A stretch of DNA of 64,000 bases from Gemmatimonadaceae bacterium (lineage in GTDB: Bacteria > Gemmatimonadota > Gemmatimonadetes > Gemmatimonadales > Gemmatimonadaceae): the NCBI GenBank assembly GCA_045803545.1, contig JBJMOW010000005.1:448001-512000 (forward strand), read 5' to 3'. A program made the position numbers and the translations under genes. Shown in pieces: positions 1-64,000 of this stretch (the first letter of the stretch is position 1; the number at the start of each line of letters is the position of its first letter). Below the pieces are notes generated by a model. That model was given only the letters and a program-made list of their open reading frames with translations, was not told the DNA's origin and ran no database searches.

Positions 1-1161
1 TCGATCGTTTTCATGGTGACGCGCGCCTTCGCCGATTCGGTGCGGGTGTTCGCCACTGCGATTCCAATCGCTCTGATACTTGGCCCCGCAGTGCCCCAGA
101 AGTTCGTGATGCCCGTCGCGATTCTCACGCTCGGCGCGCTGACGCTTTTGTACACGTACCACGGCGGAATGCGCGCGGTGGTCTGGACCGACGTGCTGCA
201 GACCAGCGTGTACCTCCTTGGCGGTCTCGTCGCGGTTTACTTGTTGGGGAAGGGCGTCGAAGGCGGTTGGAGCGCGATCATATCGCGCGCGAGCGGAGCA
301 GGAAAACTCAAGATCATCGACGTGTACTTCGGCTTCGACAAACCGTACACGCTGTTCGCCGGTCTCATCGGCGGCGCATTTCTATCGATGGCATCTCATG
401 GGGCGGATCAGGTCATCGTCCAGCGACTGCTAGCTGCGTCCAGTCTCAAGGAATCGCGAAAGGCGCTGATCGGGAGCGGCATCGCCGTCTGGTTCCAGTT
501 CGCCTTGTTCCTGATGATTGGAATTGGGCTCTACGCGTTTTACCAGGCCCGAACATTTGCGGTACCCGACTCGATCTTTCCGACCTTCGTTGTCGACTCC
601 ATGCCCGAGGGGCTGAAGGGGTTGATCGTAGCGGCGGTGCTCGCCGCAACGATGAGCGCACACTCCGGCGCGATGAATTCCCTGGCTGCTTCGACCACAC
701 ACGACATCTATTTGCCAGTCACCGGCCGTCGCGCTGATGATCCGCGCACCCTTCGCATCGGAAAACTCTTTACACTGGGGTGGGGAGTAATCCTGCTCGT
801 TGCCGCCCTCCTGTATCGTCAGCAAGGGACACCGGTGGTGGTTATCGCGCTTTCGATTGCGTCCTTCACGTACGGCGCGTTACTGGGCGGATTCTTCCTC
901 GGCATGCTATGGCAGCGCGCCATTCAGCGAGATGCGATTACAGGCATGGCGGTCGGCATCGTCGCAATGAGCTTCGTCGTCTTCGCCAAGCAGATGATGC
1001 CGATTTTCCCGTCGCTGACTGGTCTGCTGACCACGCTGTCGCACATCTCCTTCCCCTGGTACGTTCTGATCGGAACTTCATTTACCGTGGGCGTTGGAAT
1101 CCTTTCGTCGTTCACCCACGGTCCGCGGGTCATTCAGACGGCAACAGACGTCAGACGATGA
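1..1161 (+). CDS. Sodium:solute symporter (SSS family), 5'-truncated by the window edge
   Basis: Multi-TM protein with GGMRAVVWTD, DQVIVQRLL and AATMS motifs; frame is open back to base 1. Confidence 0.9.
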   Translation, partial: SIVFMVTRAFADSVRVFATAIPIALILGPAVPQKFVMPVAILTLGALTLLYTYHGGMRAVVWTDVLQTSVYLLGGLVAVYLLGKGVEGGWSAIISRASGAGKLKIIDVYFGFDKPYTLFAGLIGGAFLSMASHGADQVIVQRLLAASSLKESRKALIGSGIAVWFQFALFLMIGIGLYAFYQARTFAVPDSIFPTFVVDSMPEGLKGLIVAAVLAATMSAHSGAMNSLAASTTHDIYLPVTGRRADDPRTLRIGKLFTLGWGVILLVAALLYRQQGTPVVVIALSIASFTYGALLGGFFLGMLWQRAIQRDAITGMAVGIVAMSFVVFAKQMMPIFPSLTGLLTTLSHISFPWYVLIGTSFTVGVGILSSFTHGPRVIQTATDVRR

Positions 1162-2090
1162 GCGAGATCTTAATCGGGGTCGATGGCGGCGGGTCCAAAA
1201 CACGAGTGATGGTGGGAACGGCCGAGGGTGAAGTCCTCGCAGATGTGTCGGGCCCGAAATCGAACGTAGTGCCGGGTCAGGCGGAGAAATCGGCCGGCGT
1301 TATTGCAAGCCTCGTCACGCAAGCTCTTTCTGAGATTGCACAACCCGGCGCCGTCACTCCACGGGTGTTGTACTGCGGGGTTGCAGGTACTGGCCGCGAC
1401 GAGGAGCGCCGTGCCTTGCAGGCCGCACTCGACTCCATGGAGCTTGCCGAGGAAGTCGTGATCGACTCTGATGGAATGATCGCGATGTACGACGCGTTCG
1501 AGGATCGCGCGGGAATCTTGCTCGTCGTCGGCACCGGATCCATCGCTTACGGCCGCAGTCCCGCCGGAGAAATCGTTCGCTGCGGTGGCTGGGGGCCTTA
1601 CTTCGGCGACGAAGGCAGCGGAAGCTGGATCGGTCGTCGGGCGCTCAGCATCGTGGCTGCATCGAGCGACGGCCGCGAGCCACCGACTGCGCTCCTCTTT
1701 CCAATCCTCGCTGCGACAGAGTGTGAGGATGTGCAGGACCTTATTCCGTGGGCCGCAACCGCCGACTCGCGGGCGCTTGCTTCACTGGCGCCAGTTGTAT
1801 TCACTGCCGCCGCCAACGGCGATCCACGCGCCAATGCCCTGCTCACTCTGGCAGCCGAAGAACTGGTGCTGCACGTGCGGGCGCTGGCGCGTCAGCTATT
1901 CACCGACGAACGCGCGGCAGTTTCGGTTGCTTTGACCGGCGGACTCATGGATCGGAGTTCGGCGCTCAGGAAGCGACTGGAGCAGCGCCTGAAGTCGGCG
2001 GTGCCTGGTGCACAGCTTCGATCGGAAGAAGTCCTTCCTGCGCGAGGAGCACTTCGGGCTGCGGCGCGGCGAATTCACCTTCCCACTTAG
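1158..2090 (+). CDS. BadF/BadG/BcrA/BcrD-type ATPase, probable N-acetylglucosamine/N-acetylmuramate kinase
   Basis: IGVDGGGSKT, GTGS and GGWG..GDEGSG motifs; ATG at 1158 overlaps the upstream TGA (ATGA). Confidence 0.85.
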   Translation: MSEILIGVDGGGSKTRVMVGTAEGEVLADVSGPKSNVVPGQAEKSAGVIASLVTQALSEIAQPGAVTPRVLYCGVAGTGRDEERRALQAALDSMELAEEVVIDSDGMIAMYDAFEDRAGILLVVGTGSIAYGRSPAGEIVRCGGWGPYFGDEGSGSWIGRRALSIVAASSDGREPPTALLFPILAATECEDVQDLIPWAATADSRALASLAPVVFTAAANGDPRANALLTLAAEELVLHVRALARQLFTDERAAVSVALTGGLMDRSSALRKRLEQRLKSAVPGAQLRSEEVLPARGALRAAARRIHLPT

Positions 2091-3324
2091 CCATCACGAC
2101 TGTCGCCAGACAGTTTCCAATCAGGTTAGTGCTGGTGCGGGCCATGTCCATCAACGTGTCGACGCCCAAAATGATGGCGACACCCTCGAGCGGCAGGCCG
2201 AAAGTTGCCAGAGTCCCTGAGAGAATCACCAGCGACGCGCGTGGCACCGCCGCTACTCCTTTGCTGGTAACCATCAGCGTGAACATCATCGCCAGCTGAT
2301 TCGCAAAACTGAGCGGGTGCCCAGCAGCCTGAGCGACGAAGATCGACGCCACGGCCAGGTACAACGTTGAGCCGTCGAGGTTGAACGAGTACCCGGTCGG
2401 CATCACGAAAGCGACAATCCGTCGAGGAACACCAATCGCTTCCATCGACTGCATTGCGAGTGGCAGGGCCGCCTCGGAGGAGGTTGTAGAGAAAGCGATC
2501 AGCGCCGGCGATCTCACCGCGCGAACGAATTGGCGCAGTGGCACTCGGAACAGCCACGCAATCGGAAGCAGAACGAAGAGGAAGAAAACAACCAGGGCGC
2601 CGTAAAGAGTCAGCACGAGTTTGCCGAGGCTGAATAACACTCCGAGACCATTTTGGGCGACGGCCACAGCGATCGCCGCTCCGATTCCGAAGGGAGCGAA
2701 TCTCATCACCATCATCGTAAACTTGAACATGATCTCAGAGAGCGCTTCGCAGACCGAGAGCATGACTTCCTTGGAGCGCCCCTGAACTTTCGAGAGTGCT
2801 ACCGCGAATAGCACCGCAAAGAACACAACCTGCAAGACTTCGTTGTTGGCTGCCGCCTCGACGATGCTCTGAGGGACGAGGTGCTCGAGGAAGCTCGTTC
2901 CCGTCTGTGTTTTATGAGATAGCTCCTGCCCAGTCGCGGCGGAGGCGCCCAGCACTACACCATCGCCGGGTCGCACCAGATTGACAGCGCCAAGGCCAAT
3001 GAAAAGCGCGAGGGTGGTGACAATTTCGAAGTAAATGATCGATTTGAGCGCGAGTCTTCCAACACGCTTCATGTCGTCGCCATGACCGGCGATTCCTACC
3101 ACCAGCGTTCCGAAAATCAACGGCGCAATGATCGACTTGATCATCCGCAGGAAAACCGTCGAGAGCGGCTTGAGCTGAACTGCGAGATCCGAAGGAGCCC
3201 TGATTCCCATCGCGTTCAAGGCGCGCGCGATCTGCTCGCCATACACACCGATCAAAACGCCGATCACCATCGAGATCAGAATCCAGCTGGTGAGCGAGAT
3301 GCGGCGAAGACGGCGATAAACCAT
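1966..3324 (-). CDS. gltP: Dicarboxylate/amino acid:cation symporter (DAACS, GltP/DctA-like)
   Basis: FSTTSSEAALP, PTGYSFNLDGS and DMART motifs. Confidence 0.9.
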   Translation of the reverse strand: MVYRRLRRISLTSWILISMVIGVLIGVYGEQIARALNAMGIRAPSDLAVQLKPLSTVFLRMIKSIIAPLIFGTLVVGIAGHGDDMKRVGRLALKSIIYFEIVTTLALFIGLGAVNLVRPGDGVVLGASAATGQELSHKTQTGTSFLEHLVPQSIVEAAANNEVLQVVFFAVLFAVALSKVQGRSKEVMLSVCEALSEIMFKFTMMVMRFAPFGIGAAIAVAVAQNGLGVLFSLGKLVLTLYGALVVFFLFVLLPIAWLFRVPLRQFVRAVRSPALIAFSTTSSEAALPLAMQSMEAIGVPRRIVAFVMPTGYSFNLDGSTLYLAVASIFVAQAAGHPLSFANQLAMMFTLMVTSKGVAAVPRASLVILSGTLATFGLPLEGVAIILGVDTLMDMARTSTNLIGNCLATVVMAKWEGEFAAPQPEVLLAQEGLLPIEAVHQAPPTSGAAPVAS

Positions 3325-3349
3325 GACGAGTGGCTTTAGTTGGCGAGGA

Positions 3350-4879
3350 CTAGCGTTCGATCGGCGGCGGCGGCTCGATGGGCACCGGCGGCCTCCCGCG
3401 TCTCAAGGTCGAGTGCCCGAATCCATAGAACCAATAGAGGATGAGCCCAGCCAGCAGCCACCAACCGAACCGGACCCACGCCAGGTGCGGCAAGCCACGC
3501 ATTACGAAAATGCACAGGCCCGCACCTGCCACACCAACCACGTGCACGAACGGCACCCGGAACGGTCGCGGTCGTTCCGGATCGATGTGGCGCAGTACCA
3601 TTACACCAATACACACCAGCGCAAACGCGAACAGCGTTCCGATGTTGGTCAGGTCGTATGTCTCCCCGGCATCACCAATCAACGACCAGAGCGCGACGAA
3701 AAGTCCGGTCAGCATGGTGGTGATGTACGGCGTGCGATATTTGCCGTGAACTTTGCTCGCCCACTTCGGCAACAAACCGTCACGGGCCATCGCGAAGAAA
3801 ATGCGTGGCTGGCCATACTGGAACACCAGCAGCACCGCCGCCATGGAGAATACAGCACCGAGGGCCACGATCTTGGCGATGCTGGTCAGACCCGTCGCGT
3901 TCAGCGCAAACGCGAGTGGATCCGCAGCGGTTCCGAGTTGTTGGTAAGGAACCATGCCAGTGAGCACGTAGCCGATGATGATGTAGATCACCGTGCAGAT
4001 CGCGAGTCCGCCAAGGATCCCGATCGGGAGATTTCGCTGCGGGTTTTTTGTTTCCTCTGCCGCGGTAGATATGGCGTCGAAACCGATATAGGCGAAGAAG
4101 ACGATCGCCGCACCCTGATGGATGCCGGTAAATCCGTTGGGCGCGAAAGGATGGTAGTTCGCGGAGTTGATGTGCTGCGCACCCATGATGATGAATAGCG
4201 TGAGCACAATCAGCTTGACTGCGACCATGATGTTATTGGCGCGCGCGCTCTCTCTCACACCCAGCATCAACAGCCACGTAATCAACGCAACGATCGCAAA
4301 CGCCGGAACGTTGACGAGAATCGGAATCCCGCCAACGTGAGGAGCAGTGTCGAGCAGACCGTGCACCTCTGGATTGGAGCTGAGTAGCGCTGTCCGATAT
4401 CCGGTAGTGAGCCAAACCGGCATCTCGAGCCAACCGCCGAGAAGCGACTTGAAATAGTCGCCCCACGATATTGCGACTGCCACGTTGCCGACCGCATACT
4501 CGAGGATCAGGTCCCAACCGATGATCCACGCGACTAGCTCACCGAGTGTCGCATACGAATATGCGTAGGCGCTCCCGGCCTGCGGAATCATCGATGCCAG
4601 CTCGGCGTAGCACAAACCGGCGAGCGCGCAGCAAGCTCCGAGCAGCAGGAAAGAAATCACGAGCGCCGGGCCTGCGCCGACGCGGATGACTTCGCCGTTC
4701 GGACCGAGCTGCCCCGCTGCCGCCGAGCCAATCGAGCCGAAGATGCCGGCACCGATCACGGCGCCGATGGCGAGCATGATCAGATCGCCGGCGCCAAGCA
4801 CCCGCTTCAATCCCTGCGGATTTTCGCCCTCCGCCAATAGCTCGGCGATCGGCTTGCGCGCGAAGAGTGACCGAATCAT
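3350..4879 (-). CDS. APC-family amino acid permease
   Basis: GAVIGAGIF, YAELASMIP.AGSAY and FAYIGFD motifs; many TM segments. Confidence 0.9.
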   Translation of the reverse strand: MIRSLFARKPIAELLAEGENPQGLKRVLGAGDLIMLAIGAVIGAGIFGSIGSAAAGQLGPNGEVIRVGAGPALVISFLLLGACCALAGLCYAELASMIPQAGSAYAYSYATLGELVAWIIGWDLILEYAVGNVAVAISWGDYFKSLLGGWLEMPVWLTTGYRTALLSSNPEVHGLLDTAPHVGGIPILVNVPAFAIVALITWLLMLGVRESARANNIMVAVKLIVLTLFIIMGAQHINSANYHPFAPNGFTGIHQGAAIVFFAYIGFDAISTAAEETKNPQRNLPIGILGGLAICTVIYIIIGYVLTGMVPYQQLGTAADPLAFALNATGLTSIAKIVALGAVFSMAAVLLVFQYGQPRIFFAMARDGLLPKWASKVHGKYRTPYITTMLTGLFVALWSLIGDAGETYDLTNIGTLFAFALVCIGVMVLRHIDPERPRPFRVPFVHVVGVAGAGLCIFVMRGLPHLAWVRFGWWLLAGLILYWFYGFGHSTLRRGRPPVPIEPPPPIER

Positions 4880-4945
4880 GTCAGCAGGCTTGAGGTGTGC
4901 CTCGGCGCATCGCTAAACACGCCGAGGCTTTTGAAACGCGGCTCG

Positions 4946-7453
4946 TTAAGCAGCCGCACTCTTGACGCGCATCCCGTAGAACGAGCGGATGACGAACGTG
5001 ACGGAGATCAGGAAGAACACCGCCGCAAGGATCCGGGTCAGCGTCGCTCCCCTATCATGCGTAAGGGAGACCGCCAGCTCCACCGCCAGCAGCCCGAACA
5101 GCGTGGTGAACTTGATGACTGGATTGAGGGCAACCGACGACGTGTCCTTGAACGGATCGCCGACGGTGTCGCCGACGACGGTCGCCGCGTGAAGCGGAGT
5201 TCCCTTCTGCTTCAATTCGACCTCTACGATCTTCTTCGCATTATCCCACGCGCCACCGGCGTTAGCCATGAAGATCGCCTGGAACAACCCGAACAGCGCA
5301 ATCGACACGAGATACCCGATGAAGAAGTACGGCTCGACGAACGCAAAGGCGAGCGTTGCGAAGAATACCGTGAGGAAGATGTTGAACATGCCTTCCTGCG
5401 CGTACTTGGTGCAGATCTCGACGACCTTCTTGGTGTCTTCCACCGACGCTTTCTTGTCGGAGCTCAGATCCATGTGACCCTTGATGAATTCAACCGCGCG
5501 GTACGCACCCGTCGTGACCGCCTGTGTCGAAGCGCCGGTGAACCAGTAGATCATCGCACCACCCGTGATCAGGCCGAGCAGAAATGGCGGATGCAGAATC
5601 GATAGATTGGCGATGAATTCCGGCTTGAGTCCCTGCGTCAACGCCACGATGATGGAGAAAATCATCGTCGTCGCACCAACGACCGCGGTTCCGATGAGCA
5701 CTGGCTTCGCCGTTGCCTTGAAGGTGTTGCCCGCACCGTCGTTCTCCTCGAGCAAGTGCTTGGCCCTGCTGAACTGCGGTGTGAAGCCGTATTGACTGTT
5801 GATCTGCTGCGAAATTCCCGGCTGCGTCTCGATCTGTGACAGCTCGAACACCGACTGCGCGTTATCCGTCACTGGACCGTAAGAGTCGACCGCAATGGTC
5901 ACCGGACCCATGCCAAGAAAGCCGAACGCAACCAGACCGAACGCGAACACTGCCGGCGCGATCATCAAAGCGCCGAAACCCGCAGTGCTGACGAGGAAAC
6001 CGATGGACATCAAAAGCATGATCGCCATTCCCAGCCAGTAAGCGCTGAAGTTTCCGGCGACGAACCCGGAAAGAATGTTGAGTGATGCTCCACCTTCAGC
6101 CGATGAAGTCACGATCTCCTTGACGTGCGCCGAGCTCGTTGATGTGAAGACTTTCACGAGCTCCGGGATGATTGCTCCCGCCAGCGTGCCGCACGTAATG
6201 ACGGTCGACAGCTTCCACCACAGACTGCCATCACCGAGATTCGGCAGCAGCAGGTAAGAAACGAGGTAGGTCAAGGCAACCGAGATGAGCGAGGTGAGCC
6301 ACACCAGAGATGTAAGCGGCGTCTCGTAGTTCATGTCGTCTGCGTCGACGTAGCGCGCGCGGGCGATGGCTTCATTGATCAGATAGGACAGGCCGCTCGC
6401 CACGACCATCATGATGCGCATCACGAAGATCCAGACGAGGAGCTGCACCTGCACCAGCGGATCCCGCACGGCAAGAACGATGAACGAGATGAGCGCGACG
6501 CCCGTCACCCCGTAGGTCTCGAAGCCGTCAGCGCTCGGGCCGACCGAGTCGCCGGCGTTGTCGCCGGTACAATCCGCGATCACGCCGGGATTGCGCGCGT
6601 CGTCTTCCTTGACGTTGAACACGATCTTCATCAGATCCGCGCCGATATCGGCAATCTTGGTGAAGATTCCGCCCGCAATACGCAGCGCCGCGGCGCCGAG
6701 CGACTCGCCGATCGCGAACCCGATAAAACAGGGGCCGGCGTAGTCACCCGGAATGAACAGCAGGATGAAGAGCATCATCACCAGTTCGACGCTGATGAGT
6801 AGCATGCCGATGCTCATCCCCGCGCGGAGGGGAATCGAGTAGCACGGATACGGCTTGCCTTTGAGACTTGCAAAGGCGGTCCGCGAGTTGGCGAAGGTGT
6901 TGATACGAATTCCAAACCACGCCACCCCGTAGCTGCCTGCAATGCCGACCAGGCTGAACAACAGGATGATCGCGACTTTGCTCGCCGGAAATCTGACCAG
7001 GAACCCGAAATAAAGAACGATCACGAGTCCGATGAAGATCTCTAGAATCAGAATGAACTTGCCCTGGCGAATCAGATACGTTTTGCAAGTTTCGTAGATC
7101 AGCTCCGAGATCTCACGCATCGACTCGTGAACCGCCAGTCGCTTCAGCTGGCTGTACATCACCAGTCCGAACAGCAATCCGAGCGCGCAGATCGCAAGTC
7201 CACCCATCAGCAGCGAGTGGCCACGGATTCCGCCGAGGAAGGTCACTTGCGACAGATCGGGGATGATCAGATTCGCTTCGCCCCCGGGCTGATGCTCCGG
7301 TACGGCGACCGACTGTGCGGTTCCGGTCGCGGCAGCGGCGACAGCGCTGTCGGTACGGTTCTCCGACACGCCCTGCGCCGACAGTCCGAGCGGTGCCAGC
7401 AAAGCCATGACAAATGTCAGCGTACGAATCAAATGCAAAAACTTCCGGTTCAT
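4946..7453 (-). CDS. hppA: Membrane-bound ion-translocating pyrophosphatase, K+-independent type
   Basis: GGIFTKIADIGADL, EDDARN, DNAGD and GDTVGDPFKD motifs; GNTFKA carries Lys at the K+-dependence position. Confidence 0.93.
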   Translation of the reverse strand: MNRKFLHLIRTLTFVMALLAPLGLSAQGVSENRTDSAVAAAATGTAQSVAVPEHQPGGEANLIIPDLSQVTFLGGIRGHSLLMGGLAICALGLLFGLVMYSQLKRLAVHESMREISELIYETCKTYLIRQGKFILILEIFIGLVIVLYFGFLVRFPASKVAIILLFSLVGIAGSYGVAWFGIRINTFANSRTAFASLKGKPYPCYSIPLRAGMSIGMLLISVELVMMLFILLFIPGDYAGPCFIGFAIGESLGAAALRIAGGIFTKIADIGADLMKIVFNVKEDDARNPGVIADCTGDNAGDSVGPSADGFETYGVTGVALISFIVLAVRDPLVQVQLLVWIFVMRIMMVVASGLSYLINEAIARARYVDADDMNYETPLTSLVWLTSLISVALTYLVSYLLLPNLGDGSLWWKLSTVITCGTLAGAIIPELVKVFTSTSSAHVKEIVTSSAEGGASLNILSGFVAGNFSAYWLGMAIMLLMSIGFLVSTAGFGALMIAPAVFAFGLVAFGFLGMGPVTIAVDSYGPVTDNAQSVFELSQIETQPGISQQINSQYGFTPQFSRAKHLLEENDGAGNTFKATAKPVLIGTAVVGATTMIFSIIVALTQGLKPEFIANLSILHPPFLLGLITGGAMIYWFTGASTQAVTTGAYRAVEFIKGHMDLSSDKKASVEDTKKVVEICTKYAQEGMFNIFLTVFFATLAFAFVEPYFFIGYLVSIALFGLFQAIFMANAGGAWDNAKKIVEVELKQKGTPLHAATVVGDTVGDPFKDTSSVALNPVIKFTTLFGLLAVELAVSLTHDRGATLTRILAAVFFLISVTFVIRSFYGMRVKSAAA

Positions 7454-7503
7454 TCTTTAATTTCTCCGAGGGGTGGAATGCGCCGGTATCAATCCGGCCC
7501 TGC

Positions 7504-8994
7504 TCAACGTGCGGGTCTGGACTCCACTTTTCGCCAGACGTAGTAAACCGGCACGCCGATCAGCACTATAACAAGGCCAGAGATAGCCTGAGCTCGCGTC
7601 TGGTCCGCGATCAAAAGAATTATCGCAATTGCGGATGCGAGAATGATGTACAGGGCTGGCAGAACTGGGTAGCCGACGGCTCGATATGGTCGCTCGGCAT
7701 CTGGCCGCGTCTGCCGCAGACGAAAGAGCCCGATAGTCGTAAGCGCATAAAACAACAGCGCGGCAAAGATGACGTAGTTCAGCAGCTGACCGTATGTGCC
7801 GGTCAAACACAGCAAGCTTGTCCAGATGGATTGCGCGATCAGTGCCGCCGCCGGGACGTTGTGTTTGTTGAGATCGCCTGTCTTGCGGAAGAAGACTTTG
7901 TCACGAGCCATGGCGTAATAAACTCGCGCGCCGGAAAGAATCAGCCCGTTGTTGCAACCGAACGTGGAAATGAGAATCGCGACAGCGATGATCGACGCAC
8001 CGGCAGCGCCGAAAATGGTTTCGGCAAACGCGCTGGCAACGCGATCCTGTGTCGCGTACTGAATCCCGCGCTCCATCACCGTCGACCCGTTCGCGGAACC
8101 GTGCAGTGGCAGCGCGTTCAGGTAGGCGACGTTTGCCAGGAGATACAGCAGACAAACGAGTCCGGTGCCATAGAGGAGTGCGCGCGGCAAATTGCGCTGA
8201 GGCGAATGCACTTCCGCCGCCGCGAACGTAACATTGTTCCACGCGTCGCTGGAGAACAGTGAGCCGACCAGCGCCGATCCAAATCCAACGATGAACACCG
8301 GCGTCAGCGCGACTGGGTTGAAGTTGCCGCCCGAGAAATTCGCGGTGATCGCCTCTGCGTGCCGCCCCACCGTCAAACCGAGAAGGATCAGCGCAATCAA
8401 CGAGACAGTCTTGATGACTGTCAGTGTCGTCTGCACCCACTTGCCTTCCTTGATCCCCCGCAGATTGATCCAGGTCAAAACCCAGATCGAGACGAGCGCG
8501 ACAAGGCGTTGCGGCGACAGGCCTAGTTCAATTGCGCCGCCTGCGGTCGTAAAGTCCATCTGCGGAAACCAGCCGTAGCGGACCGGACTGAACGCGGGCC
8601 ACAGTACACCGAGATACTTCCCAAAAGCCACCGCGACCGCGGCAATCGTACCCGTCTGAATTACGACGAAGAGGGTCCAACCATAAAGAAAGCCCATGAG
8701 GTGACCCATGGACTCTCTAAGAAAAACGTATTGCCCACCTGCTCGTGGATACATCGCCGCGAGCTCACCGTAGGTAAGAGCGCCGAGGATGGTCACCACA
8801 CCCGACACCACCCACGCCATGAGGAGCCAGAACGGCGAGTTTACGGTCCGCGAGATGTCCGCGGCCACGATGAAAATACCCGAGCCGATCATCGACCCCG
8901 CGACCAGCATGGTCGCGTCGGTCAGTGTCAGCGCTTTGACAAACTCGCGCGACGATGGGGCGGTCGATTCGGCCGTGGCTGTCGTGGATGTCAA
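7504..8994 (-). CDS. APC-family amino acid permease (LAT-like)
   Basis: GSMIGSGIF, YGELAAMYPRAGGQY and RPYR..GYP motifs; TTG start. Confidence 0.9.
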   Translation of the reverse strand: MTSTTATAESTAPSSREFVKALTLTDATMLVAGSMIGSGIFIVAADISRTVNSPFWLLMAWVVSGVVTILGALTYGELAAMYPRAGGQYVFLRESMGHLMGFLYGWTLFVVIQTGTIAAVAVAFGKYLGVLWPAFSPVRYGWFPQMDFTTAGGAIELGLSPQRLVALVSIWVLTWINLRGIKEGKWVQTTLTVIKTVSLIALILLGLTVGRHAEAITANFSGGNFNPVALTPVFIVGFGSALVGSLFSSDAWNNVTFAAAEVHSPQRNLPRALLYGTGLVCLLYLLANVAYLNALPLHGSANGSTVMERGIQYATQDRVASAFAETIFGAAGASIIAVAILISTFGCNNGLILSGARVYYAMARDKVFFRKTGDLNKHNVPAAALIAQSIWTSLLCLTGTYGQLLNYVIFAALLFYALTTIGLFRLRQTRPDAERPYRAVGYPVLPALYIILASAIAIILLIADQTRAQAISGLVIVLIGVPVYYVWRKVESRPAR

Positions 8995-9084
8995 AGCTTG
9001 TCCGGGGCCTCGTTAGGCGGGTAGGGTTCCTCCTCGCTCGCGGGCGAAAGCTACGGCCGCAGCCAGGGTTTTTCCAGTGAGCTT

Positions 9085-9149
9085 GACTGCGGACAACTGC
9101 AACGGAACGGGATGCGGGTTCCCGGTCGCTGGTTACCGGTTGTCGGTTC
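9085..9149. repeat. Left arm of a 65-bp inverted repeat containing tandem NNNGGTY heptamers
   Basis: 59/65 identical to the reverse complement of 9626-9690; outer 36 bp are perfect. Confidence 0.95.
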
Positions 9150-9238
9150 TAGACGCATTGGGTGGGCATGCCAACTATTGTACTGAGAGGCGATAGAGTA
9201 ATGGCGCGGAATACGCCACTCGTGTGTACGCTCGATAC

Positions 9239-9649
9239 GTGAGCGACTATAAGAAGCTTGATGTGTGGGAATACGCCCACGCCCTCGTACTCAATGTCCA
9301 CGGAGCAGCAAAGGAAATCCGCGGCGCTGAGGTTCTCTCGCTAAAGAGCCAAATGACTCGGGCCGCCATGTCGATTCCGACTAATCTCGTGGAAGGATGC
9401 GGGCAGCAGAGCGCGCGCGAATTCGGCCGGTTTATAAAAATTTCGCTCAACTCGGCATCAGAGCTAGAGTACCAACTACTCCTCGCGCGAGACCTCGACG
9501 CGTTGCGTGAAGAAGCCTACAGATCACTCACCGATCAGACAGTCCGGGTGAGGAAGATGTTGTACGGCCTGCTGAAGAGCCTCTCGCGGCAGCCGTCGAA
9601 GCCGCCAACCACAATCGACGGACCGGAACCGACAACCCGCAACCCGTAA
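9239..9649 (+). CDS. Four-helix-bundle protein (23S rRNA intervening-sequence protein / Avd-like family)
   Basis: DYKKLDVW, SQMTRAAMSIPTNLVEG and SLNSASELEYQL motifs; GTG at 9239 preferred over 9224. Confidence 0.9.
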   Translation: MSDYKKLDVWEYAHALVLNVHGAAKEIRGAEVLSLKSQMTRAAMSIPTNLVEGCGQQSAREFGRFIKISLNSASELEYQLLLARDLDALREEAYRSLTDQTVRVRKMLYGLLKSLSRQPSKPPTTIDGPEPTTRNP

Positions 9650-9690
9650 CCGGCAACCCGCATCCCGTTCCGTTGCAGTTGTCCGCAGTC
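9626..9690. repeat. Right arm of the 65-bp inverted repeat (AACCNNN heptamers); contains the four-helix-bundle stop codon
   Basis: Reverse complement of 9085-9149; abuts the stop codon of the neighbouring gene at 9691. Confidence 0.95.
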
Positions 9691-10431
9691 CTAAAAGATT
9701 ATCTCGATTTCGGCGGTGTCACGTTTGGGTGTTCCGTCAAACCTCACTCCGGGTCTAAAACGCATCGATCTCAAAACCTCACCCACCCGCTTGTTGTAAT
9801 CTCCATCGCGGGTCTGATTGAAGCCGATCAACTTCGCGTTCCCTTTCTCGTCCACATCGAAGAACGCTTTCATGTGGAAGCCTTTCACGCTCGATGGAGC
9901 GGGCATCGGCGGAATGAAAAGATCTCGCACCGTCGGCGGATAATCCTTACCAGGCCCGCCACCGGTCCCTGGCCCGACTGAGCTACCGCGACCAGTTCCT
10001 TCACCCGACCCGACGCCGCCACCCGTGCCCGGGCCAGCGCCGGGAGTGTTGCTGTTGCCTGTTCCCTCGCCCGCTGCAGCAGCGTTGATCTGAGGTGCCG
10101 GAACGACTTGCTGCGCCGGTTGAACCGGTGTCTCGACCGGCGGCTTCGGGTCAGGCGGTTTCACGGGTGGTACCGTCTGCGGTGTGACCTTGGGCATCAC
10201 CGTCGGATCCCGCTTCACCTGTACGAACTCGATCCGCTCTTCCCGCGACGACATGCCGTTCACCCCGCCGCCACCGCCACCTGCGGGTCCGGGACCACCT
10301 CCACCGAGCACGTCAGATCGCGTGAAATCGGACGAGCCGACGATTGGGCCAATAATGAGAAAAAGGATCAATGCGTGCACCAGCAGCGACGCAATGATCC
10401 CTTTCCAATCCCTTTCCTTCCGCCGCGGCAT
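9691..10431 (-). CDS. TonB-like membrane-anchored Gly/Pro-rich protein with divergent TonB C-terminal domain
   Basis: N-terminal TM with SxxxH (SLLVH), Pro/Gly linker, C-terminal FDVDEKG...MRFRPG; follows the exbD genes. Confidence 0.7.
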   Translation of the reverse strand: MPRRKERDWKGIIASLLVHALILFLIIGPIVGSSDFTRSDVLGGGGPGPAGGGGGGVNGMSSREERIEFVQVKRDPTVMPKVTPQTVPPVKPPDPKPPVETPVQPAQQVVPAPQINAAAAGEGTGNSNTPGAGPGTGGGVGSGEGTGRGSSVGPGTGGGPGKDYPPTVRDLFIPPMPAPSSVKGFHMKAFFDVDEKGNAKLIGFNQTRDGDYNKRVGEVLRSMRFRPGVRFDGTPKRDTAEIEIIF

Positions 10432-10454
10432 TTCCAGCCGCGGAAGACGAGTAG

Positions 10455-10868
10455 CTATTTCACTTCCTTCGGAGTGGCGCCAATGACCTTCACGCCCGCA
10501 CCGCGCGAGACGTCCATTGCGTAAATCACATCCGCGTACTTAACCGTCGGATCGCCCTTGATGAAAATGATCTTGTCCGGACGCGGATCGAAGATGTCCT
10601 TCAGGCGCTTCGGCAGATCATTCTTCGCAATTGGCTGCGAGTTGACCTTGAAGACGTTGCCCGGAAGAACTTCCAGCACGATCTGCGACGGCGGTGGTCC
10701 TTGCGGCGTGTTGTCCGGTGTCGGATCAGGCAGCTGCAGATCGATCGCCTTACGCGACATCGGAATGACCATCATGAAGATGATCAACAGCACCAGCAGC
10801 ACGTCGATCATCGGTGTGACGTTGATTTCGTTCTGGAGCCCTTCGCTCCCGCCTCCGCCCATTGCCAT
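10455..10868 (-). CDS. exbD: Biopolymer transporter ExbD/TolR
   Basis: INVTPMIDVLLVLLIIFM with the conserved Asp. Confidence 0.92.
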   Translation of the reverse strand: MAMGGGGSEGLQNEINVTPMIDVLLVLLIIFMMVIPMSRKAIDLQLPDPTPDNTPQGPPPSQIVLEVLPGNVFKVNSQPIAKNDLPKRLKDIFDPRPDKIIFIKGDPTVKYADVIYAMDVSRGAGVKVIGATPKEVK

Positions 10869-11341
10869 TATTTCTTCCCTCCGGCCGCGGGCGCGTTGAA
10901 CAGGTTATCGGCCGAAACCGCGGACACCGTTCCTGGCCTCTGTTCAGTGATCATCCCGGTCACGCGTACATCGTTGTGCGCCGCGATGTCGATTGCATCG
11001 AGAACCTTGCCGTACGCCAAATTCTTATCGGCTTTGACGTAGAGGAGCTTGTCCTCGGTTCTGTTTTCGAAAATGCCCTTGAGCCGCTCGCCAAGCTCGG
11101 CGTTGGGAATGGGTTTTTTGTTCAGATAATACTGACCGTTTACGTCGATACCGAGAACCTGATCCTGATCCTCTTCCGGGTGCGGCTTCAGGTTTACGCC
11201 GTTTGGCGGTATCGCCTGAAATCCCGCGGTGATCGCCGGGATAACGAGCATGAAGATGATCAGCAGCACCAGCATTACGTCGATCATCGGCGTCACGTTC
11301 GGCGACGCCTTTACACCTGCACTTCCGGCAGACATTGCCAT
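10868..11341 (-). CDS. exbD: Biopolymer transporter ExbD/TolR
   Basis: NVTPMIDVMLVLLIIFM and VKADKNLAYG motifs. Confidence 0.92.
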   Translation of the reverse strand: MAMSAGSAGVKASPNVTPMIDVMLVLLIIFMLVIPAITAGFQAIPPNGVNLKPHPEEDQDQVLGIDVNGQYYLNKKPIPNAELGERLKGIFENRTEDKLLYVKADKNLAYGKVLDAIDIAAHNDVRVTGMITEQRPGTVSAVSADNLFNAPAAGGKK

Positions 11342-11358
11342 GAGTCAGCCCTCCCGCG

Positions 11359-12105
11359 CTACTGCGAGATTGGGTTATTTCCAGCCGTCGCCGTGGTGTT
11401 GAACTCGCGGGTGAAACGCGAACGACCAAACTCGCCGGTGCCCGAGACGTTCTTGATCATATAGTCGATCATTTCCTTCGACGTATACGTCATCTCGGCG
11501 GTGAGGTTGTCGATCTTGATCTGGAAGTAGTTGAAGAGCCACACCGCCGGAATCGCGACGACGAGACCGAACGCGGTTGTGATTAGCGCTTCGGACACAC
11601 CAGAGGAGATCGAGGCAAGACCACCGGAACCGGACGCTGCCATTGCGGCGAACGAGTTCACGATTCCCATCGTGGTGCCGAGCAGTCCGACGAACGGCGC
11701 CGTTGCGCCGACGGTCGCCAGAACGCCCAGGCCGCGCTTCAGATCGGTAATCGTCATCAGCATTTCGCGCTCGATTGCGCGCTCTGCCGAGTTGATGTCG
11801 GCGACTGTTACCGAGCCGTCCTGAATTAGCGGGCGGATCTCGGTGAGGGCGCCACCAAGAACGCGTGCGACGTGCGACTTCTTGTATTTGTCAGCGAGAG
11901 TGACCGCTTCGACGAGATTGTCTTCCTCGAGGAACTGGGAGAACTCGGGAGCGAACTTGCGGGTCTCGGCCTGCGCTTTACGCAAATCCCACCACTTTTT
12001 GATCGCTACTGAAAGCGACCAGATCGACATGATCGCAAGGACGTACACAATGCCCTTCGCGAAGTTGCCCATCTGGTTGTAAATGTCGAGCAATGACAGT
12101 TGCAT
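11359..12105 (-). CDS. exbB: MotA/TolQ/ExbB proton channel
   Basis: APFVGLLGT and EALITTAFGLVVAIPA motifs. Confidence 0.93.
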   Translation of the reverse strand: MQLSLLDIYNQMGNFAKGIVYVLAIMSIWSLSVAIKKWWDLRKAQAETRKFAPEFSQFLEEDNLVEAVTLADKYKKSHVARVLGGALTEIRPLIQDGSVTVADINSAERAIEREMLMTITDLKRGLGVLATVGATAPFVGLLGTTMGIVNSFAAMAASGSGGLASISSGVSEALITTAFGLVVAIPAVWLFNYFQIKIDNLTAEMTYTSKEMIDYMIKNVSGTGEFGRSRFTREFNTTATAGNNPISQ

Positions 12106-12130
12106 TGTTTACTCCGAAAAGGGGTTCGAA

Positions 12131-12838
12131 CTAGCGCGGAACTGCGAACTGGAAGGACTGCTGAACCAGCTGGTTGACCGGCTTGCCGCCGATCATTGCT
12201 GGGCTGAAGCGCATTCTGGGAAGCACGTTTTTGACCGCTTGGGTGAACAGCTCGTTGGTTGACTTCAACACCTTGAACGAGTCGTTGTCGGCCTTGCCGT
12301 CGCCCCTCACGACGAACTGCGCCTGAACCTCACCCGCAATGCCGGAGCTCTCGAGTACCGACGGATACTTGGGCTTCGGGCTGTCGGACAGCATTTCGGC
12401 AGGCTTCTCGACCTGGAACTCGAAGTACGTCTGATTGGTCACCGGACCAGTTCCGCCGACCACGCCGCTGCCGGTGCCGCCCTTCACACCTTTGCCACTA
12501 AAGTCGGCTTCGTTGGTAACGGCCTTGGAGAGATCGATCTCGGGGATCTTGATGTCGATCTTGACCGGAGCACGAAGCACCTGGAAGCCCTTCGGCGGCG
12601 GCGGCTTCACTACAACCTCTTTGGGCGGTGGCGGCTCGTCCACCTTCGGCTTGGGCGGCTCCTTTTTTACTTCGACGAACTGGATTTTCTCCGATTTCGC
12701 CTTTTCGTCCTTGATGCCCGCCTTCGCAGTGGCGTACACGGCACCGGAAATGAGCGCAGTGTGCAGAACCAGGCTGAAGATCGTACCACCAGCCATTTTC
12801 TGCTTGTTTGCTTTCGACTCGAGAAGTTGGTTAAACAT
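12131..12838 (-). CDS. tonB: Energy transducer TonB
   Basis: TM with SLVLH, Lys/Pro-rich linker, PKYP..G..GEV...FVV C-terminal domain. Confidence 0.9.
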   Translation of the reverse strand: MFNQLLESKANKQKMAGGTIFSLVLHTALISGAVYATAKAGIKDEKAKSEKIQFVEVKKEPPKPKVDEPPPPKEVVVKPPPPKGFQVLRAPVKIDIKIPEIDLSKAVTNEADFSGKGVKGGTGSGVVGGTGPVTNQTYFEFQVEKPAEMLSDSPKPKYPSVLESSGIAGEVQAQFVVRGDGKADNDSFKVLKSTNELFTQAVKNVLPRMRFSPAMIGGKPVNQLVQQSFQFAVPR

Positions 12839-13012
12839 TCCTCACCTTGGGGGGAAGTTCGTCTACTTAAGCTGCCCTTAACCGGAGTCCGGCGGAATAC
12901 CCACAAGATTAAGAATCAATGAAATAGTATTAACAAAACTCTAAAGTTTCTTCGCGCCTTGCGCGCGCGTATTGATAGAAAAACGACCTCTCGACTAGTT
13001 CCAACTCTGCGA

Positions 13013-13699
13013 TCAGCGACCCGTGATCGTGAAGACGAACGGCATCTGCACCAGCTGCCGCACCTTTCTCCCGCCAATCTCCGCCGGCACGAACCGCATT
13101 CGCTTTAGAACGTCTCGAACCGACGCTTCGAAGAGCGCATTGTCCGATTGCACGAATCGAACAGAGTCGGACTCGACCAATCCTCGCTCGTCCACGGTGA
13201 ACTGCGCAACGACTCTCCCTTCGACTCCGGCGACGCGCAGGGCTTCCGGGTATCTCGGCACTGCCGCGCCGGAGAGTAGAGTGACCTGTCGCTCAACCTG
13301 ATCGGCGTTGTATGTGCCGGTCAAGCTTCTTGCGGCGGCACTGTGATCAGATCCGCCAACGATCGTTTGCACGTTCGTGAAGTCGGTCGGTGAAGTTGGA
13401 GAGGGCGGTATGAAGTCGAGCGGTGGCAGCTTCGGATCGATGACGATGGGAACGTACCGATTCGCGGGCAGAGGCAGCGTGCTGTTGTGGGCAGGCTGTC
13501 GCTGTCTTGATTCACTCGGCGGCGCCTTCGGTACATACGGGACGATGACGAGTCTCTGCACCGGCATAGGCCGTGGTCGCGATTGCGCCGTCGCATGAAC
13601 GGCAATGACGATGATCGCGATATGAGCGGTGACACTCGTAACAACGCCAACCGGTGAGCGGCTCCGGCGGCCTTTGGATTCCAGCAATCGATCGAGCAT
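13013..13699 (-). CDS. tonB: Energy transducer TonB paralog
   Basis: TM with SVTAH, PRYPEAL..GVEGRV C-terminal domain; similar N-terminus to the neighbour (LLESK). Confidence 0.88.
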   Translation of the reverse strand: MLDRLLESKGRRSRSPVGVVTSVTAHIAIIVIAVHATAQSRPRPMPVQRLVIVPYVPKAPPSESRQRQPAHNSTLPLPANRYVPIVIDPKLPPLDFIPPSPTSPTDFTNVQTIVGGSDHSAAARSLTGTYNADQVERQVTLLSGAAVPRYPEALRVAGVEGRVVAQFTVDERGLVESDSVRFVQSDNALFEASVRDVLKRMRFVPAEIGGRKVRQLVQMPFVFTITGR

Positions 13700-13820
13700 C
13701 TCTCCTCACTATGAGCTTTGCGCTAAGCTCGGAGAGAAGGCGCCCGCATCCAATAACGGTGCGATTAGCTGTACATGATTTTCAATTAACGCTTTCGTTA
13801 TCGGACGGTTAAGACGCTCT

Positions 13821-13843
13821 GCCTCCCGCCTCCCGCCTCCCGC
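13821..13843. repeat. Tandem heptamer (GCCTCCC)x3
   Basis: Directly visible; immediately downstream of the kinase stop codon. Confidence 0.8.
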
Positions 13844-15300
13844 TACGCTTTCTGTCCATCCCCCGAAAGCGGCAGCGTAACCGTGAACAAGCTGCCGCGA
13901 CCGAGTCGCGACGACGCGGTGAGTGTTCCGCCGTGCGCTTGCGCAATCCACTGGCTGATCGCGAGCCCCAGTCCGAAGCCGCCGCGCTCCGACATGCGCG
14001 AGCGCACGCGGTCTGCCCGCCAGAAGCGCTCGAAGATGTGTGGGAAATCCGCGGCCGAAATCCCGATGCCGGTGTCGCGCACCGCGAACGTGACGTTGTC
14101 TGGATGCCTTCCAAGTCCGATGTCGACCTTGCCGCCGGCGGGCGTGTACTTGATCGCATTGGTGACAAGGTTCAAAAAAAGCTGGCGCAGTCGGGTGCGG
14201 TCGCCCATCACCATCGCGTCGGCGGTAAATGGCAGATTGACCGCGACACCCTGCGCCTCGCCCAGAATGAGCGCCGTCTCGTAAACCTCCTGCACCAGCG
14301 GCTGTAGTTCGACCGGCTCACGGTGCAGATCGAACCGTCCTTCGTCCGCGCGCGCCAGCGTCAGCAGGCTTTCCACGAGATCGGTCATTCTGCGCACCTC
14401 CTGCAACGCTTCCTCGAGCGCCACCAGTCGCTCGTTCTGACTCGACGACTCGGTCATCGCACGCTCGACATCCGCCCGCAGCACTGCAAGAGGCGTCTTG
14501 AGCTCGTGACTCGCGTCGGCGGTGAAGCGCCGCAGTCCGGCAAATGAGGTCTCCAGACGCCCGATCATCGCGTTGAGTGTGGTCACCATGTCCGAGAAGT
14601 CGCTCGTCTCTTCACTCAGCGCGAGCCTTCGATGAAGACTGCGTCCGTCAGTGATCGCCGCAACCTCGGTGGTGATCTCCTGCAGCTGACGCTGATTCTT
14701 GCCGAGTACGAGGAAGGCGCCGACACCGGCCACCGCAATTATCAGCGGGACGATGAGAAGCGCGTCGAACATGTACTCCTGGGGAACGGTGCTGGCGCGA
14801 GTCGCGACTGCGCCCGATGCGAGACGGCTCAACCCACCGGGCACGCCCTCCAGCGACTTGGAGACAAAGAGCAGCTTTTCCTGTAGAGAGTCGAGGCCGA
14901 AGATCAGTGCTTCGCCCGACTTGGGCAGGTCGGCGAGCTGGGTCTGCAGGGTGTTCATGTCGCTTCCCTGCAGTCGCATGACATCGGCGGAGCGGTATAC
15001 CGCCCTGCCTGCCGTATCGACCACTACTATATAACCAGGTATCGACTGGAGCCGGTCGACGATCCTCGGCGACAGCAGTGGAATGATTGCCGTGTCGTTT
15101 GCCGCCATCACCTTCTCGCCGGACTGCGCGGCGTCGGCGATCACACGAGCCGCGAGATCGCCCTGCGCTGCCGCGTATTGCGCGATGTCGTGGTAGACCG
15201 CGTTGTTCCTCGCCGCAAGCAACGCCAGGAAGAGCGTCATCGTTACCGCAGCGAGCCCGACGATGAACGCCGCGGTGAGTTTGACGCGTGTCGAGATCAT
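13843..15300 (-). CDS. Sensor histidine kinase (2 TM, HAMP, HisKA, HATPase)
   Basis: ASHELKTPL H-box, NLVTNAIKY, DTGIG and GLGL boxes. Confidence 0.93.
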   Translation of the reverse strand: MISTRVKLTAAFIVGLAAVTMTLFLALLAARNNAVYHDIAQYAAAQGDLAARVIADAAQSGEKVMAANDTAIIPLLSPRIVDRLQSIPGYIVVVDTAGRAVYRSADVMRLQGSDMNTLQTQLADLPKSGEALIFGLDSLQEKLLFVSKSLEGVPGGLSRLASGAVATRASTVPQEYMFDALLIVPLIIAVAGVGAFLVLGKNQRQLQEITTEVAAITDGRSLHRRLALSEETSDFSDMVTTLNAMIGRLETSFAGLRRFTADASHELKTPLAVLRADVERAMTESSSQNERLVALEEALQEVRRMTDLVESLLTLARADEGRFDLHREPVELQPLVQEVYETALILGEAQGVAVNLPFTADAMVMGDRTRLRQLFLNLVTNAIKYTPAGGKVDIGLGRHPDNVTFAVRDTGIGISAADFPHIFERFWRADRVRSRMSERGGFGLGLAISQWIAQAHGGTLTASSRLGRGSLFTVTLPLSGDGQKA

Positions 15301-15303
15301 CGG

Positions 15304-15996
15304 CTATCCCGCCTTCGGAGCCGCGCTCTCCTCGCGGATAACGTAGCCGACGCCGCGAATAGTATGAATGAGCTTTCGATTGCTGTTAGCGTCGATCTTC
15401 TTGCGCAAATGGTTGATCACCACGTCCACGATATTGGTGCCTGGATCGAAGTGATACCCCCAGGCGTACTCGGTGATCAGCGTGCGGCTCATGACTCGGC
15501 CGGCATGCCTGATCAGATATTCAAGCACGGTGTATTCCTTCGGCGTGAGTTCGATCGGAATGCCACCTCGCGTGACTTCACGGGTATCGAGGTTCACAGA
15601 GAGGTCGGCGATCTTGAGCACCGGTGTCATCCGCGCGCGTGGCCGGCGCGAAAGGGCTTCGACGCGCGCCAACAGCTCTTCGAACGCAAATGGCTTGGTG
15701 ACGTAATCGTCGGCACCGGCGCGCAACGTCTCGACCTTTGAGTCGACCGCGTCTTGCGCGGTGAGGATGAGAACGGGGCGATCGAATCCGCGCGCGCGCA
15801 GATCATGCAGCACCTGAGCGCCGGATTTTCCGGGCAATCGCATGTCGAGCACGATCACGTCATACTCTTCGGCGATCGCGCGTGCTTCTCCATCGTCGCC
15901 GTTGGCGACGAGGTCGACACCCCATCGCTGCTCCTCAAAACCGCGCTTGACGAACTGACCGACGGTCGGATCGTCCTCGATCACAAGAATTCTCAT
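15304..15996 (-). CDS. OmpR/CusR-family response regulator
   Basis: Receiver (EDD, LDMRLP, KPF) plus winged helix (LRKKID...TIRGVGY). Confidence 0.95.
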   Translation of the reverse strand: MRILVIEDDPTVGQFVKRGFEEQRWGVDLVANGDDGEARAIAEEYDVIVLDMRLPGKSGAQVLHDLRARGFDRPVLILTAQDAVDSKVETLRAGADDYVTKPFAFEELLARVEALSRRPRARMTPVLKIADLSVNLDTREVTRGGIPIELTPKEYTVLEYLIRHAGRVMSRTLITEYAWGYHFDPGTNIVDVVINHLRKKIDANSNRKLIHTIRGVGYVIREESAAPKAG

Positions 15997-16017
15997 GCAG
16001 CCCGGAAAGTTTATCGC

Positions 16018-16048
16018 AGAAAAAAGGCGGAAGTGCGCTACCGCCTTT
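16018..16048 (-). terminator. Probable intrinsic terminator after pilin cluster 1
   Basis: AAAGGCGG/CCGCCTTT stem followed by a T-run on the minus strand. Confidence 0.6.
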
Positions 16049-16089
16049 CCGCCAAGATATACACCGGCTACCGACCCTTCAACGCGGCA

Positions 16090-17271
16090 TCAGCTTCCGG
16101 GAAGCTGTGCCCACCCTCCGCGCTGTGCGACAATTCTCTGGGATGGCTGTCGCAGAAGCGCCTGGTCGTAATGGAATTTGCCGCCGCCGCTGGAGTAGTA
16201 GTACTGCGCGACGATTGCCCCGTAGTAATCCCCGCCGCCGAGCTCGTATACAACGTGGTTTGGCGCATAGACGGTGTAGTAGCCCGCGAACGCACCCGAG
16301 GCGAGGGACCAATACGCCGGAGTAGCGGAAGTCCCGCACGACGAGAACGAAAGGTTGGCCGGCTTCTGCGAGGTGTTGATGACGGACCCACCACCCGCGT
16401 TGATCGAATCGCCAAGAAACACTGTCGCCTTCGGCGAGCCCGGGAACGAAAGCCTCGCGTTATTGGTCAGTACGATGACACGGAAATAATAGAGCGTATC
16501 GGTCAACGTCAGCGTCGTGTTTCCGTTGACGCTGAGCACTCCCGAAATAGCGTTGTAGCTGATCCCGCCGCCCGTAGGGACTTTGGCCGCCGGTGTGTAA
16601 CCGCCCGCGGGACATTGCGGAATGTCCATCGCCTGGCTCGGCGGCACACCAGAAGTGATCCCGCCCGTGGTGACGCCGGCTACTCCGACGTTCGGCGCTC
16701 CGCTCACGATCGCTTCGCCTTTCAGAGTTGTGTGATCGATGTTGAAGTCGCCGTTCGTACGCACGTTGGCGGCGCTGTCGATCGCGGTTGCGATGTACGC
16801 GCCCTTATCCGAATCGTAGGCGTCCAGCACGCCGCCGTTTGTCAGATACGTGGCTATTTCGCTGCGAATCGCGTATTTGAATTTCGCAACACCACCCACT
16901 GTGCCAACGATGGTCATCACGCCAGCCGTCGGATCCGTCCGCCTGCCCTGAACGACGACGTTGTATTCCTGAAGCGCGCCGGGGTCTACACGATAAATGA
17001 CAGCGCGATATGCGGCTCGGTTCGGCAGATTCGCCCAGCCAAGATCGAGACTGTCGCCCGGGTTGAGAGTCTGTACTGCCGCACTCGGCCATGCGCCATA
17101 CGTCTGTCGCAACCCCGCTTCTGCGGCATACATCGCGAGGGTGGCCTCGCGTGACGCGCGCGAAGCGCGACGCTCGTCAGAGGCGGTGGTCAACGCCGCA
17201 ACGACAACCACGCTCATGATCGTGATCGCAAAGATCACGGTAGGCAGAACGAACCCCCGGCGATTTTTCAT
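16090..17271 (-). CDS. PilX-like large minor pilin with an extended beta-rich C-terminal domain (cluster 1)
   Basis: RRG|FVLPT class III signal lacking Glu5; A.YAAEAGL PilX N-terminal motif. Confidence 0.8.
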   Translation of the reverse strand: MKNRRGFVLPTVIFAITIMSVVVVAALTTASDERRASRASREATLAMYAAEAGLRQTYGAWPSAAVQTLNPGDSLDLGWANLPNRAAYRAVIYRVDPGALQEYNVVVQGRRTDPTAGVMTIVGTVGGVAKFKYAIRSEIATYLTNGGVLDAYDSDKGAYIATAIDSAANVRTNGDFNIDHTTLKGEAIVSGAPNVGVAGVTTGGITSGVPPSQAMDIPQCPAGGYTPAAKVPTGGGISYNAISGVLSVNGNTTLTLTDTLYYFRVIVLTNNARLSFPGSPKATVFLGDSINAGGGSVINTSQKPANLSFSSCGTSATPAYWSLASGAFAGYYTVYAPNHVVYELGGGDYYGAIVAQYYYSSGGGKFHYDQALLRQPSQRIVAQRGGWAQLPGS

Positions 17272-17273
17272 TG

Positions 17274-18113
17274 TCAGCGCAGAGCGATTTTGGTGGTTAA
17301 CGAATCCCGTTGATACGTGTAACCGGTCCCGACATAGGTGGTCTTGTAGCTTTCCGTGCGAAGCGTAAAGGCGACCGCCTTTACTTTCAGCGGATCGACG
17401 GTGACCGCGCCCAGCGAATCGTAGTAGGCGAAAGCCAACCCGTTCGATGCCGGCGCGAGTAACGGCCCAGTCAACTGCTCATAGGTTGCTGCCGCCCCGA
17501 CTTTGCGACCAAGCCACCAGCGCGAATTCAACTGGTACTCGCCGTATTGCACCTTACGGAATCCGCGATAAGCGGCACCCACCACGATCCCCGATGTGTC
17601 CTTCTTGGATGTGACGGCAACTTCGATGACGACATCAGGCGGGCGGGCGCCTGGCCATGCGCAGGCAGTCACACCCATTGCCGCCGGCGTACCAACGGCA
17701 GTGACTTTCAGCGCTGTCCACTTGTCGCGACCCATTTGGAATATCAGCGCGCTGTCGTCAGCAGTCGCGAGAATGTTGCCCCCTGTCTTCCAGAGCCCGT
17801 AACGCGCGAGAGTGGGATGCTTTGCGCAAATCACGCCGAGTCCACGGGGCGAGCGCAGGGTAAGCGTGTTTGCTCCGATGACAGCGGGCGAGCTCTCCCC
17901 AAGGGCTGCCTGGCGCAGATCCCAGGAAAGGAGAGCCGCGGCCTCACGAGCGGTCTCGCGAACATCAATGATTTCCCGTTGCTTGCGATAGCCTCGACTC
18001 TGCACCGTCAACAGCTGGACGATGCTCCCCAGTACGATGAGGCCGATGACTGATGCTACCAGCAGCTCGATGAGTGTGAAGCCGCGCCGAGTCGTAAACT
18101 GTGACCGGCTCAT
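17274..18113 (-). CDS. PilW-like minor pilin (cluster 1)
   Basis: RRG|FTLIELL; ATG at 18113 overlaps the upstream stop. Confidence 0.82.
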   Translation of the reverse strand: MSRSQFTTRRGFTLIELLVASVIGLIVLGSIVQLLTVQSRGYRKQREIIDVRETAREAAALLSWDLRQAALGESSPAVIGANTLTLRSPRGLGVICAKHPTLARYGLWKTGGNILATADDSALIFQMGRDKWTALKVTAVGTPAAMGVTACAWPGARPPDVVIEVAVTSKKDTSGIVVGAAYRGFRKVQYGEYQLNSRWWLGRKVGAAATYEQLTGPLLAPASNGLAFAYYDSLGAVTVDPLKVKAVAFTLRTESYKTTYVGTGYTYQRDSLTTKIALR

Positions 18114-18514
18114 TGAACGCGAGCGTTGGCCAGGAAAAGACTGACCGTGTCCGGATACAGCACCGTAGTCTGCGCCTGTCCGCGTCGCGTAACCACCACG
18201 TTCACTTTTTGAGAATTGGCGTTCATCGTGGTGACGGTCCACGTCACCGCGCGACCACGTATAGTGGTCGACCCGTTTGATACGTTATTCCACCCTTTCG
18301 CCACGAGGCTGTCCACGACCTGCTGGACATCCGCTGAATATTGGAGATCCTGTCGCGCCTTCCCCATTTGGTTAAGGCCGAGCGATGCGGCACCGGCGAG
18401 GCTCATCATGGCGACCGCGAGCAGCGTTACCGAGACGATGATCTCCACAAGGGAGAAGCCGCGGCGAAGGTTTTTGGAATTTGATTCGGTTGCCACCATG
18501 CTCGCCGCGCTCAT
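18110..18514 (-). CDS. PilV-like minor pilin (cluster 1)
   Basis: RRG|FSLVEII; ATGA overlap at 18511-18514. Confidence 0.82.
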   Translation of the reverse strand: MSAASMVATESNSKNLRRGFSLVEIIVSVTLLAVAMMSLAGAASLGLNQMGKARQDLQYSADVQQVVDSLVAKGWNNVSNGSTTIRGRAVTWTVTTMNANSQKVNVVVTRRGQAQTTVLYPDTVSLFLANARVQ

Positions 18515-18978
18515 CGTAGCATCTTGCCGAGCGCAGTCGTCACGATCGTATCGGCCGTCAGGCCGTCGGCAAAAATCAACTGGGCATCCCCGGGCTGGCA
18601 GCTGCCAAGGGTTGACGGGATGCCGCGAGCATCGAAGCAAAGGAGGGCGCGAGAGCTGGTCATCGTCACCCCGTTGTCGCTGACGTCGCGAACATTGGCG
18701 ATGGTGGCTCGTTGATTGGATCCGTTCGCGCTTGTATCGACATCGACCCAAAAGCGCTTGTTCGGGGCGTCAATATGAAGCTGAGCGATGCGGCCGTATC
18801 TGAGCGCCGTTGCTCGCGTGAGGTTGTGAACGAGGACGAACTGATCTGCGGCGGACGACGACTGTCTGCTTTGGAGAGCGGCCGTGACATGCGGCCCGCT
18901 GATAGCGGCAAGGATGCCGAGTACCGCGATGGAGATTATTCCCTCGATCAGCGTGAAGCCCGCTCTCTGCGTCGTCAT
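18511..18978 (-). CDS. FimT/GspH-like minor pilin (cluster 1)
   Basis: RAG|FTLIEG; TRATALRYG helix; CFDARG motif. Confidence 0.82.
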   Translation of the reverse strand: MTTQRAGFTLIEGIISIAVLGILAAISGPHVTAALQSRQSSSAADQFVLVHNLTRATALRYGRIAQLHIDAPNKRFWVDVDTSANGSNQRATIANVRDVSDNGVTMTSSRALLCFDARGIPSTLGSCQPGDAQLIFADGLTADTIVTTALGKMLR

Positions 18979-19062
18979 CCGACTGCTCGCCTCGCCTGCG
19001 TCATTCGGTATCAGGGCTCGCTACCATAGCAAACGGGCGTACTACGGCTGAGCTATATCTAC

Positions 19063-19091
19063 CGACTCTCCCTTAAGGCGAAACCGTCACA
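19063..19091 (-). promoter_or_regulatory. Putative ECF promoter of pilin cluster 1: TGTGACGG-N14-AGAGTCG
   Basis: Same motif, spacing and orientation as the sites at 20204, 21103 and 23479. Confidence 0.7.
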
Positions 19092-19203
19092 TGCCCGTTT
19101 ATATCTTCTAGCGGGGGCGATTGGCGATCCTACTTAAGTGCTTGTCACGTCCACAGTTCGGCCGCTGGCGAAACAGGAACCCGTGTTAAACAGACGTCAC
19201 AAC

Positions 19204-19232
19204 GAAGCCCGGGGACCGCCACCCCGGGCTTC
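19204..19232 (-). terminator. Hairpin after the DUF4382-like gene
   Basis: 11-bp perfect stem GAAGCCCGGGG/CCCCGGGCTTC; weak U-tract. Confidence 0.55.
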
Positions 19233-19248
19233 TCCGGCCAAGGTGGCG

Positions 19249-20133
19249 TTAGGGCGCCACTACGATGACTTGGCTGTCGGTCTCAGTCCCAGTAGTAATG
19301 GTCAGGCCACCCGCGAGTAAAGCGGGCTTGAACCCCGACGCGGCGGGGGGCGTGGCTCTTAACACGTACGCACCCGGAAGTAGGAACGCGATACGAAAAT
19401 CGCCGTTGGCGTCGGTCGTAGTGCTGCGAACAATGTGCGTTGGGTCGGTATCGTTGAGCGACGCGCCGGCGGTTAGAACTTCGACCGTTGTCGCCGGTAC
19501 TACAGCGCCAGTCGGGCTGTTCGCCCGTACGGAGCCGCTCACGCTCCCGGTGATATCCTGTGCAACCGCGTGAATTACTGGCCTGAAGTTGAACCCGTTC
19601 TTCGCATTGTTTCCCCGCATCACGAAGCTTCGGCCGATATCGAAGTCGAGCGTCGTCACCGAGCCATTCTCGGTGAGATTAATCGGCTCATCGAGAATCA
19701 CTTTGATTCCGCTATGCCCTGCGCTCGGGAAGAAGACCTGCGGCTTCGTCCCATCCTTCAGTGTGAGACTCGATTTGTCTGTGTCGAGAATGAGCCGAAA
19801 GCTTTGGTAAGTTCCCGTCGGCAATGTGGCCGCGCCGAGGTTCACCGTTTTGCCGCTTCCCAGGTCGAGGAGGTCGATCAGTGCATTCGGCGTGGCGACC
19901 GTTGTCCATCCCTGACTTGATTCGTCGGTCGCGTCCTCGTCGGTCGAAGGAGCGCGCTTCGCATCAACGCGGACAACGTAGACATCTACGTTTGCGACGT
20001 CAGAGAATGGGAAAGGAGCGTCGGTGAGACGGACAGTCAAAAGACCTGTCCCTGTCCCAGCGGAGTCTGAGCAGCCTGCTGCGCCAAGCGCGCCAAGCGC
20101 GCAAGCTCCGAGAAGCCGGAAAGTTTTATTCAT
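19249..20133 (-). CDS. Lipoprotein with a DUF4382-like domain and a C-terminal carboxypeptidase-regulatory-like beta-sandwich
   Basis: Lipobox AAGC; VRLTDAP, IDLLDL, G.Y..FRL and LDFD..RSF motifs. Confidence 0.78.
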   Translation of the reverse strand: MNKTFRLLGACALGALGAAGCSDSAGTGTGLLTVRLTDAPFPFSDVANVDVYVVRVDAKRAPSTDEDATDESSQGWTTVATPNALIDLLDLGSGKTVNLGAATLPTGTYQSFRLILDTDKSSLTLKDGTKPQVFFPSAGHSGIKVILDEPINLTENGSVTTLDFDIGRSFVMRGNNAKNGFNFRPVIHAVAQDITGSVSGSVRANSPTGAVVPATTVEVLTAGASLNDTDPTHIVRSTTTDANGDFRIAFLLPGAYVLRATPPAASGFKPALLAGGLTITTGTETDSQVIVVAP

Positions 20134-20203
20134 CGTTCATGCCCCTGCATTCGTTTTGTCGGAAATGATTTCGGTTCCGCGCTTCGCGCGACCTTTATTC
20201 GCA

Positions 20204-20232
20204 TGACTCGACGAGTAGCGCGGAGAGTCACA
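20204..20232 (-). promoter_or_regulatory. Putative ECF promoter: TGTGACTC-N14-CGAGTCA
   Basis: Lies between a terminator and the lipoprotein start; both boxes identical to the 21103 site. Confidence 0.8.
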
Positions 20233-20261
20233 GCTCGTCCACAAAACGGTTGCTCTGGTGG

Positions 20262-20292
20262 AAAAGAAAAAGGGACAGCCTGCGCTGTCCCT
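20262..20292 (-). terminator. Intrinsic terminator
   Basis: AGGGACAGC/GCTGTCCCT stem followed by TTTTCTTTT on the minus strand. Confidence 0.85.
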
Positions 20293-20297
20293 CTATC

Positions 20298-21023
20298 TCA
20301 CTTGTCAGTCTTCGGTGGTCGGTGACCCTGCCCGGGATTCGTCTTCTTTCCACCGTTCCCGGGCACGCCAGCTGGCGGCCCCGCCGTTGCAGGGCGACCG
20401 CTAACTCCCCTTCCCTGGTTACCCCGACCATTGCCATTCCCGTGATCGCGCCCGGCCGCAGCCTGCGCTGGCAGATCACTAGGCAACGTTTCCAGATCGG
20501 CGTCCGACGCCCTTTGCTGGAGCCTCGACATCACTCTCTGGAATGCTTCGCTTGCCGACACGCCGCGATCGGTGAGACTGCCAATCACGAACAAAGGCAC
20601 CGCGAGTGAGCGTCCGCTCGGAGCCGAGCGAGCGAGCGAGGAAACGGCCGCACCGTCAACTCCTTTGCGCATGACTTCAGCGGCTGCTTCGATCTCGTCA
20701 GCTTCTGGCGTCGAGCCTCTACCTGCAACCAGTGCAGTACGCGCCACCTCCATTCTCTCTACCTGATCGCTCACCGAACGCTCGATGTCCGCGGGTGCAA
20801 CGCCCTTGGCGGCGAACTTGAGAGCACGGTTCTCGAGCGCTTCCGCTGGGAGCTGGCGCGCACGCGCGTCGGCTATTCGCGCGAGTATGCGCGCGGCGAC
20901 GTCCGAGGGCAACACTTCGCGCAGGCGCGTCGAAGGATCCTTCGACGGGGTCTGCGCTTGCGCCACTGACGCAGCGAAAAGCCAGCTGAGAATGAAGAGC
21001 GCCGTAAGGCGCGATGTGGACAT
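20298..21023 (-). CDS. Exported helical hypothetical protein with a Gly/Asn/Pro-rich tail
   Basis: Signal peptide ending AQA; RBS-like GGGAG before ATG 21023; start uncertain. Confidence 0.7.
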   Translation of the reverse strand: MSTSRLTALFILSWLFAASVAQAQTPSKDPSTRLREVLPSDVAARILARIADARARQLPAEALENRALKFAAKGVAPADIERSVSDQVERMEVARTALVAGRGSTPEADEIEAAAEVMRKGVDGAAVSSLARSAPSGRSLAVPLFVIGSLTDRGVSASEAFQRVMSRLQQRASDADLETLPSDLPAQAAAGRDHGNGNGRGNQGRGVSGRPATAGPPAGVPGNGGKKTNPGQGHRPPKTDK

Positions 21024-21102
21024 TGAGTACATCTCCCGAAGGAGAGATTTGCCGTTCATTATTTGCATTCTACGGTCTAATTCGTACCAGTTACGCCAAT
21101 AT

Positions 21103-21131
21103 TGACTCGTCAAGCGCCCGGCTGAGTCACA
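21103..21131 (-). promoter_or_regulatory. Putative ECF promoter: TGTGACTC-N14-CGAGTCA
   Basis: Intergenic; both boxes identical to the 20204 site. Confidence 0.8.
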
Positions 21132-21138
21132 TTCTGAC

Positions 21139-22272
21139 TCATTCGACCACCAGTAGACCCACTGAGCCCCCGAACTCGTCAAGCATTGAGAGCAGTCCGG
21201 GAGGAGCAGTCCACTTCCCACCGTTCATCCTCAGATCGATCTGGTACTTGCCCGGACGGAGAGCGCGACTCGCTATCCACCAACCGTTACCCGCAGGTGC
21301 CATTTGCAGTGGATCCCAATCAGTGAAATCACCCGCGACTTCAACGTTCTTTGCCAGGGGTGCCAGTACTTTGAACGTCACCACACCGCTGCGATTCTCG
21401 GTTTCGAAGGCGACAACTTTTGCCTCGAGGACCTCTGCGCTGTCGCTATTCGCTTGCCTGGTAAGCCTCGGCGGATGTGCCAGCCGAACGCCGAGTGAAA
21501 TAAAACGCCCGCCTGGAAATCCCTGCGTCGGATCGATCGGGTAGGTCCCTCCGCTCAGCACCACCGCCGCTCTCGAGGTCAACCACGAGGTAATGCTTGC
21601 ATTCCCCCAGATTCGAGTTGTGCCACCGAGCGCAGTCAACTGGTCGCCGACGCGCCCGCCAACAAGAGCGCTGAAATCAACCTTCTTGCGTTCCCCGGAG
21701 AGAAGAAGCTGCGCGTCAGCGTATCGCACTGAGTCGCCCATCGCTACGGGCGTAATGGTAAGAGTGGCAGTTGCCCGCTGAATGTTGCGCGACACTCCGG
21801 CCTCGCCCAACAGCACGTCTCTCGCCTGGCTGCCAAAAGTTGTTCGTCCGATGCCCGCGCCGATGAACCATTCAACCAGTCGATGCTCGGCGTGGAGTCT
21901 GGCGTTCAACAGCAATTCACCGGTACGTGAGCCATCGCGATGCGTGCTACCGCCGGCAAAACCGGCGAGCTCGCCGCCGAAGCGACTGACGGGCACGAAC
22001 ACTGACCCGCTAGCATGTCCCTGCAGGCTCCAGTCGCTTCCAAATTGAGAATAGGTAGTGCCTGCCTCCGCGATCTTGTTGCCCCAATCCGCGAATAACT
22101 GCGGACTAACGCTCGCGGCGACGCCGTTCAATGTATCGGCGTATTGGATTGCTACGCCTCCCAGATCGATGCTGCTCTCGATCCGCTGCGCGCCAGCCAC
22201 CTGCGCGCAAACGCAGACTCCGGAAAGGGCCGGCAGGAGTATTCGTAGCGAACCAGGCCGTAGGATTTTCAA
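21139..22272 (-). CDS. Exported, probably outer-membrane beta-barrel protein with a C-terminal glycogen-binding (CBM48/AMPK1_CBM-like) domain
   Basis: Signal peptide, alternating beta-strand pattern, C-terminal VEVAGDFTDW...LRPGKY...GGKW..DEFGG. Confidence 0.75.
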   Translation of the reverse strand: MKILRPGSLRILLPALSGVCVCAQVAGAQRIESSIDLGGVAIQYADTLNGVAASVSPQLFADWGNKIAEAGTTYSQFGSDWSLQGHASGSVFVPVSRFGGELAGFAGGSTHRDGSRTGELLLNARLHAEHRLVEWFIGAGIGRTTFGSQARDVLLGEAGVSRNIQRATATLTITPVAMGDSVRYADAQLLLSGERKKVDFSALVGGRVGDQLTALGGTTRIWGNASITSWLTSRAAVVLSGGTYPIDPTQGFPGGRFISLGVRLAHPPRLTRQANSDSAEVLEAKVVAFETENRSGVVTFKVLAPLAKNVEVAGDFTDWDPLQMAPAGNGWWIASRALRPGKYQIDLRMNGGKWTAPPGLLSMLDEFGGSVGLLVVE

Positions 22273-22309
22273 GGAACATAAATATCAGTTCCCTGAGAGT
22301 GCGTAGCTA

Positions 22310-22927
22310 CTAAGTCGTTGATTTTGCGTCAGACCCGACGCGAATTACCGAGCTCTCGGTGCCAAAGTCGTCGGAGCTCTTTACCGCGAGTGGGTCGATT
22401 ACCCAGCGCTTGCCGTCGACGATAAAAGCGTACTCATGACGACCCGGCGTAAGCGCGACCGAAACAGCCCAAACTCCCGGGGCACCAGACGGAGCAAGGT
22501 GCGTAGCACCCTTGGTCCACTCGTTGAAGTCCCCAACGAGCTGAACGCTCGATGCCTGACGGTCGACCAGAACGAAGCGAACCAGCTGCACGGTGTCGGT
22601 GGCCGGAACGGCGGCCGTACGCTCGGCGGGAGCTCGATTGCTTGACAGTCGCGCGCCGACTGCGATACCCGAAGCGGCCACGACGATCAATGCACTGGCG
22701 GCAATCGCGACTGCCGTGAGCGGTGTGATGTTGAATGCACGGCCTGTACGCCACCACGAGGCGTGCGTCAGCGCTGGATACAATGCAGGCCCTTCGACGT
22801 GCACGTTCTCCATGACGCGACGCTCGAACGACGGGTGCGCGCGCTCGACCGCGCGCAACGACACTGCTACGCGCTCGAGAAAAGCAGTGTCATCCATTTC
22901 GCTTCGACTGTCGTGGCGCTCAACCAT
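22310..22927 (-). CDS. Putative anti-sigma factor: one TM plus an extracytoplasmic glycogen-binding (CBM48/early-set) domain
   Basis: Overlaps the ECF stop; one TM; VQLVGDFNEW...LTPGRHEYAFIVDGKRWVIDP. Confidence 0.78.
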   Translation of the reverse strand: MVERHDSRSEMDDTAFLERVAVSLRAVERAHPSFERRVMENVHVEGPALYPALTHASWWRTGRAFNITPLTAVAIAASALIVVAASGIAVGARLSSNRAPAERTAAVPATDTVQLVRFVLVDRQASSVQLVGDFNEWTKGATHLAPSGAPGVWAVSVALTPGRHEYAFIVDGKRWVIDPLAVKSSDDFGTESSVIRVGSDAKSTT

Positions 22928-23471
22928 TGTAGACTCCTTCCAACAAATCTCTCAGCGAATCTGCCGCACGCTTTACTCTCATCTTCAGGGCAGAAACGCT
23001 CGCTCCGGTCATCTCCGCAATTTCTTCGTACGTCAGCTCTTCGACGTGCTTGAGCAAGAAAGCTTCTCGCTGATCCATCGGCAGCATGCCAAGCGCGCGC
23101 TCTATGTGTCCGCCAAAATCACGATCGGCGGATTCGTCGGAGCCTGGTGCGATGGCCCGCTCGATCTCGAGCGTTGCCGAGACGAATCGCTGTTCACGAC
23201 GGTTTCGTCGAGAGGCGAATGTCCTGCACTCATTGACAACAATTTGATAGAGCCATCCACCAAAACGATCGCGATCACGGCAACTCCGCAGGTTACGAAA
23301 CGCGCGCATGAACGCCGACTGAAGGACGTCGTCCGCATCCACGCGTGAACCCAGCATGCGGACGGCGTACCGGACGCAGGTATCCTGATGGCGACGCACC
23401 AATAGCGAGAACGAATCGATGTTGCCCGCTATGACGGCTGCGATCAGGTCAGCGTCCGATGCCCCTGTCAC
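22920..23471 (-). CDS. ECF RNA polymerase sigma factor
   Basis: Region 2 (DADDVLQSAF, WLYQIVVNEC) and region 4 (LTYEEIAE..G.S...LKMRV.RA); GTG at 23471 favoured by the promoter position (ORF track start 23582). Confidence 0.92.
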   Translation of the reverse strand: MTGASDADLIAAVIAGNIDSFSLLVRRHQDTCVRYAVRMLGSRVDADDVLQSAFMRAFRNLRSCRDRDRFGGWLYQIVVNECRTFASRRNRREQRFVSATLEIERAIAPGSDESADRDFGGHIERALGMLPMDQREAFLLKHVEELTYEEIAEMTGASVSALKMRVKRAADSLRDLLEGVYNG

Positions 23472-23478
23472 GAGTGAA

Positions 23479-23507
23479 TGACTGCCGATTGGGCGCAAAT
23501 CGTCACA
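23479..23507 (-). promoter_or_regulatory. Putative autoregulatory ECF promoter TGTGACGA-N14-GCAGTCA, probably giving a leaderless mRNA
   Basis: Same motif as the other three sites; ends 7 nt before the GTG. Confidence 0.75.
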
Positions 23508-23598
23508 CAGCGGGATATCGAGCTGGCTAGACGCCTCGGAATCTTCCGACCCCAGGGGCCGGACGCGGGAAGGCTGCAACATCGCGGACGTATTCGAC

Positions 23599-24018
23599 TT
23601 AGCGAATGAAGCCGCGATCGGTTCTGACCTTGGCTGCCTGCTCTTTCTGCTTTTTGGCCAGCAGCGCCATTGCCGCTGAATCCGTGCGTGGCTTGACCAC
23701 TACTCCGCCAGAGGTGTCTTCGTTGCTGACGACGGTGTCTTTGCATTTGCGCTGGTCGAACACCGAGCGGGTCTCACAACCCGAGCGAAGCAGCTTCGAC
23801 GATTCAACGCCCGTCGTTTTCGCAGGCACGCATTTGCCGCGCGCTGCGTCAGCCGCAACGCACACGGTCTCCGCGCGCCCTTCCGGACGACGGGAGACCG
23901 AGTACATCAACGCGGCAAGCGATGACACTGCTACCGCGAGGAGCAGTAGCGCCAGCAGCAGCTCGCCAAACACGAAGCCAGGACGGCTCCGTGTGGCGAG
24001 TGCGCTTTCTGATTTCAT
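23599..24018 (-). CDS. Small pilin-like protein with four Cys (cluster 2)
   Basis: RPG|FVFGELL followed by a hydrophobic helix; coupled to the upstream stop. Confidence 0.6.
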   Translation of the reverse strand: MKSESALATRSRPGFVFGELLLALLLLAVAVSSLAALMYSVSRRPEGRAETVCVAADAARGKCVPAKTTGVESSKLLRSGCETRSVFDQRKCKDTVVSNEDTSGGVVVKPRTDSAAMALLAKKQKEQAAKVRTDRGFIR

Positions 24019-25103
24019 TAGTACTCCACCCAGTTGTCGACCCAGGTATTGCGCAGGGTGACAAGGGCACCAGCAGGCTTGTTAGCCTTCGCAACTTCGC
24101 ATGAATTGAAGTTGTAGCTCTTCGTACCGTTGGCAGTTGCCGGCGGTACAACCATACCGAGCTTGACGTTCAAGCCGCTGACCGTCGCGCCCGTGATACC
24201 GTTATTACCGTTCGACGTGATGTTACCGCCGACTAGCAGTACCCCTTTCCAGCCCACGCTTCCGTTCAGCGTCAGACTGCCTGTCACGATGAGCATTCCC
24301 TGACCGGAGACGGGGAGCGCAAAGTCTCCGTTCACACGAATGATCGGGTAGTACGAGGTGTCTGCAAACATTGCGGCGGTCGGGAAAGACCCACCCGGTA
24401 TCGTGATCGATGGGGTGATCGAGTTCTGATTCACGATTGAATTCCAATCGATGTGTACAGAATCGGATGTAACGGTATCGATCGGCGGATCTCCGACCGC
24501 GACACCCGTCTTGCCCGTGTATCCAGGATTGACAGGAACTACGACACCCGCAACCGTGTCCTCCTGACCGCAGAGATCGATTCCGCCAATGGTGCCGGCC
24601 GCGCCATTCTTCTGAATTCCAGAGAGCGCTGTCCAGCCGGCGAGCACCTGCATCGGGATTGGCTCCCAAAGCACGTACTGCGCAACCGTTCGCACCGCCT
24701 GGGGAGAACCGTTATAGGCATTGGTCGTTTCTAAACCTTTCGAACGCACCACGTACAGACCAGACTGGTTGTTAATCGGCGGACGAATCATCGTCAAAGA
24801 AACGTTTGCGATCCCACCGGGCACACTGATGGAAGCGCTGTCCTTGGCGGCTGGGACGTGCCCGCACGGCGTAGGATTGCACCGCAGGGTGCCCGCTGTG
24901 ATCAGCGAGTCTCTGGCAATGAGGTAAAGCTCGAGCCCCTGCTCGGCGATGCGGAAGGCGGAGACCTGGGATTTCTGGTCATCCACCGATCGACGCTCCG
25001 CGCTCACGATCGAGAAGCCACCAGCAACCATGATTGTCAGAACCATGATCACCAGTACGGCGGTCGGAATCGCAAATCCGCGGCGATTGTTGTTGGTCAG
25101 CAT
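24018..25103 (-). CDS. PilX-like large minor pilin (cluster 2)
   Basis: RRG|FAIPT without Glu5; AFRIAEQGL motif; G.LIVTG beta-helix-like tail. Confidence 0.8.
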   Translation of the reverse strand: MLTNNNRRGFAIPTAVLVIMVLTIMVAGGFSIVSAERRSVDDQKSQVSAFRIAEQGLELYLIARDSLITAGTLRCNPTPCGHVPAAKDSASISVPGGIANVSLTMIRPPINNQSGLYVVRSKGLETTNAYNGSPQAVRTVAQYVLWEPIPMQVLAGWTALSGIQKNGAAGTIGGIDLCGQEDTVAGVVVPVNPGYTGKTGVAVGDPPIDTVTSDSVHIDWNSIVNQNSITPSITIPGGSFPTAAMFADTSYYPIIRVNGDFALPVSGQGMLIVTGSLTLNGSVGWKGVLLVGGNITSNGNNGITGATVSGLNVKLGMVVPPATANGTKSYNFNSCEVAKANKPAGALVTLRNTWVDNWVEY

Positions 25104-25121
25104 ATCGATGAAGCCTCTCGG

Positions 25122-25985
25122 CTAGTTAGTGCGGTTCTTGAAGAACACCGCGGTTGTGAATGGAGCACTTTCAGAAGCGGACTGTCCCGGAGCAGCGTAT
25201 TCGCTCAGCCCATCGAGATGCAGCTCGAGCCCGCGAGTGTCCGCCAGATTTGCGGGCGGATTATCCTGCGCAGTCGCGCCACCTTGCAGGGTGAAGAAGC
25301 GCCACTTCGCCGTATTGGCGAAGGGGGCAACAAGCTCCTCGGTCGAATTTCCGTTCGGTCGAACGACGGTTCGCCACAAGCCGATCTTGCCTGGCACTGC
25401 AACTGATGCCTTCAGCTCATACTTGACTCTCTCATAGAGAAAAACCGGCGTCCCGAGACCCGCGTTGACTGGAAGTGTCGGCTGAACTCCGACGACCTTT
25501 CCGCCTGGTACGGATGTGATGCGGACGCCCGCGCATATGGCTGGATCGCCATTCTGTTGCTGAGTGCCACCGGCTTCGACGTAGGTGTATGCGCCAGTGG
25601 TGGCGCTGCGCCAGGCGTAGCCGTAGAACGACGAATTCGCATAGGTCGTCGAATCGACCGGCAACAGCGTTATATGCGTCAGCCCGCTGTTGTCAGCGCA
25701 TTCGACACCAATCGCGTAAGGAATACGAAGGTCGAGTGTTGTCGACGTCGCGGCGATGATCGCACCGGTAGCTTCGATCATTCGGAAATCGGATACGACG
25801 CGGTTTAGCGACGCGCGAGAAACGTTGCGCGCTGCGTTTGCCATACCCTGCCGGTCGAAGAAGCGACCCTGGACCGTCAACAATTTCGTTAGAGCTGCAC
25901 CGACGATCGCAAACAGAACGACGCCGACCAGCAGCTCGATCAGAGTGAAGCCGCGACGTGCGCGGCGAGCGATGTCTTTTCTCAT
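25122..25985 (-). CDS. PilW-like minor pilin (cluster 2)
   Basis: RRG|FTLIELL; ATGA overlap at 25982-25985. Confidence 0.82.
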   Translation of the reverse strand: MRKDIARRARRGFTLIELLVGVVLFAIVGAALTKLLTVQGRFFDRQGMANAARNVSRASLNRVVSDFRMIEATGAIIAATSTTLDLRIPYAIGVECADNSGLTHITLLPVDSTTYANSSFYGYAWRSATTGAYTYVEAGGTQQQNGDPAICAGVRITSVPGGKVVGVQPTLPVNAGLGTPVFLYERVKYELKASVAVPGKIGLWRTVVRPNGNSTEELVAPFANTAKWRFFTLQGGATAQDNPPANLADTRGLELHLDGLSEYAAPGQSASESAPFTTAVFFKNRTN

Positions 25986-26434
25986 TGGCATACGGTGCAA
26001 AGCACCTTTGAAGTCCTGGCCTTGGTACGGGTGAAGCTCACCGTATCAGGCTTGAACCTGGCGTTGCTCGGAGTCAGAACGACCACGATCGTTTTCACTC
26101 TTTGCGCGATCGGCTCGCCGACGATGATCTTGCGAGTGTGCGCGTAGCTGCCGCCGGTCACGGTATATGTCGAAGTCCCGACCGCAATCGAGTCATAAGG
26201 AAGGCCCTCGAGTCGGTTCACCTCGAACATCAGCATGCCGTTCCTATAGGCGTTACCAGTGTTCTTGAGACCGCTCTGGGAGATCGAATACACGAGTCCC
26301 GCGAGCGAGGAAACCGCAACGCCGAGCAGCACCATTGCGACGATGACCTCGACGAGCGCGATACCCTTTCGATTGCCGTTATGCTTCACGGCCTTCTCGG
26401 GTATCCGATGAAACCTGCGGAGAGAGATTCGCAT
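25982..26434 (-). CDS. PilV-like minor pilin (cluster 2)
   Basis: RKG|IALVEVI; start uncertain. Confidence 0.78.
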   Translation of the reverse strand: MRISLRRFHRIPEKAVKHNGNRKGIALVEVIVAMVLLGVAVSSLAGLVYSISQSGLKNTGNAYRNGMLMFEVNRLEGLPYDSIAVGTSTYTVTGGSYAHTRKIIVGEPIAQRVKTIVVVLTPSNARFKPDTVSFTRTKARTSKVLCTVCQ

Positions 26435-26892
26435 TAGTGTGACACCCTGATAAAGCCAGCAGTGCTGGCAGTGATTTGCTTCGAATAATCACCGTTGGCG
26501 AGACTGATCGTGATAGGCGCGGACGAAATGCCGCTCGGAAATACGTCGAGCGTCGTCGGGTTAAAAACCAGGCTCGACAAACGATATTCCGATGTGTCGC
26601 CATAGAACGTACGGATTCTGAGTACCGATCCTGTCTTGCGGTCGATGAACTGATAGCTGCGAGTATTTGCGTCGGCCTGAATGCGAACTGGCTCACGCTG
26701 ACGCGCCGCGACAGCGAAAGCGTTCTGCAGATCGGCCGTGATCACCATCGCGGCACGGTTAACTCGCTGATGTCGGACAATGCGCGAAACCGCGGGTCCC
26801 GCCATGCCAGCCAGAATGCCGAGAATGACGATGACGACGAGCAGTTCCATTACGGTAAAGCCGACGACAATAGCTTTGTGATTTTTGGCCAT
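26434..26892 (-). CDS. FimT/GspH-like minor pilin (cluster 2)
   Basis: G|FTVMELLVV; ADLQNAFAVA helix; F.PSG motif. Confidence 0.82.
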   Translation of the reverse strand: MAKNHKAIVVGFTVMELLVVIVILGILAGMAGPAVSRIVRHQRVNRAAMVITADLQNAFAVAARQREPVRIQADANTRSYQFIDRKTGSVLRIRTFYGDTSEYRLSSLVFNPTTLDVFPSGISSAPITISLANGDYSKQITASTAGFIRVSH

Positions 26893-27064
26893 GATCACAC
26901 GCCTTTTTGACCAACGAGGATTAGGAGCGGAAGCAGGGATGCTTCAGCTCTTTTAGTGAAGACGAAATTCATTTAGGGATGGACGAGTACCACATATGCC
27001 AGCAACCCGAATGACTGGCGAATTTGGAGTTAAGCGCGCTTAAGCGCATTTAACCCACCTGTTT

Positions 27065-27544
27065 CTAGCTCAGCAGTTCCATTGCGGTGAAGATCTCTTC
27101 GTTCTCGCGCCGCTGACTGTTATTGGACTCTACGTGCGACCATCTAAGGCGGCCGTCACGGTCGATCAGGAAGTACGCCCGGTTGGAATAAAAACGGTCC
27201 TCGTTGAGAACCCCGTAGGCCCGCGAAATGTCCCGTTTGAAGTCACTGAGCAACTCGGTTTTCATCTGCAGTTTGTTCTTGAACTCGCGCAGGGATGGAA
27301 CCGCGTCGACCGATACTGGCAGTATCTCCACTCCCCGCCCGGTGAATCGATCGAAGTCCTCCGTAAAACAAGCGAGCTCCTTGGTACAGGTGCCGGTGAA
27401 CGCGAGAGGAAAGAATGCGAGGAGAACATTGCTCTTACCGCGAAAATCTGAAAGCGAGATGTCTTTTCCTGACGTTGAGGCAGCGGTGAACTCGGGAGCG
27501 AGGTCTCCGACCTGCGGCGAATTTTGCAGTTGAGCAACGGTCAT
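27065..27544 (-). CDS. Peroxiredoxin (AhpC/TSA, AhpE-like)
   Basis: VGDLAPEF and [10 protein letters not shown] peroxidatic motif; RAYFLID. Confidence 0.9.
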
Positions 27545-27573
27545 GACAGAACGAGGAATTGCAGAGGGTGGAA

Positions 27574-28050
27574 ATGGAATCTGAGTTGACGGCTGACGCT
27601 AACGCAGCCATTCAGAAGCTCACGGTGCGCTGCTTGTTTTGCAATACTTGGAATCGCATCGACGCGGGCAAGGTGATCGATGGTCCAAAGTGCGGAAAGT
27701 GCGCGAAGCCGATTCTACTAGAGCGGCCCCTACAGCTGAATGACGAAACATTCTCACGCACCATTGCTGAAAGTGATATCCCGGTTGCGGTCGACTTTTA
27801 CGCCGATTGGTGCGGCCCGTGTCGAATGATGGCGCCTGCGGTCGACGCGCTAGCGGCGCATCTCCAGGGAAAGGCGCTGATCACCAAGCTCAATACCGAC
27901 CATTCCGCGCGCACCGCGGGAAGCTTCAATATCCGCGGCATCCCGACCACTATAGTATTCCGGGCCGGCAAGGAAGTGGCGCGACAATCGGGCGCCATGC
28001 CACTCGAGGGATTAAAACAGCTTATGGCGCGAGCCGGGGTCGCCGTTTAG
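27574..28050 (+). CDS. trxC: Thioredoxin 2 (zinc-binding)
   Basis: Two N-terminal CxxC pairs plus WCGPC. Confidence 0.92.
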
Positions 28051-28442
28051 GAAACCGTGGGGCCTTTGAGCACCGCTTCGACAGCGGCTGCGAGCTCCTG
28101 CGCCGAAAACGGCTTATTCAAAAAGTTTGCGCCAGCAGGAACGCCGGTCCGCGCATCCTGATCCGCGTATCCGGACATGAAAAGCGCGCGCAATCCCGGA
28201 CGCTGGACTGCGAGACGCTGAACGACTTCCGGGCCCCTCAGACCTGGCATAAACATGTCGGTGATTACCAGATCCAGCGGGCCGTCGTGTTTGTCCGCGA
28301 TGATAAGAGCCGCCTCGCCACTTTCCGCCTCCAACACCGCATAATTAGCCCGTTTGAGGATTCTCAGAACGATGCTCCGCACTGCTGGCTCGTCATCGAC
28401 GAGCAGGATGGTTCGCTTGTTGTTGGCCTCGGCGCCGTCCAT
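28047..28442 (-). CDS. Single-domain response regulator
   Basis: LLVDDE, ITDMFMP, MSGY and KPF motifs. Confidence 0.9.
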   Translation of the reverse strand: MDGAEANNKRTILLVDDEPAVRSIVLRILKRANYAVLEAESGEAALIIADKHDGPLDLVITDMFMPGLRGPEVVQRLAVQRPGLRALFMSGYADQDARTGVPAGANFLNKPFSAQELAAAVEAVLKGPTVS

Positions 28443-28614
28443 TGGTCATGACCGCAGTTAGACGTTGAGCAAGCTATGGCGCCGTGCACACGTTGTGTAG
28501 AGGAAAGCCATGCACCAGGTGGCCTCAAGCGCTCAAAGATGGCGCGGCTGTCCGACGAACTGTATTGCCCGCCCCCTTGTTTCGCGATCGTTTCGCCAGT
28601 TCATGGCAGGTTGT

Positions 28615-28632
28615 TGTTGCACAACTGCAACA
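28615..28632. promoter_or_regulatory. Palindromic site TGTTGC-N6-GCAACA, putative sigma54-activator binding site
   Basis: Perfect half-sites; intergenic, upstream of the activator gene. Confidence 0.75.
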
Positions 28633-28850
28633 GTGCTCGGCGCCAGATTCTTCCGCTAGCTGCGTCGCCTCGGCACGTAAAAACACTTAAGCCCCACTAG
28701 GTCCCGTTAACTCGGGCGACAGGACGTTTTTTTGTATGTCTCCGCGCGAAAAACTCGCTATTGCCGGATATAGGGGTTTCGCTACGTTGTGGCCTCCATC
28801 ACGAAGTTTCGCGCCGCAAGCTTGTCCACATTGCACCACACGGTGAACCA

Positions 28851-30413
28851 ATGACCACGTCGCTGGCACGGAAAGATTACCGAATTCTTCCCGACCCTGC
28901 CCCGTCGTACCGCTCAACTCCCGACAAGATGCGCGCACTGATCGTCGACGACGATCGAACACTTCGCGAAGGCTGTGCGAGCGTTCTACGGAGTGAGGGG
29001 TTCCTCGTCGAGGTTACCGCCCGCGGTGACGAAGCTATCGAGATGGTACGGCGCCAGCGCTTTGACATCATGTTCGTCGATGTTTACATGACTCCGGTCA
29101 CGGGCATCGATGTCCTCAAAGCGGTGATGGCAGCGGACCCGAACACGCTTGTCGTTTTGATGACCGGGAACCCGAGTGTGGACTCGAATATTGAGGCCAT
29201 TAAAATCGGCGCTTGGGAGTATCTCGCCAAACCCTACTCCGGTTCACAACTGCAGCTGCTTCTTGGGCGCGCGGCACACACCCTTTCGGAGCGCCGCCAG
29301 AACGAGGCAAGTCAGGGCGATCCTGCGGACGGTTTTAGTGCAGGCCCCATGGTGGGCACCTCGTCTGCTTTCCGTCGCGCCGTGGACCTGGCGACGCGCG
29401 CAGCACCGACGAATGCCGCCGTCATGATTGTTGGCGAGACTGGTACAGGGAAAGAAGTCCTGGCTCGGCACATTCACCTGAATAGTCGTCGCTCGCGGCG
29501 CCGTCTCGTTCCCATCAACTGCGCGGCGATCCCGGAGCAGTTGCTTGAATCAGAAATGTTTGGGCATCGGAAAGGCGCGTTCACAGGTGCCGACCGGGAA
29601 AAAATGGGATTGCTCGAGCTCGCCGATGGCGGGACGCTTTTCCTGGACGAGCTCAGCGAGATGTCGATGCCGCTGCAAGCAAAAATGCTTCGGGTTCTCC
29701 AGGATGGTATCGTCCGGCGCGTTGGCAGCGAACACGAGGATGCAGTGGTAGACGTCCGATTCGTCTCAGCGACCAACAAGGATCCTCGCTTATCGATCAG
29801 GAATAAACAGCTCAGGGAAGATCTGTATTATCGCCTGAACGTGGTCCAGGTGGTGATTCCGCCATTGCGTGATCGCGTGGAAGACATCCCGTTGCTCGCG
29901 ACGCATTTCCTGCGTTCGTTCTGGGCGCGGCACCGCTCCGCGAAAGACCCAATCCCGGAGTTCAGCGAAGACACTCTCGACTTCCTTGTTTCGAGACCGT
30001 GGCGCGGAAACGTCCGGGAGCTGCAGAATTTCGTGGAACACGTCACGATTCTCGCGCAGCCCGGTTCCAAGATCCAAATCCACCAGCTTCCGCTTGACCA
30101 GGAAGTCGACCTGGGCTCTGCTCTCACAGGAGTGCCTTCTCTTCCTTCGAACGATGCGTATCACGTCGCGAAGGAACAGGTGTTGACCAGCTTCGAAAAG
30201 ACTTACGTCACGCGACTGGTCGCACGGGCCTCGGGCAACATGTCCCGCGCAGCACGTCTTGCGAGCGTCGACCGCACGACACTCTACAGACTCCTTGAGC
30301 GCCATGGGTTCCGCAAGGATTCAGGGGATCGCGCGCTAGTCGATGCCTCCGACCTCACGGGCCCTGCCGACGACGATCTTGCTGACGCGTTTCCTGAAAT
30401 GCCGGCGGAGTAA
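28851..30413 (+). CDS. Sigma54-dependent NtrC-family response regulator (REC-AAA+-Fis HTH)
   Basis: GETGTGKE, GAFTGA, LFLDE, REDLYYRL and DRTTLYR motifs; start uncertain (28851 or 28929). Confidence 0.93.
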   Translation: MTTSLARKDYRILPDPAPSYRSTPDKMRALIVDDDRTLREGCASVLRSEGFLVEVTARGDEAIEMVRRQRFDIMFVDVYMTPVTGIDVLKAVMAADPNTLVVLMTGNPSVDSNIEAIKIGAWEYLAKPYSGSQLQLLLGRAAHTLSERRQNEASQGDPADGFSAGPMVGTSSAFRRAVDLATRAAPTNAAVMIVGETGTGKEVLARHIHLNSRRSRRRLVPINCAAIPEQLLESEMFGHRKGAFTGADREKMGLLELADGGTLFLDELSEMSMPLQAKMLRVLQDGIVRRVGSEHEDAVVDVRFVSATNKDPRLSIRNKQLREDLYYRLNVVQVVIPPLRDRVEDIPLLATHFLRSFWARHRSAKDPIPEFSEDTLDFLVSRPWRGNVRELQNFVEHVTILAQPGSKIQIHQLPLDQEVDLGSALTGVPSLPSNDAYHVAKEQVLTSFEKTYVTRLVARASGNMSRAARLASVDRTTLYRLLERHGFRKDSGDRALVDASDLTGPADDDLADAFPEMPAE

Positions 30414-30448
30414 GCGCGATATCGATGCGCGAGCAGACCCAACTACCA

Positions 30449-30466
30449 CGTTGCGCTCGCGCAACA
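30449..30466. promoter_or_regulatory. Palindromic enhancer-like site CGTTGC-N6-GCAACA
   Basis: Matches the 28615, 42060 and 54125 sites. Confidence 0.75.
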
Positions 30467-30516
30467 GTTTGAAGCAGTCGTCGCCCCTAAGTTCCGGTCA
30501 GTCATAGTGTTGAGCG

Positions 30517-30531
30517 TGGGCGGGTAATTGC
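30517..30531 (+). promoter_or_regulatory. Putative sigma54 promoter TGGGCGGGTAATTGC for the wzc operon
   Basis: GG-N10-GC with TTGC; enhancer-like site upstream. Confidence 0.6.
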
Positions 30532-30593
30532 TGTAGTGCGCGGTGACTCTTCGCTGGATTCTTACATTGCCTCGCCCAGACTAAAAAAATCAA

Positions 30594-32993
30594 ATGTCAG
30601 TACGGATCGCTCCGTCGCAGCCGGAGTATTATGCCGGTGTCCCAGCCTATGGCCTTGGCCAACCTGCGGGCAGTCTGCCCCCAGCGTGGGAACCCGAGTC
30701 AATTCCGTGGTCGAGGTACATCGAGGCGCTGCGACGGCATGTCTGGCTGATGCTCGCCATCGTATTTCTCGGGTCCATCGGCGGCTTGGTATACTCGAAA
30801 CGCGTGAAGCCGGAATACGACGTTCAGGCGACCCTTTGGATAAATCCGGGTTCGACGCCTGAAAGTGGTCCGATCAGGGGTCAACAGTTGTTGTCACCGA
30901 CTTCATGGGTCGAACTACTGCGCAGTTTCGCCATCATCGAGCCGGTTGTGCGCAAACTCCGCCTGAACGTCTCGTACGCACAAGCGGCGGACTCTGTCTT
31001 TTTCACGGATTTTGAGTCGCACAACGGAATTCGTCCGGGAGCCTTCGTTCTCCGTGCAGACAACACGGGCCATTTTGAATTGACAACTGTCAAAGGCGAA
31101 CCGATTGAGCGCGGTTCGCTCGGCGATTCGATTGGGCGAGCCCTGGGCTTTGGATGGGCACCTCCAGCTACGCTGTTCGCACGGAAACGGGTTCTCGAGT
31201 TTGCGGTGAGCACCCCGCGCGCCAAATCTCTGGCCCTCGTGTCAAAGCTTCATTCGATGCTGCCAGAAGATGGCCAGTTTCTCACGCTGACACTTACTGG
31301 AGCGGATGCGCCGCGCACGGCAGCGACGCTGAATGACTGGGTCAACCAGTTTGTGGAGGCGGCGGGCCAACTAAAAAAACGGCATCTACTCGAGTTCAAA
31401 CACATCCTCGCCGGTCAGCTCGACGTCGCCGAGCGCGAGCTTCGCAATTCCGAAATCCAGTTGGAGCAATTTCGCGTCAATACTATCACTCTTCCCTCGG
31501 ACGCGACGCCCCTGGCCGGTGGCGTTCAGGCCACGCGCGACCCTGTAATCTCGAATTTCTTTCAGCAGAAACAGGCGCTCGCTGAAGTCCAAAACGAGCG
31601 CGCGGCACTGCAAGAATTGATTGATGGCGCCAAGACCGGCGAGCTGAAACCGGAGGCATTCATAATAATGCTGCCATCGGTGTTGAACAGCTCACCACGG
31701 TTGAGAGCGGCGATCGAGGAGCTGTCTGCGCGCGAGGCCTCACTTCATAGCGAACAACAATACCTCACGGACGCCAACCCCCGCATAAGCCAGCTCAAAG
31801 AGACCGTTCACACCCTTCAATTCGAGACCATACCGCAAATCGCACAGAGCGTTCTGCAATCCCTCACCGCGCGAGAGAGAGATATGAGCGCGCGGGTAGA
31901 CAACGAATCGCATGAATTGCGCGCGATTCCCGTGCGAACCATCGAAGAAATGCGGCTGGTGCGTCAGGTCGCCGCAACCGAGAACCTCTATAAGGTGCTC
32001 AAGGCGCGATACGATGAGATTTCCTTGTCAGAGGCGCAATCAACCCCGGACCTGAGCGTTCTGGACTTCGCGGTGCCGCCCGCTCACCCCAATTCGAATG
32101 ATGCGCCGCGCCTGTTCTTGCTCGCCGTTATCGCAAGTATTGGCGCTGCCGCCGCTCTGGCGATTTTCCACGACCGCATCGACCGCCGCTTCCGCTATCC
32201 GGAGCAAGCAACACGTGACCTCAGACTGAGCATCATCGGCACAGTGCCGCGCTTCCGACCGCACCGCAGCGAAAGCGCGCAGCTCGACGCGATGTCGCAG
32301 GCGCTAGAATCTTTCCGTACACTGCGGCTTGGCGTTCGCTATCAATTCGCGTTGGATGCTCCTGTCATCCTCACCGTTTCAAGCCCGAACAGCAATGACG
32401 GCAAGTCAATGGTTTCCGCGAACCTCGCTATTGCATTCGCCAGCGCCGGGCATCCAACTCTGTTGATAGACGGAGATGTCCGAGCCGGCGGGTTGCACCA
32501 AACCTTCGACCTGCCCGTGACGCCGGGACTCGTGGAGTATCTTTCCGGCACCGCCACGATGGACAGCGCGATTCGAGCAGCAGCGTCGGAGAATCTTTTC
32601 ATTTTGCCGCGTGGTGCCCGCGCCAACCATGCACCTGAACTCCTGGTTTCCGACCGGATGTCGACTCTGATTCAGGCGGCTTGCCAGAAGTTCGAGGTGA
32701 TTATCGTCGACTCACCACCGCTGGTTGCAGGTGTCGACGCGTACGCCTTGAGTGCCGTTACCGGAAACCTGCTGGTCGTACTGCGTCCCGGTGTGTCCGA
32801 TCGCAAATTGGCCGCGAACAAGCTGAATCTCGTCGATCGGCTGCCGATTCGAAAAGTCGGCGCCGTTATCAACGGCGTTCCGGCCGGTGGGCTGTATCGC
32901 GACTATGGCAGTGACTACCCACAACGCAAGGGAACGCCCACGTACACCATTGGTGGTCTTGCAACACCCGGAGGAAATCATGCACGCGTCTAA
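30594..32993 (+). CDS. wzc: Polysaccharide co-polymerase / tyrosine autokinase (Wzc/GumC-like)
   Basis: Two TM around a coiled-coil periplasmic domain; ESFRTLR, GKS, LIDGD, IVDSPP; C-terminal Tyr residues. Confidence 0.9.
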   Translation: MSVRIAPSQPEYYAGVPAYGLGQPAGSLPPAWEPESIPWSRYIEALRRHVWLMLAIVFLGSIGGLVYSKRVKPEYDVQATLWINPGSTPESGPIRGQQLLSPTSWVELLRSFAIIEPVVRKLRLNVSYAQAADSVFFTDFESHNGIRPGAFVLRADNTGHFELTTVKGEPIERGSLGDSIGRALGFGWAPPATLFARKRVLEFAVSTPRAKSLALVSKLHSMLPEDGQFLTLTLTGADAPRTAATLNDWVNQFVEAAGQLKKRHLLEFKHILAGQLDVAERELRNSEIQLEQFRVNTITLPSDATPLAGGVQATRDPVISNFFQQKQALAEVQNERAALQELIDGAKTGELKPEAFIIMLPSVLNSSPRLRAAIEELSAREASLHSEQQYLTDANPRISQLKETVHTLQFETIPQIAQSVLQSLTARERDMSARVDNESHELRAIPVRTIEEMRLVRQVAATENLYKVLKARYDEISLSEAQSTPDLSVLDFAVPPAHPNSNDAPRLFLLAVIASIGAAAALAIFHDRIDRRFRYPEQATRDLRLSIIGTVPRFRPHRSESAQLDAMSQALESFRTLRLGVRYQFALDAPVILTVSSPNSNDGKSMVSANLAIAFASAGHPTLLIDGDVRAGGLHQTFDLPVTPGLVEYLSGTATMDSAIRAAASENLFILPRGARANHAPELLVSDRMSTLIQAACQKFEVIIVDSPPLVAGVDAYALSAVTGNLLVVLRPGVSDRKLAANKLNLVDRLPIRKVGAVINGVPAGGLYRDYGSDYPQRKGTPTYTIGGLATPGGNHARV

Positions 32994-33789
32994 GTGCTCC
33001 GCGACGGCGCAGCACAAGCAAATCGGTATGAAGGCTGCGCGCTTTTTGGTAGTCGCCGCTTTGTTCAGCGCAAGTCTGCCGGCGGCATTACATGCGCAGG
33101 GTGATGGTGGACTGCTCCTGACACGGGCGGATCTGGAGCTGAGCGCTCAAAAGGCTGAGCTCGGCGCGACCAAGGGTGACTATGCCGACCGAATGAAGAA
33201 TGCGAGCGCCGCTGCCGCGATTCGACAGCGCCTGCGCGATGGCGACATACAGGTTGGCGATCGAATTGTAGTGACCATCACTACTGATAAGCCCCGCGCC
33301 GATACAGTCGTCGTTAGATCCGGGCGGGTTCTCGAGATCGGCGGTTTGATGGTCGTGCCGGTCTCCGGCGTTCTTCGCTCAGAACTCCAGGATCGCGTCG
33401 CGGTGGAGGTGCGAAAATACATTAAAGCCGAACGTGTGGAGGTGACTCCGCTCGTCCGTATCGCTGTCCTGGGTGCGGTGATGCGTCCGGGATATTTCGT
33501 ATTCGCCCCTGATCTCACGATCAACGATGCCATCATGGGTGCCGGCGGTCCCACCCCGGGTGCGGACCTCCAGCGCTCGAGCGTCCGCCGCGGCGCAGCG
33601 GAGTATCGGACGAAACAGGAAACGGGCGACGCGTTCGCAAGTGGTCTCACCCTGGATCAATTCGGCATGTCGGCGGGGGATGAGCTGATCGTCGGTGAAC
33701 ATAAACAGTTCAGTCCGACAGCGATGATTGGGGCGACAGGAGCACTAGCCAGTGTGCTGATGCTCTTTGTTACGATGCGTCGGCATTAG
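32980..33789 (+). CDS. SLBB-domain polysaccharide export protein (Wza-like)
   Basis: GDRIVV, VLGAVMRPG, AIMGAGG and GDELIV motifs; GGAGG RBS. Confidence 0.8.
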   Translation: MHASKCSATAQHKQIGMKAARFLVVAALFSASLPAALHAQGDGGLLLTRADLELSAQKAELGATKGDYADRMKNASAAAAIRQRLRDGDIQVGDRIVVTITTDKPRADTVVVRSGRVLEIGGLMVVPVSGVLRSELQDRVAVEVRKYIKAERVEVTPLVRIAVLGAVMRPGYFVFAPDLTINDAIMGAGGPTPGADLQRSSVRRGAAEYRTKQETGDAFASGLTLDQFGMSAGDELIVGEHKQFSPTAMIGATGALASVLMLFVTMRRH

Positions 33790-33806
33790 CGCTCGGGACA
33801 TTTATC

Positions 33807-34538
33807 ATGAAAGAGTTTGTACGACCGATAACCGTGTATTCGGAGGTGCGACCGGTTGCTTCCAACGGCATGCCGCCAGAGGAACAGCGAACCGCTTTGG
33901 AATGGCTCGATCGGTCACTCAACATCACGATCGCCGTTCTGGGCTTGGCGATAACCTTTCCGATCGTGATGATATTCGCGGCTCTCATTAAGCTCACCTC
34001 GCCAGGACCCGTTTTTTATACGCAAGCACGCATCGGACTGAACCGAAGGGCCGGCAGGGGCTCATCGTCTCAATATGATCGCCGGTCTCGCGATCTGGGC
34101 GGCCAGCCGTTCATGATCCTGAAGCTCAGAACGATGCAGCAACATGCTGAGCGCGCAAAAGGAGCCGTATGGGCCGCGCCCGGAGATGCTCGTGTCACCA
34201 GGATAGGTCGCATCATGCGCGCTTATCGCATCGACGAAATCCCGCAACTCGTTAATGTCATCAAGGGGGAGATGAACATCGTCGGGCCGCGCCCTGAACG
34301 GCCAAGTATCTTCTCGCGGCTGTGCGATGACATCGTTGAATACCCGCTACGCCAGGCGGCGAAGCCTGGCATCACAGGGTGGGCGCAGGTGAACCGAAGC
34401 TATGACACCAGCCTCGACGACGTTAGAGATAAAGTGCGCTACGACCTTGAGTACTTGAATCGTCGCGGCATTGGCGCTGATATCATGATCATGGCGCGCA
34501 CGCTTCCGGTAATGCTTTTTCGCCGTGGCGGGTGGTAA
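33807..34538 (+). CDS. Priming sugar transferase (bacterial sugar transferase family)
   Basis: KLRTM, RIDEIPQL.NV..GEM.IVGPRP and KPGITGWAQV motifs. Confidence 0.93.
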   Translation: MKEFVRPITVYSEVRPVASNGMPPEEQRTALEWLDRSLNITIAVLGLAITFPIVMIFAALIKLTSPGPVFYTQARIGLNRRAGRGSSSQYDRRSRDLGGQPFMILKLRTMQQHAERAKGAVWAAPGDARVTRIGRIMRAYRIDEIPQLVNVIKGEMNIVGPRPERPSIFSRLCDDIVEYPLRQAAKPGITGWAQVNRSYDTSLDDVRDKVRYDLEYLNRRGIGADIMIMARTLPVMLFRRGGW

Positions 34539-34564
34539 GCGACTACGCGTTGAAGTAGTAGCCT

Positions 34565-35638
34565 TTAGGAAAGACGTCGCCTAACTGGCGGCCAGGCCTC
34601 CAACCCAATTTCGGAATATGCTTGCGTCGTGGCGTCGGGGGAAACGTCCCCGAAAATGTCACGCAGAAACCATCCGCGGCAGAGAGCCACGGCGGCTAGC
34701 AGTTGAATCACTACATGCAGCGGAGCGGATAAGAGCGCGAAAAGGGGTCCGCGCTGACGAACGTAAAAGAAATGGATCGGAGCACTCGAGACCAGCATTA
34801 TTCCAAATGCTAGCGCGACTGGCAGACCGAGAGTTCTTTCAGAGTACACGGCGCCGCCGAGCGTTAGAATCGCGAATATTGCCAGACTGGGAATCAGCCC
34901 GCGCGTAAGCGTAAAGACCACTTCCCCCGGAATGAGATTACTGGTCTCAGCGTAACCGAGCGATCTTGCCAGCAGCGTTGAGCGCCGCCAGACGTGCGCG
35001 AAAAGCACGCTCAGCGAGAGACGCTGTAACCGTGTCACACTGCTGTGCGATTCCAACGTGGCCCTGTGCCCGGCGGCAAGCAGCCGCTTTCCCAGTTCCA
35101 CGCTCTCGAGACATCCCTTGTTGAAGCGCCACTCGTCATACATTCCGACGCTCATAAAGGCCGTCCTCCGAACCATGCCGCAGCCCGACGCGAAAAGGGC
35201 ACATTGTCCTCCATGGCGCTTTTCGCCAAACGCAGCCAGCAAATTCCAGTATGAAGATAGAAAACCTGTCGTACCAATCTCCTGGTACCTTGCGCTGACG
35301 GCAGTGAGTTGGGATTGCTGGTCCAGCATATCGAGCATCCGACTCAAACAGTCTGTATCGATGACAACATCCTGGTCGATAAACGCCAGGATCTCGCCGC
35401 GAGCGATTTCGCAGCCTCGGTTGCGCGCATATGCGGGGCCGGCGCCACTGCCCGTCAAGCGTACCACGCTATCGGCGTAGCGCGCCGCGACGGCTACGCT
35501 CCGGTCACTGCTGCCATCGTCGACTACGATGAGCTCGTAAGATTCGCTCGGGAGGGTGCTGCTGCGAATCGCCGCTAGCACTTTGTGGAGTGTGCCTTCG
35601 GAATCCTTGCTTGAGACGATAATGGACAGTCGGATCAT
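34565..35638 (-). CDS. Glycosyltransferase family 2 with C-terminal TM segments
   Basis: VVDDGSSD, ARNRG and FIDQD motifs. Confidence 0.88.
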   Translation of the reverse strand: MIRLSIIVSSKDSEGTLHKVLAAIRSSTLPSESYELIVVDDGSSDRSVAVAARYADSVVRLTGSGAGPAYARNRGCEIARGEILAFIDQDVVIDTDCLSRMLDMLDQQSQLTAVSARYQEIGTTGFLSSYWNLLAAFGEKRHGGQCALFASGCGMVRRTAFMSVGMYDEWRFNKGCLESVELGKRLLAAGHRATLESHSSVTRLQRLSLSVLFAHVWRRSTLLARSLGYAETSNLIPGEVVFTLTRGLIPSLAIFAILTLGGAVYSERTLGLPVALAFGIMLVSSAPIHFFYVRQRGPLFALLSAPLHVVIQLLAAVALCRGWFLRDIFGDVSPDATTQAYSEIGLEAWPPVRRRLS

Positions 35639-35646
35639 GCCAGCGG

Positions 35647-36120
35647 TCAGGCAGTATTGACTGACTGGGCGATTCTCTGATGCCCCTGCGCACCCGCAGC
35701 GTCGCGTATCGACGCGCTGAGTAGAGTGACGATGTCCCCGGGAGCACGCGCCATCGCCAGCTCTCGAAGGTCCTCAGGACATGTTCCTGCCGGCGCGAGC
35801 AGAATCTGCACATCACGAATCTTCCGTTGCAGCGAGTGCAAACTCACCGGCTGTCCGGCAAAAGCCACGATCACATCGACGTTCTCTTGGTCTTTCACTC
35901 CGTTGAGGTGCTCGGCGAGCAATTCCTGCGGAATTGTCTGATTCTCGGGTACCACCAGGATGAACGATTTGCGCGGGGTGAGGCGGCGAGAAGCAGGTGC
36001 CGTCGCACCCTTTTCGGCGTTGGTGCTCGTCGAAAGGAATCTGTCGGCGTTACGCGGTGGGCGGAGGAATCCGATGGTGTCGCTTCCCTCAACCTGCTGT
36101 TCGAAACTCGCGTGCGACAT
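35647..36120 (-). CDS. Hypothetical protein resembling a truncated GT2 N-terminal half
   Basis: ..LRELAMARAPGDIVTLL parallels GT2 ARN.G...A.GD...FLD but lacks DxD. Confidence 0.6.
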   Translation of the reverse strand: MSHASFEQQVEGSDTIGFLRPPRNADRFLSTSTNAEKGATAPASRRLTPRKSFILVVPENQTIPQELLAEHLNGVKDQENVDVIVAFAGQPVSLHSLQRKIRDVQILLAPAGTCPEDLRELAMARAPGDIVTLLSASIRDAAGAQGHQRIAQSVNTA

Positions 36121-36302
36121 GGGCGGGTACCTGAGCAAACGTGGTAGGTGTACGGTGATACGCCGGTGCGTATCGTGGCACTCAAAACACTGTCAGGCGT
36201 CCAAGGCAAGACCCATACAGTTGATTCACAGATGTAAGTTGTTTGGCTTGAGTCACTTAACTTGGCGGTGTGTCGACGTGCTGATCAGCCGCCGCTACGT
36301 TA

Positions 36303-36320
36303 CGTGGCGTTGCTGCCACA
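36303..36320. promoter_or_regulatory. Palindromic enhancer-like site CGTGGC-N6-GCCACA
   Basis: Symmetric variant of the recurring motif; intergenic. Confidence 0.65.
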
Positions 36321-36326
36321 AAACCG

Positions 36327-37517
36327 TTAGGCCGACGGACTTCGGGCCAGCGCGTCCTTCCGACGCGTAGGCTCCCAGGTCGCGGTCTGGGCGTGGCGAA
36401 GTGCCTCCACCCACGCGAGGAAGCCAGCGAACAGCGCCGCGGTGCCGAAGGCCGCCAGAGCAAATGGCTTCAGTGTGGTAGCGCGCTGGTTCCGAATGCC
36501 CGACCACCCGGCGAGCGCAATCGTCGCGGCCACCGCGACCACATATCGCGCAACGACGCTTTGAAAGCTCATGGCAACCAACGCGGCCGCCGCGATTGGC
36601 AGGAACAGGTAGGGCAACCATCGCAGCAGTTTGTGGCTGAGCAGCATACCGGCAAAACGCCCGTATGCAAACGGATTTAACAGCTCGCGATAATAGAACA
36701 GCGTGCGAATGCCTCGCGCCATTGTCCTCACTTTACGACGCAGCTCCGTTTCCAGGTGCGGCGCACGCGGGACGATGCACGTTGCCTCCGCCACGCTTAC
36801 CGATCGCAGGCCAAGCTTCCGCGCTGCCAATGCCGAAGCAAAATCCCAGCTCAAATCAGAAGGCAGGCTAACCGCATGTACAATTCGTCTGATGCCATAA
36901 AAACAGCCACTCGCTCCAACGATTGTACCCAGGCGCGTCTCCAATCCGCGAAGCCACATTTCGTAATTGACATATCCGGCTTCGGCCTTCGTTTTCTCCT
37001 GGAAGCCAGCGGCGACGCTTACGTCACAGCCTGACGCAACGCCAATGGATGGGTCGACGAACGACGCGATCAGGGGTTTGAATGAGTCTCGCGGTATCAG
37101 GATGCTCGAATCGACGTTGACGATGATGTCGCCCTTTGCAATGTGCGCGGCGGCGTTTTCCATTGCCGTCTTGCCGCGCCGGACCGACATCCGAACAAGC
37201 TCCACACCACGTGGCGCAAAGCTGCGCACGATGTCATCGGTAGCGTCGGTCGATGCATCGGAAAGAACAATGATCTGTAGCCGGTCGCGCGGATAATCCA
37301 CGTCGAGCAGGCGGTCAAGAGTGGCAGCGATGACCGCGGCCGAGTTGTAAACAGGTACCGTCACCGTCACGAATGGCCACTCGGACATACTGTTTGGGTA
37401 AGGGCGGCGAAGAACGAGTCGCGAGACAACCCATAGGCTCGCTGGGTAGACGACGTATGCGTACAACGCGATCACGAACGGCGCAGCGACCAATACACTG
37501 AGGATAGACATATTCAT
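36327..37517 (-). CDS. Glycosyltransferase family 2 (membrane-bound)
   Basis: VPVYN, DYP, SDASTD, RRGKT and GASGCFY motifs. Confidence 0.9.
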   Translation of the reverse strand: MNMSILSVLVAAPFVIALYAYVVYPASLWVVSRLVLRRPYPNSMSEWPFVTVTVPVYNSAAVIAATLDRLLDVDYPRDRLQIIVLSDASTDATDDIVRSFAPRGVELVRMSVRRGKTAMENAAAHIAKGDIIVNVDSSILIPRDSFKPLIASFVDPSIGVASGCDVSVAAGFQEKTKAEAGYVNYEMWLRGLETRLGTIVGASGCFYGIRRIVHAVSLPSDLSWDFASALAARKLGLRSVSVAEATCIVPRAPHLETELRRKVRTMARGIRTLFYYRELLNPFAYGRFAGMLLSHKLLRWLPYLFLPIAAAALVAMSFQSVVARYVVAVAATIALAGWSGIRNQRATTLKPFALAAFGTAALFAGFLAWVEALRHAQTATWEPTRRKDALARSPSA

Positions 37518-37614
37518 GGGTGCTGAGCTAATCCGCGGCGAGGCAGCGGCCTGAGCGTGCGCGTTGGCGAGCTAGGGCGCCATAACTGCGCGCCCTGCTC
37601 GCCGGCTGCCCGAG

Positions 37615-37629
37615 GCAGGCTACATGCCG
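37615..37629 (-). promoter_or_regulatory. Putative sigma54 promoter CGGCATGTAGCCTGC
   Basis: GG-N10-GC; enhancer-like TGTTGC-N6-GCGACG at 37710-37727. Confidence 0.6.
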
Positions 37630-37706
37630 CAGTATTTGGACGGTTGTGCCTTCGTTCGCGCACGTCGGCTCGCGATTCGTAGTCACGTAGGCTCCGCTCG
37701 CCACGA

Positions 37707-39866
37707 CTATGTTGCAGCCTTGCGACGCGTCATCGGTGTCAACACAGGCGATGGCATTTCGTCAATCCGCCTCGCCAGTCCTTTTACCAGCGAGGTGTCG
37801 TAGTTGGGCGATCCGAACAACTTTGCCACGTTGATTGCCGGGCGTCGCGGACGAGCAATCTTCTGCGCAACGACAGCAGCCGACGAGAGCGCTAGCAACA
37901 GCCATCGCGGGAGCCAGATTACGGACAGGCCCGGATTGCTGCTCCGTAACATGTCGACGGCGGCGCGTCTCGTCGGAAGAACCGGGTTGAGCAGATTCAA
38001 AGTATCCGGCGCGTCGTCGGGATTATCGAGCATCCACGCGATTGTACGAGCGGCGAAGGCCACGTCGGTGACGGGTAACTTGTGGCGCTGGCCTCCAACG
38101 GCGACAAACAAGTTCCCGAGTCTGCGGCCAAGCCGGCCTGGTGGTTCGAAGTTACTTGAATCAATCAGCGGACCCGGTCTCACCACGCGGAGACGCACGC
38201 GCGACTGCGCGGCAAGGGTCGCCGCAACTCGCTCCGATTCCAGCTTACCCCAGACGTACGGGCCGTATCCTTTTTCATTCCTCTCGAGCGGCGTATCCTC
38301 GGCGATCGCCTGTCGAGCGATAGGCCGTCCGATGACAGCCAGACTACTCACGTGGATCATGTTTCGGACGCCGGCAGCTGCAGCGGCGGTAACGATATGG
38401 CGCGTAGCATCGACCGAGTTTCGCTGATGCTCCTGCCAACCCCCAGCCGTCTCCGCCGCAGTGTGGACCACACAATCGATATTTCGGAAGATCTCGGTCG
38501 GCAGAACGTCGCCTAGATCGGCGCTAACGTAATCGACCTTGTCGATCTTCTCCCAGCTGGCGGGTCGCCGGCGGGAAACCACCCTCACCAATCGGCCTCT
38601 TGTCACGAGCTCGCGCGCGATGGCGCTTCCCAGAAGGCCGGTCCCCCCGGTGACGAGAACTCCCTTTGCGCTTGACGGCCACGTGGGGTTGATGGTCGAT
38701 ACTGTGCGCATTCGCAGCGAGTCGGCGACCTTTTCACAAAGTTCAGTGGTTTTCAGAATATTGATTTCGCTGATCGGCGATTCCGTACCCGTTCGCACGG
38801 CGGCGTAAAAGGCATCGAACAACTCTACCAGGCCAGGATAGCTCCGGTTGCGGTTCACGACGCGATGAAAGAGCGAAGATGTGGTGTCACGCAGCAATTG
38901 GTTGGCGATTCGATACGGCGCCAGCGCTTTATCAATTCCCGATGTGCCGGGGCCGATCAAGCGCTGCACTGTTCCGCGGACGTAATCCGCGCAGATCGAC
39001 CCGTTTGTTCCAACAACGCGCACGTAGCTCTCTACGGGTCGGCCGTGAAGAGTGACGACGAGCGTCCCGGTCACATGCCCGTGGCGAACCAGCGCGTGGA
39101 TTGTTCCATCCCCCGCGTCGCTGAGCGACAGAAGCTCCGGTGACCCCGATGCGCTGAGATCGAGAAAATGCAGCAGCAAATAGACCGGGTGCGGCAGGAT
39201 GTCGAGGAGTTGTAAATCGCTGGCCAGCGGCACGCGACCACCAGGCGCGCGTCGAACTGTCCGAAAAGAAAAATAGCTTTCGATATGGGTTACTCTCCCC
39301 AACGCCGGGAGAAGTTTTTCCGACTCTCTCGTTGGAGATTCGTAGAGCAGTTGATGACCCGTGGCGATAAGCAAACCGCGTGACCGTGAGAGCTCGAGCA
39401 GGGCGTTGGCCTCACGCAGTGTCTCGACAAACGGTTTTTCTACATAGACGTGACACCCGGCTTCGAGCGCGCGCGCAGCGAATTTCGCATGGAGGCCCGG
39501 TGGAGTGCAGACGTGGACCACGTCAAGCTGCTCGGCACTAAGCATTTCATCCACCGTCGAATAACCGGTCGCCGCTGGCACTAATGCGTGCATCGACAGG
39601 CGCGCCGCGTGAGACGGATCAACGTACGCTGATACAACCGCGTCCTCGCTGCACTGGAGAATCGACTGCACGTGATTCGCGGCCATCTTGCCGGCACCAA
39701 TAATTCCGACGCGAAGAGGTGAATTCCCGAAGGAAGAGTCGCGGGTGGGTGTTGGCGCTGCGCTATGCTCGTCGCCGAGAGAAAGAGCGCGCGGGGGAGG
39801 CGCATATGAACCAGTGTCCGGCCGCCCGGTCTTGTTCGTGTCTGGGCTGGAGACGCGTGCTGTCAC
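37707..39866 (-). CDS. Fusion of a Gfo/Idh/MocA oxidoreductase and an NAD-dependent epimerase/dehydratase
   Basis: GIIGAG and EKPF in the N-half; VTGGTGLLG and YVWGK in the C-half; GTGA overlap and GAGG RBS at 39866. Confidence 0.85.
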   Translation of the reverse strand: MTARVSSPDTNKTGRPDTGSYAPPPRALSLGDEHSAAPTPTRDSSFGNSPLRVGIIGAGKMAANHVQSILQCSEDAVVSAYVDPSHAARLSMHALVPAATGYSTVDEMLSAEQLDVVHVCTPPGLHAKFAARALEAGCHVYVEKPFVETLREANALLELSRSRGLLIATGHQLLYESPTRESEKLLPALGRVTHIESYFSFRTVRRAPGGRVPLASDLQLLDILPHPVYLLLHFLDLSASGSPELLSLSDAGDGTIHALVRHGHVTGTLVVTLHGRPVESYVRVVGTNGSICADYVRGTVQRLIGPGTSGIDKALAPYRIANQLLRDTTSSLFHRVVNRNRSYPGLVELFDAFYAAVRTGTESPISEINILKTTELCEKVADSLRMRTVSTINPTWPSSAKGVLVTGGTGLLGSAIARELVTRGRLVRVVSRRRPASWEKIDKVDYVSADLGDVLPTEIFRNIDCVVHTAAETAGGWQEHQRNSVDATRHIVTAAAAAGVRNMIHVSSLAVIGRPIARQAIAEDTPLERNEKGYGPYVWGKLESERVAATLAAQSRVRLRVVRPGPLIDSSNFEPPGRLGRRLGNLFVAVGGQRHKLPVTDVAFAARTIAWMLDNPDDAPDTLNLLNPVLPTRRAAVDMLRSSNPGLSVIWLPRWLLLALSSAAVVAQKIARPRRPAINVAKLFGSPNYDTSLVKGLARRIDEMPSPVLTPMTRRKAAT

Positions 39867-40909
39867 GAATTCCTCAAAGTTGTTGTGTTGTCCGAAAAAC
39901 CAAACTCGCCATTCTCGCGACGGCGTCGCGTGCGATCTGGACTCCATTTCCTGAGTGCTAAATCGCGGGCCCAACGCCACTGCATCCGGCGCCACTCTGC
40001 GGGCGGAAGCAGGTCTGATTCGCGCTGCAATCGAAGCCAGTCCAGCAATTGCCCAACTGTTGGAAACCATCCAGGACGCTGAGATAGCTGCGCGATACGG
40101 TGACGAGCTTGCTCATTGAGCACGCCATTGCGAACGAAGCCCTTTCCTAAATGAGTCGCGACGATACAGACGCCGCCCTCTTCCTCGAGCCGTTGCTGGT
40201 TGGCGGTGCTCAGCAGGTCGTTGAACTCGCTCACTCCCTCGGCATCCGAAGCGGAAAACCACCATGGCGCGAGAGGTCTGCGCGGATCTCGATACGGCAT
40301 CGACGGATTCACGGAGGTCGTGTTTATCTCGTGGAAGGTGAGATTCCGTGCGTAGACAATCGATCGACGGCACAGATCGCCCCACCAGTACGATGATGTC
40401 TCATCGTGACCACTGAAATACGAATCCGGCCGACCGGCGAACCTGCCGATCAACCGCTTGAGGAGCGGGCTATCGATTCGCCCAGCGCCCCAATAAATGT
40501 TCTCGCGGTTGTGTGAATGATTGACGTGAATCCGAGGGTAGTCCCCGAGCGTGGCGCGGAACTGTTCCAGTGCTGCGACAGTTCGCTCGCGACGACTCGA
40601 CTCCATTGTCGCGCCGTGCCACGTGATCTCGAAACCACGGCGATGCAGCTCGATGACGAACTCTCGGTAGTCGGGGTCCTCCATTGTCTGCGAGGTTTTG
40701 AAGTTCTTGCTTCCCTCTTTGCAGCCCAGTAGCCAGATCGTTTTCGTAGTGCGCATCCCGCACTGAAAGAGCAGATCGTAGATCGGCTTGATATTGTCTA
40801 CCGTGGCGACGTCGGTGTCGTCGAGAATGGTGAAGGCAAACCGCTTTCCGTTTGGGAAAAGGCGCGGATGGCGGGCGCTCGCGTTATTGAAAACAGTGTT
40901 ACTGGTCAC
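39863..40909 (-). CDS. Polysaccharide deacetylase-like protein
   Basis: FAFTILDDTD, EITWHG and ATHLG resemble NodB-fold motifs. Confidence 0.6.
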   Translation of the reverse strand: MTSNTVFNNASARHPRLFPNGKRFAFTILDDTDVATVDNIKPIYDLLFQCGMRTTKTIWLLGCKEGSKNFKTSQTMEDPDYREFVIELHRRGFEITWHGATMESSRRERTVAALEQFRATLGDYPRIHVNHSHNRENIYWGAGRIDSPLLKRLIGRFAGRPDSYFSGHDETSSYWWGDLCRRSIVYARNLTFHEINTTSVNPSMPYRDPRRPLAPWWFSASDAEGVSEFNDLLSTANQQRLEEEGGVCIVATHLGKGFVRNGVLNEQARHRIAQLSQRPGWFPTVGQLLDWLRLQRESDLLPPAEWRRMQWRWARDLALRKWSPDRTRRRRENGEFGFSDNTTTLRNS

Positions 40910-42021
40910 GCTAGCACCTTCTCGTAAACGGCGGAGACACGCTCAAACCACGCTGCGGGTTGAAAGCCATCCGCAACGCGATCGGCCGCGCGCGCTGCTC
41001 GTTGCTGCGCCTCCATTGGGTGCGTCGCGATTCGATCCAGCGCCTGCGCGATCATCCCTGGCTCATCGGGCTCAACGAGCGACGCCACAGAAGCGTTCAC
41101 CACGTCAGGCACACCACCGACTAGAGTGGCCACAATGGGCACCCCTGCGTGCATTGCCTCCAGCAGTATGATAGGTGTGCCTTCTGTACGTGAGCTCAGA
41201 ATCAGCGCATCGAACGCTGCCAGCACCGAACCTGCGTTCGGTAGAGCGCCGTACCATTTAATGCGGTGGTCCACACCCAGCAAAGCGGCCCGACGTCTCA
41301 GGGCTGCTTCCTCTGATCCGGACCCGACGAACGCGATCTGCCACCGCTGATTGCTCCGTGCGAGCGCGTCCAGTGCTACATCTGGTGCTTTCTCCGGAGA
41401 GAGTCGGCCAACCCAGCCAGCAATCAGGGCGTCCGCAGCGATACCAAGCTTGGCGCGCGCAGCCTCGCGTGACAGCGTGCAGGACGGCGCAAACCCGTTT
41501 TGCACGTAGTGAATTTTCCGCGACGGAACGCCCGCCTGAACGAGCCGCGCAACGAGTGGGCGCGAAACCGCAATCACTCCGTCGGCATGACGAAGCGCTA
41601 TTAGTTGGAAGCGCTCATTCAGGCGATTGCGTGGACTGCCGCCAGTGAACCCATGGACGGTGCTGACAGTGCGCGCGCCGCTGGATCGCGCGACGATTCC
41701 GCCGATTACGTCAGCGCGATAACCGTGCGTGTGAACGATAGCGGGGTTTAGCGTACTGAGAAGTGTGGAAAGAAGCCGACACTCTTTCATATAACTCCGG
41801 CCGCCCACGATCACCGGTGTCACAGGAATGCCGGCGTTTTGCAAACCTTCGACGAATGGATGATCCTGACGCATGTCATCGGGAGTGAGGACGGCGGCGA
41901 CGTGAGTCCTCTCCGGGCCCTGCCCGGCACAAAGCATCGTGACGACCTTTTCTAGGCCGCCTTGGCGCGCAGGTGCCAGGATGTGTACAACAGTTCGGCT
42001 GTGCGCCGCGCCATTATGCAT
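40906..42021 (-). CDS. Glycosyltransferase family 4
   Basis: GGLE, VHTHG, VGRLSPEK and EGTPIILLEAM motifs. Confidence 0.92.
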   Translation of the reverse strand: MHNGAAHSRTVVHILAPARQGGLEKVVTMLCAGQGPERTHVAAVLTPDDMRQDHPFVEGLQNAGIPVTPVIVGGRSYMKECRLLSTLLSTLNPAIVHTHGYRADVIGGIVARSSGARTVSTVHGFTGGSPRNRLNERFQLIALRHADGVIAVSRPLVARLVQAGVPSRKIHYVQNGFAPSCTLSREAARAKLGIAADALIAGWVGRLSPEKAPDVALDALARSNQRWQIAFVGSGSEEAALRRRAALLGVDHRIKWYGALPNAGSVLAAFDALILSSRTEGTPIILLEAMHAGVPIVATLVGGVPDVVNASVASLVEPDEPGMIAQALDRIATHPMEAQQRAARAADRVADGFQPAAWFERVSAVYEKVLA

Positions 42022-42059
42022 ATTGCGCAGAGTTGGCTAACCAATCGGCTGCGCAATAC

Positions 42060-42077
42060 CGTTGCATGCACGCAACA
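42060..42077. promoter_or_regulatory. Palindromic enhancer-like site CGTTGC-N6-GCAACA
   Basis: Exact core match in a divergent intergenic region. Confidence 0.72.
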
Positions 42078-42340
42078 CTGGGCGCCACGACCGCTGTTCT
42101 AGCGGTTTTGAGTGGCTGTCGTAAGTAGTTACGGGACATCGACTTACAAAAGGGAGATCGTCGCTAATCGCTAAATTGCTGCTACTGAAAGGGCAGGTTC
42201 CGCGCCGATCAGAAGTCGTAGCCACTTTGTTCACTCAATTGAACGGTGACAGATCGACGCTTGAAATTGGTGTCTCTTCCTCTAAGTTGTGCGCGCTGCG
42301 CTCCCCTGCGCGACAGCTATTCTTCGTCAATATTCGACGC

Positions 42341-43609
42341 GTGCGACAGCAAATTCTATTTCTATCACAGTGCCTGCCATACCCGCCCCACAGCGGCGTA
42401 ACGAATCGCACTTATCACGTCCTGCTTCAGTTGCAAAGGAGGTTCGACGTCACACTTGTGGCGTTCTCCCGTCGTAACCACCAGGCGGACCACACCGCGC
42501 GGGCAAACTCGACGTCGGCGTTGCGAGCAGAACTTTCCCGGGTGCTCGACTCAGTACCGATTGCCTCCGAATGGTCTCTCGCCAAGAAAATTCAGATTCA
42601 CTTTGAAAGCGTGATGGCGCGCAAGCCATACATTTTCTTCGACTATGCAAGCCGGCAGTTTGGTAAAGAAATCGAGACCGCGCTCCACGACAACACGTTC
42701 GACCTCGTTCATCTCGATAGTTTGGATGTATCCGGTTGGCTGCCACTGATTCCCTCAGTTCCGATAACCTGCACGCATCACAGTATCGAGTCGGAGCTCT
42801 TGCGTCTGCGCGCAACTCACATCGGTAATCGACTGTCCGCTGCGTATCTGAATCACCAGGCGAAACTGCTCGAGGCAACGGAGCGCGCACTTTGTGGTCG
42901 TTTCGCGCTCAACGTGATGACGTCGGAGCTTGATGCCACTCGGCTGCGCGCGCTCGTTCCCCGCGCAAACACAGCATCGATTCCGAACGGTGTCGATGTG
43001 AATTACTTCACGCCGACGGAATCGCAACGCGCGGTACGAGGCCGGGTGGTGTTTCTTGGGCCAACGTACATGTTCCCGAATCGGGACGGCGTAGAGTTCT
43101 TCTTGAGCAAGATCTGGCCACTCATCTTGAGTGATTTACCAAACGTCACGTTTCACTTGTTGGGGAAGAATTCCCACCGTGACAAAACGGAGTTCGAGTC
43201 GAATGCTGGGGTGACGTGTCACGGTTACGTTGATGACATTCGGCCGCACTTTGCAGCCGCGCAGTGTTCTGTCGTTCCCCTTCGCACCGGCGGTGGCACC
43301 CGGTTGAAGATTCTCGATGCCTGGGCCATGGGAAGTGCGATTGTTTCCACTTCGATCGGATGCGAGGGTCTCGCCGCTGTCGATGGTACGAACATTCTGA
43401 TCAGAGACGATCCACGTCAGTTCGCCGAAGCGGTGACGGCGGTGTTGCGAGATGGCGAGCTACGGCGACAGCTCGGCGAAAATGGCAGGAAAACCGCGGA
43501 GACGATTTACGCGTGGTCCGTCGTCGGCGACAAACTCAACGGTGCCTACAGCGCGTTGATGCGCACTGACGCTTCTGTGAATCCGAAACGTCTTGCAGTT
43601 CCTCGTTGA
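42341..43609 (+). CDS. Glycosyltransferase family 4
   Basis: PYPPHSG, PNGVD, PN.DGV and GGGTRLKILDAW motifs; GTG at 42341 preferred. Confidence 0.9.
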   Translation: MRQQILFLSQCLPYPPHSGVTNRTYHVLLQLQRRFDVTLVAFSRRNHQADHTARANSTSALRAELSRVLDSVPIASEWSLAKKIQIHFESVMARKPYIFFDYASRQFGKEIETALHDNTFDLVHLDSLDVSGWLPLIPSVPITCTHHSIESELLRLRATHIGNRLSAAYLNHQAKLLEATERALCGRFALNVMTSELDATRLRALVPRANTASIPNGVDVNYFTPTESQRAVRGRVVFLGPTYMFPNRDGVEFFLSKIWPLILSDLPNVTFHLLGKNSHRDKTEFESNAGVTCHGYVDDIRPHFAAAQCSVVPLRTGGGTRLKILDAWAMGSAIVSTSIGCEGLAAVDGTNILIRDDPRQFAEAVTAVLRDGELRRQLGENGRKTAETIYAWSVVGDKLNGAYSALMRTDASVNPKRLAVPR

Positions 43610-43870
43610 AGAATCGTCGCTGATTCGCCGACCCGGGACAGAAAAAAAACAAACCGCAACAAATGTTCTGACCGTATAGCGCGCGCATTCCAAAGGCCGT
43701 GCCAAGTGCCGCGCACGTGGCGCATTTCGTGTGTCGCACCCTACTTGGATTGAAGGCAAAAGCCGTTACAGTTCATTTGAGTAATCGTCGCCCATGTGAA
43801 GGTGAATAAGCTCACCGCACGGTGGGTGCGACAGACAAACAGTACGGCAGGATCGCAGCCTCTCTTCGAG

Positions 43871-43966
43871 GTGTCGCGACAAAGGCAAACCCGGCGAAAG
43901 CCGGCGACGCAAAGCCACGAGGCTAACGCGCAACAGCGCCATGCCAGTCGAGCCGCCGAATCACAC
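43871..43966 (+). ncRNA. Cyclic di-GMP-I (GEMM) riboswitch
   Basis: GGCAAAC-CCGGC-GAAA-GCCGG-CGACGCAAAGC...GGCTAA...ATG.CAG...GCCGA; GNRA tetraloop and receptor; directly before a GGGGAGG RBS. Confidence 0.92.
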
Positions 43967-43986
43967 TACAGGGGAGGACGCATTCT

Positions 43987-45867
43987 ATGCGTACTTTTAT
44001 CCTCGCAGTGGCCGGCCTTGCTCTTAGTGTCGCTGCGTGTTCTTCATATGGCACTTCGGTCGTCGAAGTCAACAAGACTCGCGCTGCAGTGTCGTTAGTT
44101 TCCATTTCGCTTCCGCGTTCGCTGGAACAGGGCAAGACAGCTCGCGGAGTTGCGACGGTCAAAGACGCGAACGGAGCCATTCTCACCGACCGCTCAGTCT
44201 CCTGGTTCACTTCTAGCGCAGCGGTCGCGGGTGTTAACGACTCCGGCGAAGTAACAGCTGTCGCGCCAGGAACTGCCATCCTCACCGCGACGAGCGAAGG
44301 CGTGGCTGGACAAGCAACAATGTCTGTTCTCGGCGCGCCGCCAACACCAACGCCGGTTGCATCGGTTCAGGTAGCTATCGCACCCGCGTCAGTTGTGGTC
44401 GGCGCGAAAGCGCTTGCCACCGCGACGCTTCGAGACTCGAGCGGAAACACGCTTGGTGGCCGCAATGTTACTTGGCAGAGCTCGGATGCGAGAGTGGCAT
44501 CGGTCGTTGCGACTGGCGAAGTCACCGCGATTGCTGCCGGAACGGCGACAATCTCGGCGGTGAGTGAGGGCCAGACCGGCCTGGCAACATTGACAGTGTC
44601 GGTGCCCCCGCCTATTCCAGTTGCGTCCATTGCCGTCTCGCCGACGAGCGTCGCCATTGCAGTTAGTGGAACGTCGCAGTTATCGGCGACCACCCGAGAT
44701 GCCAACAACAACGTGTTGACGGGACGAACTGTGGTCTGGAGCTCCGCGAACGCGAGCATCGCCTCAGTATCGTCTTCTGGTCTAGTCTCCGCAGTCGCAG
44801 CGGGAACCGTGCAGGTTTCAGCTGCAAGCGAAGGAAAAAGCGCGTCGGCGACGATTACGGTTAACGCACCCGCGCCACCGCCAGTGTCGTCGGTTTCCGT
44901 TTCTCCGTCTTCGTCAAGCTTGCAGGTCGGCGACACGTTGCGGCTCTCAGCGGTCACCCGCGACGCCAGCGGTACGGTGCTGACGGGGCGAACGATTGCC
45001 TGGAGCACAAACAACGGTGGCGTTGCGACGGTCTCAGCTACTGGCCTCGTATCCGCTGTTGCGACCGGCACCGCTTCGGTCACGGCGACGAGCGAAGGAA
45101 AGTCTGCGTCAGCAACCATCAACGTCTCGGCTGCTGCACCACCGCCTCCGCCCCCTCCGCCACCGCCGTCGGGCATCTGGCGCTCAAACGAACCAGCTGG
45201 TCTGACGCCGATATCAGATCAACCGTTCTCGTCGATGCCGTCGAACGGTTGGCGCATGCAGAACAGTTCCTCGATCGTGGCTGACAACTCCGGCCCGCAG
45301 TCACCCGGAAGTATTCTGGATGTTCATTATGCGGTTGGTCTCGCTGGTGGTTTTGCACCGGGCCAGGCATGGGATCTCCTCCCAACGCCCGTCAACACCC
45401 TTTACTACGCCGTGTGGATGAAGTTCTCGGCAAACTGGGTGGGCCACCCGAGTCTGGTCAACAAGACTCTGTTCATTTCGCTCAACGACCAGAACCTGCT
45501 CTTCATTGCTGGTTATGGTGCTGGTAGCGATCCGCTGCTTTGCTCGATCGGGCTGCAGTCAATCCAGAATCTCGGAGTGTCGTCATTCTGGCACCCGAAT
45601 CTTGTTCCGAATGCGCATTTCACGCGCGGTCAGTGGGATCTGTTGGAGCTTGTCGTCAAATCCAACACTTCGGGCAATGCGGACGGCTCGGTCGATGTAT
45701 ACCTTAACGGCGTTCACATCACGAGTCGACCAGGGATTCAGTGGACGTCCGGCGGGTCCAACATCAACCAGGCTTCGATATCGCCGGTTTGGGGTGGCGA
45801 AGGAGCTGTGCTCGGTACCGCCATGGATCTGCAATTCGATCACGCGTACCTGAGCGGCAAGCAATAA
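43987..45867 (+). CDS. Lipoprotein with four Ig-like (Big_2) repeats, a Pro10 linker and a C-terminal beta-jelly-roll (lectin/polysaccharide-lyase-like) domain
   Basis: Lipobox VAAC; four repeats ending SEG; LYYAVWMKF...GQW..LE...DG.V..Y.NG...FD. Confidence 0.85.
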   Translation: MRTFILAVAGLALSVAACSSYGTSVVEVNKTRAAVSLVSISLPRSLEQGKTARGVATVKDANGAILTDRSVSWFTSSAAVAGVNDSGEVTAVAPGTAILTATSEGVAGQATMSVLGAPPTPTPVASVQVAIAPASVVVGAKALATATLRDSSGNTLGGRNVTWQSSDARVASVVATGEVTAIAAGTATISAVSEGQTGLATLTVSVPPPIPVASIAVSPTSVAIAVSGTSQLSATTRDANNNVLTGRTVVWSSANASIASVSSSGLVSAVAAGTVQVSAASEGKSASATITVNAPAPPPVSSVSVSPSSSSLQVGDTLRLSAVTRDASGTVLTGRTIAWSTNNGGVATVSATGLVSAVATGTASVTATSEGKSASATINVSAAAPPPPPPPPPPSGIWRSNEPAGLTPISDQPFSSMPSNGWRMQNSSSIVADNSGPQSPGSILDVHYAVGLAGGFAPGQAWDLLPTPVNTLYYAVWMKFSANWVGHPSLVNKTLFISLNDQNLLFIAGYGAGSDPLLCSIGLQSIQNLGVSSFWHPNLVPNAHFTRGQWDLLELVVKSNTSGNADGSVDVYLNGVHITSRPGIQWTSGGSNINQASISPVWGGEGAVLGTAMDLQFDHAYLSGKQ

Positions 45868-45881
45868 GATCGAGATAGTAC

Positions 45882-45920
45882 AAAAAAGAACGGCGAGCTC
45901 AGGCTCGCCGTTCTTTTTTT
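45882..45920. terminator. Bidirectional intrinsic terminator
   Basis: A6-GAACGGCGAGC-TCAG-GCTCGCCGTTC-T7 between convergent genes. Confidence 0.92.
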
Positions 45921-45973
45921 GCTGCGCTGCAACGGACACGCGACTATCAAGAGGTGATCTTAGTTCGTGTAAG

Positions 45974-47122
45974 TCACGCAGTGAGCGGCACGCGTCGGTC
46001 AACGAGGGCACGCAAGTAGATGCTCTCGTAATGATCAGCCATCACCTCGACGGTGAACTCTTTCCGCCCGCGCGCCGCAGCGGCATCGCCAAGCGAAGAC
46101 CGCCGAGAAGGGTCTGTCAGGACACATTTCAAAGCGGTCGCCAGCTTCGAAACATCGCCTGGCGGCACCAGTAATCCATCCCGCCCGTCTACAATAGCTT
46201 CAGGAATTCCTGCTGTTGCCGACGCCACTATCGCCTTGCCTGCCACCATCGCCTCAAGGAGTGCCATCGGGAGACCTTCCCACAGCGAGGGGATGACGAA
46301 CACATCGGCGAGTGCGAGCAAATCCGGAACATCGTCGCGATTGGTCACGATATGAATGGCTTTTCCAAGGTCGTTGTCGTTCATGTAGGTCAAAAGAGAT
46401 TCGTGCTTGTCTCCTCCGCGCCCCCCAGCAATGATCAGCTTCCACGGAACGTTTACACCTTGCGCCCTCAACTGTACGAGTGCTTCCAGGAGAACGTGAT
46501 GCCCTTTGTGTTCCTCGAGTGTTCCCACCGCGAGCAGCACGCACTCGCCTGGGTGAATTCCAAACTCGGCTCCGACCTGAGAACGATCTCCAGTTTTTGC
46601 CGATACTCCGTTGGGCACGACTTCGAATTCGGTTTCCGAAACTCCAAGCTCGCGGGCAAACTGACTGCGTGTCGCGCGGGAGACCATCACCGTACAATCG
46701 GCACTGCGCATCGCCCAGCGCAGAGCGATGCGGCGGCGAAGAACTTTGCAGGCTTTGAACCCACCGTGCATCGTGATCACCTGAGGCAACCTGACGATTC
46801 GCGCGGCGGCCGCGCCGTAAACCGCCATCGTGAACTCGTGACTGTGCACAATATCGATTTTGTGATCGCGACAGACCTGCACGAGTCCACTCACACCTCG
46901 TGGGTCCAGGGCCCATCGAATGTGAAATGCCTCTGCTGACATCCCCGCTCCGCGCAGTCGCGTGCCGAGCCATCCGTTGCCGTTGGCTCGGTGCACGGGA
47001 ACAACTTCATGGCCACGATTGCGAAGCTCGTCGCAAAGGCGAAAAACCATCATCTCTGCACCGCCGGGCCCGTCGGACTCGAGCATCATTGCAATCCGCA
47101 AAGCTCTGTGCCGCATAGTCAT
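45974..47122 (-). CDS. Glycosyltransferase family 4
   Basis: GGAE, VHSH, KGH and EGLPMALLEAM motifs; ATGA overlap at 47119-47122. Confidence 0.92.
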   Translation of the reverse strand: MTMRHRALRIAMMLESDGPGGAEMMVFRLCDELRNRGHEVVPVHRANGNGWLGTRLRGAGMSAEAFHIRWALDPRGVSGLVQVCRDHKIDIVHSHEFTMAVYGAAAARIVRLPQVITMHGGFKACKVLRRRIALRWAMRSADCTVMVSRATRSQFARELGVSETEFEVVPNGVSAKTGDRSQVGAEFGIHPGECVLLAVGTLEEHKGHHVLLEALVQLRAQGVNVPWKLIIAGGRGGDKHESLLTYMNDNDLGKAIHIVTNRDDVPDLLALADVFVIPSLWEGLPMALLEAMVAGKAIVASATAGIPEAIVDGRDGLLVPPGDVSKLATALKCVLTDPSRRSSLGDAAAARGRKEFTVEVMADHYESIYLRALVDRRVPLTA

Positions 47123-48321
47123 CGCAGCGCCGTTATCCACTGGAGCGTTTCGGTAGCGAACGGAGCAGGGTCGTTCCAACGCAGTATTTCCTCGTAATCC
47201 TGGGCGCGAAACATTCCGAGAACCATGTCTCCGACGACGCGACCAGCGCTGCGAGTACCCGTAGGCAGGGGGGGCGTGTGGGCTTTCCGCCGCGCTCGTC
47301 CGATGAGATGGTCGACCTGTCCCCACCACCACCTGCTACGAACGCCCAGCCCGTATTCGAGCTGCGGCGTCACCGATTCATTCAGCGCCGAGCGCACGAG
47401 GAGCGTCGGAAAATCGACACCGGCATCGATTGCTAGCTGCAACGAGCCCCACAGACGACCGTTGATTTCCATCAAATAGGTAGCGCCGGTTCGCTGATCC
47501 CGCTTGTACTCGACCATCGCCACTCCCTGCCAGCGAAAGCTTTCGAGCAGAGCGCGCGACCGCGCCGCCAGCTCAGAGTCGACCGCGACGCTCTCGCGAT
47601 AAACGCTGATTCCACCCGATGGAGGCTTTTCGCAAAGCCGCTTGTGTCCGAATTGCGCGCGCGTCTCTCCGCTCCACAGCAGCAGGAAGATCCCAATCCC
47701 CGGGCCGCTGATACGCTGTTGGAGCAGCAGTGGAAAGGACTGCGGCGAAGCTCGACTCACTTTGCGAAGGAGGTCTGCGGCGTTTGTTGCGTAGCTGACG
47801 GTAAACTTTGTCCGAGCGCCCGCATGGCCGTTCACTGAGCGCGCGGGCTTTATGACCATCGGAAATCCGACACCGTCGAGGTTGAGTGACTCGAGGTCGC
47901 CTGGTTTTTCAAGAACGTACTGCAGTGGAACCGAGATACCGAGGCGGCTTGCCTCGCTGAGGAGGCGCCGTTTGTCACTGATCGCTTCGAACTGTGACAA
48001 TTCAGGGAAAGGAATCTCCGCCGGCCTGAGTCGATCCCGAATTGGAAGCAACGCAAGAATAGCCGCCTCGCTGACTGGCAGCACCAGATCAGCCTTCTCG
48101 GCAGCTGCGAGCGCCACGAGTGAGTTTGCGAATTCAACCGGCTGTTTCAGGCAATCCGGGACGCAGTAGGATTTCGCCACGAATCGCGACGTACCCGCAA
48201 GAGAGGGCCGTGAAGAGGACACCACCACGCAACGGTACCCGGTACGTCCCAGCGAACGCACCGTCGCGAGCGCGGCACGTTGTTCACCGTCGGTAACGAT
48301 TATAGTGCGCGGTCGCGTCAT
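47119..48321 (-). CDS. ATP-grasp domain ligase
   Basis: DK, FPMVIKP, LLQQRI.G, VEYK.D and LMEINGR motifs. Confidence 0.88.
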   Translation of the reverse strand: MTRPRTIIVTDGEQRAALATVRSLGRTGYRCVVVSSSRPSLAGTSRFVAKSYCVPDCLKQPVEFANSLVALAAAEKADLVLPVSEAAILALLPIRDRLRPAEIPFPELSQFEAISDKRRLLSEASRLGISVPLQYVLEKPGDLESLNLDGVGFPMVIKPARSVNGHAGARTKFTVSYATNAADLLRKVSRASPQSFPLLLQQRISGPGIGIFLLLWSGETRAQFGHKRLCEKPPSGGISVYRESVAVDSELAARSRALLESFRWQGVAMVEYKRDQRTGATYLMEINGRLWGSLQLAIDAGVDFPTLLVRSALNESVTPQLEYGLGVRSRWWWGQVDHLIGRARRKAHTPPLPTGTRSAGRVVGDMVLGMFRAQDYEEILRWNDPAPFATETLQWITALR

Positions 48322-49229
48322 CGCAGCGCACCCGTTATCCGCGCGCGAAAGCCATCGAGACTCAGCCCACCCGAAACACAGAGCCGCGGACGCGCGAACG
48401 GAGAAACGTCGGCGCTACGATGCCAACCGCCGCCGATGACGAGCGCGCCGACGTACTGTTCACGTGCGATGCGACGGACTATGGGCGAACTGAGACCGTA
48501 TGGGTACGCTAACCAGGGTAGCGCGGCTGCGCCGAAGCGCCGAGTCAACCACTCACGCGACCGACTGAGCTCCGTTTCAATCTCGTGGTCCGGGAGCCGG
48601 GCGAGATTCGGATGGGACCAAGTGTGGGATCCAACCGTAATCCCTGGATTCCGCAGCGCTGCCGCCAGCTCGGCGTCGGTGCTCGAGCGCGCGAAATGGG
48701 GTATCGTCTCGGCGGCAGTACCAATTTCCGGGGCAGTCCAACTTCGTATCGCCTCGTCCATGCCCGCGAACTCTTGTAGCGCACGTCCACGCACACCTGC
48801 GTCAAGCGCCCCGCGCGCCGCGGCGAGAGCATCCCACCAAAAGATGTGGCGATTGAGGCGACCGGGTGCGACAAAGATCGTCGCCGGCATTTTTCTTTGA
48901 ACGAGCTCCGGCACGCCGTAGTGGACGGCGCCGTGGTATGCATCGTCAAACGTGATTGCGACGAGCGGTTTCTCGTCGGGCTGCATGTCTATTTGCGAGA
49001 GAGACACGACGATTGTCTCTTTCGCCAACTCGTCCAGTTGCGCAGCAAAATCGCTCCGACTGACGAAGAGCGCGGCGTCCCCAACGGGCTGTTCGCCGTC
49101 CGGGATGATGCCGTGATAAGCCAGAATAAGAATCTTACCACGCCGTCTGTGAGCGAAGACCCGCTTTAGCCCGTTGGTTGTCAGTGCTCGTTCGGCCTTC
49201 CGCTTGAGCGCTTGCCGAATACTGGTCAT
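48318..49229 (-). CDS. Polysaccharide deacetylase
   Basis: ILAYH, ITFDDAY, GSHTWSH and AYPYG motifs. Confidence 0.9.
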   Translation of the reverse strand: MTSIRQALKRKAERALTTNGLKRVFAHRRRGKILILAYHGIIPDGEQPVGDAALFVSRSDFAAQLDELAKETIVVSLSQIDMQPDEKPLVAITFDDAYHGAVHYGVPELVQRKMPATIFVAPGRLNRHIFWWDALAAARGALDAGVRGRALQEFAGMDEAIRSWTAPEIGTAAETIPHFARSSTDAELAAALRNPGITVGSHTWSHPNLARLPDHEIETELSRSREWLTRRFGAAALPWLAYPYGLSSPIVRRIAREQYVGALVIGGGWHRSADVSPFARPRLCVSGGLSLDGFRARITGALR

Positions 49230-50692
49230 CGCTGGCCGTGGTCCATCCACCCGCTTGCCAGGACCGGCGAACGCGGCTGGTACCGCACGACCGATTCGCT
49301 AGACGCGCGAGTGTCGGGCATTAATGCCTCCGCGCGAAACTGCCGCGAGTGCTCTTTGAGCGCTAAGAAAACTCCGGTAATCAGAGCCGCTATGATGTAA
49401 ATCGTGTCCATCCAGGCGAACGACACGAAAAAGGCTGTGACTGCGAAACCGATTACCGCGAGCGGAATGAAAGTGGTGGCGCTGTACAATAGACGCTCGT
49501 CTTCCGTCCCATGACTCCACCACGGCGGCAGACGCCTCCGCAGACGAAGCAAGGACACGATCGAGCCGATGACCAGCGAGACCCACAGCGTGAGGCCGAC
49601 GACACCGGTCTCGGCCCCTGCCTGAACGTAGGAGTTGTGCGGAGCTTTACAGCGAATCGGCCCGGTTCTGCTGATCATGTTCAGCTTCGGCGAAATCGTG
49701 CATTCGGCGCGGGGAAAGTTGCTTATTCCAAGTCCGAAAACCGGATACGCCTTCATGTATCCGATTCCCCGCTGCACGAGTGCCTTTCGGCCGTCAATCG
49801 CGGAAAAGTTATAGTCTTCCTTCGGCCTCAGAAGCGTTTGCATTTGCTCCCAATAGCCGGGAGGCGAGGCAATGTACAAAGCAACGGCTGCTCCGACCGC
49901 GATGAGAAGTCGTCGACTGGCGGGAATGGTGCGAACGAGGAACATCGCGGCGATGCCAAACGCAAGGAATCCGAGGAAGCCCCCACGCGAGCCTGAGCGG
50001 GCGATGGTTGCACAAATGCCAGCGACGACGAGAAACAAAACCCAGCGCAGCCGCCCGCGCACCGTAGATAACAGGAGAAGCGTCAGCCCAAGACCCACGA
50101 TCAACACGACGCCGACGTCGTTGGAATCGTAGGTATAAAGGTTATTCAGGCGTGTCACGTAGCCCCCGCTCTTCGATAGCCCAAACACAAACAGCGAGAA
50201 GAACGCGAGAATTCCACACGAAATTACGTACGCCCACATGAACGTGCGCAAATCACGAGCGTTTCTTACGCTCGCGGCGAGAAGGAAACAATAGGCTACG
50301 GTCTTGGCGTACTCGGCGAGTATGAAAGACGCGGATCCGCCGAGCGAGATTCCGAAGACTGCGGATACGCACGCGAGTATGCCAAGCGACAGCACTAGCC
50401 GCATCGGCCAGTAGTTGAAAATGTTTTCGCGGGTTAAATATTTCGGTTGCAAGAACGCACACCCGATAGCCGCGACGATAAGAAGGAGCGCCGGTCGCGC
50501 CCGGGCCAAGAAATGGTAGTGCTGATGGACGCGGCTGACGTTGAGAATTGTTATTACGAACACCGCTAGCCGGAGCGGATCTTTGAGCAGCCATAACGCC
50601 GCTGTCCTGCGAGGCGCACCTGACCGGACTGGCACCGAAGCCGTAGGCGACGCCAGTGGATTATACGAAACGAATCCTGTTGCTGTACTCAT
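49226..50692 (-). CDS. O-antigen ligase / Wzy-like polymerase
   Basis: Many TM segments; SGSRGG, P.FGLG and HNSYVQ...ETG motifs. Confidence 0.88.
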   Translation of the reverse strand: MSTATGFVSYNPLASPTASVPVRSGAPRRTAALWLLKDPLRLAVFVITILNVSRVHQHYHFLARARPALLLIVAAIGCAFLQPKYLTRENIFNYWPMRLVLSLGILACVSAVFGISLGGSASFILAEYAKTVAYCFLLAASVRNARDLRTFMWAYVISCGILAFFSLFVFGLSKSGGYVTRLNNLYTYDSNDVGVVLIVGLGLTLLLLSTVRGRLRWVLFLVVAGICATIARSGSRGGFLGFLAFGIAAMFLVRTIPASRRLLIAVGAAVALYIASPPGYWEQMQTLLRPKEDYNFSAIDGRKALVQRGIGYMKAYPVFGLGISNFPRAECTISPKLNMISRTGPIRCKAPHNSYVQAGAETGVVGLTLWVSLVIGSIVSLLRLRRRLPPWWSHGTEDERLLYSATTFIPLAVIGFAVTAFFVSFAWMDTIYIIAALITGVFLALKEHSRQFRAEALMPDTRASSESVVRYQPRSPVLASGWMDHGQR

Positions 50693-50818
50693 CGTCGCCG
50701 TGGTTTTGCAAGGTTGAAACCTCGGCGGCTAATGCGGAAAGAAGTGGCCTAAGTCAGTTTGAGGAAACGAGATAGAGGTCGTCGGGTTCCGGCGCGATCA
50801 CGATTGCTGCCGCGCATG

Positions 50819-50836
50819 TGTAGCGCCGGCGCATCA
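50819..50836. promoter_or_regulatory. Degenerate enhancer-like site TGTAGC-N6-GCATCA
   Basis: Intergenic; a GG-N10-GC box (AGGTTTCAACCTTGC, minus strand) lies at 50708-50722. Confidence 0.5.
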
Positions 50837-50843
50837 CCGTCAA

Positions 50844-52055
50844 TCACGATGCACGTGCTCGATCAGAGGGGGGACCGCTTTCACCGCCTCCATTAAGCCA
50901 GCCGGCGATCCGCCGAACATCGCGCGCGTCTACCTTTGCGTGTGTGGGCACGGTAAATAACCGATCGCGGAGAAATAAAGCCCCGGGTCCGGCCCGCTCT
51001 CCGGCGAGCAGTTGCGGTTCGAGTTGCCTATGCTGCGCCAGGGTGAGTGGATATGGACGCACCGCGCCAAAGGCAGTGGCGGGCACAGCAGCACCGCAAC
51101 GATCGAGCACCGCGAGTCTCAAATACCCAGGCGCAGCGCGGGGAATGGCGCTCACCGGAACCAGGCAAGGTTGCTCGTCGCCGAGTGCGGAGAGAAGCTC
51201 GTTTGCTCGTGCGCGGCGAAGCTCGAGCGAGTGCGCTTCCATATTCAAAGCGGTGACTAGAATCGTTGCCGCGGTGCCTGGCATCGGTGCCGGCTCTCCG
51301 GCAGCTTGATACACCATTTCGCCGAGCTTGAGCGCCGGAATCGACGCGGGAATCCGGTATAGCAGCGGGTGCGATAGAGTCCATTGACCGGCGAGTGCGA
51401 CTACCTCGCGGCCACCTCGGGGAATTTGCCCGAATCCGTTACGAACTTTCGTAAGCCATGGCACGAGATCTGGACGTCGTACCAGAATCGCTCCGCCATG
51501 TCCGCCTGTAATGCCCTTCCCTCTACCGAAGCTCAACACCGAGACGTCGCCAAACGAACCGACCAAGTCGTTCCCTATTCTTCCACTGGCACCCTGCGCT
51601 GCATCTTCAATCACGGACGTCCCGTAAGTGAGCGCTTCGGCGCGCACGGCGACAATATCAGCGGGGTATCCAAAGAAGTGGACGACAACGATCGCATCTG
51701 CTCCACGTTTCAAGACCCGGCGCACAGAATCCAAGTCCGGGCTGAGTGTACTCGGATCGAGGTCATATAGGCGCACGCGCACACCAGCGCGCACCGCGGC
51801 GGCGGTCAAGTCGATGCACGCATAAGCTGGATACGCGACAATGCCTCCCGGTTTCACCAACGCTCGCAGAGCCAACACGAGTGCTGAAGTTCCGCTGTCG
51901 GTGAGGAGGCCGTCGGCCGCTCGGTAACGCCCGACCAGCGCTGCACCCAGCTGCTCGTGACATCGCCGCTGGAGTTCATCGCTGCTCGCCAGAGCGCCGA
52001 CGAGTGATCGCGGAGAAACCGGAGAAAGTACCGGCGGTTGCTGCCGCCAGGTCAC
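50844..52055 (-). CDS. DegT/DnrJ/EryC1/StrS-family PLP-dependent aminotransferase
   Basis: SGTSAL, VHFFG, IEDAAQ and SFGRGK motifs; GTGA overlap at 52052-52055. Confidence 0.85.
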   Translation of the reverse strand: MTWRQQPPVLSPVSPRSLVGALASSDELQRRCHEQLGAALVGRYRAADGLLTDSGTSALVLALRALVKPGGIVAYPAYACIDLTAAAVRAGVRVRLYDLDPSTLSPDLDSVRRVLKRGADAIVVVHFFGYPADIVAVRAEALTYGTSVIEDAAQGASGRIGNDLVGSFGDVSVLSFGRGKGITGGHGGAILVRRPDLVPWLTKVRNGFGQIPRGGREVVALAGQWTLSHPLLYRIPASIPALKLGEMVYQAAGEPAPMPGTAATILVTALNMEAHSLELRRARANELLSALGDEQPCLVPVSAIPRAAPGYLRLAVLDRCGAAVPATAFGAVRPYPLTLAQHRQLEPQLLAGERAGPGALFLRDRLFTVPTHAKVDARDVRRIAGWLNGGGESGPPSDRARAS

Positions 52056-53074
52056 GGGATGTAGCGCACGATTGGTGGGCCTATGCGCGTCGCGACGGAG
52101 GCAGGCAAGTATCGCCACAAGCTTGGCGCCCATCGGAAGGGACCATGTTGCGGCGACGGAGTGATCGCACTCGTTCCCGCCGGTATGCCGTACCACCACA
52201 GTGGGACTTCACGACTCCCCCATTGCAGCTTGAACCGATGCGTGCCAGACCCCGGGGAGCATCTTCCGAAATTGAAGCACGTTAGCCCTTCGTTGATTGC
52301 ACGACGCATGCATTCCCAGTAGAGCAGCATGTTCGGCGAATGAACATTGAACTCTCGTAGCGACGATGCCCACGTCATCTCAAACTCACCGCCAAAGCGG
52401 AAGCCACATCCTGCCGCGACTGGCTCGTCCTTGTAGTACGCGCACGCAAACCAGCAATCCTCCGAGAACTGGTCAGCAATGCTGCGAAAGAGTTCTAGTG
52501 GCTGCGTCGGCGTTCCCAGGTCGCGCATGTGTCGCGAGAAAACTGCGAAGAATGGTTCGACTTCAGCGATACCGAACCGAACGGTGACACCAGCTTTCTG
52601 GGGCCGTCGAATCTGACTCCGTAATTTGGCGCTGAAGCGGGACATAAGAGCATCCGCGCTATCCGGTAGATCGAGGACGAGCGTGATCTTGCGATGCGAC
52701 GCGGGAATCGACACTGGAAGTGGTATGCGACTGCGCAGCTCGAGAAGCTTGACTCTTTCCATCCTCGCAAGCGCGCTTGCTTCATCGACGAGAGCGCGGA
52801 CTGCTTCTGGTGTACCCAGCGGACCGCCGTAGTTGAGGAACGGCATCGAAACCAAGTAATGCCCGAACACCAGACTTCGCACTCTTACGAGTGGTAGCAC
52901 GCCGAGCAGTTCGCCGTCCCAGCCCCGCGCCGCAAGATAGATACACTCGTGGCGAAACACGCGCTCCATTAGTGCTCGCCAACGGAATTGGTGGAAATGG
53001 CTCGCTCCGTTCTGTGTGGCGGCGAATTCATTCCACTCCTCCTCGGTCCCTCCGTAACGCTCCACCTCGATCAT
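52052..53074 (-). CDS. FemAB-related (GNAT-fold) protein of the type found in PEP-CTERM/EPS loci
   Basis: SMPFLNYGG, MRDLGTP, PNMLLYW, FNFGR and FKLQWG motifs. Confidence 0.85.
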   Translation of the reverse strand: MIEVERYGGTEEEWNEFAATQNGASHFHQFRWRALMERVFRHECIYLAARGWDGELLGVLPLVRVRSLVFGHYLVSMPFLNYGGPLGTPEAVRALVDEASALARMERVKLLELRSRIPLPVSIPASHRKITLVLDLPDSADALMSRFSAKLRSQIRRPQKAGVTVRFGIAEVEPFFAVFSRHMRDLGTPTQPLELFRSIADQFSEDCWFACAYYKDEPVAAGCGFRFGGEFEMTWASSLREFNVHSPNMLLYWECMRRAINEGLTCFNFGRCSPGSGTHRFKLQWGSREVPLWWYGIPAGTSAITPSPQHGPFRWAPSLWRYLPASVATRIGPPIVRYIP

Positions 53075-53961
53075 CAAGCAGCCCCTTCCAAGTAGCGCTG
53101 CTCGCCGAGCGCTAGAACTTCTTGCAGGCACGATTCAATGGACGTGAACCGGAACTCGGCTAGCAATGCCTCAATTCTTTGGAGTGTTTTGCTGAGGCCG
53201 CGGTAATGCCGAATGCGATTAAGAAACGAGGTGCGCAACTGCGGTTGCCCTGGATCGATCTCCCAAGGGTGGATATAAAAGGTGCCGTGTTCACCCCGCC
53301 TCACCGCGTCACGAAATGCGCGTCGCACTATTCCGAACGGAAGCTGCCGAAGATAACCGCCTCCGGCGGCGGGAACTCTATACCTGAGAATGCTGGCCGT
53401 AGCGAGCGGGAATTCCGCTAGACGGCCCGATTTCCGAACGATTATGTGAGGGTCGGGACAGGCGTTAGCGTACCCATATCCACTCCTGCGAATGGGGAAG
53501 ATGCTTGAGTCGTACTGATAGCCTTCCTCGAGAAGGACGTCGAACGCCCACTCAATGCCTGGAATGATCGAGAAGTTGGGTGCCCGATAACCGATTACAG
53601 GCCTACCCGTCAACTGCTCCACAGACGACTTCCCCTTTCTCACATCCTCGCGAAATATTTCGGGATTTTGCACGCTTACGCGTTCGTGCCAGTAGCCGTG
53701 TGAGGCGATTTCATGACCACGGCTGGCAATGCTGCGCACCACTTCCGGCCGATGGTCCGCGAGCCAGCCCAGCACAAAGAAAGTTCCCCTGGCGTGGTAT
53801 TCGTCGAGGCTATCTAATAGCAGGTCTATACTGTGGCCGACGCGCGTGGTGTGCGAGCCCCAATGTTGACGCGAGACAACCGACTCAAGCGCTCGCACCT
53901 GGAAGTATTCTTCGACGTCGACGGTGAACAGTTGCGCCGTGCGGCGATCGTTCGATGGCAT
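53074..53961 (-). CDS. Polysaccharide deacetylase, PEP-CTERM-locus/DUF3473 type
   Basis: TVDVEEYFQV, HEIASHG, GYRAPNFSI, GGGYLR and YIHPWEIDP motifs. Confidence 0.9.
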   Translation of the reverse strand: MPSNDRRTAQLFTVDVEEYFQVRALESVVSRQHWGSHTTRVGHSIDLLLDSLDEYHARGTFFVLGWLADHRPEVVRSIASRGHEIASHGYWHERVSVQNPEIFREDVRKGKSSVEQLTGRPVIGYRAPNFSIIPGIEWAFDVLLEEGYQYDSSIFPIRRSGYGYANACPDPHIIVRKSGRLAEFPLATASILRYRVPAAGGGYLRQLPFGIVRRAFRDAVRRGEHGTFYIHPWEIDPGQPQLRTSFLNRIRHYRGLSKTLQRIEALLAEFRFTSIESCLQEVLALGEQRYLEGAA

Positions 53962-54009
53962 TCGGTTAGGCAATTGTCGGCTGAAAACGTTCGTCGGCCG
54001 CCCCGATTC

Positions 54010-54024
54010 GCACTTCAGGTGCCA
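54010..54024 (-). promoter_or_regulatory. Sigma54 promoter TGGCACCTGAAGTGC
   Basis: Near-consensus -24/-12 box; perfect palindrome about 100 bp upstream. Confidence 0.75.
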
Positions 54025-54026
54025 GC

Positions 54027-55388
54027 TTGATATGTTCGCTTAGCTCCGCTCACCCCCTTCCAGACGGGACGAACTGCCATCTGACACCCCTCGTAGACAC
54101 CAAACCCGACCCAGAGAACAAGTCTGTTGCATCGCGGCAACACAGGGCGCTTGGCTACGCCGTCACCAGCCTCAGTTTAGTCGCAATCGGCGTTGCGACG
54201 TTGACCCCGAGCTCCGGGCACTCGTTCGCTCGCGCGTGCGTCCTCTGCGGATCGTACGGGACGACCGATGCGGTGCTAAACGTATTTCTGTTCGTGCCAC
54301 TCGGAGCCGGTTTATATCTGAGCGGTGTCAATGGTTTGAGAGCAGTGGCGATCGCCTGTGCTTTGTCTATGGCAGTCGAGCTCACTCAACTTTTCGTGAT
54401 CCCTGGACGCGATGCAACACTCGGCGACGTGATCATGAATACCATCGGAGCGTCACTGGGATTTCAGGTCGCGCTGAAATCCAAAGTCTGGCTCACTCCC
54501 AGGCCAGGCGTCGCCGCCCGGCTCGCCATCGTGTCGGGCACCGGTTGGCTTTTGCTGCAAGCGATGACGACTGCGGCTCTTATGCCCTCGTACCCGTCCA
54601 GCGACTACTATGGTGAAGTCGCGCCCAGCCTGGCGGGGTTCGCAAAGTTCCGCGGTGCAGTGAGGAATGCGGCGGTCGGCGACATCCCCATCCCCAACTC
54701 ACGGTTTCCGTCGACAGACGCTGTGATAAAAGCGTTATCGGCTGGGAGCGCTCTTTCTGCAACGGCGATACCCTCCGCGCTGAGCAATGAAGTTGCGCCT
54801 GTCGTTCGGATCGCGGACGATCGACAGCGGGAGATTGCAATGCTCGGACTGCGACGCGGTGATTTTGTGTTTCGGGTGCGGACTGTCGCGGCGACTCTAC
54901 GTTTGAGGCCGCTGACTTTTGCCCTGACGATCCCGCCGCGGGAAAGCACGGATCAAACCAGTGCGTTGACGGCGAGCGGTCAATATCAAAGGAACAACGT
55001 AAGCCTCCGCACCGCGGATTCACAGTCGGTTGTAACCGACCAAATTGCTGTCTCACCCGCGCTCGGCTGGGCGCTGTTCGTTCCGTTTCAGTGGTTCGTT
55101 CGCTCCGGAATGCGTGAGGAAGCCCTGGAATGTCTGTGGGTTGCTCTGATTCTGGTCCCGCTTGGCTACTGGGTAGGGCGATGGAGCGCGCGATCCGGAT
55201 GGGCCGCTGCACCAGCGCGTATCATCACGGCGGCGTGTATTGAAATATTGTTGGTCACCGCAGGGTTGGTCGGCTTGCCTTTGTTGCTCGGCCTGGCGAG
55301 TGTATCGCTCGCCGAATTCTTGCTGGGAGTCTTCGCCGTCGTCGCTGCGCAGTCCTCAGTGCTCTTCTGGACCAATCGTTCCGCATGA
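54027..55388 (+). CDS. VanZ-family membrane protein with a periplasmic beta-rich domain
   Basis: D..LNVFLFVPLG, VELTQLF.IPGR and GDVIMNTIG motifs; start uncertain. Confidence 0.8.
   Translation: MICSLSSAHPLPDGTNCHLTPLVDTKPDPENKSVASRQHRALGYAVTSLSLVAIGVATLTPSSGHSFARACVLCGSYGTTDAVLNVFLFVPLGAGLYLSGVNGLRAVAIACALSMAVELTQLFVIPGRDATLGDVIMNTIGASLGFQVALKSKVWLTPRPGVAARLAIVSGTGWLLLQAMTTAALMPSYPSSDYYGEVAPSLAGFAKFRGAVRNAAVGDIPIPNSRFPSTDAVIKALSAGSALSATAIPSALSNEVAPVVRIADDRQREIAMLGLRRGDFVFRVRTVAATLRLRPLTFALTIPPRESTDQTSALTASGQYQRNNVSLRTADSQSVVTDQIAVSPALGWALFVPFQWFVRSGMREEALECLWVALILVPLGYWVGRWSARSGWAAAPARIITAACIEILLVTAGLVGLPLLLGLASVSLAEFLLGVFAVVAAQSSVLFWTNRSA
54125..54142. promoter_or_regulatory. Palindromic enhancer-like site TGTTGC-N6-GCAACA
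   Basis: Perfect half-sites, 100 bp upstream of the sigma54 box at 54010. Confidence 0.75.
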
Positions 55389-56524
55389 CCCACAATCGTC
55401 CAACTCTACTCGCTGTCTCACCGGTTCCACCATGGCCGGCGTCAGATGGAATGGCGCTGCGTGTGTCGCGATTGATCACAGAACTCGTACGCAGCTGGTC
55501 GATAGTTCTGATCTGTCCTAGCGGAGGCGAGTCAGGCTCTGCAAACGGGGTCGAGCTGTCCGCGGAAATAAATATCCCGAAGAATTCGAAGTGGATGTAC
55601 TTACCGACTCAATACGATGTCGCACCCGTCGTTCGACTCGTAGCGGACGCTATACGCGCTTATCAGCCGCAGGTCGCATTGCTCTGGGGAGGAATGGATT
55701 ACCTGAAGCAGGAGCTTCCGGAGATGCCGCCGGCAGTCAACGATCGTGTGGACTGCATGACCCTATCAGCGTGGCGTCAATTGCTACTGGCACGTGGTCG
55801 CACAATAGCGAGGCGTCTGAACCAACTCGCAGACGTCGCCTGGTATGAGTTGCGTGTTCGTCGCGGCTGCGATGCAACCGTCGTCGTTGGGGAATCGGAT
55901 GCGCGTGTGCTACGCACTTTGCTCGGAGTCAGAAACGTGCATGTAGTCCCGAATGGTGTTGAGATGCCGATCGCGCAGCCCGTGGCTCGATCCGCGCAAC
56001 CCACAGTGATGTTCACCGGAGTGATGAACTACCAGCCAAATATCGATGCTGTGCTTTATTTTGTGCGCGATGTCTGGCCAACTGTTCGCAAGGACGTTCC
56101 GGATGCTGTTTTTCAGATTGTAGGGCGGAGCCCAACGCCCGAGATCCTTGCGCTGCGGTCAGAACGAGGCGTTGAAGTTCACGCCGACGTGAGGAGCGTG
56201 CAGGAGTTCCTGGCGCGGGCGTGGCTTGCGGTTGCACCAATGCGCACGGGATCGGGGATCAAAAACAAGGTGCTGGAGGCCTGGTCAACCGGCACGCCCG
56301 CGGTGATGACGCCGATCGCCTCGAACGGATTGCGTCAGGCACCTTCGGAGCTGCTGCTCACGGCAGACGGGGACGCCTTAGCTGATTCGATCTCCGATCT
56401 GCTGACGGATCGGCCGCGTCGCACAAGACTTGGTGAACTCGCTCGGCAGACGGCGCGTAATCTATTTTCATGGCGCGGACAGGCAAACGCGCTAAATGGG
56501 CTGCTGAAAACCGCAGCTGGTTGA
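55385..56524 (+). CDS. Glycosyltransferase family 4
   Basis: PNGV, FTGVMNYQPNIDA and GSGIKNKVLEAW motifs. Confidence 0.9.
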   Translation: MTHNRPTLLAVSPVPPWPASDGMALRVSRLITELVRSWSIVLICPSGGESGSANGVELSAEINIPKNSKWMYLPTQYDVAPVVRLVADAIRAYQPQVALLWGGMDYLKQELPEMPPAVNDRVDCMTLSAWRQLLLARGRTIARRLNQLADVAWYELRVRRGCDATVVVGESDARVLRTLLGVRNVHVVPNGVEMPIAQPVARSAQPTVMFTGVMNYQPNIDAVLYFVRDVWPTVRKDVPDAVFQIVGRSPTPEILALRSERGVEVHADVRSVQEFLARAWLAVAPMRTGSGIKNKVLEAWSTGTPAVMTPIASNGLRQAPSELLLTADGDALADSISDLLTDRPRRTRLGELARQTARNLFSWRGQANALNGLLKTAAG

Positions 56525-56542
56525 CCGGTACCGAAAGCTCGG

Positions 56543-57520
56543 TTACGCCGCCCGACCCGAGACGTATCGCTTCAGACGACCGCGTGCAACATTGGCGTCT
56601 CTGAAATGATCAATCCAGTCCTCGGGTGAGCGAAAAAGTCGGCCGGTTCGATAGGAGACCTCGGCGATCAGCGCTTCTTTCCACAGCCACAAAGGTCGCC
56701 CAAACGCCCGTGGTTCGCCGTTATCGTTGCGTCCGAGTAGACCAATTACTTCACCGGATCCGGTGAAGTATTCGCGCAAATAGTCGAGCGTTTGACGGTT
56801 CGGTGGAATGAAGTGGCGAACGCGCGCTTCGGGAATCCAACGACCGATAGCTCCTTTTGCGAGCAGTCTGCGCGCCATGATCATCTCCTCGCCGCGAATG
56901 CCGCTATTCGGTCGAGGGCCGAGGCGCGTGTCATAGGGCTCGGCGAGGTGCGCGCTTCGCTTTAGAGCCATGTTGGCGCCATACGGATACATGTTCTTGG
57001 AAAGCTCAAATCCCGTCGGTCCGTGATCGAGGGATGCGTACGCGTTGGCTACTTTGTGGAAGACTCGTTCGAGCCACGCCGGCGGTTGCACTTCGAACCA
57101 CGGGTCGATCGCCCCCGCAAAAATTGACACCTCTGGCCATTGTCTGAACGCAGTTACGTAAGCGGATAACCAGTCGGGATCTACGAGCACGTCGTCGTCG
57201 GTCCAAACGAGGTATTCGCCTCGCGCTTCGCGGACGGCGCGATTAGCTGCGTGAGATTTCCCCGGCGTAGGCTCGAACAGCCTCACCACCGGTAGTCGTC
57301 CGACGAACTCCGCCAGCACTTCATCGGTGTCGTCACTGCAGTTGTTGTTGACGACGATAAGCTCCCAACTGACACCGTCGGGAATGCGCAGCTGTGACAT
57401 CTGCTCTAGCGTTAGTCGCAGCAGCCGACTTCGGTTCCAGGTGCAGATGATCACCGAGACATCCGCGCGAACAGGTCGCACTATCACGGATTCAACAACT
57501 TGGTCGTTGAGTTTCGCCAC
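56543..57520 (-). CDS. Glycosyltransferase family 2
   Basis: SVIICTWNR, WTDDD and GANMA motifs. Confidence 0.9.
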   Translation of the reverse strand: MAKLNDQVVESVIVRPVRADVSVIICTWNRSRLLRLTLEQMSQLRIPDGVSWELIVVNNNCSDDTDEVLAEFVGRLPVVRLFEPTPGKSHAANRAVREARGEYLVWTDDDVLVDPDWLSAYVTAFRQWPEVSIFAGAIDPWFEVQPPAWLERVFHKVANAYASLDHGPTGFELSKNMYPYGANMALKRSAHLAEPYDTRLGPRPNSGIRGEEMIMARRLLAKGAIGRWIPEARVRHFIPPNRQTLDYLREYFTGSGEVIGLLGRNDNGEPRAFGRPLWLWKEALIAEVSYRTGRLFRSPEDWIDHFRDANVARGRLKRYVSGRAA

Positions 57521-57549
57521 GGTAATAACGCGAGCAAGCGGGTTACGGA

Positions 57550-58485
57550 TTACGATTGGCCTGGCGACGCAGTAGCCTGCGTGCTCGTCGGATTGAGCAG
57601 GGCGACGAACGAACTGTTGCCACCATACTTGACTCCATTGCCGTCACCGTTGCCGTAGGACTTCATCGCAGGGGATAGATCTGGAACCAGACTTGGCTCG
57701 GGTGACGAGCCCTGTCGCCAAACTTCCCACGGCGCCTGGCCTTTGGCATATAGTTCGTCGAAATGCTGCTTGTCCTTGAACGTGTCCATTGAGGCGGTAA
57801 AACCATCGTGCTGGTAAGTGAGCAGCTGGTTCGCCGCGATCAGCCGGTCGAATGGTTCCATCACCAGCTCTTCCCCCGGGAGCATATAGTCGAAGATCTC
57901 ACTGCGAAACAGGAAAAAACCGCCGTTGATTCGCAGATCGGTGTCCATCACCGGCTTTATCTCGCTGACGCGGCCGTCTGCTCCGGAGGTCACCGCGTGA
58001 AAACTCAGGTTGGGTTTGACGCTGACAAAATTCGCGATCTTGCCGCCCCACTTGAACTGCTCGATCACGGACGGGAGGTGCATGTCTGTCAGACCGTCGG
58101 CGTAGTTAGCGAGGAAAGCCTCCTCACCCCGAAGGTATTTGCGGACCGCCATCAGTCGCTGGCCGATATTGGCGTTTACGCCAGTATCCGCGAACGTAAT
58201 TCGCCAGTCCGAGATGTCGCGATTCATCAGCTCGACCTCGCGCCCGCCGTTGGTGAGCACGAAATCGTTGGACCCCGTTTCCTCGTAATTCAGAAAAAAC
58301 TTCTTGATGACATCGGCGCGATAACCGAGGCAGAGAATGAAGTCTGTGTGACCGTAGTGGGCGTAGTACTTCATGAGATGCCACAGAATCGGACGATTGC
58401 CAATCGGCACCATCGGCTTGGGAATGTCTTCCCCGGCCTCGCGCAACCTCATGCCGAGGCCTCCACAGAAAATCACGACTTTCAT
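57550..58485 (-). CDS. rfbF: Glucose-1-phosphate cytidylyltransferase
   Basis: CGGLGMRL..PKPMV.IG.RPILWHLMKYY, DTG, NY.DG, INGGFF and MDTFKD motifs. Confidence 0.88.
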   Translation of the reverse strand: MKVVIFCGGLGMRLREAGEDIPKPMVPIGNRPILWHLMKYYAHYGHTDFILCLGYRADVIKKFFLNYEETGSNDFVLTNGGREVELMNRDISDWRITFADTGVNANIGQRLMAVRKYLRGEEAFLANYADGLTDMHLPSVIEQFKWGGKIANFVSVKPNLSFHAVTSGADGRVSEIKPVMDTDLRINGGFFLFRSEIFDYMLPGEELVMEPFDRLIAANQLLTYQHDGFTASMDTFKDKQHFDELYAKGQAPWEVWRQGSSPEPSLVPDLSPAMKSYGNGDGNGVKYGGNSSFVALLNPTSTQATASPGQS

Positions 58486-59540
58486 GCGCCGGACTCCGCA
58501 AATGCTGTCGCTCCAGCGGATGTCCACCGCAAAGACTCATCGAGCATGCCCGCGGATTGCAGCGCACGAATCCGCTTGATTCGGAAATAGCGATCGCCAA
58601 ACAGCTCCTCTCGAGTCAGGCCATATCGCTCGAATGCATCACGCAGTTGTTCCATGCCACGCCGCACCGTCCATTGCGGCTGGAACTCCGGTAACGTGCG
58701 GCGCAACTTGCTGCACTCCACCCGATAGCATCTCGGGTCAGGTCCGCCTCCCTCGGCGTAGCGAACTTTGCTGCCGGGGACGACTTGCTCCACCAACGCG
58801 CCGAGGTCGCGAACGCGATAGTTCTCCTCCGACCGGCCCACGTTGAAGGCCTGGTTGTGAATCAAGTGTCGGGGCGCGTGCAGCACGGCGATAAAAGCAC
58901 GTGCGATGTCTTCAATGTGTACCAGCGGTCGCCATGGTGTTCCGTCGCTCTGAATCAGGACTTCGCCCGTGGTAAAAGCGACGGCAACGAGGTTGTTCAC
59001 AACGACGTCAGCACGCAATCGTGGTGACAGGCCATAAGCCGTGGCGTTTCGCAGAAAGGTGGGACTGAAGGTTTCGTCGGCGAGCTCGGACACGTCACGC
59101 TCGAAGAGAACCTTCGTCACGCCGTAGGGAGTGATCGGGTTGAAAGCTGCGTGCTCTGTGAGCATCTCATCGCCCGCGACGCCGTACAAGCTGCACGAAG
59201 ACGCGAAGATCAGTCGAGAAACGCCGGCTTCTTTTGCGAGGCGTGCAAGGCGAACGGAGCCGATATGGTTTATATCGAAGGTGCACTGTGGGTTCACGTC
59301 GCCGAGCGGATCATTCGACAACGCCGCCAGGTGCATTACGGCGTCGAACCCTCGCAGATCCTCTACCTCAACGTCTCTCAGGTCGATGCGAAGAGCGTCG
59401 ATCGGAGAAGCATCAGAACCGAACGTACCACCCTCGAAAAGAAAGCTGTCGAGACCAACAACGTCGTGGCCCGCGGCGCGGACCATCGGCGCCAGAACGG
59501 AGCCGATGTAACCGTTGTGACCCGTAATTAGAACGCGCAT
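58482..59540 (-). CDS. NAD-dependent epimerase/dehydratase (extended SDR)
   Basis: TGHNGYIG, HLAALSNDP, SSCSLYG and YGVTK motifs. Confidence 0.9.
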   Translation of the reverse strand: MRVLITGHNGYIGSVLAPMVRAAGHDVVGLDSFLFEGGTFGSDASPIDALRIDLRDVEVEDLRGFDAVMHLAALSNDPLGDVNPQCTFDINHIGSVRLARLAKEAGVSRLIFASSCSLYGVAGDEMLTEHAAFNPITPYGVTKVLFERDVSELADETFSPTFLRNATAYGLSPRLRADVVVNNLVAVAFTTGEVLIQSDGTPWRPLVHIEDIARAFIAVLHAPRHLIHNQAFNVGRSEENYRVRDLGALVEQVVPGSKVRYAEGGGPDPRCYRVECSKLRRTLPEFQPQWTVRRGMEQLRDAFERYGLTREELFGDRYFRIKRIRALQSAGMLDESLRWTSAGATAFAESGA

Positions 59541-60466
59541 TAGGCTGCGCCGACCAGGGTCTCGACGGCCTCGGAACCGATCAGCGGTGTACCGCTCTCA
59601 TAACTCAGACACACATCTTCCGGGAGGTGCTCGAGGTCGGCGACGCGCAAATAGTCGCGCATCGTAGTCCCGGTGCATTCGGAATCGATGTTCGGTGCCC
59701 CTTTGCGATTCAACACGTCGCCAAAGTGGACGGTTCTGAAATCGATGCTGAATCTCGTGCGGCCGGAATCGTTCGGAACACTGGAGTGCATTTGGGCACC
59801 GGCGAAGAGGATCATGCCGCCCGGCGCTGGCAACAGTCTCAACTGGGGATCCAACTCCATCGGCTCCTCAGGTTTCGGCTGTACTCGCGTGTCCGTCTTA
59901 ATGTGCTTCGCCGCTTCGACGCGACTCGTCAGATTCCATTCCGCGTAGTTGTAGTTTCGTGAGCCGTTCTTCACCGGCCGGTTCCAGTATCCCGGATGGA
60001 AGGCCATCGCGTTCGACGGAAGGATCGGATAGATCGGCAGCCACCAGTTGATCTGACACATCGGCGCTGAATACCAGGTGTCACGATGGGGATGAAATGC
60101 GTAAGCGATTCCCGACGTCAGGTAGTTCTCGCTCGTGGACGTGCGCATGCGCGGCACGTCGAAGTAGGTTAGTTCAGGATCACAACCGACGTCGGACAGG
60201 ATCTGCCGGATGTATTGCTTAGAACTCGGGTGATGGATGAACCGAGGCTTTAAATCGGTAAGAAGAGCCGCGTATTCCTCGACGGGCATGTCATGCTGCG
60301 CAAGCTCCGGATCGCGGCCTTGGAATGCCTCCTCGACCATCTCGCGGGCAAAAGCCACCAATTGTTTGGCGCCCGGCGTTGCCGTGTAGACAAACAGCTG
60401 CCCTTGATACAGAAGGTTCCGACGCTCGTCGTCGCCGAGCGCGGGGTCGAAGAAAACGGAATTCAT
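59540..60466 (-). CDS. Hypothetical protein, probable Fe(II)/2-oxoglutarate oxygenase-like fold
   Basis: HRD...INWWLP...HSS.PN...TRFSIDFR matches the HxD..H..RxS layout. Confidence 0.65.
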   Translation of the reverse strand: MNSVFFDPALGDDERRNLLYQGQLFVYTATPGAKQLVAFAREMVEEAFQGRDPELAQHDMPVEEYAALLTDLKPRFIHHPSSKQYIRQILSDVGCDPELTYFDVPRMRTSTSENYLTSGIAYAFHPHRDTWYSAPMCQINWWLPIYPILPSNAMAFHPGYWNRPVKNGSRNYNYAEWNLTSRVEAAKHIKTDTRVQPKPEEPMELDPQLRLLPAPGGMILFAGAQMHSSVPNDSGRTRFSIDFRTVHFGDVLNRKGAPNIDSECTGTTMRDYLRVADLEHLPEDVCLSYESGTPLIGSEAVETLVGAA

Positions 60467-60542
60467 GGTGCCTCCGCCGAAGGCGTGCGAGGAGTGTGCG
60501 ATTTTCGGTTGGGTCGTGATTATGTTGTCGGCGGTCTCGAGG

Positions 60543-60557
60543 GCAACTCACGCGCCC
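60543..60557 (-). promoter_or_regulatory. Putative sigma54 promoter GGGCGCGTGAGTTGC
   Basis: GG-N10-GC with TTGC; enhancer-like TGTGGC-N6-CCGACA at 60615-60632. Confidence 0.65.
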
Positions 60558-60721
60558 ACATCGCTCTTCCTTCGACCCCCCAAAACGAGGGCAAACTGCG
60601 ACCCTGGTTGAACCTGTGGCGTGCGTCCGACAGGTGTGCGGCGAAGGGTCAGCGCGCGAGGTCTGACTTGCATTGGGGGCACATCAATTACCGAGCACCC
60701 CTGATGGCCGTGAGCGGCTTC

Positions 60722-63700
60722 CTACCGATGGATGTAGAGCACTGCGGCACCGCTGAAGGGGGCGGTAAACCGCGTTGTCGAGCTGGCGTTCACCGAACCA
60801 GTAACAACACTCTGGCCAGTGCCCGGATTGAACCATTCCACGGTCCGAGCGCCAGTCACTCCGGAGAGGTTCACGTTGGTACTGCCTCCGCCTGGGAGGA
60901 ACACGACGTATTCACTGCCGACCACGGCCAGACAGTAACCGGTTGATGCGAGATCGCCGCGCGGCACGGCCGCCGCGAGGTTCATCCTGATCGCAATATT
61001 TCGCGCGTAACCCAGATTCTTTCGAATCGCTTCCCAAACGGGATTGCTCGCTGAATAATCACGCGCACCCACTCCCACCGCCGCTCCGTCGTATCCGTCC
61101 ATCAGGATAGGGTTCTGGCCTCTGGTGAGACTGCGCCAAACCCACGCGACATTACCGCATATGCCGCAGAAATGGTCTGTGTCGCCGATGAGGACTTTGC
61201 TGCCGGTCGCCGTCACTGGATTATCGATATTGCCGGCAGGTGATATCCAGTCCGCCGCGCTTCCGTAAAGGTCGGAGTCCACTCCGTTTGGCCACATCGC
61301 GGTAATTCCAATTGGGTGTCTGTTTCCCTTCGTGCTTTCGTAATCGCGAATGACCTGGATTATGTGATATTGCCATCCCTTGGACGTGACATCGCCTTCG
61401 TTGTCAACTTCGAAAAGAACGTTCGGAAGATCGCTGACGGCGTCGACTACTTTACGAACATACGCGTCCTGAATCGAAGTGATTGTGGCATTGTTCAGAG
61501 TCTGCACCTCGATACCGAGCCCATCACCGTTCGCGTCGCCGTTAATGGCGTTGATGTTGTTGGCCGCGTTGAATGGGTGGCCTTTCCAAGGGTTGTTGTA
61601 GGCCGAACCCGGTTTCGTTGTGATGCTCCAACCGTTGAATAGCATGACGGATACATAAATGCCGCGCGCACCAGCATCGATGACTCGTTGACGCACTCGA
61701 TCGAAATAGGACTGGTCGAATTGCATCAGATCGAACTTCGGCTTCCCATCTAGGGCGAGGCCGGGCCCTGTTCGCGAGTATGGCCCGCCCGAGAACCAAT
61801 AGTCGGTGGATATTTCGGCTGTCCATTTCTGTTGTTCCCACGCGTACAACCGGAAAAAGTTGTGACCGTGGGCTACCAGGAAATCGAGGTAGGCCGGGTA
61901 GTTAAAGGCCGGTGGTGGATCTGTCGTTCCGTTGTCCTGCAGATTGCTCCACGTGTGGGATCCAGTCAGGTAAACGATTTGTCCCGCCGGTGTCTCGAAG
62001 TACCTCGGATTGCGCGAGCTCACACGCAACGGGCCTACACCGGATGGCGCGGACGCGACGGCCACCACTGCGCTTCCCGTCTGGCCCTCGCTGGTCGCCG
62101 TGATGCTAGCCGTGCCGGCGACGACTCCGGTTACGACGCCGGTGCCATTCACAGCAACTATTGCGGGCGCATCTGAGCTCCACGCGATGATCCGTCCGGT
62201 CAAGATGTTCGATCGGGCGTCTTTCAAAACAGCTGTGAGAGCCCGCGAGCCGCCAACGGCAATTGTCGTGGATTGGGGAGTAACGGACACGCTAGCTACT
62301 GGAGCGGGAGTAACCGTTAAGGAAGCGGTGCCCGTTTTCCCTTCGCTGGTCGCAGTGATCGCAACCGGTCCTCCTGCCGCGACACCAGTGACCAGACCAT
62401 TCGCATCGACGGTGGCGATGCTTGAATTAGCCGAGGTCCAACCCGTGAGACGCCCCGAAAGTACGTTCCCGTCGGCGTCCGTTAGCGTCGCTGCCAACTG
62501 AACGGTGTTGCCACTAATGACCGAGGCGGACGACGGGTTTACCGCAACTGCAGCGACGGGGACCGGGGTTATCGTGATAACGGAGCTGCCGGTCTTTCCT
62601 TCGCTCGTTGCCGTAATTGTCGTGGTGCCGGCCGACACACCCGTGACCAAACCGTTCGCATCGACTGTCGCGAACGGTTTATCTGACGACCAGCTGACAG
62701 ACCGTCCAGTCAAAGCCGCCCCTTTGGCGTCTTTGGTTGCCGCGGAAAGTTGTTGGGAAGCTCCGATAACTATGGTCGCTGTCGCGGGCGAGACGGTTAC
62801 CGTCGCGACTGGTGGTGGTGTGACCGTGATAAACGCTGTGCCGCTTTGACCTTCGCTGGTGGCTGTAATCGTCGCGGTACCGGTGGCGATGCCCGACACC
62901 AGACCGGTATTTGGATCGACAGTCGCTATGGATGCCGCGCTCGAGGACCAGACCACGCTTCGCCCGGTTAAGATGTTGGCGTTCGCGTCACTGGTAGTTG
63001 CGGCCAATTGCGCTGTTGCACCCGCAACGACAACGGGTGAAGCCGGCGTCACTGAAACCGTCGCTACTGGCACCTGCGCAGCGACGACCGTCACGGCGGA
63101 CGTGCCCGACTGTCCCTCGCTGGTGGCGGTTATCGTCGCCGTGCCTGGTGCGATAGCTGTAATGAGACCGTTCGGATCGACTGACGCGGTGGTTGGACTG
63201 CCGGAAGACCAGGTGATGCTGCGCCCAGTCAGAATGTTGTTGCTCGCGTCTTTCGTTGTCGCCGTCAGCTGCTGGGTGTTGGCGACAACGACACTGGCGG
63301 AGGCGGGGCTGACGACGACGGCAGCGACAGGCACAGGCCCAATAATTGTGGATCCACCCTGCCAATCGTCGATCAGGGCGGCGTTGCCGTACACGCCGAC
63401 GCCAGGCGAGCCACTGCTGAAGGTTGCGTCAGACACGCTGCCGAGCGAGACGCCGTTCTTGTAGACGGTGATCGCTGTCCCAACGGCTTCGAGCTTGACG
63501 ACATCACCGGTCGTGAAAGTTTGGGCGAAGGCGCGCAGGGTGGTCCATACACCGTTAACGACCTTGTCGACTTCAGAGTGGCCGGTACCCGACAGTCCGT
63601 CCGTGAAGAACGCGTAAGCCTTGTATGTGGCTTCTGAAGTTCCCGTCGAGCGGACGCTGAGTTGGACGGCCTGCGTCCAGTTGGCTAAGCCGCCAGCGAT

Positions 63701-64000
63701 CCGGACCTGTGAGTACTGGTCGTTGCCGAAAGTATTGCCGGTCCAAATGACGAAGATGTCGGTCCCGTTGGTCGAGCCTTTGCCGACTCCGCTTCCGTTT
63801 CTGTTGATTGTCGCCGGCGGATCCTGCTGGGCCCACGGGCTACCGAGCGGCCCCGACGTTCCAGTGAACGACTCGGAGTAGCTGACGGTGGAGGTCGCTG
63901 CGGCACTTGCAGCAGTCGGCTCGGAAATCGTCGATGGTTCCGAGGACGGCCCTACGACCCTATCGCTTGCGCAAGAGAGAACAACGAAACTGAGGGCGAG
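60722..64000 (-). CDS. Large lipoprotein, 5'-truncated: beta-sandwich, five Big_2 Ig repeats, glycoside-hydrolase-like TIM barrel (DUF4038-like) and a C-terminal beta domain
   Basis: Manual translation shows the frame open from 64000 (LALSFVVLSCASD, lipobox-like); PLRVSSRNPRYF, YLTGSHTW and FEVDNE motifs. Confidence 0.85.
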   Translation of the reverse strand, partial: LALSFVVLSCASDRVVGPSSEPSTISEPTAASAAATSTVSYSESFTGTSGPLGSPWAQQDPPATINRNGSGVGKGSTNGTDIFVIWTGNTFGNDQYSQVRIAGGLANWTQAVQLSVRSTGTSEATYKAYAFFTDGLSGTGHSEVDKVVNGVWTTLRAFAQTFTTGDVVKLEAVGTAITVYKNGVSLGSVSDATFSSGSPGVGVYGNAALIDDWQGGSTIIGPVPVAAVVVSPASASVVVANTQQLTATTKDASNNILTGRSITWSSGSPTTASVDPNGLITAIAPGTATITATSEGQSGTSAVTVVAAQVPVATVSVTPASPVVVAGATAQLAATTSDANANILTGRSVVWSSSAASIATVDPNTGLVSGIATGTATITATSEGQSGTAFITVTPPPVATVTVSPATATIVIGASQQLSAATKDAKGAALTGRSVSWSSDKPFATVDANGLVTGVSAGTTTITATSEGKTGSSVITITPVPVAAVAVNPSSASVISGNTVQLAATLTDADGNVLSGRLTGWTSANSSIATVDANGLVTGVAAGGPVAITATSEGKTGTASLTVTPAPVASVSVTPQSTTIAVGGSRALTAVLKDARSNILTGRIIAWSSDAPAIVAVNGTGVVTGVVAGTASITATSEGQTGSAVVAVASAPSGVGPLRVSSRNPRYFETPAGQIVYLTGSHTWSNLQDNGTTDPPPAFNYPAYLDFLVAHGHNFFRLYAWEQQKWTAEISTDYWFSGGPYSRTGPGLALDGKPKFDLMQFDQSYFDRVRQRVIDAGARGIYVSVMLFNGWSITTKPGSAYNNPWKGHPFNAANNINAINGDANGDGLGIEVQTLNNATITSIQDAYVRKVVDAVSDLPNVLFEVDNEGDVTSKGWQYHIIQVIRDYESTKGNRHPIGITAMWPNGVDSDLYGSAADWISPAGNIDNPVTATGSKVLIGDTDHFCGICGNVAWVWRSLTRGQNPILMDGYDGAAVGVGARDYSASNPVWEAIRKNLGYARNIAIRMNLAAAVPRGDLASTGYCLAVVGSEYVVFLPGGGSTNVNLSGVTGARTVEWFNPGTGQSVVTGSVNASSTTRFTAPFSGAAVLYIHR

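What the first reader, a model, noticed from the sequence alone, without database searches (positions are those of the whole stretch)
16090..23507. Candidate glycan-sensing ECF regulon that includes a minor-pilin operon
Seen: the same 29-bp motif TGTGAC-N18-AGTC occurs four times on the minus strand with identical spacing. The sites are 23479-23507 (ending 7 nt before the ECF's own GTG), 21103-21131 (exported helical protein), 20204-20232 (DUF4382-like lipoprotein, just past a terminator) and 19063-19091 (first gene of pilin cluster 1, past a hairpin). Established: ECF sigma factors usually autoregulate through bipartite -35/-10 motifs of fixed spacing. Inference: this ECF, held by an anti-sigma with a glycogen-binding domain, switches on one specific set of pilus-tip pilins. 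I know of no described system coupling an alpha-glucan-binding ECF module to minor pilins, but I cannot search the literature.
Basis: partly seen in the sequence, partly recalled or inferred. Interest (0 to 1): 0.88.

Follow-up and report, generated by a model that had tools for sequence, protein, structure and literature searches.

The report
Sigma-factor switch controlling alternative pilus tip
A soil-type bacterium carries the same conserved promoter in front of a stress-type sigma factor gene, two envelope protein genes and a four-gene set of pilus-tip proteins, which suggests that an envelope signal decides whether the cell builds a second kind of pilus tip.

Summary
TGTGAC-N18-AGTC occurs four times in the window, all on the minus strand, against 0.11 expected. 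Only 9 copies occur in the 3.7-Mb genome.

Comparative genomics shows a conserved, asymmetric, two-part promoter of the adjacent ECF sigma factor. With at most one mismatch it lies:
- before 48 of 48 scored sigma orthologues, usually 8 nt from the start codon (leaderless);
- before 38 of 38 orthologues of the exported helical protein;
- before 21 of 23 DUF4382 lipoprotein orthologues;
- before 23 of 24 orthologous pilin operons, in five different gene contexts;
- before 0 of 144 control genes.

A PAS protein elsewhere in the genome is a further conserved target.

The pilin operon encodes a GspH/FimT-like, PilV-like, PilW-like and ComZ-like beta-solenoid set. It is an accessory gene set of one genus. 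The sigma module is found across the family.

"Glycan-sensing" is not shown. The sugar-site face of the CBM48-like domain is predicted to hold the co-regulated helical protein.

No transcription start data could be obtained. This scan had noted the sigma module in other genomes; the link to pilins is new. I rate it a new variant of a known kind.

The parts
23480..23507 (-). Promoter of the sigma operon: -35 TGTGAC, 18-nt spacer, -10 AGTC. It lies 8 nt before the GTG start, so the mRNA is inferred to be leaderless.
   Evidence: Present before 48 of 48 scored orthologues (43 exact, 5 with GGTGAC) while the spacer is not conserved. Of the 18 ECF-like genes in this genome, only this one has the motif upstream.
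22920..23471 (-). ECF sigma factor, 183 aa, GTG start.
   Evidence: Pfam Sigma70_r2 and Sigma70_r4_2. NCBIfam TIGR02937 sigma70-ECF scores 92.9 bits against a cut-off of 42.9. The start is placed by the conserved N-terminus and the fixed distance to the promoter.
22310..22927 (-). Single-pass anti-sigma factor, 205 aa, with a periplasmic CBM48/AMPK1_CBM-like domain (about residues 113-200). Its start overlaps the sigma gene's stop by 8 nt.
   Evidence: Pfam AMPK1_CBM scores 40.6 bits (cut-off 26.8) and CBM_48 scores 32.4 bits. The 34-row alignment has a hydrophobic stretch at about residues 67-92 and an invariant VGDFN.W, EYAF, W..DP, D.FGTES core. AMPK beta CBM structures match at E 3e-4.
21139..22272 (-). 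Outer-membrane 14-stranded barrel with a C-terminal periplasmic CBM48-like domain, 377 aa. Third gene of the sigma operon.
   Evidence: Pfam CBM_48 scores 24.2 bits at residues 296-354. The AlphaFold2 model has mean pLDDT 83.7: signal helix, 14 strands at 30-266, beta sandwich at 288-376. The best Foldseek matches are OmpG chains.
21104..21131 (-). Promoter of the helical-protein gene, 7 nt after the stop codon of the barrel gene.
   Evidence: Orthologues: 27 of 38 exact and 11 of 38 with one mismatch.
20298..21023 (-). Exported helical protein of no known family (signal peptide, then about 180 helical residues and a Gly/Pro-rich tail). Predicted partner of the anti-sigma's CBM48-like domain.
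   Evidence: No Pfam or NCBIfam hit. The Atlas returns only unnamed Gemmatimonadota clusters. Complex prediction ipSAE 0.76 against 0.00 for the best control. The invariant R64, L66, K67, F68, A69, A70, G72 motif lies in the predicted interface.
20269..20294 (-). Intrinsic-terminator-like hairpin after the helical-protein gene.
   Evidence: 11-pair stem followed by a T-rich tail.
20205..20232 (-). Promoter of the DUF4382 lipoprotein gene.
   Evidence: Orthologues: 18 of 23 exact, 3 with one mismatch, 1 with two, 1 with three.
19249..20133 (-). Lipoprotein with DUF4382 and a carboxypeptidase-regulatory-like domain, 294 aa.
   Evidence: Pfam DUF4382 at 77.2 bits and CarboxypepD_reg at 38.8 bits. 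The N-terminus carries a lipobox-like ...GAAGC.
19204..19232 (-). GC-rich hairpin after the DUF4382 gene, with only a weak U tail.
   Evidence: RNA fold of 19185-19262: -37.1 kcal/mol, z-score -2.4, 11-pair stem.
19064..19091 (-). Promoter of pilin operon 1.
   Evidence: In 24 distinct orthologous loci, 11 are exact, 12 have one mismatch and 1 has none. These loci span five gene contexts.
18511..18978 (-). Pilin operon 1, gene 1: GspH/FimT-like minor pilin, 155 aa.
   Evidence: Pfam N_methyl at 27.2 bits and GspH at 21.1 bits (cut-off 21).
18110..18514 (-). Pilin operon 1, gene 2: small PilV/GspI-like pilin. Its ATG overlaps the stop codon of gene 1.
   Evidence: Pfam N_methyl. Weak NCBIfam hits to XpsI and Verru_Chthon cassette protein B. 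The start is placed from the translation.
17274..18113 (-). Pilin operon 1, gene 3: PilW/GspJ-like pilin, about 279 aa. Its ATG overlaps the stop codon of gene 2.
   Evidence: Pfam N_methyl. The PilW-like label rests on size and position in the operon only.
16090..17271 (-). Pilin operon 1, gene 4: large PilX/ComZ-like pilin with a beta-solenoid domain, 393 aa.
   Evidence: Pfam PilX_N and DUF7305. The AlphaFold2 model has an N-terminal helix at 8-58 and a confident beta-rich domain at 130-370. The best Foldseek match is ComZ of Thermus thermophilus, 6qvi, E 8.4e-7.
23599..26898 (-). Pilin cluster 2 (five genes), a divergent paralogous set upstream of the sigma gene. Context only: it does not carry the motif.
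   Evidence: Pfam N_methyl and GspH hits. Identity to operon 1 is 30-40% over parts only. The best site before its first gene has 3-4 mismatches in 5 of 5 orthologous loci. No site in the window.

Best explanation
The four sites are promoters read by the ECF sigma factor encoded at 22920-23471. The -35 element is (T)GTGAC and the -10 element is AGTC, 18 nt apart.

The sigma factor is made from a leaderless mRNA together with two other proteins. One is its single-pass anti-sigma factor. The other is a 14-stranded outer-membrane barrel. Both point a CBM48-like domain into the periplasm.

When the anti-sigma factor lets go, the sigma factor raises its own operon. It also turns on:
- an exported helical protein;
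- a DUF4382 lipoprotein;
- a PAS-domain protein elsewhere in the genome;
- in this genus, a four-gene minor-pilin operon (GspH/FimT-like, PilV-like, PilW-like, and a ComZ-like beta-solenoid tip subunit).

The pilin set would give the cell's type IVa pilus machine a second priming or tip complex, distinct from the neighbouring cluster 2, which lacks the promoter. The helical protein is predicted to sit on the sugar-site face of the anti-sigma factor's CBM48-like domain. It would therefore act as a co-regulated periplasmic partner, working as RseB does on RseA and giving feedback.

Shown here:
- motif enrichment;
- motif conservation and asymmetry;
- the fixed distance to the sigma gene's start codon;
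- the domain and fold assignments.

Inferred:
- that this sigma factor reads the motif;
- where transcription starts;
- what signal releases the sigma factor;
- that the pilins act on the type IVa pilus.
For: Enrichment:
- 4 sites in the window against 0.11 expected.
- 9 in the genome against 4 for the backwards control.
- 7 of those 9 lie between genes.

Conservation, counting sites with at most 1 mismatch in the 10 core positions within 320 nt upstream:
- sigma 48 of 48 scored (the 49th locus, L030, was too short for that script but is exact);
- helical protein 38 of 38;
- DUF4382 21 of 23;
- first pilin gene 8 of 8;
- 0 of 144 control upstream regions: anti-sigma, barrel, internal pilin genes and cluster 2.

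Wider pilin survey:
- 24 distinct assessable loci gave 11 exact, 12 with one mismatch and 1 with none.
- The contexts were DUF4382->pilin, divergent from sigma, helical->pilin, cluster 2->pilin, and unlinked on another contig.

Shape of the motif:
- Across 113 sites, information sits only at (T)GTGAC and at AGTC plus an A/T-rich tail. These sites were chosen by the core, so invariance of the core is partly circular.
- The spacer carries no information, and the motif is not symmetric beyond GAC/GTC.

Leaderless start:
- The start codon lies exactly 8 nt after AGTC in 36 of 48 scored loci.
- By reading the printed sequences it does so in six more: L030, L045, L049, L050, L051 and L053.

Specificity:
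- Of 18 ECF-like genes in the genome, only this one has the motif upstream, and the nearest paralogue is 38% identical.

Further target:
- PAS orthologues carry the exact motif in 5 of 5 assessable loci. Their paralogues carry it in 0 of 10.

Partner protein, from the complex prediction of anti-sigma residues 108-205 with helical residues 21-200:
- ipSAE was 0.76, and the best of 3 controls was 0.00.
- That mark was reached by 116 of 157 solved complexes and 2 of 215 mismatched pairs. These counts hold only roughly here, because my own alignments were used.
- The runs agree in at least 80% of contacts, and the partner's pLDDT is at least 83.
- The interface includes W137 and W175 of the anti-sigma factor and the invariant 64-72 motif of the helical protein.

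Pilus machinery:
- pilM-pilN-pilO, an unassigned 207-aa ORF, then pilQ (one secretin, with an AMIN domain), and pilB-pilT-pilC are present.
- The large pilin's best fold match is ComZ.
Against: - There is no direct evidence of transcription starts, of sigma dependence or of expression changes.
- Short contigs from public RNA libraries span the sigma promoter (23464-23612 and 23321-23539). Transcripts from cluster 2, or DNA in those libraries, may therefore read across it.
- One of 24 pilin loci (L154, the most divergent at 49% identity) has no motif.
- The pilin operon was found in only 23 of 80 other genomes of the genus and 1 of 120 other family genomes. It is an accessory target, not part of the core regulon.
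- Three other sites in this genome do not hold up. The sites before a 73-aa protein and before a lipoprotein are conserved in 4 of 18 and 1 of 11 orthologues. Two sites lie inside genes.
- GTGAC-N17-AGTC look-alikes are as often intergenic (12) as the N18 form (12) in a crude gene map.
- The 18-nt spacer is 1-2 nt longer than I recall for most ECF promoters.
- The complex and both folds are predictions. The pilin model has mean pLDDT 71.6 from 7 sequences, and its TM-score to ComZ is only 0.30-0.35.
Confidence: 0.8

Rival explanations
1. The motif is the operator of a dimeric transcription factor (repressor or activator) that reads the TGAC...GTCA symmetry, not a sigma-factor promoter.
For: GAC-N20-GTC is built into the motif, and two window sites extend it to TGACTC...GAGTCA. 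Pilin-operon promoters often hold a further small palindrome in the spacer, such as GTTTC-N8-GAAAC. A second, dimeric regulator may therefore act there.
Against: - Conservation is asymmetric. TG before TGAC is near-invariant, but the mirror positions after GTC are T/A, A/T, T. The expected mirror bases appear in 41, 10 and 14 of 113 sites.
- All sites point the same way as the downstream gene.
- The distance to the sigma gene's start codon is fixed at 8 nt.
- The site sits before the sigma gene itself in all 48 scored loci, which is the usual mark of ECF autoregulation.
Confidence: 0.05
2. The motif is a real promoter but is read by another alternative sigma factor of the cell, so the neighbouring ECF factor is a target and not the reader.
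For: The genome has 18 ECF-like genes. GTGAC -35 elements are reported for several ECF groups (Casas-Pastor 2021 supplement passages). RNA-library contigs cross the sigma promoter.
Against: None of the other 17 ECF-like genes has the motif upstream; all have 2 or more mismatches even with spacers of 16-19 nt. The closest paralogue is only 38% identical. The motif travels with this sigma gene across 48 of 48 scored orthologous loci down to 53% identity.
Confidence: 0.07
3. One reading: the CBM48 domains bind an alpha-glucan (glycogen- or starch-like polymer), and that binding releases the sigma factor. The pilin set would then be a glycan-induced adhesion or uptake device.
For: Both proteins meet or approach the Pfam thresholds for CBM_48/AMPK1_CBM. 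The two tryptophans aligned with the sugar-stacking tryptophans of AMPK beta1 are invariant in 34 orthologues (the residue roles are recalled). The same idea is in print for ECF278s1. It can coexist with the partner-protein model if a glycan displaces the helical protein.
Against: - The lysine and asparagine of the AMPK site are replaced by Ala and Ser.
- The same face is predicted with high confidence to hold the helical protein.
- No glucan-degrading or glucan-transport gene lies between 13843 and 26898.
- No binding data exist.
Confidence: 0.25
4. The four pilin-like genes are pseudopilins of a type II secretion-like system (GspH-I-J-K) and not minor pilins of a type IV pilus. The sigma factor would then switch on secretion rather than a pilus tip.
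For: The first gene hits Pfam GspH, and the weak NCBIfam hits are to GspH, XpsH, XpsI and GspI. GspHIJK and FimU-PilVWX are homologous sets. The operon has no PilY1 gene.
Against: - The genome shows one secretin, of the PilQ type with an AMIN domain, next to pilM-N-O, and a pilB-pilT-pilC cluster.
- No GspG-like major pseudopilin lies in the operon.
- The large subunit's best fold match is the competence pilin ComZ.
Confidence: 0.15

Closest known systems
ECF278 (subgroup s1) of the ECF classification 2.0 (Casas-Pastor et al. 2021, PMC7826278; supplement passages read)
   Same: [quoted passage not shown] The predicted -35 is GTGAC. Autoregulation is inferred from the conserved promoter.
   Different: ECF278 is described from Desulfovibrio, Syntrophobacter and Chloracidobacterium with a -10 of GTATA. 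Here the taxon is Gemmatimonadaceae and the -10 is AGTC. No barrel, helical partner, DUF4382 or pilin genes are mentioned there. The same supplement places the Gemmatimonadetes sequences in ECF25s4, with GGAAC/GTC promoters given for ECF25s1 and ECF25s2. Group membership could not be tested without the ECF Hub models.
sigmaE-RseA-RseB of Escherichia coli (recalled textbook system)
   Same: Autoregulated ECF operon. The single-pass anti-sigma factor's periplasmic domain is held by a co-transcribed periplasmic partner, which gives feedback.
   Different: There is no sequence or fold relation between RseB and the helical protein, or between the RseA periplasmic domain and CBM48. An outer-membrane barrel with the same domain is added. 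The partner has its own sigma-dependent promoter. The binding here is only predicted.
AlgU -> AlgR -> fimU-pilVWXY1Y2E in Pseudomonas aeruginosa (review PMC4064291, passages read)
   Same: An envelope-stress ECF sigma factor is linked to expression of a minor-pilin operon of the type IVa pilus.
   Different: The link in Pseudomonas is indirect. AlgU drives one algR promoter, and the response regulator AlgR binds the fimU promoter. Here the ECF-type promoter sits directly before the minor-pilin operon and serves only one of two pilin sets.
Thermus thermophilus pilA1-3/comZ competence pilins (PMC6561018, abstract read) and the two core minor-pilin complexes of cyanobacteria (PMC13759059, abstract read)
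   Same: A set of small minor pilins plus one large pilin with a beta-solenoid domain that can only sit at the tip. One shared machine carries two alternative priming sets.
   Different: The similarity is at the level of a predicted fold only (Foldseek E 8.4e-7, TM-score 0.30-0.35). DNA binding, competence and filament type are untested here. ECF control of such a set is not mentioned in those abstracts.
SigI/RsgI polysaccharide sensors of Clostridium thermocellum and FecA-FecR-FecI trans-envelope signalling
   Same: An anti-sigma factor with an outward-facing carbohydrate-binding-type module (RsgI). An outer-membrane barrel paired with a single-pass anti-sigma factor (FecA/FecR).
   Different: SigI is not an ECF factor, and RsgI modules bind cellulose or xylan outside a Gram-positive cell. 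FecA is a 22-stranded TonB-dependent transporter with an N-terminal signalling domain. Here the barrel has 14 strands with a C-terminal CBM48-like domain.

Membership tests
ECF (group 4) sigma-70 factors | Only the sigma-2 and sigma-4 domains are present, in a protein of about 180-200 aa. | tested here: met
   Pfam Sigma70_r2 at residues 24-92 and Sigma70_r4_2 at 123-169, with no region 3 hit. TIGR02937 scores 92.9 bits against a cut-off of 42.9.
ECF (group 4) sigma-70 factors | A co-transcribed anti-sigma factor and a conserved two-part promoter before the sigma gene itself (autoregulation). | tested here: met
   The anti-sigma gene overlaps the sigma stop by 8 nt. The motif lies before 48 of 48 scored orthologues. 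Binding of sigma to anti-sigma, and reading of the promoter, were not tested.
ECF278 | Assignment by the ECF Hub group models. | not testable with these tools
   The group models are not available here. The library holds no main-text mention of ECF278.
ECF278 | Anti-sigma factor at +1 with one membrane helix and a periplasmic AMPK glycogen-recognition domain. | tested here: met
   Pfam AMPK1_CBM scores 40.6 bits at residues 124-199. One hydrophobic stretch lies at about residues 67-92 in the alignment. No membrane-helix predictor was run.
ECF278 | Promoter with GTGAC at -35 and GTATA at -10 (supplement passage). | tested here: inconclusive
   The -35 GTGAC is met. The -10 is AGTC followed by an A/T-rich stretch, not GTATA.
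ECF25 (subgroup s4 is the Gemmatimonadetes subgroup) | Promoter GGAAC/GTC, and an anti-sigma factor with a zinc-binding domain, DUF4384 or DUF4349 (supplement passages). | tested here: not met
   The -35 is GTGAC, not GGAAC; only the GTC of the -10 agrees. The anti-sigma factor has no zf-HC2, DUF4384 or DUF4349 hit. The promoter in the paper is given for s1 and s2 only, so s4 remains possible.
CBM48 / AMPK1_CBM carbohydrate-binding modules | Sequence match above the family threshold. | tested here: met
   Anti-sigma factor: AMPK1_CBM 40.6 bits (cut-off 26.8) and CBM_48 32.4 bits (cut-off 22.4). Barrel protein: CBM_48 24.2 bits (cut-off 22.4) and AMPK1_CBM 17.5 bits, below its cut-off.
CBM48 / AMPK1_CBM carbohydrate-binding modules | Sugar-binding residues retained, and actual glucan binding. 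| tested here: inconclusive
   In the alignment to 1z0m, both tryptophans are kept (W137, W175). The Lys of YKF is Ala and the Asn of TVNN is Ser (residue roles are recalled). Binding is not testable here.
Type IV pilin-like proteins (class III signal peptide) | N-terminal methylation/cleavage motif followed by a hydrophobic helix. | tested here: met
   Pfam N_methyl hits in genes 1-3 of the operon, and PilX_N in gene 4. TIGR02532 hits in genes 1-3.
Core minor-pilin set (FimU/GspH, PilV/GspI, PilW/GspJ, PilX/GspK) | Four pilin-like genes of those families in one operon. | tested here: inconclusive
   GspH is at its threshold (21.1 against 21) and PilX_N is above its threshold. Genes 2 and 3 are assigned by size, order and weak hits only. 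The genes overlap by 4 nt.
ComZ-like tip pilins | Pilin N-terminal helix plus an inserted beta-solenoid domain. | tested here: met
   The model has a helix at 8-58 and a confident beta-rich domain at 130-370. The top three Foldseek matches are ComZ chains of 6qvi (E 8.4e-7 to 4.3e-6), followed by ice-binding beta-solenoids. The TM-scores are low (0.26-0.35), and DNA binding is untested.

The most novel reading that the evidence does not exclude
The locus is an envelope-gated switch between two type IV pilus priming complexes. Cluster 2 would make the default tip.

A periplasmic cue would displace the helical partner from the CBM48-like domains of the anti-sigma factor and the outer-membrane barrel. 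That cue might be a glucan that competes for the tryptophan face. The released ECF sigma factor would then directly transcribe a second, ComZ-like-tipped priming set.

The same pilus machine would then build a different filament, for example one for DNA uptake or for adhesion to polymers. This would be the first direct sigma-factor control of minor-pilin set choice.
Probability: 0.2. Interest if true: 0.8.

Novelty: new variant of a known kind. Interest (0 to 1): 0.6.

Why it matters
Minor pilins decide whether a type IV pilus is assembled and what its tip does. Recent work shows that alternative minor-pilin sets can prime different filaments on one machine (PMC13759059, abstract). What tells a cell which set to use is largely open.

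Here a short, well-defined promoter links one of two sets directly to an envelope-signalling sigma factor. That gives a simple, portable test system of sigma factor plus five promoters. It also gives a first functional output for a sigma/anti-sigma module found in most sampled Gemmatimonadaceae whose role is unknown.

The work also cautions against reading 'glycogen-binding domain' in anti-sigma factors as glycan sensing.

Tried and rejected
RNA evidence:
- One search for RNA runs found seven metatranscriptome libraries holding 5-11% of the sampled words.
- Four were laid. They are kept only as short contigs of 47-385 nt.
- The contigs cover pieces of the sigma, anti-sigma, barrel, helical, DUF4382 and first pilin genes. 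Two bridge the sigma promoter (23464-23612 and 23321-23539).
- They cannot show starts, strands or levels, so nothing about transcription starts follows. Parts without cover say nothing.

Extra targets in the same genome:
- A 73-aa acidic protein (contig C2, 121893-122111) has the motif with at most 1 mismatch in only 4 of 18 orthologues. One further locus, from a genome flagged unpublished, was left out.
- A lipoprotein (C2, 941160-942107) has it in 1 of 11 orthologues of at least 46% identity. It lies directly after another ECF sigma gene. I treat both as not conserved.
- A 121-139-aa protein (C5, 84486-84905) has one clear orthologue, which carries an exact motif. That is too few to judge.
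- Two sites lie inside genes.

Other negative results:
- Distant sigma relatives (28-36% identity, 12 loci): none has a CBM48 anti-sigma factor at +1. They did not help to place the ECF group.
- Rfam: no RNA family in 15900-27200 at E up to 1.
- Protein Atlas for the helical protein: only unnamed Gemmatimonadota clusters.
- Profile comparison of the two large pilins: alike only over the first 55 residues.
- Sigma-70-type promoter scan: 4 sites against 3.7 expected, none at the motifs.

Mistake: one search was a wrong query (the first 60 bases of the window against the family). It bears on nothing here.

Literature:
- Searches for anti-sigma with CBM48/AMPK1_CBM, ECF with minor pilins, DUF4382 and ECF278 gave no paper describing this regulon.
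- The stored copy of the supplement of PMC7826278 is cut, so later group descriptions may be missing.

Full report
**Observation**

The pattern TGTGAC-N18-AGTC occurs four times in the window. All four are on the minus strand, at 23480-23507, 21104-21131, 20205-20232 and 19064-19091. Shuffles gave a mean of 0.11 and never 4. The shorter core GTGAC-N18-AGTC finds the same four sites and no more.

The window is contig C4:448001-512000 of a 3.7-Mb, 60% G+C genome. The whole genome holds nine copies of the full pattern, against four for the pattern read backwards.

**Gene map (minus strand)**

| Coordinates | Feature |
|---|---|
| 26898-23599 | Pilin cluster 2, five genes |
| 23507-23480 | Motif |
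| 23471-22920 | ECF sigma factor, 183 aa, GTG start |
| 22927-22310 | Anti-sigma factor, 205 aa, C-terminal AMPK1_CBM/CBM_48 domain |
| 22272-21139 | 377-aa protein ending in a CBM_48-like domain |
| 21131-21104 | Motif |
| 21023-20298 | Exported helical protein, no family hit |
| 20294-20269 | Terminator-like hairpin |
| 20232-20205 | Motif |
| 20133-19249 | DUF4382 plus CarboxypepD_reg lipoprotein |
| 19232-19204 | GC-rich hairpin |
| 19091-19064 | Motif |
| 18978-16090 | Pilin operon 1 |
| 15996-13843 | OmpR-type response regulator and histidine kinase |

Pilin operon 1 holds four genes: GspH/FimT-like, a small pilin, a PilW-sized pilin, and a 393-aa protein with PilX_N and DUF7305.

**Related loci**

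A search with the sigma protein gave 62 loci. Of these, 49 are orthologues of 53-94% identity: 48 from Gemmatimonadaceae, Gemmatimonadales or Gemmatimonadota assemblies, and one contig labelled Acidobacteriota. The order sigma, anti-sigma, barrel protein, helical protein is kept in them, and DUF4382 usually follows.

**The sigma promoter**

I took the best match to the ten core positions within 320 nt upstream of each orthologue. The sigma gene has an exact site in 43 of 48 loci and a one-mismatch site (GGTGAC) in the other 5. The 49th locus was too short for the script but is exact on inspection.

The spacer sequence is not conserved. The start codon (GTG or ATG) lies exactly 8 nt after AGTC in 36 of 48 scored loci. 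By reading the printed sequences it does so in six more. No Shine-Dalgarno sequence fits in those 8 nt.

A fixed two-part motif at a fixed distance from the start codon of the sigma gene itself is what an autoregulated ECF promoter with a leaderless transcript would look like. The start site itself is inferred.

**The other sites, and controls**

| Upstream region | Exact | 1 mismatch | 2 | 3 | Scored |
|---|---|---|---|---|---|
| Helical protein | 27 | 11 | 0 | 0 | 38 |
| DUF4382 | 18 | 3 | 1 | 1 | 23 |
| First gene of pilin operon 1 | 6 | 2 | 0 | 0 | 8 |

The controls were treated the same way:
- None of 144 control regions has a site with one mismatch or fewer.
- The control regions lie before the anti-sigma gene (46), the barrel gene (44), the internal genes of both pilin clusters (42), the fifth gene of cluster 2 (7) and the first gene of cluster 2 (5).
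- The sites before the first gene of cluster 2 have 3-4 mismatches.

Pilin cluster 2 therefore does not carry the motif.

**The pilin operon in more genomes**

The first pilin gene has orthologues (E at most 1e-15) in 23 of 80 other sampled genomes of the genus. It has an orthologue in only 1 of 120 other genomes drawn evenly from the family, and that one is of the same genus.

Of the 24 loci in the genus sample, 3 lack enough upstream sequence. Of the other 21, 8 are exact, 12 have one mismatch and 1 has none. Among the 12, eleven differ at the first T and one has GGTC. The locus with no motif is the most divergent, at 49% identity.

Six of the 21 are the same places as loci. Together with L019, L022 and L023 this gives 24 distinct assessable loci besides the window: 11 exact, 12 with one mismatch and 1 with none.

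The gene before the operon differs among these loci:

| Upstream neighbour | Loci |
|---|---|
| DUF4382, as in the window | 4 |
| Sigma gene, divergently transcribed, motif on the opposite strand | 8 |
| Helical-protein gene | 1 |
| Last gene of pilin cluster 2 | 8 (7 with the motif) |
| A response-regulator gene, on a contig other than the sigma module's | 1 |
| Unknown | 2 |

A site that stays with the operon through these rearrangements is under selection as part of the operon. It is not a by-product of its neighbours.

**Promoter or operator**

I aligned 113 sites by the motif. These sites were selected by their core, so invariance of the core is partly circular. Information lies only at (T)GTGAC, at AGTC, and at the three A/T-rich positions after it.

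The positions that would mirror TG-TGAC after GTC carry the mirror base in only 41, 10 and 14 of 113 sites. All sites face their gene. This argues against a symmetric dimer site and for a directional promoter.

Of 18 ECF-like genes in the genome, only this one has the motif upstream. The closest paralogue is 38% identical.

**Targets outside the window**

A 249-aa PAS-domain protein (contig C4, 636326-637075) has the exact motif 52 nt upstream. So do 5 of 5 assessable orthologues of 59-72% identity. A sixth is cut by a contig end but shows the -10 part. Ten paralogues of 34-38% identity have none.

Other candidate sites:
- A rare 121-139-aa protein has one orthologue, which carries the motif.
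- The sites before a 73-aa protein and before a lipoprotein are not conserved: 4 of 18 and 1 of 11 orthologues.
- Two sites lie inside genes.

**Distribution**

A profile of the anti-sigma factor finds it in 100 of 120 other family genomes, and in 69 of 77 genera counting the window's own. Without two genomes flagged unpublished, the count is 98 of 118. The sigma module is thus a family-wide unit, and the pilin operon is an accessory target of one genus. AMPK1_CBM occurs in this genome only in the two proteins of this locus.

**The sensor side**

The 377-aa protein is modelled (mean pLDDT 83.7) as a signal peptide, 14 strands, a linker and a beta sandwich. OmpG is its best structural match.

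The anti-sigma domain aligns to the AMPK beta1 carbohydrate-binding module at E 3e-4. Both tryptophans that I recall as sugar-stacking are kept and are invariant in 34 orthologues. The lysine and asparagine of that site are Ala and Ser.

A complex prediction of anti-sigma residues 108-205 with helical-protein residues 21-200 gave these results:
- ipSAE was 0.76 in the median of three runs, and the best of three controls was 0.00.
- That mark was reached by 116 of 157 solved complexes and 2 of 215 mismatched pairs. The counts hold only roughly because my own alignments were used.
- The runs agree in at least 80% of contacts, and the partner's pLDDT is at least 83.
- The interface uses W137, W175 and their neighbours on one side, and the invariant 64-72 motif of the helical protein on the other.

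This supports binding but does not show it. It fits a partner that works as RseB does on RseA. A glycan that competes for the same face remains possible but is speculation.

**The output side**

The genome has pilM-pilN-pilO, an unassigned 207-aa ORF and then pilQ, which is its only secretin and carries an AMIN domain. It also has pilB-pilT-pilC. A type IVa pilus machine is therefore present.

The large pilin of operon 1 is modelled (mean pLDDT 71.6 from 7 sequences; the C-terminal domain is confident) as a pilin helix plus a beta-rich domain. Its three best structural matches are chains of ComZ, the tip-located competence pilin of Thermus thermophilus. Ice-binding beta-solenoids follow (ComZ abstract).

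The large pilins of operon 1 and cluster 2 are alike only in their first 55 residues. The other pairs share 30-40% identity over parts.

By analogy with the two priming complexes of cyanobacteria (abstract), the two sets may prime different filaments. This is inference.

**What is known**

- The supplement of the ECF re-classification describes ECF278. Its one-helix anti-sigma factors carry the AMPK glycogen-recognition domain in the periplasm, and its -35 is GTGAC. It suggests glycogen sensing (passages).
- Neither pilins nor pili are mentioned in that paper's main text.
- In Pseudomonas aeruginosa an ECF factor reaches the minor-pilin operon only through AlgR (passages).
- In Synechocystis a group 3 sigma factor drives the major pilin gene (passages).
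- Four further searches found no description of a direct ECF promoter on a minor-pilin operon, nor of this regulon.
- Six earlier notes of this scan describe the sigma, anti-sigma, barrel and helical-protein module in other genomes. None mentions pilins or this motif.

**Limits**

No transcription start, expression or binding data exist. The RNA libraries that hold parts of the locus are kept as short contigs, two of which cross the sigma promoter. All the organisms are known only as assemblies.

**Verdict**

The regulon reading, including the pilin operon, is well supported by conservation. The glycan-sensing label is not supported. I rate the finding a new variant of a known kind, with moderate to high interest.

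Noticed in passing
window 23599-26898 and 16090-18978; loci L136, L141, L143, L144, L146, L148, L150, L154: In eight other genomes pilin operon 1 directly follows pilin cluster 2. In this window the whole sigma module (sigma gene to DUF4382) lies between the two, as if it had been inserted there or lost elsewhere.
   Followed up: partly
window 13843-15996: An OmpR-type response regulator and a histidine kinase follow pilin operon 1 on the same strand. The regulator is 96-97% identical in L010 and L020, far above its neighbours. In one genome (L151) an 89%-identical copy sits directly before the operon. It may be a second regulator of the pilins.
   Followed up: no
window 19040-19085 and the aligned promoters: Promoters of pilin operon 1 share extra features that the other promoter classes lack. 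One is a small palindrome in the spacer, such as GTTTC-N8-GAAAC. The other is a conserved AAGCACAGCA(G/A)TAG about 10-25 nt after AGTC. Either could be an operator or a leader element, or simply shared ancestry.
   Followed up: partly
genome contig C4:636246-637075 (L008, L117): A 249-aa protein has one PAS domain and a C-terminal stretch that looks like a histidine-kinase dimerisation helix but has no ATPase domain. It carries the exact motif here and in 5 of 5 assessable orthologues.
   Followed up: yes
genome contig C2:121893-122246 (L001, L158): A compact unit of promoter-like site, 73-aa acidic protein and strong terminator. The protein is found in 29 of 40 other sampled genus genomes. 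AGTC appears in the -10 only in the two closest genomes. Three others have CGTC or TGTC at the same place, which suggests a related promoter type.
   Followed up: partly
whole genome: GTGAC-N17-AGTC sites are as often intergenic (12) as N18 sites in a crude gene map. Two of them lie a few bases before predicted start codons, at C5:53516 and C5:129900. I did not test whether the sigma factor tolerates a 17-nt spacer. Two distant sigma orthologues (L055, L059) do have N17 before their own gene.
   Followed up: no
window 23321-23612: Contigs from two public RNA libraries run across the sigma promoter from the end of pilin cluster 2 into the sigma gene. This could be read-through transcription or DNA in the libraries.
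   Followed up: no
L051: A contig labelled Acidobacteriota carries a sigma module 56% identical to this one, with both promoters, and groups with the Gemmatimonadaceae loci. It may be a binning error or a transfer.
   Followed up: no
window 11359-13699: A MotA/ExbB-like gene and two TonB-like genes lie just beyond the two-component system. I judged this from their translations only.
   Followed up: no
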